Source: an uncultured Thiotrichales bacterium (lineage in GTDB: Bacteria > Pseudomonadota > Gammaproteobacteria > PS1 > Pseudothioglobaceae). From it: 24,000 nucleotides of DNA. This document shows, piece by piece, positions 1-24,000 of the stretch. The notes beneath the pieces are model-generated. The model had not been told where the DNA came from. It saw only the letters and a program-made list of their open reading frames with translations, and did no database searches. The stretch's first letter is position 1. Every line of letters begins with the position of its first letter. The stretch is taken from NCBI GenBank assembly GCA_964508055.1, contig CAZDRI010000007.1, positions 20,510-44,509 on the forward strand, in the 5' to 3' direction. The position numbers and the translations under genes are program-made.

Positions 1-446
1 GCTTGACTGTTGATTAAAACTTCACTAGGTTTAATAGATAAACCAGACAATAAATCTACAGCTATATTAGCAACAGGTTCTGGTTTTCTATTAGGAAAAG
101 CCATTTCAATATAATTATCTGTAGTTTTTGTGGCTATTATTGAACCAACTGCTTTAGCATAAATTGTTATATTTTTTAATTGTGGGTTTTGTTTAAAAAT
201 AACAAATGCTGCCGCTAAAGTTGCATGACCGCAAAATTCAACTTCTTTTGTTGGTGAAAACCAGCGGATTTTATAGTGGTCATCATTTACTTTTACTAAA
301 TATGCTGTTTCAGCAAGATTATTCTCCAAAGCGATTAACTGCATTAAATTGTCCTTGAGCCAATCTTTAGTGATAATAACAGCTGCAGAGTTACCGCCAA
401 ATTGAGTTTCAGTGAAAGCATCAACAACATTTATTTTTAATTTCAT
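1..446 (-). CDS. PhzF-family (phenazine-biosynthesis-like / YddE-type) isomerase, C-terminally truncated by the window edge
   Basis: Not in the supplied ORF track. My reverse-complement translation from ATG at 446-444 is open to position 1: MKLKINVVDAFTETQFGGNSAAVIITKDW...ENNLAETAYLV...IRWFSPTKEVEFCGHATLAAAFVIF. The 'VDAFT..F.GN.AAV', 'ETA(Y/F)' and 'RWF.P..EV.FCGHATLA' motifs are PhzF-family hallmarks. Confidence 0.75.
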   Translation of the reverse strand, partial: MKLKINVVDAFTETQFGGNSAAVIITKDWLKDNLMQLIALENNLAETAYLVKVNDDHYKIRWFSPTKEVEFCGHATLAAAFVIFKQNPQLKNITIYAKAVGSIIATKTTDNYIEMAFPNRKPEPVANIAVDLLSGLSIKPSEVLINSQ

Positions 447-470
447 ACTTTTATCTCTTAATATAAATAC

Positions 471-521
471 TAATGCGCTGCAACAAAATCAATTTTAATG
501 CGCTGCAACAAAATCAATTTT
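471..521. repeat. Perfect 25-bp tandem duplication (taatgcgctgcaacaaaatcaattt x2) covering the rnr stop codon and last 8 codons
   Basis: Direct reading: copy 1 is 471-495 and copy 2 is 496-520, both identical. The same period continues to t521. Copy 2 encodes ...KIDFVAAH* of rnr. Copy 1 lies in the 48-bp spacer before the PhzF-family start. Confidence 0.9.
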
Positions 522-2627
522 TCTATCTTCTAAATTAACATTAGCTACTTGTATTTTAACTTCATCACCTAATTTATAGATTTTATTAGAATGCCTCCCT
601 ACTAATTTATGATGTATCTCATCAAAAACAAAATAATCATTTTTTAAATCTTTAACATGTAATAGACCTTCAACCAGCACTTTTTTAAGTTCAATAAATA
701 AACCAAAGGAATGCACTCCAACAATTAATCCTATAAATTTTTCACCAATCTTATCTTTCATAAATTCGCATTTTAACCATTGTTCTACATCTCTCGTTGC
801 TTCGTCTGCTCTTCTTTCTGTTACTGAAAGATGCACGCCAATATTTTTAAAATCAAGTTTATTACTTTTATTTTTAAAAGTATTTTTAATAGCTCTATGC
901 ACTAATAAATCAGAGTAACGCCTTATCGGTGAAGTAAAGTGGGTATATTCATTTAAAGATAAACCATAATGCCCTATGTTCTCTGGACTATAGTAAGCTT
1001 GCTGCATAGAGCGTAAAATTACAATCTGGATAATATCTTCATCAATTCTACCTTTTATTTTTTTTAAAACTTTAGCAAAATCTTTTGATGCTGGCTCTTT
1101 ATCTCCACCCATAGTCAAACCTAAAGCTGATAAAAACTGTTTTAATGCTAATATCTTTTCTGCTTTTGGCTTTGGGTGTGACCTATGTAAAAATTCTGCA
1201 TTTTCTTCTATTAAATACTTAGCTATAGCTCTATTAGCTAAAACCATACATTCTTCAATAATTTTATGAGCGTTATTTCTTTCTGTAGCAACAATCTTTG
1301 CTATTTTCGCCTTATCATTAAATAATATATGACTTTCTGTTCTTTCAAAATCAAGAGCTCCTCTTTTATATTTTGCTATTCGCAAACTTTTATACAGTCC
1401 ATAAAGTGCATTTAGGTTTTCAATTACATTTTTATATTTTTTAGTTAGCTTTTTACAATTATCTTCTAATATTTGACTTACTTCACTATAAGTCATACGG
1501 GCTTTAGATTTTATTATTGAATCATATACGCTATATTCTAATAACTCACCTGTAAAATTTATTTTCATTTCACATACCATTACTAACCTTTCAACATTTG
1601 GATTTAATGAACATAAATTATTAGATAACTTCTCTGGCAGCATAGGAATAATTCTATTAGGAAAATATACTGAGTTACCCCTTTCAAAGGCTTGTTTATC
1701 AAGTAAGGTGTTAGGTTTTACATAATGCGACACATCAGCAATTGCTACCCATAATTTCCAAGCGTCAGCAGTTATTTCTGTATAAACTGCATCATCAAAA
1801 TCTTTAGAATCTTCTCCATCTATTGTTACAAAATTTAGATTGGTTAAATCAACTCTATCTTTTTTATCTTTTATTGAAATTTCACTATTGATATTTTTAA
1901 CTTCTAATAAAGTTTCATCAGAAAAAATATAGGGGATATTATGTTTGTGAATAGCAGATTCAATCTCTATACCTTCACCTAAATATTCGCCTAAAACTTT
2001 AATAATTTTACCTTCTGCTACTTCTTTAAAACTTGGATATTTAATGATTTTGACAATGACCATTTGTCCATTTTGATATTTACTGCTATCAATATCTTTA
2101 ATAAAAACAATATGCTTTATTCTTTCGTCATCTACAACTATATAACTTTCTTCTTTATCTAAATGCAGCCTTCCTACTAATGTTTCTGTTCTCTTAATTA
2201 TCTCAACAATTTCAGCTTCTAATCTTGATGATTTTGAAGATAAAACCCTTACTCTTACCTCTTCACCATGGAATACTAATTGCATTTGCTTGGATGATAA
2301 TTTTAAATCCCTGCAATCTTTATTTTTTAATTTCACAAAACCAAAAGATTTAGTAGTAGCTATTACTGTTCCAATAAAAGTTTTGTTTTTATCATATAAA
2401 CAAACTTCTTTTTTACTGCTTAAACTAAGCTGTTTATCACGAATCATCGCCGCAATTCTTTGACTAAAAGCTTTTTTTTGGTTTTCTTCCAAAGTCAAAA
2501 TATCAAAAAGTTCATTTTTAGTATATTTTTTATCAGATACTACTGAAAGAATGTATTCTCTACTCGGTATTGGATTTTTATATTTTAAAGATTCTCTTTT
2601 AAAGTATGGATCTTTAATTTCAAACAT
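495..2627 (-). CDS. rnr: Ribonuclease R (RNB-family 3'-5' exoribonuclease with C-terminal S1 domain)
   Basis: 710-aa ORF. RNB motifs 'TIDGEDSKDFDDAV' and 'HYGL...YTHFTSPIRRYSDLLVHR'. C-terminal S1-like 'GLIVGVHSFGLFIEL'. Sits 11 nt downstream of purA, the usual purA-rnr synteny. Confidence 0.92.
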   Translation of the reverse strand: MFEIKDPYFKRESLKYKNPIPSREYILSVVSDKKYTKNELFDILTLEENQKKAFSQRIAAMIRDKQLSLSSKKEVCLYDKNKTFIGTVIATTKSFGFVKLKNKDCRDLKLSSKQMQLVFHGEEVRVRVLSSKSSRLEAEIVEIIKRTETLVGRLHLDKEESYIVVDDERIKHIVFIKDIDSSKYQNGQMVIVKIIKYPSFKEVAEGKIIKVLGEYLGEGIEIESAIHKHNIPYIFSDETLLEVKNINSEISIKDKKDRVDLTNLNFVTIDGEDSKDFDDAVYTEITADAWKLWVAIADVSHYVKPNTLLDKQAFERGNSVYFPNRIIPMLPEKLSNNLCSLNPNVERLVMVCEMKINFTGELLEYSVYDSIIKSKARMTYSEVSQILEDNCKKLTKKYKNVIENLNALYGLYKSLRIAKYKRGALDFERTESHILFNDKAKIAKIVATERNNAHKIIEECMVLANRAIAKYLIEENAEFLHRSHPKPKAEKILALKQFLSALGLTMGGDKEPASKDFAKVLKKIKGRIDEDIIQIVILRSMQQAYYSPENIGHYGLSLNEYTHFTSPIRRYSDLLVHRAIKNTFKNKSNKLDFKNIGVHLSVTERRADEATRDVEQWLKCEFMKDKIGEKFIGLIVGVHSFGLFIELKKVLVEGLLHVKDLKNDYFVFDEIHHKLVGRHSNKIYKLGDEVKIQVANVNLEDRKIDFVAAH

Positions 2628-2638
2628 ATATAAGCATT

Positions 2639-4896
<2,258 letters not shown>

Positions 4897-4973
4897 ATAT
4901 GGGAACCTTTATTATTAACTAATTTCTTAAAAACTTGCAAAAATTTATAATAATTGTTAGAAATTACCATACA

Positions 4974-5831
4974 TTACTTTTCAGGATTAAAATGACGGAA
5001 AAAATCTGAATTTGGATTTAGAATTATCATATCTTTTTTATCAGTAAAAGATTTTTGATAAGATTCTAAACTACGATAGAAATCATAAAATTCTTTATTT
5101 TTATTATAAGCTTCAGCGTAAGTGTTTGCTGATTTAGCATCACCATCACCGCGTATTTTTTCAGAATCACGATAGGCATTTGCTAAAATAATTGTTCTTT
5201 CTTTATCCGCATTTGCACGGATTTTTTCTGCTTCTTCCGCACCTTCAGAGCGTAATTCTTTTGCTACTCTTTCTCTCTCTGCTGCCATTCTTCTATATAC
5301 TGAATTACTAATCTCTCTTGATAAATCAATCCTTTTAATTCTAACATCAATAATTTTAATCCCAAATTCTTTTACATTAGTTTTAGCGAGTCTGGTTATA
5401 TTTGTCATAATTTCAGTTCGTTCCCCAGATACAACTTCATTGATAGTTCTTTTAGAAAATTCACTTTTTAAGCCATCTTTAATAATTTGTGATAATCTCA
5501 AATTTGCAAGGTCAATATCGCCTCCTACTGATGTATAGAATTTTTTTACATCTTCAATACGCCATTTAATAAAAGAATCAACAACAACATTTTTCTTCTC
5601 GCTTGTTAAAAATCTTTCTGGTCTAGCATCTAAAGTCTGCATTCTCTTATCAAATTTACGGATATTATTAATAAAAGGAACTTTAAAATATAAGCCAGGT
5701 TCAGTTTCAACAGCCACAACCTCTCCAAGCCTAAATTTAATAGCGGCTTGTCTTTCATCAATAATATAAAGCGCTGAACTAGTAATTCCTACCAACACTA
5801 TGACTAATATAAATATTAATTTCTTTAACAT
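4974..5831 (-). CDS. hflC: Protease modulator HflC (SPFH/band-7 membrane protein)
   Basis: 285-aa ORF with an N-terminal TM helix and an SPFH domain. Its start overlaps the hflK stop by 1 nt. Confidence 0.92.
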   Translation of the reverse strand: MLKKLIFILVIVLVGITSSALYIIDERQAAIKFRLGEVVAVETEPGLYFKVPFINNIRKFDKRMQTLDARPERFLTSEKKNVVVDSFIKWRIEDVKKFYTSVGGDIDLANLRLSQIIKDGLKSEFSKRTINEVVSGERTEIMTNITRLAKTNVKEFGIKIIDVRIKRIDLSREISNSVYRRMAAERERVAKELRSEGAEEAEKIRANADKERTIILANAYRDSEKIRGDGDAKSANTYAEAYNKNKEFYDFYRSLESYQKSFTDKKDMIILNPNSDFFRHFNPEK

Positions 5832-7048
5832 TATCTTGTCTCCCTATTTCTAAACAGGTTTCTTAAATTTGGTCTTTTATTTTGTGTTTCTTGGCTTTGT
5901 TGATTTTTTTGGACTGGCTCTGCTACTTTTTTATTGTCTTCATTACTAGTTGATAAAATCTTATCTAAAGGTAAATACATTAAACTATTACTATTAGAAT
6001 CCATAATAATCTTAGTTGTTCTCATAAACACCTGTTCTAAAGTCTCTAAATAAAGGCGTTGTTTAGTAACTGCTGGAGCCTTTTCAAACTCTACTCTAAT
6101 TTTGTCAAACCTTTGAGCCTCACCTTCAGCCTTTGAGATAACTTGAGATTTATAAGCTTTTGCTTCTTCAATAATTCTAGCGCTTAATCCTCTTGCTTTT
6201 GGGAGGATATCATTAGAATAAGCTTCAGCTTCATTAATAAGTCTTTCTTTATCCTCTCTGGCTTTTACTGCATCAGAAAATGCTGATTGCACTTGCTCTG
6301 GTGGTTGAGCGTCTTGCATATTAACAGTTGTTATCTGCAGACCTGTTTTATATAAATTTAAAAGTTTTTGCCCTTCTTCTGCAATTTGCTGCGCTATTTC
6401 TGTTCTACCTTCAGTTAAGATAAAATCCATATTGTTTTTCCCAATAACTTGACGAATAACACTTTCAGATACTTGCCTGAGTGTTAAATCTGGATTAACA
6501 ACATTAAATAAATACGCTACTGCATCATTTATTCTATATTGCACTGCAAATTTAGCATCAATAATATTTTCATCTTTAGTAAGCATTAAAGACTCTGAAC
6601 CAATGTTACCTGTTACTCTTACATTTTTTGCATTTAAACCACTACGAAAACCAATGTCAGCAGTTCTTATTTGAGCAACATTAACTGTTGTTACGGTTTC
6701 TATAGGATAAGGTAAGTGCCAATGTGGACCTTCAGAAGTTATTTCACTAAATTTACCAAATCTTAACTCTACTCCTTTTTCAGCAGGACCTACAATATAT
6801 ACTCCAAATGCCAGCCAAACAATAACAGCAATAACTAAAAAAACACCTATACCTTTGAATCTTCTAGCATTGTTTTTACCATTATCATCACCACTACCAT
6901 TACCTCCATCAATAACATTCTTATTAATATCTTTAAATAAATTATCAAATTTAGACTTTAACTTTCTTATTATTTCATCTAACTCTGGTGGTGTTTGGTT
7001 TTGTCCACTACCCCAAGGTTTTTGATTGTTTGGGTCATTCCAAGCCAT
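5831..7048 (-). CDS. hflK: Protease modulator HflK (SPFH/band-7 membrane protein)
   Basis: 405-aa ORF. Typical HflK N-terminus 'MAWNDPNNQKPWG...PPELDEIIRKL', one TM helix, an SPFH domain and a charged C-terminal tail. Confidence 0.92.
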   Translation of the reverse strand: MAWNDPNNQKPWGSGQNQTPPELDEIIRKLKSKFDNLFKDINKNVIDGGNGSGDDNGKNNARRFKGIGVFLVIAVIVWLAFGVYIVGPAEKGVELRFGKFSEITSEGPHWHLPYPIETVTTVNVAQIRTADIGFRSGLNAKNVRVTGNIGSESLMLTKDENIIDAKFAVQYRINDAVAYLFNVVNPDLTLRQVSESVIRQVIGKNNMDFILTEGRTEIAQQIAEEGQKLLNLYKTGLQITTVNMQDAQPPEQVQSAFSDAVKAREDKERLINEAEAYSNDILPKARGLSARIIEEAKAYKSQVISKAEGEAQRFDKIRVEFEKAPAVTKQRLYLETLEQVFMRTTKIIMDSNSNSLMYLPLDKILSTSNEDNKKVAEPVQKNQQSQETQNKRPNLRNLFRNRETR

Positions 7049-7123
7049 CTAATACTCCAAAAAACTTATAATTCTACTTGAATAAGTATTTTTACAAAAA
7101 ATATCTTAAAAACAAAAAAACTA

Positions 7124-7153
7124 ATTTTATTAAAAATTATCATATTTGTTCAA
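7124..7153 (-). promoter_or_regulatory. Candidate sigma70-type promoter for the hflK-hflC-hisZ-purA-rnr unit
   Basis: On the minus strand, TTGAAC (7153-7148), an 18-nt spacer, then TAAAAT (7129-7124), about 75 nt upstream of the hflK ATG. GGAG Shine-Dalgarno 6 nt before the ATG. AT-rich background makes chance matches likely. Confidence 0.25.
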
Positions 7154-7230
7154 GTTGGACTATATACAAAAATTGTTTATTTTACATTGAGTAACAAAAA
7201 TTATGCTGTTTTTATTAATATGAGTATATA

Positions 7231-8028
7231 TTAATCTAATAGCAAGGCATCATCTTCAATTTTTTCACCTTTTAACTGGGTGAAATAATCTAATAAGTCA
7301 TTTACTGTTTTGCCTTTTTTCTCTTCTTTATTTAAATCAAAGGCTATCCTACCTTGATGCAGCATAATCATCCTATTACCATACTCTAATGCTTGTTTCA
7401 TACTATGAGTAATCATAATAGTAGTAAGAGAAAACTCTTCAATAATTTCTTGAGTTAACCGCATTACAAATTCTTGAGTTTTAGGGTCTAATGCTGCAGT
7501 GTGTTCATCTAATAATAATATTTTCATAGGACTTAGCGTTGCCATTAATAGACTCACAGCTTGTCTTTGTCCACCTGATAAAAGACCTATGATATCTTCT
7601 AATCTATTTTCTAAGCCTAAATCTAATCTCTTAAGTATTTTCTTAAATTCTTCTTTATTATCGCTATCAACACCACTTTTGAAATAAGAACGACTTTTAC
7701 CTCGCTTGGCAGCTAATGCCATATTTTCTTCAATAGTAAGTCTATCGCAGGTGCCAGCTAAAGGATCTTGAAATACTCTGCCCATAACCCTTGATCTTTC
7801 ATGGACAGCTAATTTAGAAATATCCTTGCCGTCTATTTCAATCTTTCCGCTGTGTAGTGGTACATAACCTGCAATAGCATTTAAAAGAGTTGATTTACCA
7901 GCCCCGTTACTACCAATAACTGTTAGAAATTCGCCATTTTTAATATCTAAATCAACTCCATTTAAAGCAAAGTTCTCTAATGGGGTATTTAGTCCAAAAA
8001 CTACTTTTATATTTGAAAATTTAACCAT
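7231..8028 (-). CDS. ABC transporter ATP-binding protein (COG1101-type, partner of the COG4120 permease)
   Basis: 265-aa ORF. Walker A 'GSNGAGKST', signature 'LSGGQRQ', Walker B 'ILLLDEHTAALD'. TAATG junction with the permease gene. Confidence 0.92.
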   Translation of the reverse strand: MVKFSNIKVVFGLNTPLENFALNGVDLDIKNGEFLTVIGSNGAGKSTLLNAIAGYVPLHSGKIEIDGKDISKLAVHERSRVMGRVFQDPLAGTCDRLTIEENMALAAKRGKSRSYFKSGVDSDNKEEFKKILKRLDLGLENRLEDIIGLLSGGQRQAVSLLMATLSPMKILLLDEHTAALDPKTQEFVMRLTQEIIEEFSLTTIMITHSMKQALEYGNRMIMLHQGRIAFDLNKEEKKGKTVNDLLDYFTQLKGEKIEDDALLLD

Positions 8029-8930
8029 TATTTAGCTGCACCTTTTTTTATATTTGGAAGCACAATTGCTAATGTTACTAATATTGCTGTTAATAAATTT
8101 AAATCTTGTGATTTAAACCCTAAAAAGTCTAATTCCAAAGCAAAAGTAATAGCAAGTCTATAAACAACCGCTCCTACTACACAAGCAACCAATGCTCTGA
8201 ATACTGTCCTAGTATTTACCAAAGCCTCACCACCTATTACAGAAGCTAAACCTAACACAATAGTACCAACACCCATTGTTACATCAGCTATACCTTGTGA
8301 TTGGGCATATAAACTACCTGCTAAAGCTACCAAAGCATTTGATATAGACATACCTAATAGTATTGAAATATTGCTATTTATCCCTTGGGCATTTGCCATT
8401 TTATTGTTCATACCAACCGCACGCATAGCAAGACCAGATTCTGAATATAAGAAAAGTTTTAATAAGTAAAAAACAATAATTATTATCGCTCCAAAAATAA
8501 ACACTAAAGCAAAATAATCTGGTATGCCAGTAATATATAATATAGATTTTATAAATTCTAACATTGGGTCAAATATTGTAACCTCACCAAGTAGTGCAAT
8601 ATTTGGCCCACCCATTATTCTTAAATTAATAGAATAAAGAGCTATCATAACCAAAATTGAAGCAAGCAAATTTAATATTTTCATACGAACACATAAATAT
8701 GCCGTTACAAACCCAGCCATTGCCCCTGCAACAATAGATATTAATGTTGCAATCCAAGGATTAAAGCCCGATACAATTAATATTGCTGTTACTGCAGCAC
8801 CTAATGGGAAAGAACCATCTATTGTTAAATCTGGAAAATCTAATACTCTAAAAGATATATAAACAGCAAAAGCTATTAAAGAGAACAGGAGTCCTAATTC
8901 AAAAGCTCCTGCTAATGCAAAACCTGACAC
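8028..8930 (-). CDS. ABC transporter permease (COG4120-type, branched-chain-permease-like fold)
   Basis: 300-aa highly hydrophobic ORF with multiple TM helices, located between the binding-protein gene and the ATPase gene. Confidence 0.85.
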   Translation of the reverse strand: MSGFALAGAFELGLLFSLIAFAVYISFRVLDFPDLTIDGSFPLGAAVTAILIVSGFNPWIATLISIVAGAMAGFVTAYLCVRMKILNLLASILVMIALYSINLRIMGGPNIALLGEVTIFDPMLEFIKSILYITGIPDYFALVFIFGAIIIIVFYLLKLFLYSESGLAMRAVGMNNKMANAQGINSNISILLGMSISNALVALAGSLYAQSQGIADVTMGVGTIVLGLASVIGGEALVNTRTVFRALVACVVGAVVYRLAITFALELDFLGFKSQDLNLLTAILVTLAIVLPNIKKGAAK

Positions 8931-8932
8931 GC

Positions 8933-9886
8933 TTATTCTATTACTTTTTTAGATAAAGTCTGTAATATTTTTGGTATTTCAATACCCATTTTTTTAGCAG
9001 AATTTAAGTTTACAAAAAGTTCAGATTTATTCACTCCCTGCACATCAATACTACCTGGATTTTTACCATTTAGTATAGCAGCAACAATCTTACCTGTTTG
9101 AATTCCTACATCATAATAATTAAATCCAAGAGCTGCTACTGCACCTCTTTCTACACTTGAAGTATCACCTGCAAAAACTGGTATATTGCTATCAATACCT
9201 ACTTTTACTACTGACTCAAAAGCACTAACAATTGTATTATCAGTTGGAACATAAATAGCTTCTACCTTTCCAACTAATGATTTGGCTGCAGTTAATACAT
9301 CTGCTGTTTTAACTGCAACAGATTTAATAATTTTTAAATCATACTGCTCAGCAAATTTATCAACTAATTTAATAATTGATACCGAATTAGTTTCACCAGC
9401 ATTATATAAAACTCCCAAAGACTTAATATTAGGCATTATCGCTTTTATTAAATCAAGATGCTTATCAATAGGTGTTAAATCGGATACTCCAGTAGTATTA
9501 CCTCCAGGTTTTTTTAAACTTGGAACAATTTTTGCAGCAACAGGGTCTGTCACAGCAGAAAATACATGTGGTATTGATTTAGTTTGTGCCGATATAGCCT
9601 GAGCTGAAGGAGTAGCTATACTTATAATAGCATCAGGTTTTTTACCAACAAACTTTTTAGCAATAGATATTGTATTTGGGATATTGCCTTGGGCACTTTC
9701 AAATTCTACTTTTAAATTTTTACCTGCAACAAAACCAACCTCTTTTAAATAATCAATAACACCATTTTTTGTAGCATCTAAAGCTGGATGCTCAACAATT
9801 TGGGTAATTGCTATAAATTTATCTTGAGCAAATGTTGAAAAAGCAAATAATAAAATACTTAAAATTGCAATTTTAATTCTTTTCAT
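8933..9886 (-). CDS. ABC transporter substrate-binding protein (ABC_sub_bind / COG2984 type), secreted
   Basis: 317-aa ORF. Signal peptide 'MKRIKIAILSILLFAFSTFA|QD'. 'ITQIVEHPALD' and 'TPSAQA' are typical of this family. It is the first gene of the three-gene transporter operon. Confidence 0.85.
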   Translation of the reverse strand: MKRIKIAILSILLFAFSTFAQDKFIAITQIVEHPALDATKNGVIDYLKEVGFVAGKNLKVEFESAQGNIPNTISIAKKFVGKKPDAIISIATPSAQAISAQTKSIPHVFSAVTDPVAAKIVPSLKKPGGNTTGVSDLTPIDKHLDLIKAIMPNIKSLGVLYNAGETNSVSIIKLVDKFAEQYDLKIIKSVAVKTADVLTAAKSLVGKVEAIYVPTDNTIVSAFESVVKVGIDSNIPVFAGDTSSVERGAVAALGFNYYDVGIQTGKIVAAILNGKNPGSIDVQGVNKSELFVNLNSAKKMGIEIPKILQTLSKKVIE

Positions 9887-9936
9887 ATATCAATCCCCTA
9901 TATAAAAATTTAAAAATCATATGGATGAACTTTAAA

Positions 9937-9966
9937 ATTATACTGAACTAAATAACTATTAGTTAA
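9937..9966 (-). promoter_or_regulatory. Candidate promoter of the ABC transporter operon
   Basis: Minus-strand TATAAT (9942-9937) about 50 nt upstream of the ATG. Weak -35 TTAACT (9966-9961) with an 18-nt spacer. GGGGA Shine-Dalgarno before the ATG. Low specificity in AT-rich DNA. Confidence 0.25.
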
Positions 9967-10184
9967 ATAAATAAAGGTATTGATTAGTTAAACTCCTAAA
10001 TAATATTTGAGAAACAACTTAGTAAAAATACGAATTTAATATACTAAGAAAGTCTTTATTATTGATACAAAAATAAAACAAAAAACCGCCGCCTTGTTTT
10101 TTTTATAATGAGAATTAACAGTTAACAATAATTAAACTTTATTTAAGTTATAATTTAAACACAAGACATTGTAGAAATTTTAAA

Positions 10185-11411
10185 ATGATAGATAAAATAA
10201 TCAGTTCAAGCCCTAAATCTATTAGCCTTATAGAACATTCCAAATTGCTAACAACAACAGCCGAGTCCTTATTAGCTCAGCATAATACTTTGGCGGAAAT
10301 AAATAATATAAAAAGAGAGTTAATAAAAAAAAATGATGAATCGCTAATATTTATTTTATTAGCGTTAAAAATTGCTAAATCTAAAATTTTTATCAATAGA
10401 ATAAAAAGACCTCTTAGCATCTCAGTAGTTTTTGCTGTTTATAAAGAGCATAATAGGATAAGAAAAATTAGTGAGCATCCTCATGGTGAAGATTTTCTCA
10501 ACATTAAAATGGAACAACTTAAATGGTTGTTTGCTGATAATAAAAATATTGACTGGCAGCTGATTGTGGTTGATGATGGTTGTCCTGAAAATAGTGGCAA
10601 AATAGCTCAAAGTATTATAGATAAAAATAATTTTGCAGATAAAGCCCAAGTCCTATATCTAAAAGATGCCATAAAACAAAAATTACCACCAGTTCAAGGT
10701 TTAAAAAGTGTTGATGATAGTAAAAAAGGCGGGGCAATCGCTTATGGAATGTGGCATAGTGTTCAACAAAATAGCTCAAAAAGACATATTGTAATTTATA
10801 CTGATGCTGATCTCTCCACCCATTTAGGACAGATAGGACTTTTAGCTAATCCTATTTTAAACCAAGGCAAACTAGCTGTAACCGGCTCACGACGCAGTTG
10901 GAACTCAATAGTAATAAAAAAAGAAAACAGAAATAAAAGAGGTAAACTTTTTATTTATTTGTGGAAAAGACTACTACCCTGTCTGCATAATATTGTTGAT
11001 ACTCAATGTGGCTTTAAGGGCTTTCGTGCTAACATAATATCAGACTTGACCAAAGATTTAATTGAGCGTCAATTCGCCTTTGATATTGAGTTATTACTTA
11101 AAACAAATCTAATAAAACATAATGGCGTTGATAAAATTGGTATTGCTTGGATTGATAGTGAGGAAGAGTCAACTACCAAAGAATTACAATCCTATTTACC
11201 AATGTTAAAAGCAATAGTAAAGATGTATAAAAAATACTGCATTAAAAACCCAAACTCAGATGAATTTGCCGCTTTTGTAGAATCGTTAACTGATGAAGAA
11301 TTTAATAATATTTTAGATAATGTACCAAAACCTATTTTGAAGAAAAAGCCTTTTAAGTTTACCAAATACGATAAAGTCAAAGTTGCCGATTTAGTTGAGC
11401 ATAAAAATTAA
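10185..11411 (+). CDS. GT2-family glycosyltransferase, ALG5 / polyprenyl-phosphate hexosyltransferase-like, with N- and C-terminal extensions
   Basis: 408-aa ORF. GT-A motifs 'LIVVDDGCPENSG', 'IVIYTDADLS' (DxD), 'DTQCGFKGF' and 'AFDIELL'. About 75 aa precede the catalytic core and about 80 aa follow it. Confidence 0.8.
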   Translation: MIDKIISSSPKSISLIEHSKLLTTTAESLLAQHNTLAEINNIKRELIKKNDESLIFILLALKIAKSKIFINRIKRPLSISVVFAVYKEHNRIRKISEHPHGEDFLNIKMEQLKWLFADNKNIDWQLIVVDDGCPENSGKIAQSIIDKNNFADKAQVLYLKDAIKQKLPPVQGLKSVDDSKKGGAIAYGMWHSVQQNSSKRHIVIYTDADLSTHLGQIGLLANPILNQGKLAVTGSRRSWNSIVIKKENRNKRGKLFIYLWKRLLPCLHNIVDTQCGFKGFRANIISDLTKDLIERQFAFDIELLLKTNLIKHNGVDKIGIAWIDSEEESTTKELQSYLPMLKAIVKMYKKYCIKNPNSDEFAAFVESLTDEEFNNILDNVPKPILKKKPFKFTKYDKVKVADLVEHKN

Positions 11412-11412
11412 T

Positions 11413-12885
11413 TTAGATTTTAAAAATATTATCAATAATTCTTGTTGGAGTGATTGCATTAGTATGGTATTTTTTAGCTAAACTCTCGGCTGTAGTGCCT
11501 AAGATATAAGCTCCTGATATTGCTGCATCAGCTAAGTTTAAGCCTTGGGCAGAAAAAGCTGTGATTATCCCAGCTAAAACATCACCAGAACCTCCAGTTG
11601 CTAAGCCATCATTACCATTTTTGATAATTACTGTTTTATCTTGGTTCATAAAAATTGAGCTAGAACTTTTTAAGAGGATATTTATTTTATATCTAGCTAC
11701 AAACATTTGTAAAACTTCAATAATATTAGTAATCAACTCATTGTTTGTAATATTGTTTAATCTAGCAAATTCGCCAATATGCGGTGTTAAAAGAACATTT
11801 TTATTTCTAAGACTATTTAATAATTTTAAATTATTTGCTAGTATATTAATTGCATCAGCATCAATTATTAGAGGTTTATCGCCCCAGTTTTTTAGAAAAT
11901 ATTTTAATAATATATCTTTTTTAGCAGTCAAACCTGGCCCTATTAATAAAACATCTTTAGTTAAAATATCTTTATCAATGTCTTTAGGATAATCACTAAT
12001 ACTATTTGTTATTACCTCAGTTAAACTACTTGAATATATATCATCTAAGCCTTGCGGATGATAAAGATAAATCAAACCTGCACCAGAGTGAAGACAAGCT
12101 TTACTTGCTAATATAGCTGCTCCTGATAACTCTTTTGAGCCTGCAATAATAGCGGCTTTTCCATAATCAGTTTTATGAGCACAAATATTTCTTGTTGGTA
12201 ATAAAACATTATCATAATTAGCTAATATTATTTTTGGAGGTAATTTTTTATATACTTTTTTTGGAATGCCAATATCAATAACTTTGGTCTTGCCACAATA
12301 ATATTTACCTAAACCTAAAAAATGTCCGTATTTGTAAGCTGCCATAGTCAAGGTGTAGTGAGCTTTTACGCATAAATCACTCTCACCATTAGCGACATTT
12401 AATCCACTTGGTATATCTAAAGCTACTACTTTTTTTGCAGTGTTATTTATAATTTTTATAATATTTGAAAATGGTGGTTTTATATTCCCTTTTACCCCAA
12501 TACCAAAAATTGCATCAACTACTAAATCGTAATCTATAAAGCCATTAGTCACTGTAGTTCTAACTTTAATAGAATTTTCTATGCATTCATTAAAACTATT
12601 TTTAGTCTCAGGACTAAATTTTGCTTTATCTCCAATAAAAAATGTATCAACATAAAACCCAAATTCCTTTAACAATCTTGCAACTACAAAACCATCACCA
12701 CCATTATTGCCGTGTGAACAAATGACAGCTACTTTAGCAGCAAGATTATTTTTTAGTATTTTGTTTTTAATATAGTTTGCTGAACCAGAGCCTGCATTTT
12801 CCATGAGGGTTTGAGCTGAGATTGATAAATTTTCAATACTAAATTTATCAATAGCATACATTTCATTTTTACTTACTATTTGCAT
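11413..12885 (-). CDS. nnr: Bifunctional NAD(P)H-hydrate repair enzyme (epimerase + ADP-dependent dehydratase), YjeF
   Basis: 490-aa ORF. YjeF_N motif 'CSHGNNGGDGFVVAR' and C-terminal carbohydrate-kinase motif 'GGSGDVLAGII'. Convergent with the GT2 gene, 1 nt apart. Confidence 0.9.
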   Translation of the reverse strand: MQIVSKNEMYAIDKFSIENLSISAQTLMENAGSGSANYIKNKILKNNLAAKVAVICSHGNNGGDGFVVARLLKEFGFYVDTFFIGDKAKFSPETKNSFNECIENSIKVRTTVTNGFIDYDLVVDAIFGIGVKGNIKPPFSNIIKIINNTAKKVVALDIPSGLNVANGESDLCVKAHYTLTMAAYKYGHFLGLGKYYCGKTKVIDIGIPKKVYKKLPPKIILANYDNVLLPTRNICAHKTDYGKAAIIAGSKELSGAAILASKACLHSGAGLIYLYHPQGLDDIYSSSLTEVITNSISDYPKDIDKDILTKDVLLIGPGLTAKKDILLKYFLKNWGDKPLIIDADAINILANNLKLLNSLRNKNVLLTPHIGEFARLNNITNNELITNIIEVLQMFVARYKINILLKSSSSIFMNQDKTVIIKNGNDGLATGGSGDVLAGIITAFSAQGLNLADAAISGAYILGTTAESLAKKYHTNAITPTRIIDNIFKI

Positions 12886-12938
12886 TTCTATAAATTAGTC
12901 TAATATATAATGATAATTATATTATGTAGTTAGAATTT
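12886..12938. promoter_or_regulatory. 53-bp divergent intergenic region, presumed to hold the promoters for nnr and the eight-gene operon
   Basis: This is the only non-coding DNA upstream of the operon. It contains a perfect TATAAT at 12906-12911, 27 nt before the ATG at 12939. TTGCAT at 12880-12885 is a possible -35, but the 20-nt spacing to that TATAAT is poor. Confidence 0.3.
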
Positions 12939-13628
12939 ATGAGTAACAAATTATTAAAAACACTGCTAATAATTATAATAATTAGCGTTATTGGTGCTTT
13001 TTTTATTTTTGACTTAGATCAATATGCTACTCTTGATTATATTAAAAGCAAACAAAGCCTATTAACAAACTATTACAACGATAATACTTTATTAGTGCTT
13101 AGCTTTTTTGGGATATTATATGTAGTAGTAACTGCATTTTCCCTACCTATTGCTGCAGGTTTAACCTTACTTGGTGGTGCTTTATTTGGATTTATACCTG
13201 CTCTTATTATCGTATCATTTGCTAGTACTATTGGTGCTAGCTGTGCTTTTTTAATGGTAAGGTTTTTATTACATGATTCTATTCAAAAAAAATACGGTAA
13301 ATATCTCAAAAAGTTAAATGCAGGATTTAAAAAAGAAGGAACATTTTATTTATTTGCACTGCGCTTAGTGCCAATATTTCCGTTCTTTGTAATAAATATA
13401 TTAACTGCATTATTGCCTATTAGGTTAAGTGTATTCTACATAATAAGTCAAATAGGTATGTTGCCAGGCACAGCAGTATATGTGTTTGCTGGGACAGAGA
13501 TTGGTAAGATAAATTCTCTATCTGATATTTTATCTCCAACATTATTATTAGCTTTTGCCCTGCTTGGGATTTTTCCAATAATTGCAAAAAAGACATTATA
13601 TTTACTTAGGAAAAAATCAATAAAATGA
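12939..13628 (+). CDS. DedA / TVP38-TMEM64 (SNARE-associated) family membrane protein
   Basis: 229-aa ORF with multiple TM helices. Family motif 'FALRLVPIFPFFVINILTA'. ATGA overlap with the next ORF. Confidence 0.85.
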   Translation: MSNKLLKTLLIIIIISVIGAFFIFDLDQYATLDYIKSKQSLLTNYYNDNTLLVLSFFGILYVVVTAFSLPIAAGLTLLGGALFGFIPALIIVSFASTIGASCAFLMVRFLLHDSIQKKYGKYLKKLNAGFKKEGTFYLFALRLVPIFPFFVINILTALLPIRLSVFYIISQIGMLPGTAVYVFAGTEIGKINSLSDILSPTLLLAFALLGIFPIIAKKTLYLLRKKSIK

Positions 13629-13894
13629 AAAAATATGACTATAACTTAGTGATAATAGGAGCAGGCTCGGTTGGATTAGTAGTAGCATATGTAGCAGCTA
13701 TAGTTAAGGCAAAAGTTGCTTTGATTGAAAAACATAAAATGGGTGGTGATTATCTTAATAAAATACTTGCAACAATACACATCTATCCCACACTTACAGA
13801 AGCAAATAAATTTGTTGCAGCTGAATGGAAAAAGAAACACCCACCAGTATTTATTTTAAAATTGTTAGAAAAATTCCATAAACTAAGAAGATGA
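13625..13894 (+). pseudogene. Collapsed remnant (89 codons) of a class-I FAD-dependent pyridine-nucleotide-disulfide oxidoreductase
   Basis: The N-terminal FAD-binding Rossmann start 'YDYNLVIIGAGSVGLVVAYVAAIVKAKVALIEKHKMGGDYLN' runs straight into a C-terminal dimerisation-domain end, 'ILATIHIYPTLTEANKFVAAEWKKKH...'. The redox-active CxxxxC, the NAD(P)H domain and the central domain are absent. Y43 sits where the first redox Cys is expected (GGDCLN). Confidence 0.7.
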
Positions 13895-14844
13895 CCACAA
13901 CATTTGTTCAAAATTTAAGTAATCATAAGCTATATATAAAAAGAAATAGCATTTCAACTCTACAAATAAACATTGGCAAAAGGTGTAACCAAGCATGCCA
14001 TCACTGTCATGTAGAAGCTGGACCTAAAAGAGAAGAAAATATGGACTTAAAAACTATCAGTAGAATATTAGAGTTAGTTAATAAAACTCCAAGTATTAAA
14101 ACTGTTGATATAACCGGAGGTGCTCCTGAATTAAATCCACATTTCAGGCACTTTGTAGAAAATTCAAAAAAGCTAAATAAAAATATCATAGATAGATGTA
14201 ATCTAACAATTCTTTTAGAAAAAGGACAAGAGGATACAGCTTTATTTCTAGCAAAAAATAATGTTGAGATAATTGCATCACTGCCTTGTTATGAAGAAGA
14301 TAATGTAAATAAGCAACGGGGCAGGTATGTTTTTAATAAAAGTATTAAAGCCTTAAAAATATTAAATAGTATTGGTTATGGTAAAAAAGACAGTGATTTA
14401 ATTCTAAACTTAGTATACAACCCTGTAGGCGAGCACCTACCACCTGAACAACTTCAATTAGAACTAGATTATAAAAAAAGCCTGAAAGATAAATATAACA
14501 TAGAATTTAATAGTCTTTTTACTATTACTAATATGCCTATTAATCGTTATGCTCATAGTCTGAAACGCAATAATAAATATGATAATTATATGAAATTACT
14601 AATGGATAACTTTAATACTCAAGCAATTGATAATGTTATGTGTAAAAATCTTGTGTCCATAGCTTGGGATGGGGTTATATATGATTGTGATTTTAACCAA
14701 ATGTTAGACCTTAGCCTAAAGTCAAAAACTACAATATGGAATATCAAAGATTTTAATGATATTAGCAAGAACATTACCCTAGCAGATCATTGCTATGCTT
14801 GCACTGCTGGTTCAGGTAGCTCATGTACAGGAGTTTTAGTGTAA
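13891..14844 (+). CDS. arsS: ArsS-type radical SAM / Cys-rich-domain enzyme (arsenosugar biosynthesis radical SAM protein family, Cys variant)
   Basis: 317-aa ORF. Radical-SAM cluster motif C32-NQA-C36-HH-C39 within 'IGKRCNQACHHCHVEAGP'. C-terminal Cys-rich domain 'YDCDFNQ' and 'HCYACTAGSGSSCTG'. Adjacent to ArsM and the two associated transferase families. Confidence 0.85.
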   Translation: MTTTFVQNLSNHKLYIKRNSISTLQINIGKRCNQACHHCHVEAGPKREENMDLKTISRILELVNKTPSIKTVDITGGAPELNPHFRHFVENSKKLNKNIIDRCNLTILLEKGQEDTALFLAKNNVEIIASLPCYEEDNVNKQRGRYVFNKSIKALKILNSIGYGKKDSDLILNLVYNPVGEHLPPEQLQLELDYKKSLKDKYNIEFNSLFTITNMPINRYAHSLKRNNKYDNYMKLLMDNFNTQAIDNVMCKNLVSIAWDGVIYDCDFNQMLDLSLKSKTTIWNIKDFNDISKNITLADHCYACTAGSGSSCTGVLV

Positions 14845-15644
14845 TGTTTAATGAAATAGAATTAAGATTAGGGTCTTTTTTAGTAATGTTTGCATTAATA
14901 GCTATTATTGAAATTATTATCCCAAAACGAAAATTATCTGTAAAAAAATCTACTCGTTGGTTTAGAAATCTTTCAATAATATTACTTGATAGCCTTGCAG
15001 TAAGATTATTAATACCATTTACAACTGTAGGAGTAGCTGTTTATGCCCAAACAAATGCAATAGGTATTTTGCATCATTTAGCTATGCCACCATATTTACA
15101 TATAGTTTTTGCAATAATAATTCTTGATTTATTGATTTATATACAACATGTGGTTTTCCATTATGTGCCTATTTTATGGAGATTACACAAAATACATCAT
15201 ATAGACCAAGATTACGATGTAACTACCGGCTTAAGATTTCACCCAATAGAGATAATACTTTCTGTTTTAATAAAGTGCTTAGCAATATTAGCATTTGGTG
15301 TGCCATATCAAGGCGTTATTATTTTTGAAATTTTATTAAATTTAACTGCTATGTTTAATCACGGTAATATAAATATCCCTAAAAAATTAGATTCCTTCAT
15401 CCGTTTATTTATTGTTACTCCAGATATGCATAGAGTCCATCATTCAGTAATTAAAACAGAAACTAATTCTAACTTTGGTTTTAATTTATCAGTCTGGGAC
15501 AAAGTTTTTAAAACCTATAAAAAAAGCCCTGCTAAAGGTCATAACAATATGACTATAGGTCTTAAAGAATATCAAAACCCAGCTAAAACTAATTTATTAG
15601 AAATGCTATTAATACCATTTTATAACAAGGATAAAAATGAATAA
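14844..15644 (+). CDS. Fatty-acid hydroxylase / sterol desaturase superfamily integral membrane di-iron protein
   Basis: His boxes 'HVVFH', 'HKIHH' and 'HRVHH' with 4-5 TM helices. The start is placed at the ATG forming a TAATG junction with arsS (14842-14846). An in-frame upstream ATG at 14823 (ORF-track start) is the alternative. Confidence 0.8.
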   Translation: MFNEIELRLGSFLVMFALIAIIEIIIPKRKLSVKKSTRWFRNLSIILLDSLAVRLLIPFTTVGVAVYAQTNAIGILHHLAMPPYLHIVFAIIILDLLIYIQHVVFHYVPILWRLHKIHHIDQDYDVTTGLRFHPIEIILSVLIKCLAILAFGVPYQGVIIFEILLNLTAMFNHGNINIPKKLDSFIRLFIVTPDMHRVHHSVIKTETNSNFGFNLSVWDKVFKTYKKSPAKGHNNMTIGLKEYQNPAKTNLLEMLLIPFYNKDKNE

Positions 15645-16680
15645 AATAACTCAAAATGTTAAAGAATATTATGGTGAGATTTTAACTAATAAAGATGATT
15701 TAAAAACATCTGCTTGTTGTAATGTTGAAAACTCAAATCCTAATTTAGCAAAATATCTAGCTAATATTCATAGTGAAATAAAAAATAAATTTTATGGCTG
15801 CGGCTCACCTATTCCCAGTGCTTTAAAAGGCAAAACTGTGCTTGATTTAGGTTCTGGAACTGGTATGGATACCTATATTGTATCTCAGCTAGTAGGAAGT
15901 AAAGGTAAGGTTATAGGTATTGATATGACAGAAAATCAACTAAAAATAGCCAATAAATATGTTGATTATCATATGAATAAATTTGGTTACGAAAAACCAA
16001 ATATAAATTTTATTAAAGCTTATATTGAAGATTTAAAAGCTGTAGGCATTGAAAATAACTCAATAGATGTAGTGATTTCTAATTGTGTGATAAATTTAGC
16101 AGAAAGTAAAAACAAGGTATTTAATGAAATATTTAGAATATTAAAGCCAGGAGGAGAATTATATTTCTCTGATGTTTTTACTGATAGAAGAGTGCCAGAG
16201 CATTTAATTAATGATAAATTACTTTATGGTGAATGCTTAAGTGGGGCTTTATATATTGAAGATTTTAGAAGATTATTACAAAAAGCTGGTTTTTTAGATT
16301 ATCTAGTAGTAACTAAAAATGTTATTGATATTAAAGATAAAAGAATTAAAGAATTAGTAAGAGGTATAAAATTTTATTCTATTACTATTAGGACTTTTAA
16401 ATGTGATTTTGAAGATGCAAGTGAAGATTACGGGCATAAGGCAACTTATTTAGGAACTATTAATGATATGAGTGCTAATTTTACTTTAGATGATAAACAT
16501 AAGTTTTATAAAAATAAACCTTTAGCAATTAATGGCAATATTGCAAAAATACTTACTTTATCTAGATATAGTAAATATTTCAATATAGAAGGTGATTTTT
16601 CTACTCATTATGGTGCTTTTGAAAATAAAAATACTGATAGCAGTAGTAGCGAATGTGTAAGTTCTAACTGCTGTTCATAG
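15637..16680 (+). CDS. arsM: Arsenite S-adenosylmethionine methyltransferase (ArsM/AS3MT type)
   Basis: 347-aa ORF. SAM motif I 'VLDLGSGTGMD'. Cysteines in the ArsM pattern: C27/C28 ('SACC'), C55 ('YGCGSP'), C150 ('SNCVINL') and C200 ('GECLSGA'). Cys-rich C-terminal tail 'ECVSSNCCS'. 8-nt overlap with the upstream gene. Confidence 0.85.
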   Translation: MNKITQNVKEYYGEILTNKDDLKTSACCNVENSNPNLAKYLANIHSEIKNKFYGCGSPIPSALKGKTVLDLGSGTGMDTYIVSQLVGSKGKVIGIDMTENQLKIANKYVDYHMNKFGYEKPNINFIKAYIEDLKAVGIENNSIDVVISNCVINLAESKNKVFNEIFRILKPGGELYFSDVFTDRRVPEHLINDKLLYGECLSGALYIEDFRRLLQKAGFLDYLVVTKNVIDIKDKRIKELVRGIKFYSITIRTFKCDFEDASEDYGHKATYLGTINDMSANFTLDDKHKFYKNKPLAINGNIAKILTLSRYSKYFNIEGDFSTHYGAFENKNTDSSSSECVSSNCCS

Positions 16681-16689
16681 CTAGATATT

Positions 16690-17535
16690 ATGTTAGCAAT
16701 AATAGGTGGTACAGGTATATATAATATTGAAGGTATAAAAACTATTAAAAAAATAGCTATAGATACCCCTTTCGGTAAACCTTCAAGCAGTATAATAAAA
16801 GCAAATTATAAAGATAAAACTATACTTTTCCTACCACGTCATGGTGAAAATCATCAATACTTACCTCATGAGATAAATTACCAAGCTAATATATTTGCTT
16901 TAAAAAAATTAGGAGCAAAACAAATTTTAGGTTTTTCTGCTGCTGGTAGCCTTAGAGAAAATATCCATCCTGGAGATTTTGTTGTCCCAGCACAATATAT
17001 TGACTTCCTAAAATCTAATAGAAAACGAACTTTTTTTGGCGATGGTATTGCTGCCCATATATCCACTGCAATCCCTACTTGTGAAAATATTACCTCGTGG
17101 GCTAAAGATAAAGCTCAAACTATGAATATTAAATTACACACTAATAAAACTTATGTTTGTGTAGATGGTCCAAGACTTGGGACTAAAGCAGAAAGTAATT
17201 TTTTTCGCTCTATTGGTTGTGATGTAGTTGGTATGAGTAATGTGCCTGAAGTTTATTTAGCAAGAGAAGCACAAATTTGCTACGCTACAATATGCATAAT
17301 AACTGACTATGATTGCTGGATGGAAGATGAAAAATATCATGTAAGTGTAAAAGATGTCATCAGTCGCTATGGCGAAAGTATTAATAAAGCTAAAAAACTA
17401 TTATTAGCACTATTAGAAACCGATATTGCAAAAATTGATGAAGATTATCGTAAATCCCTAACTGATGCCATACTTACACCTTATGAATATTTAACAAAAG
17501 ATAAAAAAGATTTATTAGCTGTGCTTACTAAATGA
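16690..17535 (+). CDS. mtnP: MTAP-family (S-methyl-5'-thioadenosine-type) purine nucleoside phosphorylase
   Basis: 281-aa ORF with 'IIGGTGIY', 'FLPRHGENH', 'EINYQANIFALKKLG' and 'VVGMSNVPEVYLAREA'. It starts 9 nt after arsM and has an ATGA overlap with the next gene. Confidence 0.85.
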   Translation: MLAIIGGTGIYNIEGIKTIKKIAIDTPFGKPSSSIIKANYKDKTILFLPRHGENHQYLPHEINYQANIFALKKLGAKQILGFSAAGSLRENIHPGDFVVPAQYIDFLKSNRKRTFFGDGIAAHISTAIPTCENITSWAKDKAQTMNIKLHTNKTYVCVDGPRLGTKAESNFFRSIGCDVVGMSNVPEVYLAREAQICYATICIITDYDCWMEDEKYHVSVKDVISRYGESINKAKKLLLALLETDIAKIDEDYRKSLTDAILTPYEYLTKDKKDLLAVLTK

Positions 17536-18209
17536 TTAAACTTTCAATAATCATCCCATTAGCTAAAGATGATTTAACTTACAAAAAATTAATTCCTGAT
17601 TTAAAAAAATTAGCTAAAAATAATGAAATAATTTTCGTAAGCACTAAAGATAATAAAGAAAATAATAATATTTTAAAAATAAAAAATATCAAACTATTAA
17701 TAAGCAAGGCTGGTAGAGCAAAGTCTATGAATTATGGGGCTAACAAAGCAAGTGGTGAATACTTGTGGTTTTTACATGCTGATTCTAAATTTACAGAGAA
17801 TACTGTTAGCGAATTATTAAAAGCAATGCGTTATTACCCTGATTGTCTTATATATTTCCAACTTGGATTTTTAAATGATGCTATTAAATTAATAAAGATA
17901 AATGAATGGGGAGCTAATTTTAGGTCTAAAGTATTTAAAATACCTTTTGGTGATCAAGGCTTTTGTATTAAGAAAAGTCTATTTAAAAAAGCTGGTTCTT
18001 ATAATGAAAGTCTGAGCTATGGCGAAGACCATGTCTTTGTATGGCAAGTAAGGCAAAATAATATTAAATTACATGCTATTAACACTAAACTTTACACCAG
18101 TAGTAGAAAATATAAAAAACATGGTTGGCTCAAAACTACTTTTATACACCAATATTTATGGTTAAAACAAGCATACCCAGAATGGAAAAAACTACGAAAA
18201 ATAAAATAA
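17532..18209 (+). CDS. Small GT2-like glycosyltransferase of the radical-SAM/selenodomain-associated (arsenosugar-associated) type
   Basis: 225-aa ORF. GT-A start 'LSIIIPLAKD', acidic motif 'FLHADS', 'FGDQGFCIKKSLF' and 'GEDHVF'. By size and context it fits what I recall as TIGR04283. Confidence 0.75.
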   Translation: MIKLSIIIPLAKDDLTYKKLIPDLKKLAKNNEIIFVSTKDNKENNNILKIKNIKLLISKAGRAKSMNYGANKASGEYLWFLHADSKFTENTVSELLKAMRYYPDCLIYFQLGFLNDAIKLIKINEWGANFRSKVFKIPFGDQGFCIKKSLFKKAGSYNESLSYGEDHVFVWQVRQNNIKLHAINTKLYTSSRKYKKHGWLKTTFIHQYLWLKQAYPEWKKLRKIK

Positions 18210-18871
18210 ATATTGCTTTGGCTACTTTTGTAAAAACTCCTAATCTAAGTCCTATTAAGACAAGATTAGCAAAAGATATAAGTCATAAAAAGGCTATTAA
18301 ATTTTATGAACTAAGCTTAAATGCAATAAAAGAATTAATAAAAGAAATAATAGACTTAAAGATAGATTCTTACTGGGCTATTGCTGAAAAAAACGCCCTA
18401 CAATTAGCTATATGGTCTGATAATAAAACTATATGGACTGGTGAAGGGAACTTAGGAGAAAGATTAAATAATGTATATTGTTATCTGAAGAAAAAATATA
18501 AATTTGTGATTTTAATTGGTTCTGATAGCCCTCAATTAGACAAAGCAACTATTAAAAAAACAATATTAAAATTAAATGAAAATAATTGTATTATTGGCAA
18601 AAGTAAAGATGGCGGATTTTATCTTTTTGCATCTGGAGTAGATATTAAAAAAAGAGTTTTTACTAATGTAACTTATAGTGAAAATACAACTTTGCTTCAA
18701 TTAACAAGAAATCTAAAACAGCATAATATTAATATTAAATTTTTAAGCGAAAAAGTTGATGTGGATACCGCTTCTGATATAGGTTATTTATTAAGCGAAT
18801 TAAAAAACTTAACTCATATTAGCAACAAACAAAAAATATTATCCAAATGGCTGAAAAACTTAGACCTTTGA
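18182..18871 (+). CDS. DUF2064 transferase-like protein (CofC/MobA-like nucleotide-diphospho-sugar-transferase fold), radical-SAM/selenodomain-associated type
   Basis: 'IALATFVKTPNLSPIKTRLA' matches the family N-terminus (FAK.P..G.VKTRL). Also 'IGSDSPQL' and 'DGGFYLF'. The start is set at ATG 18182 (MEKTTKNKINIAL...). The ORF track's longest ORF begins at 18125, which would overlap the upstream gene by 85 nt. Confidence 0.75.
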   Translation: MEKTTKNKINIALATFVKTPNLSPIKTRLAKDISHKKAIKFYELSLNAIKELIKEIIDLKIDSYWAIAEKNALQLAIWSDNKTIWTGEGNLGERLNNVYCYLKKKYKFVILIGSDSPQLDKATIKKTILKLNENNCIIGKSKDGGFYLFASGVDIKKRVFTNVTYSENTTLLQLTRNLKQHNINIKFLSEKVDVDTASDIGYLLSELKNLTHISNKQKILSKWLKNLDL

Positions 18872-18903
18872 ATATCTCTACATAAGAATATGGATTTAGA
18901 CTA

Positions 18904-19860
18904 TTAATTAAATAAAGAGCTTACAGATTCCTCTAAACCGATGCGTTTTATTATTTCTGCTAAAGTATTAGCAATTGAAAGCTGTCTTATTTTATTTGAT
19001 TTTTTTGCATTTTCACTTAAGGGTATAGAATTAGTTACAACTAATTCATCTAATTGAGAATTATTAATATTATCTATTGCCGCCCCTGATAACACAGGAT
19101 GAGTAGCGTATGCTACAACTTTTTTGGCATTTTTACCTTTTAATACATTAGCAGCATGACACAGTGTACCTGCAGTATCTACCATGTCGTCTACTAAAAT
19201 ACAAGTTCTGTCTTCAACCTCACCAATAACATTCATTACTGTAATTCTATTTGGTTCTGGTCTTCTTTTATCAATGATAACAAGTTCTGCATCGTTTAGT
19301 TTTTTAGCCATAGCCCTTGCTCTTACTACCCCCCCTACATCAGGAGATACAACAACAACATTAGCATAATTTTTTTCTAAAATATCTTTGCTTAACATTG
19401 GAAATGCATAAATATTATCAACTGGAATATCAAAAAAACCTTGAATTTGATCAGCATGTAAATCTACAGTTAAAACTCTATCAATTCCTGCTGAACCAAT
19501 CATTTGTGCTGCTAATTTTGCAGTTATAGGAACTCTTGACAAATATGAGCGCCTATCTTGCCTTGAATAACCAAAGTATGGGATAACAGCAGTAATTCTC
19601 TTAGCGGATGCTCTTTTTAATGCATCAACTATTATTAATAACTCCATTAGATTTTTAGCTGGTTTTGGCGGGCATGTAGGTTGAACAACAAAAACATCAA
19701 AGCCCCTCACATTTTCTAAGATTTCTACTCTTGATTCACCATCACTAAAGTAAGAAATATTAGCCCTACCTAAAGGTATGTTTAAGTTTTTAGTAATCTC
19801 ATTAGCAAGCTCTTTATTTGAGTTACCGCTAAATATTTTAATAATTCTAGATAGTGACAT
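18904..19860 (-). CDS. prs: Ribose-phosphate pyrophosphokinase (PRPP synthetase)
   Basis: 318-aa ORF with '[11 protein letters not shown]', '[12 protein letters not shown]' and the PRPP loop '[12 protein letters not shown]'. It occupies the usual ispE-(tRNA-Gln)-prs position. Confidence 0.97.
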
Positions 19861-19889
19861 ATGTTTAATCTTTCATTCAAATAAAAAAA

Positions 19890-19964
19890 TGGCTGGGATG
19901 GCAGGATTCGAACCTGCGTGTGACGGGATCAAAACCCGTTGCCTTACCGCTTGGCGACATCCCA
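19890..19964 (-). tRNA. tRNA-Gln (anticodon UUG), CCA encoded
   Basis: The reverse complement folds by hand as a 75-nt cloverleaf: TGGGATG TC GCC AAGCGGTAA GGC A ACGGG TTTTGAT CCCGT CACAC GCAGG TTCGAAT CCTGC CATCCCA G CCA. The anticodon-loop centre is TTG. It closely resembles my recollection of E. coli tRNA-Gln. Confidence 0.95.
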
Positions 19965-20801
19965 ATAAATTGGTGATTTATCAATAGCTTTTTGAACATA
20001 ACCATTCCATTTGCTTGGTATTTTTTTTAATGATTTCTCCGCTTCAATTCTTTTTTTAAACTCAATAAATACACAAGACCCTGTGCCAGATAATCTTGCT
20101 TCTCCTATATAATTTTCACAGTTATTTAGCCAGTCAAGTGCTTCTTTTATATCACTTTGAATACTAATAGCTGCTGTAAGACAATCGTTATGTAAATCTA
20201 AGTTATTTTGATAAAAGTTTGATATTTTCAACTCTTGAGGTGTCATTGTCAATGCTTGGTGAGAGAAAATTTCTTTAGTTGAAATAGATTTATTGCTAAA
20301 AATTAATAAAAAATAATTACTATTTGTTTTTATTGGCACTAATTTATCACCTATACCTTCTGCCCAAGCTGTTTTGCAATTAATAAAAACAGGAACATCC
20401 GCACCTAAACTCAGCCCAAGTTTCATTAATTCTTTTTTGCTTAAATTTATTTGCCATAATTTATTTAATATAACTAAAGTTGTAGCACAGTTTGAGCTGC
20501 CGCCACCTAAACCTGCACCTATAGGGATTTTTTTATTTATCTTAATATCAGCACCTTTATTAGTATTAGTGTATTTTTGTAGTAGTTTTGCAGCTTTTAT
20601 AATTAAATCATCTTTTTCTTTTATATTTTCATTGCCTGATGTTCTTTTAACTTTGCCATCATCTCTAATATTAAAATAAAGTTCATCATATAAATCTATT
20701 AATTGAAAAACTGTTTGTAAACTATGATAACCATCTTCTCTTTTATTAATAATATGCAAAAATAAATTTATCTTTGCAGGCGATAAATATTTTTTAGACA
20801 T
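19944..20801 (-). CDS. ispE: 4-diphosphocytidyl-2-C-methyl-D-erythritol kinase
   Basis: 285-aa ORF. N-terminus 'SPAKINLFLHI' and GHMP-kinase motif 'PIGAGLGGGSSNCAT'. The last 6 codons plus stop (TGG GAT GTC GCC AAG CGG TAA) are the first 21 nt of tRNA-Gln. Confidence 0.93.
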   Translation of the reverse strand: MSKKYLSPAKINLFLHIINKREDGYHSLQTVFQLIDLYDELYFNIRDDGKVKRTSGNENIKEKDDLIIKAAKLLQKYTNTNKGADIKINKKIPIGAGLGGGSSNCATTLVILNKLWQINLSKKELMKLGLSLGADVPVFINCKTAWAEGIGDKLVPIKTNSNYFLLIFSNKSISTKEIFSHQALTMTPQELKISNFYQNNLDLHNDCLTAAISIQSDIKEALDWLNNCENYIGEARLSGTGSCVFIEFKKRIEAEKSLKKIPSKWNGYVQKAIDKSPIYWDVAKR

Positions 20802-21360
20802 TAATAAAATGTTTACGATAAAATTTTAATTCATTAATTGAATCATAAATATCACTAAGAGCAAGATGAGATGATTCTTTGTTAGAATTTTTAATAATTT
20901 CACTTTTCCAGCGTTTTGCTAGCTCTTTTAAGGTGCTTACATCAATATGACGATAATGAAAATATTTTTCTAATTCTGGCATGTAGTTTGCTAAAAACCT
21001 CCTATCTTGACAAATACTATTGCCACACATAGGTGAGGTTTTTTTAGCGACATGTTTTTTAACAAAATCTAATATAATTTTTTCAGCTTGTTTTTCATTA
21101 ATTTTTGACTCTCTTACTCTAGCAATAAGTCCAGACTTGGCATGCTGATTAGTATTCCATTTGTCCATATTATTTAAAATCTTATCGTCTTGATAAATTG
21201 CTATAGAAGGGCTTTCATCTATCATATTTAAGTCTTTATCAGTAATAACACAAGCAATTTCAATAATTACATCAGTGATAGGATTAAGACCTGACATCTC
21301 TAAGTCAATCCAAATAAGGTTTTTTTTATTTCTTAAACTGCTATTTTTAGCATTATTCAT
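20794..21360 (-). CDS. orn: Oligoribonuclease (DEDDh 3'-5' exonuclease)
   Basis: 188-aa ORF with 'LIWIDLEMSGL', 'IIEIACVITD', 'GNSICQDRRFL' and 'HLALSDI'. 8-nt overlap with ispE and 1-nt overlap with trpD. Confidence 0.93.
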   Translation of the reverse strand: MNNAKNSSLRNKKNLIWIDLEMSGLNPITDVIIEIACVITDKDLNMIDESPSIAIYQDDKILNNMDKWNTNQHAKSGLIARVRESKINEKQAEKIILDFVKKHVAKKTSPMCGNSICQDRRFLANYMPELEKYFHYRHIDVSTLKELAKRWKSEIIKNSNKESSHLALSDIYDSINELKFYRKHFINV

Positions 21361-22376
21361 TATGAATGACTCATTTTTATTAATTCTCTCAATTTAGCTA
21401 AAGCTTTTTTAGAATTTAAAATATCCATAGCTCTTGCAATTCCAGTATTTAAGTTATTTTCAATACCTGATACATAAATAGCAGCACCAGCATTTAATGC
21501 AATAATATCTTTATGAGCTCCATTTTCCCCATTAAATGCCGCTTTTATCATATCAAGGCTTTGGTGAACTGAGGAGCATTTAATTTCACTAATAGCAGAT
21601 TTATTAATGTTAAATTGCTCAGGCTCAATTTGATACTCTGTTATTTTGCTGTTTTTAAGCTCAGCAATATAAGTTTTATCAGCTATGCTTATCTCATCCA
21701 TTTTATCAGCAGAGTGCACTACTAATACATGTTCAGAACCTAATTCATTTAAAACATTTGCAATAGGGTTAATTAAATCTCTATCAAAAACACCTAATAC
21801 TTGTTTTTTAGCTCCAGCAGGGTTAGTAAGAGGACCTAATATATTAAAGATAGTTTTTACCCCCATATCACGCCGAGCAGTAATAGCGTATTTCATAGCT
21901 GAGTGATAAACTGGAGCAAACATAAAACCAATATTAATGTCGTTAATACATTTATTTACAGTATCTAAGGGTGCATCAATTTTTACCCCTGCTAATTCTA
22001 AAATATCAGCACTACCAGACTTGCTAGATACAGACCTATTACCATGTTTTGCTACTTTTGCTCCAGCGGCTGCTGCAACAATAGCACTAGCAGTTGATAT
22101 ATTAAAAGTATTAGTGTTATCGCCACCAGTACCGCAAGTATCAATAAGATTGTTTTTATCAACCACATCTAATTTTGCTGATAGTTTGCGCATAACTTTT
22201 ACAGCAGATACTATTTCATCAATTGTCTCACCTTTCATTGCTAATGCTATTAAAAATCCAGCTATTTGCGCATCAGTTGTTTCTCCAGTCATAATATCAT
22301 TCATAATATTTAACATATCATCAGCGTTTAAGTTTTTATGACTCATAAGAGTTTTTATTGCTTGTTTTATATTCAT
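21360..22376 (-). CDS. trpD: Anthranilate phosphoribosyltransferase
   Basis: 338-aa ORF with 'DTCGTGGDNTNTFNISTA', 'KHGNRSVSSKSGSADILE' and 'IFNILGPLTNPA'. Confidence 0.95.
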   Translation of the reverse strand: MNIKQAIKTLMSHKNLNADDMLNIMNDIMTGETTDAQIAGFLIALAMKGETIDEIVSAVKVMRKLSAKLDVVDKNNLIDTCGTGGDNTNTFNISTASAIVAAAAGAKVAKHGNRSVSSKSGSADILELAGVKIDAPLDTVNKCINDINIGFMFAPVYHSAMKYAITARRDMGVKTIFNILGPLTNPAGAKKQVLGVFDRDLINPIANVLNELGSEHVLVVHSADKMDEISIADKTYIAELKNSKITEYQIEPEQFNINKSAISEIKCSSVHQSLDMIKAAFNGENGAHKDIIALNAGAAIYVSGIENNLNTGIARAMDILNSKKALAKLRELIKMSHS

Positions 22377-22617
22377 TAATTATTTATAAAAAGTAACTTG
22401 AAGGACATTATATAATATTACACATATAGCTATTCAGTATTGTAGAAAACATATATAACCATATAAAAAACTATTGGAATTACATTTTTTGCACTTATGC
22501 AGTAGTTTTATATTAATTTGATTAACTATATAAAAAGTTTTCTATATTAGATACATACAAAAAGGATAAACATCAACTCTAACAAGGTAAAATACACTTT
22601 ATTTTTTACTCAAGAAA

Positions 22618-23583
22618 ATGGATTATCAAAATACATTTGCAGAATTAGGTAAGCACATAAATAGGAGGATTGTTGGTCAAGAACATTTAATTAAGCAAAT
22701 GTTAATTGCTATTTTATCTGACGGTCATCTATTAGTTGAAGGACCTCCAGGTCTTGCAAAAACAACTGCAATTAAAACCCTAGCTCAAGCTATTGATGCA
22801 AATTTTCATAGAATACAATTTACTCCTGATTTATTACCAGCAGATTTAACTGGCACAGATATTTATAAAATAGAAGAATCTCGCTTTGAATTTCAAAAAG
22901 GTCCCATTTTTCATAATCTTATATTAGCAGACGAAATTAACCGTTCTCCTGCTAAAGTTCAATCAGCTCTTTTAGAAGCTATGGAAGAAAAACAAATCAC
23001 TGTTGGACATTCATCATATGAACTTCCAAAGTTATTTTTAGTAATGGCTACTCAAAACCCTATTGAACAAGAGGGAACGTATCCACTGCCAGAAGCTCAA
23101 TTAGATAGATTTTTATTTCATGTAGAAATTGATTATCCTAATATCAAACATGAAAGAGAGATTTTAAATATTGCAAGAAATGAAACTTGGGGTGATAGTA
23201 AAAAATATCTAACAGATAATCTTTTATCACAAGAGAATTTATTTAATACAAGAGCTGAGATTGGCAAAATTTTTATGAATGAAGATGTTGAAGAATATTT
23301 GTTACAGTTAATTAACGCAACAAGAAACCCTAAGCTTTATAGTGAGAATTTAGCAGAATATATTGAATATGCAGTAAGTCCAAGAGCTACAATAGCATTG
23401 GAAAAGACATCTAAAGCTCATGCTTTTTTAAGTAATCGTGATTATGTAACTCCAGAAGATTTAAGGTCTGTTATTTTTGATGTGTTTAGACATCGTTTGA
23501 TTTTAAGTTTTAAAGCAGAAACTAAAGGAATTACTAAAAATCAGGCAATTGAAGAATTACTAAACTCTGTACCTAGCCCCTAA
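22618..23583 (+). CDS. moxR: MoxR-family AAA+ ATPase
   Basis: 321-aa ORF with 'IVGQEHLIKQMLIAILSDGHLLVEGPPGLAKT' (Walker A), 'ILADEINRSPAKVQSALLEAMEE' (Walker B region) and 'ATQNPIEQEGTYPLPEAQLDRF'. Confidence 0.92.
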   Translation: MDYQNTFAELGKHINRRIVGQEHLIKQMLIAILSDGHLLVEGPPGLAKTTAIKTLAQAIDANFHRIQFTPDLLPADLTGTDIYKIEESRFEFQKGPIFHNLILADEINRSPAKVQSALLEAMEEKQITVGHSSYELPKLFLVMATQNPIEQEGTYPLPEAQLDRFLFHVEIDYPNIKHEREILNIARNETWGDSKKYLTDNLLSQENLFNTRAEIGKIFMNEDVEEYLLQLINATRNPKLYSENLAEYIEYAVSPRATIALEKTSKAHAFLSNRDYVTPEDLRSVIFDVFRHRLILSFKAETKGITKNQAIEELLNSVPSP

Positions 23584-23648
23584 AACACCAAGCATTGGAT
23601 ATTGTTTTAAAAATCAATAATTTATAAAACTCTCTTCCTAAATTTTAT

Positions 23649-24000
23649 TTACCTAACATTTATATTATCAGTAATTAAGTTTTTAATAATAATATTAGCC
23701 ATACTTTCAGCTGTTAAAGTAGTTAATTCTTCTAATAGTGTTTTTTCTTTTTTATATTCAATTCTAGTTTTAACTCCTATTTTTTGAATAGCAACAAAAT
23801 TAGCATCGCCAATACCATCAATTAACCCTAATTTAACACCTTTATCGCCCAACCATACTAAGCCTGAGAATAAATCTTTATTATTAACTAATTTATTTTT
23901 TCTGCCATTTTTTACAGCTGTAATAAAGTTTGTATGGGTTTTATCTAAAATTTCTTTTTTAATATGTTTAACAATTTTTTCATCTTCTTTACTAAAAGGG
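23649..24000 (-). CDS. S49-family serine peptidase (SppA/SohB type), C-terminal part; N-terminus lies beyond the window
   Basis: The ORF track shows only 23649-23852. My translation shows the frame stays open to position 24000 (...PFSKEDEKIVKHIKKEILDKTHTNFITAVKNGRKNKLVNNKDLFSGLVWLGDKGVKLGLIDGIGD...). 'G.VW.G..A..LGL(I/V)D.IG' is typical of the S49 C-terminal region. Confidence 0.65.
   Translation of the reverse strand, partial: PFSKEDEKIVKHIKKEILDKTHTNFITAVKNGRKNKLVNNKDLFSGLVWLGDKGVKLGLIDGIGDANFVAIQKIGVKTRIEYKKEKTLLEELTTLTAESMANIIIKNLITDNINVR

What the first reader, a model, noticed from the sequence alone, without database searches (positions are those of the whole stretch)
12939..18871. 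Eight-gene, translationally coupled radical-SAM / ArsM / MTAP / dual-transferase / membrane-hydroxylase operon: candidate complete arsenosugar(-lipid) pathway, mostly uncharacterised
Seen in sequence: eight same-strand ORFs span 5.9 kb. Their junctions are ATGA (13625-13628), ATGA (13891-13894), TAATG (14842-14846), an 8-nt overlap (15637-15644), a 9-nt gap (16681-16689), ATGA (17532-17535) and a 28-nt overlap (18182-18209). This reads as one coupled operon, bounded by divergent nnr and convergent prs. Motif-level calls are: an ArsS-type radical SAM enzyme (C32x3C36x2C39 plus C-terminal CYACTAGSGSSC), an ArsM-type methyltransferase (C27/C28, C55, C150, C200), MTAP, GT2, DUF2064, a His-box membrane hydroxylase, DedA and an oxidoreductase remnant. 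Established knowledge: ArsM methylates As(III). As I recall, ArsS-type enzymes were linked in cyanobacteria to transfer of the 5'-deoxyadenosyl moiety of SAM onto dimethylarsenite, the committed arsenosugar step. The two transferase families were first defined only by co-occurrence, as 'rSAM/selenodomain-associated' (TIGR04282/TIGR04283; accession numbers from memory). Inference: the other genes supply the unassigned downstream chemistry. That would cover adenine removal, activation and transfer of the arsenoribose to glycerol or a lipid, lipid modification and membrane handling. If so, this is a minimal version of the whole pathway in a streamlined genome.
Basis: partly seen in the sequence, partly recalled or inferred. 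Interest (0 to 1): 0.85.

Follow-up and report, generated by a model that had tools for sequence, protein, structure and literature searches.

The report
Compact arsenosugar-type biosynthesis operon
Seven intact genes plus one decayed gene in an uncultured low-GC gammaproteobacterium most likely turn arsenite into arsenic-bearing ribose sugars; databases already name this kind of gene cluster, but this compact copy gives a testable route for the unknown later steps.

Summary
Eight same-strand ORFs lie at 12939-18871 with exactly the stated junctions, between divergent nnr and convergent prs.

Family calls hold. ArsS, MTAP, TIGR04283 and TIGR04282 pass NCBIfam cut-offs. ArsM matches solved ArsM structures at 314-322 bits with all four catalytic cysteines. 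The hydroxylase and DedA pass Pfam.

The 89-aa ORF is an in-frame internal deletion of a 474-aa FAD oxidoreductase. It is decaying: a frameshift in a sister strain, and 10 nonsynonymous versus 1 synonymous codon changes.

Co-occurrence is real in both directions. Near ArsS: GT2 56%, DUF2064 50%, FADox 42%, DedA 35%, ArsM 29%, MTAP 12%, hydroxylase 8%. Of close MTAP relatives, 72% sit beside ArsS, GT2 or DUF2064.

New here:
- DUF2064, named a "glycosyltransferase", folds as a CofC/FbiD-type nucleotidyltransferase.
- GT2::DUF2064 fusions are common.
- The MTAP-GT2-DUF2064 triad also occurs without ArsS, next to an MTA-producing aminopropyltransferase.

Proposed route: ArsM, then ArsS (DDMAA), then MTAP (sugar-1-phosphate), then DUF2064 (NDP-sugar), then inverting GT2 (beta-riboside). 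Only the first two steps have precedent in other organisms.

NCBIfam already names the cluster type, so this is a new member of a known kind.

The parts
12886..12938 (.). 53-bp divergent intergenic region between nnr and the first operon gene. It is presumably the promoter region.
   Evidence: Coordinates, sequence. No promoter could be called above background. No Rfam element is present.
12939..13628 (+). DedA / VTT-domain membrane protein (229 aa, about 4 hydrophobic spans).
   Evidence: Pfam VTT_dom scores 79.7 bits against a cut-off of 33.9. A homologue lies within 5 kb of ArsS in 35% of loci. It is fused to the FAD oxidoreductase in 14 loci.
13625..13894 (+). 89-aa remnant (pseudogene) of a class-I pyridine-nucleotide-disulfide FAD oxidoreductase. 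It arose by in-frame deletion of about 385 codons.
   Evidence: Residues 1-45 match residues 1-45 of the 474-aa L002 protein at 71% identity. Residues 46-89 match residues 430-474. The redox motif GGDCLN has become GGDYLN. Against sister strain L082: 94.8% nt identity (neighbouring genes except ArsS 98.5-99.8%; ArsS 96.3%), a 1-nt frameshifting indel, and 10 nonsynonymous versus 1 synonymous codon differences. Fisher p = 0.008 against the other seven genes.
13891..14844 (+). ArsS-family radical SAM enzyme (317 aa).
   Evidence: TIGR04167 scores 448 bits against a cut-off of 300. Pfam finds Radical_SAM plus DUF3641. Motifs CX3CX2C (C32/36/39) and C301/C304/C312 are present. All family-invariant residues are kept.
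14844..15644 (+). Membrane di-iron His-box enzyme of the fatty-acid hydroxylase / sterol desaturase superfamily (266 aa).
   Evidence: Pfam FA_hydroxylase scores 95.3 bits against a cut-off of 31. The OlsE equivalog scores only 93 against 475. His boxes are H102xxxH106, H115xxHH119 and H196xxHH200, with 4 hydrophobic spans. Homologues recur beside ArsS in two different gene orders.
15637..16680 (+). ArsM-type As(III) SAM methyltransferase (347 aa).
   Evidence: It scores 322 bits to 5evj and 314 bits to 4fr0/4kw7, both solved ArsM structures, over residues 4-337. C27, C55, C150 and C200 align with the catalytic cysteines. It falls below NCBIfam cut-offs.
16690..17535 (+). MTAP-family 5'-deoxy-5'-substituted-adenosine phosphorylase (281 aa).
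   Evidence: TIGR01694 scores 288 bits against a cut-off of 274.85. It scores 224-227 bits to solved MTAPs. Catalytic residues are conserved relative to human MTAP, but F177 is Leu and S178 is Gly, a signature of the whole clade. 72% of close relatives lie beside ArsS, GT2 or DUF2064.
17532..18209 (+). TIGR04283-family GT2 glycosyltransferase (225 aa, soluble).
   Evidence: TIGR04283 scores 183.2 bits against a cut-off of 182. Pfam finds Glycos_transf_2. Conserved residues are R62, H82-A-D84, R131, G140-D141-Q142, E165-D166 and R192. A homologue lies within 5 kb of ArsS in 56% of loci.
18182..18871 (+). TIGR04282 / DUF2064 protein (229 aa; the alternative start at 18158 gives 237 aa). By fold it is a CofC/FbiD-like nucleotidyltransferase.
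   Evidence: TIGR04282 scores 135.4 bits against a cut-off of 134. Pfam finds DUF2064 and CofC. The AlphaFold2 model has pLDDT 95.7. After its own family structure 3CGX, Foldseek finds FbiD, 3-phosphoglycerate guanylyltransferase, CofC, KdsB, TarI, IspD and GlmU. No glycosyltransferase is in the top 50. Motifs KTRL, GxDxP, DGG and DxD are invariant.

Best explanation
This is an operon that converts arsenite into dimethylarsinoyl-ribosides (arsenosugars), possibly ending on a membrane lipid.

Proposed chain:
1. ArsM methylates As(III) twice to give DMAs(III). This is established for the family and inferred here.
2. ArsS uses SAM to put a 5'-deoxyadenosyl group on DMAs(III), giving 5'-deoxy-5'-dimethylarsinoyl-adenosine (DDMAA). 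This has been shown for ArsS in vitro and, with ArsM, in Synechocystis; it is inferred here from equivalog-level membership.
3. The MTAP-clade enzyme treats DDMAA as an arsenic analogue of methylthioadenosine. It phosphorolyses it to adenine plus 5-deoxy-5-dimethylarsinoyl-alpha-ribose-1-phosphate (inferred).
4. The DUF2064 protein is a nucleotidyltransferase, not a glycosyltransferase. It joins that sugar-1-phosphate to an NMP to make an NDP-arsenoribose (inferred from fold and motifs).
5. The GT2 enzyme belongs to an inverting family. It transfers the sugar to an acceptor, which could be glycerol, glycerol phosphate, phosphatidylglycerol or a polyprenyl phosphate. That gives the beta-riboside linkage found in natural arsenosugars (inferred).
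6. The His-box hydroxylase and the DedA protein act on or move the membrane-bound acceptor or product. This is the least supported step.

The FAD oxidoreductase that accompanies the cluster elsewhere has been lost here.
For: Family membership
- ArsS, MTAP, TIGR04283 and TIGR04282 pass curated cut-offs.
- ArsM scores 314-322 bits to solved ArsM structures, with its four cysteines.

Published chemistry
- ArsS adenosylates DMAs(III) to DDMAA (Cheng 2021, as described in PMC13598754, and PMC12159101).
- Synechocystis ArsS works with ArsM in the first arsenosugar steps (PMC8552651 citing Xue 2019).

Gene linkage
- Among 48 ArsS loci with at least 5 kb on each side, the share with each family within 5 kb is: GT2 56%, DUF2064 50%, FADox 42%, DedA 35%, ArsM 29%, MTAP 12%, hydroxylase 8%.
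- The same order DedA-FADox-ArsS-(DUF3179)-FAH-ArsM-MTAP-GT2-DUF2064 recurs in L002, L084/85 and L087. Where flanks and GC were compared (L002, 42% GC), neither matches the window.
- Reciprocal test: 18 of 25 metagenome loci holding a close MTAP relative have ArsS, GT2 or DUF2064 within 5 kb.

Step 4
- The DUF2064 model has pLDDT 95.7. Its nearest solved folds are guanylyl- and cytidylyl-transferases that act on phosphorylated substrates.
- GxDxP and DxD align with the corresponding Asp motifs of CofC.

Steps 4 and 5 act together
- 14 of the 150 nearest GT2 representatives are 408-562 aa long. Nine of 10 tested are GT2::DUF2064 fusions. Fusions also occur in L008 and L016.

Steps 3 to 5 form one module
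- The MTAP-GT2-DUF2064 triad also occurs without ArsS. In L128 and L131 it sits next to a membrane polyamine aminopropyltransferase, which produces MTA. In 7 loci it sits next to a different radical SAM enzyme.

Stereochemistry
- Arsenosugars are 5-dimethylarsinoyl-beta-D-ribofuranosides (PMC10456119, Table 3).
- From general knowledge: MTAP gives the alpha-1-phosphate, and CAZy family GT2 inverts.

Precedent (recalled from memory)
- In the mycobacterial methylthioxylose pathway, MTA goes to MTR-1-P, then to a nucleotide sugar, and the GT2 enzyme MtxS then transfers it to decaprenyl phosphate. Only the MtxS and MtxT steps were confirmed in papers I could read.

Genes are live
- The seven genes keep their family-invariant residues.
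- Against a sister strain they show 41 nonsynonymous versus 47 synonymous codon differences.
Against: - There are no experimental data for this locus or for any TIGR04282 or TIGR04283 protein. No paper characterising them was found.
- MTAP and the hydroxylase lie next to ArsS in only 12% and 8% of loci.
- No MtnN-type nucleosidase was found near ArsS in loci that lack MTAP.
- The triad occurs without ArsS or ArsM, so it is not specific to arsenic.
- NDP-activated ribofuranose donors are unusual.
- The acceptor is unknown. The GT2 structure model failed (pLDDT 34).
- ArsM is below NCBIfam cut-offs.
- The window holds no arsenic regulator, efflux gene or reductase.
- The MTAP 5'-substituent pocket (V233, V236, L237 equivalents) stays hydrophobic, although the dimethylarsinoyl group is polar.
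Confidence: 0.55

Rival explanations
1. The cluster makes an organoarsenical, but the later chemistry differs. DUF2064 activates the aglycone rather than the sugar. For example, it could activate a phosphoglycerate, phosphoenolpyruvate or glycerol phosphate, as CofC/FbiD do in F420 synthesis. GT2 or another enzyme then joins the pieces, or the sugar-1-phosphate is used directly.
For: The closest solved folds to DUF2064 are FbiD (phosphoenolpyruvate), 3-phosphoglycerate guanylyltransferase and CofC (2-phospholactate). All of these activate small three-carbon phospho-acids, not sugars. Arsenosugar aglycones are glycerol-derived.
Against: The GT2::DUF2064 fusions and the fixed MTAP-GT2-DUF2064 triad fit a donor-making and donor-using pair. 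A GT2 enzyme needs a nucleotide-activated or lipid-linked sugar donor, and nothing else in the operon could make one. Sugar and polyol nucleotidyltransferases (KdsB, TarI, IspD, GlmU, Glc-1-P cytidylyltransferase) come next in the fold list.
Confidence: 0.15
2. Only ArsM and ArsS act on arsenic. MTAP is there to clear inhibitory SAM by-products (5'-deoxyadenosine, MTA). GT2, DUF2064, the hydroxylase and DedA serve an unrelated envelope glycosylation or lipid function that merely travels with the cluster.
For: MTAP-type enzymes are known to salvage 5'-deoxyadenosine from radical SAM reactions (abstracts of PMC10986504 and PMC8102628, seen). ArsS is found alone or with only ArsM in many loci: 16 alone and 11 with ArsM only, out of 80.
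Against: MTAP is tied more tightly to GT2 and DUF2064 than to ArsS. Gaps are 20-150 bp, and the triad persists without ArsS. ArsS-GT2-DUF2064 is the commonest multi-gene architecture. ArsS consumes the deoxyadenosyl radical into its product, so 5'-deoxyadenosine is only a side product.
Confidence: 0.12
3. The physiological substrate is not arsenic, or not only arsenic. The ArsS-type enzyme adenosylates another soft nucleophile, such as a methylated antimony, selenium or sulfur species. The product would then be a different 5-substituted ribose glycoconjugate.
For: Most ArsS loci lack a nearby ArsM: 71% of the 48 eligible loci. The triad works with other SAM-cleaving partners. The family was first defined by its link to selenoproteins (JGI names).
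Against: This window has an ArsM with all four As(III)-binding cysteines inside the operon. At least three ArsM lineages have been recruited next to ArsS independently. The only ArsS studied uses DMAs(III).
Confidence: 0.1
4. The adjacency is chance packing in a very gene-dense genome. The genes do not work together.
For: Tight or overlapping junctions are common throughout the window.
Against: The same gene set and order recur in other proteobacterial assemblies. Where flanks and GC were compared (L002, 42% GC), neither matches the window. Fusions also link members.
Confidence: 0.02

Closest known systems
Synechocystis sp. PCC 6803 ArsM + ArsS, the first steps of arsenosugar synthesis (Xue et al. 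2019; Cheng et al. 2021)
   Same: There is an ArsM with the four catalytic cysteines and an ArsS with CX3CX2C plus the Cys-rich DUF3641 domain, encoded in one cluster. ArsS passes the equivalog model built around that enzyme.
   Different: Only those two steps are described in the papers I could read. This operon adds MTAP, a nucleotidyltransferase-like protein, a GT2, a His-box hydroxylase and DedA. The host is a non-cyanobacterial gammaproteobacterium. The ArsM here does not reach the cut-off of the NF038099 'arsenosugar ArsM' model (115 bits against 400).
NCBIfam 'arsenosugar biosynthesis' set (TIGR04167 ArsS, TIGR04283 and TIGR04282 'glycosyltransferases', NF038099 ArsM)
   Same: Three of the four models are passed. 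ArsS-GT2-DUF2064 adjacency is the commonest architecture.
   Different: The names rest on co-occurrence only. Here TIGR04282 looks like a nucleotidyltransferase by fold. MTAP, the hydroxylase and DedA(-FADox) are additional linked members that these names do not cover.
Mycobacterial methylthioxylose (MTX) capping pathway (Rv0535-Rv0541c; Angala et al. 2017)
   Same: It works alike, as I recall the published model. A SAM-derived 5'-substituted 5'-deoxyadenosine (MTA) is phosphorolysed, nucleotide-activated, and transferred by a small GT2 (MtxS, Rv0539). The MtxS and MtxT roles were confirmed in PMC12088412 and PMC8780516. The L128 and L131 triads beside an aminopropyltransferase look like this chemistry.
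   Different: This operon has no C-3 epimerase and no GT-C transferase, which is consistent with a ribo-configured sugar. Homology of the window GT2 and DUF2064 to Rv0539 and Rv0540 could not be tested, because the sequences and the paper were not available.
CofC / FbiD and 3-phosphoglycerate guanylyltransferase (F420 biosynthesis)
   Same: These are the nearest solved folds outside DUF2064's own family, with Foldseek E from 6e-9 to 3e-8 and TM about 0.65-0.74. The Asp-containing motifs are shared with CofC, and a KTRL motif is invariant in the DUF2064 family. Pfam CofC is passed at 28.6 bits against 22.
   Different: Sequence identity is only 12-19%. The NCBIfam CofC model is not passed (21 bits against 105). 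The genomic partners are ArsS, MTAP and GT2, not F420 genes.
Arsinothricin cluster arsQML (ArsL radical SAM + ArsM)
   Same: It pairs a C-As bond-forming radical SAM enzyme with an ArsM.
   Different: ArsL transfers the 3-amino-3-carboxypropyl group, not 5'-deoxyadenosyl. There is no MTAP, GT2 or DUF2064. The window radical SAM is ArsS by model score, not ArsL.

Membership tests
ArsS (TIGR04167, arsenosugar radical SAM) | Whole-protein score at or above the equivalog cut-off | tested here: met
   448 bits against a cut-off of 300.
ArsS (TIGR04167, arsenosugar radical SAM) | CX3CX2C cluster motif plus the C-terminal Cys-rich DUF3641 domain | tested here: met
   C32/C36/C39 and C301/C304/C312 are present. 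Pfam DUF3641 scores 186.7 bits. All invariant columns of alignment A1 are kept.
ArsS (TIGR04167, arsenosugar radical SAM) | Adenosylation of DMAs(III) to DDMAA | not testable with these tools
   Shown for ArsS in vitro (Cheng 2021, per PMC13598754).
ArsM (As(III) SAM methyltransferase) | Full-length similarity to biochemically and structurally characterised ArsM, with the four catalytic cysteines | tested here: met
   322 bits to 5evj and 314 bits to 4fr0 over residues 4-337. C27, C55, C150 and C200 align.
ArsM (As(III) SAM methyltransferase) | NCBIfam cut-offs (PRK11873 263; NF038099 arsenosugar ArsM 400) | tested here: not met
   Scores are 201.9 and 115 bits. Three ArsMs next to ArsS in other phyla also fail, so the cut-offs are narrow.
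MTAP (TIGR01694) | Score at or above the cut-off, with phosphate-, ribose- and base-binding residues present | tested here: met
   288 bits against 274.85. The equivalents of T18, R60, H61, H65, P69, A94, M196, D220 and D222 are conserved. The human reference sequence was verified as identical to 1CB0.
MTAP (TIGR01694) | Canonical GPRFS segment (human F177, S178) | tested here: not met
   The segment reads GPRLG in the window and in 34-35 of 35 cluster-linked relatives. The functional meaning is unknown.
TIGR04283 (GT2 'arsenosugar glycosyltransferase') | Score at or above the cut-off, GT2 domain, and adjacency to ArsS | tested here: met
   183.2 bits against 182, which is marginal. Pfam Glycos_transf_2 is found. 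A homologue is within 5 kb of ArsS in 56% of loci.
TIGR04283 (GT2 'arsenosugar glycosyltransferase') | GT-A fold with an acidic metal/nucleotide motif | tested here: inconclusive
   H82-A-D84 and E165-D166 are conserved. The single-sequence model failed (pLDDT 34), and there is no PDB sequence hit.
TIGR04282 (DUF2064 'arsenosugar glycosyltransferase') | Score at or above the cut-off | tested here: met
   135.4 bits against 134, which is marginal. 3CGX matches with E 1e-9 for the single sequence and 9e-27 for the profile.
TIGR04282 (DUF2064 'arsenosugar glycosyltransferase') | Being a glycosyltransferase, as the name says | tested here: not met
   Apart from the family's own unassigned structure 3CGX, the listed matches with an assigned function are nucleotidyltransferases, and none of the 50 is a glycosyltransferase. 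Asp motifs shared with the nucleotidyltransferase CofC are conserved.
Fatty-acid hydroxylase superfamily (PF04116) | His boxes and membrane spans; Pfam gathering score | tested here: met
   95.3 bits against 31. Boxes are HX3H, HX2HH and HX2HH, with 4 hydrophobic spans.
OlsE ornithine-lipid hydroxylase (NF052566) | Equivalog cut-off | tested here: not met
   93.5 bits against 475.
Class-I pyridine-nucleotide-disulfide oxidoreductase (PRK06370 type) | Full-length protein with the redox-active CxxxxC motif and a dimerisation domain | tested here: not met
   Only residues 1-45 and 430-474 remain. The cysteine has become Tyr, and the ORF is decaying.
MTX-type 'MTAP, nucleotidyltransferase, GT2' sugar-donor pathway | The three enzyme types are encoded together | tested here: met
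   MTAP-GT2-DUF2064 are contiguous here and in many loci.
MTX-type 'MTAP, nucleotidyltransferase, GT2' sugar-donor pathway | Homology to Rv0539 and Rv0540; presence of an epimerase and a GT-C transferase | not tested
   The sequences were not obtainable. No epimerase or GT-C gene lies in the operon.

The most novel reading that the evidence does not exclude
The operon encodes the whole, so far unknown route after DDMAA: phosphorolysis by a dedicated MTAP clade, nucleotide activation by DUF2064, and inverting transfer by GT2. Membrane steps by a di-iron hydroxylase and a DedA protein then follow, yielding arsenosugar (phospho)lipids in a non-photosynthetic planktonic gammaproteobacterium.

That would name bacteria other than cyanobacteria and algae as a source of oceanic arsenolipids. 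It would also define a general 'MTAP-nucleotidyltransferase-GT2' module that turns SAM-derived 5'-deoxyadenosines (DDMAA, MTA and others) into glycosyl donors.
Probability: 0.3. Interest if true: 0.8.

Novelty: new member of a known kind. Interest (0 to 1): 0.55.

Why it matters
How arsenosugars are made after the adenosylation step has been open since the pathway was first proposed in the 1980s. The papers I could search report enzymes only for the first two steps.

This operon is a small, intact, intron-free candidate set of about 5.9 kb that could be expressed as one piece. The comparative evidence gathered here gives specific, falsifiable assignments for three further steps. It also corrects a database name: TIGR04282 is likely a nucleotidyltransferase.

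Arsenosugar phospholipids dominate the arsenolipid pool of the surface ocean, and a bacterial source has been suspected (bioRxiv 10.1101/2021.03.22.436501). A carrier related to Candidatus Thioglobus would fit that suspicion, but the habitat of this organism was not established.

Tried and rejected
- **Promoters, terminators, RNA elements.** The promoter and terminator scan gave no signal above shuffles in this AT-rich DNA. Rfam found only tRNA-Gln.
- **Clustering of ArsS neighbours.** Single-linkage BLAST clustering merged families through fusion ORFs and antisense shadow ORFs. I replaced it with per-family profile HMMs.
- **GT2 structure.** AlphaFold2 from a single sequence failed (pLDDT 33.7), so it was not used. 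The protein has no PDB sequence relative.
- **Solved structures.** No solved structure matches the hydroxylase. ArsS matches only the YydG radical-SAM core domain.
- **Nucleosidase near ArsS.** A search for a Pfs/MtnN nucleosidase in loci lacking MTAP found nothing.
- **Narrow ArsM cut-offs.** I tested whether failing NF038099 sets this ArsM apart. It does not: ArsMs beside ArsS in Binatia, Nitrospirales and Caldimonas fail as well.
- **Flank synteny.** None was found with the closest clusters, so the host could not be identified that way. The species is not among the GTDB representative genomes.
- **Literature.** Xue 2019, Angala 2017 and Palcekova 2024 are not held. My last search was wasted because 'MtxS' matched 'MTXs'.
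- **MTAP pocket.** I considered whether the MTAP 5'-pocket had turned polar to fit an As=O group. It has not.

Full report
**Observation.** The window (24 kb, 27-34% GC throughout) holds eight consecutive + strand ORFs from 12939 to 18871. The last depends on the start chosen for gene 8. Public gene calls use ATG 18158 rather than 18182.

The block is bounded by nnr on the opposite strand, 53 bp upstream, and by convergent prs, 32 bp downstream. The cysteine motifs quoted for ArsS and ArsM are at the stated residues.

One caution applies. The window is about 92% coding, and six of the ten other same-strand junctions are also 11 nt or less. Tight spacing is therefore a property of this genome and is not by itself evidence for an operon. 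Promoter and terminator scans gave nothing above shuffled sequence, and Rfam found only tRNA-Gln.

**Identity of the genes.** Against NCBIfam:
- ArsS scores 448 bits (cut-off 300).
- MTAP scores 288 (274.85).
- The GT2 scores 183.2 on TIGR04283 (182).
- The DUF2064 protein scores 135.4 on TIGR04282 (134).

NCBIfam already describes the last two as 'arsenosugar biosynthesis glycosyltransferase' and the first as 'arsenosugar biosynthesis radical SAM (seleno)protein ArsS'.

ArsM falls below the NCBIfam cut-offs (202 against 263; 115 against 400 for the 'arsenosugar ArsM' exception model). It nevertheless aligns over residues 4-337 with solved ArsM structures at 314-322 bits, and C27, C55, C150 and C200 sit on the catalytic cysteines. 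Three ArsMs that sit beside ArsS in other phyla fail the same cut-offs, so that failure carries no information.

The hydroxylase passes Pfam FA_hydroxylase (95 bits), has three His boxes and four hydrophobic spans, and is not an OlsE equivalog. The first gene is a DedA/VTT-domain membrane protein.

**The 89-aa ORF.** Residues 1-45 match the first 45 residues of a 474-aa FAD oxidoreductase (PRK06370 type, 497 bits) that sits between DedA and ArsS in locus L002. Residues 46-89 match its last 45 residues. It is therefore an in-frame deletion of about 385 codons that removed the catalytic core. The first cysteine of the redox motif (GGDCLN) is Tyr here.

A sister strain carries the same cluster at 98.5-99.8% nucleotide identity for the neighbouring genes, apart from ArsS at 96.3% (L082, on a 951-kb contig). 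There the remnant is the most diverged segment (94.8%). It has a 1-nt indel that shifts its tail, and it shows 10 nonsynonymous against 1 synonymous codon difference. The seven other genes together show 41 against 47 (Fisher p = 0.008). The remnant is a decaying pseudogene, and the other seven genes are under purifying selection.

**Host.** The flanks are rnr, purA, a tRNA-synt_His-domain gene (probably hisZ), hflC, hflK, an ABC transporter, nnr, prs, tRNA-Gln, ispE, orn and trpD. By general knowledge this is a gamma- or betaproteobacterial arrangement.

PurA has a 99% match in the same species. The next matches are about 70% identical, and the named ones are Candidatus Thioglobus sp. and 'Gammaproteobacteria bacterium'. 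The species is not among the GTDB representatives. Its habitat was not established.

**Is the gene set conserved?** ArsS has at least 8000 relatives at E <= 1e-20, in Alphaproteobacteria, Bdellovibrionota, Chlamydiota, Clostridia and others.

I fetched 80 ArsS loci from reference genomes and scored the neighbours with family profiles. Among the 48 loci with at least 5 kb on both sides, the share with each family within 5 kb was:
- GT2: 56%
- DUF2064: 50%
- FAD oxidoreductase: 42%
- DedA: 35%
- ArsM: 29%
- MTAP: 12%
- hydroxylase: 8%

The commonest architectures are ArsS-GT2-DUF2064, ArsM-ArsS, and ArsS-DedA-FADox-GT2-DUF2064. DedA and the oxidoreductase are one fused ORF in 14 loci.

The full order DedA-FADox-ArsS-DUF3179-FAH-ArsM-MTAP-GT2-DUF2064 occurs in three settings: L002 (a MAG labelled Methylophilaceae, 42% GC), L084/L085 (on a 621-kb groundwater contig) and L087. 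For L002, where flanks were compared, they are unrelated to those of the window. L002 additionally has an ECF sigma factor, an NrsF-type anti-sigma and a PiT phosphate transporter upstream.

Compared with these relatives, the window copy lacks DUF3179 and the working oxidoreductase; it also lacks the transporter and regulators seen in L002. Its GC content equals that of its flanks, so it is not a recent arrival.

**MTAP is a dedicated member.** Forward co-occurrence is low, so I ran the reciprocal test. Scanning metagenomes with the window MTAP returned 77 loci. Of the 25 with at least 3 kb on each side, 18 have ArsS, GT2 or DUF2064 within 5 kb. Usually GT2 or DUF2064 lies within 20-150 bp.

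The clade keeps the catalytic residues of human MTAP; the reference sequence was verified as identical to 1CB0. It replaces F177 and S178 by Leu and Gly in 34-35 of 35 linked copies. The hydrophobic 5'-pocket residues are unchanged.

**DUF2064 is probably not a glycosyltransferase.** An AlphaFold2 model built on a 54-sequence alignment has pLDDT 95.7. In Foldseek against the PDB, the hits after the family's own unassigned structure 3CGX are:
- FbiD/Rv2983, a phosphoenolpyruvate guanylyltransferase
- 3-phosphoglycerate guanylyltransferase
- CofC
- then KdsB, TarI, IspD, GlmU and glucose-1-phosphate cytidylyltransferase

No glycosyltransferase appears in the first 50 hits. A family profile aligns its GaDsP and DvDt motifs with aDlP and DiDe of CofC. 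K18, K26-T27-R28-L29, D115, D143-G-G and D193/D195 are invariant. From memory, the aspartates correspond to the metal ligands of FbiD. These enzymes join a phosphate-bearing substrate to an NMP and release pyrophosphate.

**GT2 and DUF2064 work as a pair.** They are fused in L008 and L016. Among the 150 nearest 50%-identity representatives of the window GT2, 14 are 408-562 aa long. Nine of the ten I scanned carry GT2 at the N-terminus and DUF2064 at the C-terminus.

**The triad is a general module.** MTAP-GT2-DUF2064 also occurs without ArsS, in two contexts:
- In L128 and L131 it lies between carotenoid genes and a 530-aa membrane polyamine aminopropyltransferase, an enzyme whose by-product is methylthioadenosine.
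- In seven other loci it faces a 307-aa radical SAM enzyme that is not ArsS.

The GT2 and DUF2064 proteins of these triads fall just under the TIGR04283 and TIGR04282 cut-offs. The common factor is a partner that makes a 5'-substituted 5'-deoxyadenosine from SAM.

**Mechanism proposed.**
1. ArsM makes DMAs(III).
2. ArsS makes DDMAA. This chemistry was shown for ArsS in vitro (PMC13598754; PMC12159101), and ArsS works with ArsM in Synechocystis (PMC8552651).
3. MTAP cleaves DDMAA with phosphate to adenine and the alpha-ribose-1-phosphate analogue.
4. DUF2064 makes the NDP-sugar.
5. GT2 transfers it with inversion.

By general knowledge, MTAP gives the alpha-anomer and CAZy family GT2 inverts, which predicts a beta-riboside. 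Natural arsenosugars and arsenosugar lipids contain 5-dimethylarsinoyl-beta-D-ribofuranose (PMC10456119, Table 3).

Because C-5 carries arsenic, PRPP-type activation is impossible, which makes nucleotide activation at C-1 the logical alternative (inference).

The same logic has been proposed for the methylthioxylose cap of mycobacterial lipoarabinomannan (Angala 2017, recalled from memory; the paper is not held). Papers I could read confirm only that the GT2 enzyme MtxS (Rv0539) makes decaprenyl-phospho-MTX and that MtxT (Rv0541c) transfers it.

Steps 3 to 5 are inference. The acceptor is unknown. Phosphatidylglycerol would give arsenosugar phospholipids directly, since their head group is a glycerol-phospho-arsenoriboside. 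A polyprenyl phosphate would parallel MtxS.

The roles of the hydroxylase and DedA are the weakest part. They recur beside ArsS in two different orders: FAH after ArsS, or FAH-DedA before it, as in Thioalkalivibrio L081. That supports linkage but says nothing about chemistry.

The lost oxidoreductase may elsewhere supply reducing power, for example by keeping DMAs reduced or reducing ArsM disulfides. That is speculation.

**Comparison with what is known, and verdict.** The cluster type is already recognised by annotation models, and papers repeat those labels (PMC8801600, PMC13077682). I found no paper that characterises TIGR04282, TIGR04283, or any step after DDMAA.

The window is therefore a new, unusually compact member of a known kind. 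What this analysis adds:
- a dedicated MTAP clade
- a nucleotidyltransferase fold for TIGR04282
- frequent GT2::DUF2064 fusions
- ArsS-independent triads
- a decaying oxidoreductase

Interest is moderate to fairly high. The locus makes an old open question directly testable, but the same test could be run on many other genomes.

Noticed in passing
L128:4806-13796 and L131 (same layout): An MTAP-GT2-DUF2064 triad without ArsS sits between carotenoid genes and a 530-aa membrane polyamine aminopropyltransferase. The carotenoid genes are a lycopene cyclase, a polyprenyl synthase and a CrtI::CrtB fusion. This could be a methylthio-pentose glycosylation system.
   Followed up: partly
L086:10001-13025; also L088, L107, L126, L135, L111, L133: The same triad faces a convergent 307-aa radical SAM enzyme that is not ArsS. 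Its best NCBIfam hit is the Rv1681 family at 91 bits, against only 67 bits for TIGR04167. In L086 a P450 and a Cys/Met PLP enzyme lie nearby. The partner chemistry is unknown.
   Followed up: partly
window 14696-14790 (ArsS residues 273-299): Twelve of the 15 amino-acid differences between this ArsS and the sister-strain copy (L082) fall in a 27-residue stretch of the C-terminal domain. ArsS is also the most diverged intact gene (96.3% nt identity). This could be a variable loop or a recombination tract.
   Followed up: no
window 19944-19964: The last seven codons of the ispE ORF (19944-20801, - strand) overlap the 5' end of tRNA-Gln (19890-19964, - strand) by 21 nt.
   Followed up: no
window 10185-11411 (+): This 408-aa ORF has only a faint Glycos_transf_2 match (26 bits) and no NCBIfam family. 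It is conserved in the sister strain and lies just upstream of nnr. No link to the operon was shown.
   Followed up: partly
L002:5469-7891 and L002:10927-11910: The fuller relative of the cluster carries an ECF sigma factor, an NrsF-type anti-sigma and a PHO4/PiT phosphate transporter upstream, the transporter being a possible arsenate entry route. A DUF3179 gene lies between ArsS and the hydroxylase. PiT recurs near ArsS in 7 loci, and DUF3179 in 6.
   Followed up: partly
L004, L005, L032, L035, L044 and 9 further loci: DedA and the FAD oxidoreductase are a single fused ORF of about 700 aa next to ArsS. This suggests a membrane-anchored reductase whose substrate is unknown.
   Followed up: no
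window 16690-17535 (residues 160-164): The cluster-linked MTAP clade reads GPRLG where human MTAP and the metagenomic MTAP 4GLF have GPRFS / GPQFS. The change is nearly invariant in 35 linked copies.
   Followed up: partly

What the first reader, a model, noticed from the sequence alone, without database searches (positions are those of the whole stretch)
16690..17535. Operon-embedded MTAP homologue as candidate for the missing adenine-removal step
Seen in sequence: a complete MTAP-family ORF starts 9 nt after arsM and is ATGA-coupled to the GT2 gene. Established knowledge: MTAP enzymes phosphorolyse 5'-substituted 5'-deoxyadenosines to adenine plus the 5-substituted ribose-1-phosphate. Inference: the ArsS product is a 5'-arsenical 5'-deoxyadenosine, so this enzyme could convert it to 5-deoxy-5-dimethylarsinoyl-ribose-1-phosphate, an activated donor for the downstream transferases. 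The less interesting alternative is salvage of 5'-deoxyadenosine or MTA made by the SAM enzymes.
Basis: inference. Interest (0 to 1): 0.65.

Follow-up and report, generated by a model that had tools for sequence, protein, structure and literature searches.

The report
MTAP enzyme inside an arsenosugar operon
A gene of the methylthioadenosine-phosphorylase family sits inside an arsenic-sugar biosynthesis operon. Because it recurs next to the same genes in many unrelated bacteria, it is the best candidate for the unidentified step that removes adenine from the arsenic-bearing nucleoside, but no enzyme assay exists yet.

Summary
ORF 16690-17535 (+, 281 aa) is an intact MTAP-family phosphorylase. 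It starts 9 nt after an ArsM-type gene and overlaps the downstream GT2 gene by ATGA, inside an eight-gene, translationally coupled operon: VTT, oxidoreductase remnant, ArsS, fatty-acid hydroxylase, ArsM, MTAP, GT2 (TIGR04283), DUF2064 (TIGR04282).

Linkage is conserved but partial.
- 10 of 80 ArsS loci from different species carry an MTAP/PNP gene (about 0.4-0.8 expected by chance).
- 9 of those 10 lie in the 35 loci that also carry GT2/DUF2064, against 1 of 45 without (p=0.002).
- 18 of 23 well-flanked relatives of this MTAP sit next to GT2/DUF2064.
- Gene order varies, and three separate PNP-family lineages were recruited.

The window's enzyme belongs to a distinct subfamily (F177L, S178G, L240Y). 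Its catalytic, phosphate-binding and 5'-pocket residues are ordinary.

Best reading, by inference: it phosphorolyses the ArsS product to adenine plus 5-dimethylarsinoyl-ribose-1-phosphate. The CofC-like DUF2064 protein then probably nucleotidylates this for the inverting GT2, which fits beta-ribosides.

Not excluded: plain MTA salvage. Some subfamily members are unlinked or lie near speE. Whether the genome has a second salvage enzyme could not be tested.

The parts
12939..13628 (+). VTT/DedA-family membrane protein, first gene of the operon
   Evidence: Pfam VTT_dom, E=3e-22. Found with ArsS or the oxidoreductase in many related loci.
13625..13894 (+). 89-aa remnant of a MerA-like pyridine-nucleotide-disulfide oxidoreductase (in-frame internal deletion)
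   Evidence: The N-terminal 44 aa and C-terminal 45 aa align to the two ends of the 475-aa proteins of L003, L004 and L084. The redox CxxxxC motif is lost.
13891..14844 (+). ArsS, the radical-SAM enzyme that adenosylates dimethylarsenite
   Evidence: NCBIfam TIGR04167, 447.9 bits (cut-off 300). Pfam Radical_SAM plus DUF3641.
14844..15644 (+). Fatty-acid-hydroxylase-family membrane di-iron enzyme. The longest ORF starts at 14823; the public gene call starts at 14844.
   Evidence: Pfam FA_hydroxylase, E=5.5e-27. Gene call. TAATG junction with ArsS.
15637..16680 (+). ArsM-type As(III) SAM methyltransferase
   Evidence: NCBIfam arsenite methyltransferase models at 202, 184 and 115 bits, all below cut-off. 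The four conserved Cys positions are present.
16690..17535 (+). MTAP-family nucleoside phosphorylase of the 'L177/G178' subfamily: the finding itself
17532..18209 (+). GT2 glycosyltransferase of family TIGR04283, ATGA-coupled to the MTAP gene
   Evidence: NCBIfam TIGR04283, 183.2 bits (cut-off 182). A family profile matches nucleotide-sugar GT-A enzymes in the PDB. H82-x-D84 and E165-D166 are invariant. It is directly downstream of MTAP in 30 loci.
18158..18871 (+). DUF2064 / TIGR04282 protein, a CofC-like putative nucleotidyltransferase. The longest ORF starts at TTG 18125.
   Evidence: NCBIfam TIGR04282, 135.1 bits (cut-off 134). Pfam DUF2064 plus CofC. A family profile hits 3cgx (2e-44) and the CofC/FbiD guanylyltransferases 2i5e (5e-5), 6bwg (4e-4) and 7p97 (0.02). 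Gene call.

Best explanation
Shown: the ORF encodes an intact trimeric-PNP-fold phosphorylase of the MTAP family. It belongs to a distinct subfamily that is usually encoded next to the GT2 (TIGR04283) / DUF2064 (TIGR04282) pair, and often next to ArsS.

Inferred mechanism:
1. ArsM makes dimethylarsenite.
2. ArsS attaches the 5'-deoxyadenosyl group, giving 5'-deoxy-5'-dimethylarsinoyl-adenosine.
3. This phosphorylase cleaves the N-glycosidic bond with phosphate. The products are adenine and 5-deoxy-5-dimethylarsinoyl-alpha-D-ribose-1-phosphate.

Further inference, less certain:
4. The CofC-like DUF2064 protein nucleotidylates that sugar-1-phosphate to an NDP-sugar.
5. The inverting GT2 transfers the sugar to an acceptor, giving the beta-ribofuranoside linkage found in arsenosugars.

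The enzyme may also keep ordinary MTA / 5'-deoxyadenosine activity.
For: 1. The catalytic equipment is intact. Mapped onto human MTAP, the phosphate-site residues (T18, R60, H61, T93 as Ser, A94, T197 as Ser), M196, the adenine-specific D220/D222 and the 5' pocket (H65, P69, V233, V236, L237 as Ile, L279) are all present. The human sequence used was verified against 1cb0. The fold is confirmed.

2. ArsS-anchored sample. Of 80 ArsS loci from different species, 10 carry an MTAP/PNP gene within 10 kb. About 0.4-0.8 are expected if a genome has one such gene; binomial p is 1e-11 to 1e-8.

3. The association is with the glycosylation module. MTAP occurs in 9 of 35 ArsS loci that have GT2/DUF2064 and in 1 of 45 without (Fisher p=0.002). 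Among loci with at least 5 kb on both sides the counts are 6 of 21 against 0 of 24. There is no association with ArsM (p=0.72).

4. MTAP-anchored sample. Among subfamily members from metagenomes with at least 3 kb on both sides, 18 of 23 are linked to GT2/DUF2064, 13 to ArsS, and 2 to a second ArsS-like radical-SAM family.

5. Linkage survives many gene orders. MTAP lies upstream of ArsS, between ArsS and GT2, after DUF2064, or divergent. GT2 is the immediate downstream gene in 30 loci. The flanks of the clusters are not syntenic.

6. Three separate PNP-family lineages occupy this position: the L177/G178 subfamily, a canonical-type MTAP clade (L053, L064, L075), and a bona fide PNP in a Chryseolinea MAG (L079).

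7. No MtnN-like or other nucleosidase family recurs near ArsS.

8. Chemistry, from established knowledge. ArsS consumes the adenosyl moiety and ArsM yields S-adenosylhomocysteine, so neither releases an MTAP substrate stoichiometrically. MTAP gives an alpha-ribose-1-phosphate (abstract of PMC13316717). GT2 enzymes invert. Arsenosugars are beta-ribofuranosides.

9. DUF2064 resembles CofC/FbiD, which nucleotidylate phosphate monoesters. The GT2 keeps GT-A donor and base motifs.

10. Precedent: the radical-SAM adenosylase HpnH is followed by the PNP homologue HpnG, which removes adenine from adenosylhopane (PMC13459092).
Against: - There are no biochemical data.
- Only 10 of 80 ArsS loci, and 9 of 35 ArsS loci with GT2/DUF2064, have a linked phosphorylase. 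It is therefore dispensable in cis. The Prochlorococcus ArsS locus (L051) has none of the three downstream genes.
- Members of the same subfamily stand alone in unrelated contexts (L093, L121, L136). Others lie about 6 kb from speE/speD (L002, L090), or next to a polyamine aminopropyltransferase with no radical-SAM gene (L128, L131). This fits ordinary MTA salvage.
- The 5' pocket is not visibly remodelled, and linked and unlinked subfamily members share the same signature residues.
- The protein passes the MTAP equivalog cut-off.
- NJ bootstrap support for the subfamily is moderate (59 of 100).
- The loci are phylogenetically related and many contigs are truncated, so the p-values are approximate.
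- The nucleotidyltransferase step rests on weak profile matches (E of 5e-5 to 0.02).
Confidence: 0.5

Rival explanations
1. Pure housekeeping salvage. The gene is the organism's ordinary MTA / 5'-deoxyadenosine phosphorylase. It sits in the operon only because that operon is rich in SAM-consuming enzymes, or by genomic accident in a streamlined genome. It takes no part in making the arsenical product.
For: It passes the MTAP equivalog cut-off and keeps every canonical catalytic and 5'-pocket residue. Subfamily members occur unlinked (L093, L121, L136), near speE/speD (L002, L090), or next to an aminopropyltransferase (L128, L131). Most ArsS loci lack a linked phosphorylase. Radical-SAM enzymes do release some 5'-deoxyadenosine by abortive cleavage (established knowledge).
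Against: The association is with GT2/DUF2064 and not with the SAM enzymes: 9 of 35 against 1 of 45, and no association with ArsM. Linkage is retained through many rearrangements, and three different PNP lineages were recruited. 18 of 23 well-flanked subfamily members are cluster-linked. ArsS and ArsM do not produce MTAP substrates stoichiometrically (established knowledge).
Confidence: 0.28
2. The MTAP-DUF2064-GT2 trio works on a non-arsenical 5'-substituted adenosine, such as MTA, 5'-deoxyadenosine or the product of another radical-SAM enzyme. The glycoside made by the cluster would then carry 5-methylthio- or 5-deoxy-ribose, and ArsS/ArsM would be a side branch.
For: The trio occurs with a different radical-SAM family and no ArsM (L001, L086, L088, L107, L111, L135). 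It also occurs with no radical-SAM gene but with a polyamine aminopropyltransferase (L128, L131). ArsM is near only 23 of 80 ArsS genes. Mycobacteria build a 5-methylthio-pentofuranose cap from an MTA-derived donor using a GT2-type synthase (MtxS/MtxT, PMC8780516; the involvement of MTAP there is from my own recollection).
Against: In the window, the trio is translationally coupled to ArsM and ArsS in one operon. Thirteen of 23 well-flanked relatives have a bona fide ArsS nearby. The alternative radical-SAM keeps an ArsS-like C-terminal Cys motif and may do the same chemistry.
Confidence: 0.12
3. Arsenate handling by arsenolysis. The phosphorylase uses arsenate in place of phosphate and so supports arsenate reduction, as reported in vitro for mammalian PNP. 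This would feed As(III) to ArsM, perhaps compensating for the deleted oxidoreductase.
For: PNP reduces arsenate in vitro with dithiols (review PMC12608789). The operon's oxidoreductase is reduced to a remnant in this window.
Against: In relatives the MTAP co-occurs with an intact oxidoreductase (L003, L004, L084). The linkage tracks the glycosyltransferase pair, not ArsM. The in vivo relevance of PNP-mediated arsenate reduction is doubted even in mammals.
Confidence: 0.03

Closest known systems
Canonical 5'-methylthioadenosine phosphorylase (human MTAP 1cb0; Sulfolobus MTAP 2a8y/1v4n; metagenomic RsfP 4glf)
   Same: Same fold (TM 0.81-0.86), 36-44% identity, and the same phosphate, ribose, Asp220/Asp222 and 5'-pocket residues. 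It passes TIGR01694.
   Different: It belongs to a subfamily with F113Y, M140T, F177L, S178G, V203F, L240Y and R267. Only 8 of 150 family representatives have L177/G178, against 118 with F/S. It scores at the edge of the equivalog cut-off, and some subfamily members fall below it. It is usually encoded with GT2/DUF2064/ArsS rather than alone.
HpnG, the PNP homologue that removes adenine from adenosylhopane after the radical-SAM adenosylase HpnH
   Same: Same pathway logic. A radical-SAM enzyme attaches a 5'-deoxyadenosyl group, and a PNP_UDP_1-superfamily enzyme encoded with the pathway strips the adenine (PMC13459092).
   Different: A different branch of the superfamily: no HpnG model matched. 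The substrate is a lipid rather than an arsenical. For HpnG the phosphorylated product has not been observed either.
MqnB futalosine hydrolase, and MTAN acting on aminofutalosine after the radical-SAM enzyme MqnE (own knowledge; not checked in the library)
   Same: A second case of radical-SAM adenosylation followed by base removal by a PNP_UDP_1-superfamily enzyme.
   Different: Those enzymes are hydrolases of the MTAN branch. Here the phosphate-binding residues are kept, which predicts phosphorolysis and an activated sugar-1-phosphate product.
Methylthioxylose cap pathway of mycobacterial lipoarabinomannan (MtxS Rv0539, MtxT Rv0541c)
   Same: A 5-substituted pentofuranose derived from a SAM by-product is turned into a glycosyl donor and transferred, with a GT2-type enzyme in the locus (PMC8780516).
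   Different: The donor there is a polyprenyl-phosphate sugar, and the substituent is methylthio rather than dimethylarsinoyl. The role of the neighbouring MTAP (Rv0535) is my recollection and was not verified here.
CofC/FbiD 2-phospho-L-lactate guanylyltransferase (model for the DUF2064 partner)
   Same: Profile similarity (2i5e 5e-5, 6bwg 4e-4, 7p97 0.02). The chemistry is nucleotidyl transfer onto a phosphate monoester, as needed to turn a sugar-1-phosphate into an NDP-sugar.
   Different: Distant similarity only. The closest structure is the uncharacterised 3cgx. The substrate and nucleotide are unknown.

Membership tests
MTAP (NCBIfam TIGR01694, EC 2.4.2.28) | Scores above the curated equivalog cut-off | tested here: met
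   288 bits against 274.85. The margin is small: subfamily members L002 (274.2) and L093 (271.5) fall just below, while canonical-type L053, L064 and L075 score 314-321.
MTAP (NCBIfam TIGR01694, EC 2.4.2.28) | Trimeric-PNP alpha/beta fold | tested here: met
   AlphaFold model pLDDT 82.9. Foldseek TM 0.81-0.86 to 1v4n, 4glf and 1sd2. The oligomeric state was not tested.
MTAP (NCBIfam TIGR01694, EC 2.4.2.28) | Phosphate-binding residues (human T18, R60, H61, T93, A94, T197) | tested here: met
   T8, R50, H51, S83, A84 and S183 in the window protein. The two Thr-to-Ser changes are conservative.
MTAP (NCBIfam TIGR01694, EC 2.4.2.28) | 6-aminopurine-specifying Asp220 / Asp222 | tested here: met
   D206 and D208 in 'TDYDCW'. 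They are invariant across the subfamily.
MTAP (NCBIfam TIGR01694, EC 2.4.2.28) | Base-site Phe177-Ser178 | tested here: not met
   L163-G164 ('GPRLGTKAES'). 117 of 120 close homologues carry L-G. Of 150 family representatives, 118 carry F-S and 8 carry L-G.
MTAP (NCBIfam TIGR01694, EC 2.4.2.28) | Hydrophobic 5'-alkylthio pocket (H65, P69, V233, V236, L237, L279') | tested here: met
   H55, P59, V220, V223, I224 and L262. The neighbouring helix position L240 is Tyr in the whole subfamily.
MTAP (NCBIfam TIGR01694, EC 2.4.2.28) | Phosphorolysis of MTA to adenine plus MTR-1-P | not testable with these tools
   This needs an enzyme assay.
ArsS-type 'arsenosugar' gene cluster (TIGR04167 + TIGR04283 + TIGR04282) | All three marker families present above cut-off in one operon | tested here: met
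   447.9 against 300, 183.2 against 182, and 135.1 against 134. The genes overlap or are 9 nt apart.
ArsS-type 'arsenosugar' gene cluster (TIGR04167 + TIGR04283 + TIGR04282) | An As(III) methyltransferase that supplies dimethylarsenite | tested here: inconclusive
   The ORF is below every NCBIfam ArsM cut-off (best 201.9 against 263) but keeps the four conserved Cys positions.
ArsS-type 'arsenosugar' gene cluster (TIGR04167 + TIGR04283 + TIGR04282) | The cluster actually produces an arsenosugar | not testable with these tools
   The names of TIGR04282 and TIGR04283 rest on genome context. No experimental paper on them was found.
HpnG-type post-adenosylation phosphorylase | PNP_UDP_1-superfamily enzyme encoded beside a radical-SAM adenosylating enzyme | tested here: met
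   This shows that it works like HpnG, not that it is a member of that family.
HpnG-type post-adenosylation phosphorylase | Orthology to HpnG | tested here: not met
   No HpnG model appears among the 11 NCBIfam matches. All the top matches are MTAP models.

The most novel reading that the evidence does not exclude
The MTAP / CofC-like DUF2064 / GT2 trio is a portable three-enzyme module. It converts 5'-substituted 5'-deoxyadenosines made from SAM into nucleotide-activated 5-substituted ribofuranose donors, and then into beta-ribosides. The substrates could come from ArsS, from a second ArsS-like radical-SAM family, or from aminopropyl transfer. This would be a previously undescribed route from SAM-derived nucleosides to nucleotide sugars, with arsenosugars as only one of its products.
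Probability: 0.25. Interest if true: 0.8.

Novelty: new variant of a known kind. Interest (0 to 1): 0.6.

Why it matters
By my own knowledge, arsenosugars are the main organoarsenicals of marine algae and of seafood-derived exposure. The proposed pathway (methylation, adenosylation, loss of adenine, glycosidation) goes back to Edmonds and Francesconi. In the literature searched here, only ArsM and ArsS have enzymes assigned.

This locus and its relatives offer concrete, cloneable candidates for all the remaining steps. Together they suggest a stereochemically coherent order: phosphorylase, then nucleotidyltransferase, then inverting GT2. A handful of enzyme assays could settle it.

If correct, it also adds a third example of a rule: radical-SAM adenosylation is followed by a PNP-superfamily enzyme. 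It would further show that such clusters occur in streamlined, low-GC uncultured proteobacteria, not only in cyanobacteria and algae.

Tried and rejected
1. A remodelled 5' pocket as a specificity signature. Rejected: H65, P69, V233, V236, L237 and L279 equivalents are ordinary. The subfamily's changes lie elsewhere and are shared by linked and unlinked members.

2. V233A/V236A in the second linked clade (L053, L064, L075) as a pocket enlargement. This rests on only three related sequences, and Ala at position 233 is common in the family (26 of 150). No weight was given to it.

3. Position 230 (His in the subfamily). The alignment of the 225-232 loop shifts between runs, so it was dropped.

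4. Other adenine-removing enzymes near ArsS. An MtnN seed and unbiased clustering of neighbours found none. The recurrent families are a sigma factor, SDR, PHO4, TetR and ABC components, among others.

5. Promoter and terminator scans are uninformative in this AT-rich DNA: 42 hits against 42.6 expected.

6. A single-sequence AlphaFold model of the GT2 was unusable (pLDDT 33.7). A profile search of the PDB was used instead.

7. Testing for a second housekeeping mtnP/mtnN was not possible.

8. Synteny of the window's flanks with other cluster-bearing loci: none found.

9. Literature. Eight of the nine full-text searches looked for a paper connecting MTAP, nucleoside phosphorylase, TIGR04282/04283 or DUF2064 with arsenosugar synthesis, and none was found. 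Most of the arsenic literature is in subscription journals that are not held, so prior mention cannot be excluded.

10. The Angala 2017 paper on methylthioxylose could not be opened.
Full report
OBSERVATION

The ORF at 16690-17535 (+) is present as described. The upstream ArsM-type ORF stops at 16680, 9 nt follow, and the MTAP ATG is at 16690. The MTAP stop overlaps the GT2 start as ATGA at 17532-17535.

The gene lies in a run of eight co-directional genes (12939-18871):
- a VTT/DedA membrane protein;
- an 89-aa oxidoreductase remnant;
- ArsS;
- a fatty-acid-hydroxylase-family protein;
- ArsM;
- MTAP;
- a GT2 of family TIGR04283;
- a DUF2064 protein of family TIGR04282.

The junctions are ATGA, ATGA, TAATG, an 8-nt overlap, a 9-nt gap, ATGA and a 52-nt overlap.

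GC content is a uniform 28-32% across the window, so the operon is not compositionally foreign. The flanking genes are rnr, purA, hisZ, hflCK, prs, ispE, orn and trpD. The best named PurA relative is Candidatus Thioglobus at 69% identity. This points to an uncultured low-GC gammaproteobacterium.

WHAT THE PROTEIN IS

It matches the following:
- Pfam PNP_UDP_1, E=7.5e-43;
- NCBIfam TIGR01694 (MTAP), 288 bits, just above the 274.85 cut-off;
- solved MTAP structures at E=1e-66 to 1e-57.

A 33-sequence AlphaFold model (pLDDT 82.9) superposes on MTAP structures with TM 0.81-0.86.

I mapped the protein onto human MTAP. The following human residues have these equivalents in the window protein:
- the phosphate site: T18, R60, H61 and A94 kept, T93 and T197 as Ser;
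- M196;
- the adenine-specifying D220/D222;
- the 5'-alkylthio pocket: H65, P69, V233, V236 and L279 kept, L237 as Ile.

It should therefore be an active, phosphate-dependent 6-aminopurine nucleoside phosphorylase. This is an inference from conserved residues.

A DISTINCT SUBFAMILY

The protein carries L163-G164 where canonical MTAPs have F177-S178. Of its 120 closest database relatives (58-71% identity, nearly all 281 aa), 117 share this pair.

Among 150 representatives of the whole family at 50% clustering, 118 have F-S and 8 have L-G. Six of those eight are among the seven best-scoring hits to the window protein; the other two are short fragments.

The subfamily has further near-invariant differences: F113Y, M140T/S, V203F, L240Y and R267. 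Its members score at or just below the MTAP equivalog cut-off, while canonical-type enzymes score 314-321 bits.

An NJ tree recovers the subfamily in 59 of 100 bootstraps, with one F-G revertant nested inside.

The changed residues lie in the base site and on the helix that lines the 5' pocket. In canonical MTAPs the serine at position 178 probably helps anchor a conserved water on adenine. This is my own recollection; PMC5147791 names 'S118' in the Schistosoma enzyme, which I take to be a misprint for S188, the equivalent of human S178. The pocket-contact residues themselves are ordinary.

IS LINKAGE TO ArsS CONSERVED?

Two independent samples were taken.

(a) ArsS-anchored sample. A scan of one genome per GTDB species with an ArsS alignment returned 80 loci. 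Genes were assigned with iterated HMMs.
- GT2/DUF2064 lies near ArsS in 35 loci, ArsM in 23, and an MTAP/PNP gene in 10.
- With one such gene per genome, under one locus in 80 is expected (binomial p of 1e-11 to 1e-8).
- Nine of the ten are among the 35 loci with GT2/DUF2064. One, on a 6-kb contig, is among the 45 without (Fisher p=0.002).
- There is no association with ArsM (p=0.72).
- Restricted to loci with at least 5 kb on both sides: 6 of 21 against 0 of 24.

(b) MTAP-anchored sample. A metagenome scan with the window protein returned 77 loci.
- Among subfamily members with at least 3 kb on both sides, 18 of 23 sit next to GT2/DUF2064.
- Thirteen also have bona fide ArsS, and 2 have a second radical-SAM family.

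Further points:
- Gene order varies widely, and GT2 is the immediate downstream gene in 30 loci.
- The window's own flanking genes have no counterparts beside the cluster in any other locus.
- Public gene calls for three named relatives were checked. Formosimonas has the same order as the window but without ArsM. Spiribacter insolitus has MTAP-GT2-DUF2064 divergent from oxidoreductase-VTT-radical SAM. A Desulfotignum MAG has the gene alone, 6 kb from speE/speD.

INDEPENDENT RECRUITMENT

Besides the L/G subfamily, two other lineages occupy the same position:
- A canonical-type MTAP clade lies beside ArsS in a Burkholderiaceae MAG, Microbulbifer rhizosphaerae and Caldimonas manganoxidans (bootstrap 76 of 100).
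- A bona fide PNP (PRK08202, 336 bits) sits between ArsS and DUF2064-GT2 in a Chryseolinea MAG.

No MtnN-like protein or other nucleosidase family recurs near ArsS.

MECHANISM

ArsS has been shown to adenosylate dimethylarsenite, giving 5'-deoxy-5'-dimethylarsinoyl-adenosine (Cheng et al. 2021, as cited in PMC13598754 and PMC12159101).

Neither SAM enzyme of the operon releases an MTAP substrate stoichiometrically. ArsS incorporates the adenosyl group, and ArsM releases S-adenosylhomocysteine (established knowledge). The one abundant 5'-substituted 5'-deoxyadenosine made by this operon is therefore the ArsS product.

Phosphorolysis would give adenine plus the alpha-1-phosphate of 5-dimethylarsinoyl-ribose.

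- A profile of the DUF2064 family matches the uncharacterised 3cgx. More weakly, it matches the CofC/FbiD guanylyltransferases, which nucleotidylate phosphate monoesters.
- A profile of the GT2 family matches nucleotide-sugar-dependent GT-A enzymes. It keeps an H-x-D donor motif and an E-D motif.

The most economical order is phosphorylase, then nucleotidyltransferase, then glycosyltransferase. The stereochemistry fits: a beta-nucleoside gives an alpha-1-phosphate, then an alpha-NDP-sugar, and the inverting GT2 gives a beta-riboside, as in natural arsenosugars (established knowledge). These last two steps are inference only.

The HpnH/HpnG pair of hopanoid biosynthesis is a documented precedent for a radical-SAM adenosylation followed by a PNP homologue (PMC13459092). 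MqnE followed by MqnB or MTAN is another (own knowledge).

WHAT SPEAKS AGAINST IT

- Most ArsS loci have no linked phosphorylase. Some, such as the Prochlorococcus locus L051, have none of the downstream genes.
- Subfamily members occur alone in unrelated contexts (L093, L121, L136), or about 6 kb from speE (L002, L090).
- In L128 and L131 the MTAP-GT2-DUF2064 trio lies beside a polyamine aminopropyltransferase and an AMP nucleosidase, with no radical-SAM gene within 10 kb.
- The subfamily therefore probably retains MTA activity, and simple salvage cannot be excluded.
- Whether the source genome has another mtnP/mtnN could not be examined.
- The statistics ignore phylogenetic non-independence and contig truncation.

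COMPARISON AND NOVELTY

The protein is a member of the MTAP family by score, fold and catalytic residues, but it fails the canonical F177/S178 feature. It works like HpnG without being its orthologue.

Eight full-text searches found no paper linking MTAP, nucleoside phosphorylases, TIGR04282/04283 or DUF2064 to arsenosugar synthesis. The library lacks most subscription journals, so this is weak evidence of novelty.

I rate it a new variant of a known kind: a known enzyme family and a known pathway logic, applied to an unassigned step, with a plausible and testable three-enzyme continuation.

VERDICT

- Observation: confirmed.
- Interpretation: partly supported. Its comparative-genomic predictions largely hold. 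The 'altered 5' pocket' prediction fails. The 'direct donor' idea should be replaced by nucleotidylation via DUF2064.
- Confidence that the enzyme acts on the ArsS product in vivo: about 0.5.
- Interest: 0.6.

Noticed in passing
window 13625-13894 (+): The 89-aa ORF between the VTT gene and ArsS is an in-frame internal-deletion remnant of the 475-aa MerA-like pyridine-nucleotide-disulfide oxidoreductase that is intact in relatives (L003, L004, L084). The junction falls at a repeated 'LN', and the redox-active CxxxxC motif is gone.
   Followed up: yes
L001 6769-7761 (-); also L086, L088, L107, L111, L126, L135: A second radical-SAM family replaces ArsS beside MTAP-GT2-DUF2064, for example in Spiribacter insolitus. 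It is 22% identical to ArsS and scores only 64.6 bits on TIGR04167 (cut-off 300), yet it has an ArsS-like C-terminal Cys motif. Its function is unknown.
   Followed up: partly
L079 4583-5407 (+) (Chryseolinea sp. MAG): A bona fide purine-nucleoside phosphorylase (PRK08202, 336 bits), not an MTAP, sits between ArsS and DUF2064-GT2. This is an independent recruitment of the same superfamily.
   Followed up: partly
L128 and L131, about 4800-15700: The MTAP-GT2-DUF2064 trio occurs with no radical-SAM gene within 10 kb. It lies between carotenoid genes (crtY, a polyprenyl synthase, a crtI-crtB fusion) and a 530-aa polyamine aminopropyltransferase plus an AMP nucleosidase.
   Followed up: partly
L042 10048-11175; L102 2491-3453 and 5834-6982; L007 12242-13291: Phosphate-related genes recur next to ArsS clusters: a PHO4 transporter, phosphate-selective porin O/P, and a phosphonate-binding protein. 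This is consistent with arsenate/phosphate uptake or a phosphate-stress link.
   Followed up: no
window 15637-16680 (+): The ArsM-type methyltransferase scores below every NCBIfam ArsM cut-off: 201.9 against 263, 183.6 against 500, and 115 against 400 for the 'arsenosugar ArsM' model. It nevertheless keeps all four conserved cysteine positions, so it is a divergent ArsM lineage.
   Followed up: partly
window 10185-11411 (+): A separate 408-aa GT2 glycosyltransferase lies upstream of the operon. The convergent nnrD/nnrE gene (11413-12885, -) separates it from the operon. No NCBIfam model matches it, and any relation to the operon is unknown.
   Followed up: no
window 14844-15644 (+) and L003, L004, L008, L084, L087, L100: A fatty-acid-hydroxylase-family membrane enzyme (weakly OlsE-like, 93 bits) is part of the cluster in the window's closest relatives. 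Together with the VTT/DedA protein, this hints that the final product or acceptor is a membrane lipid.
   Followed up: no
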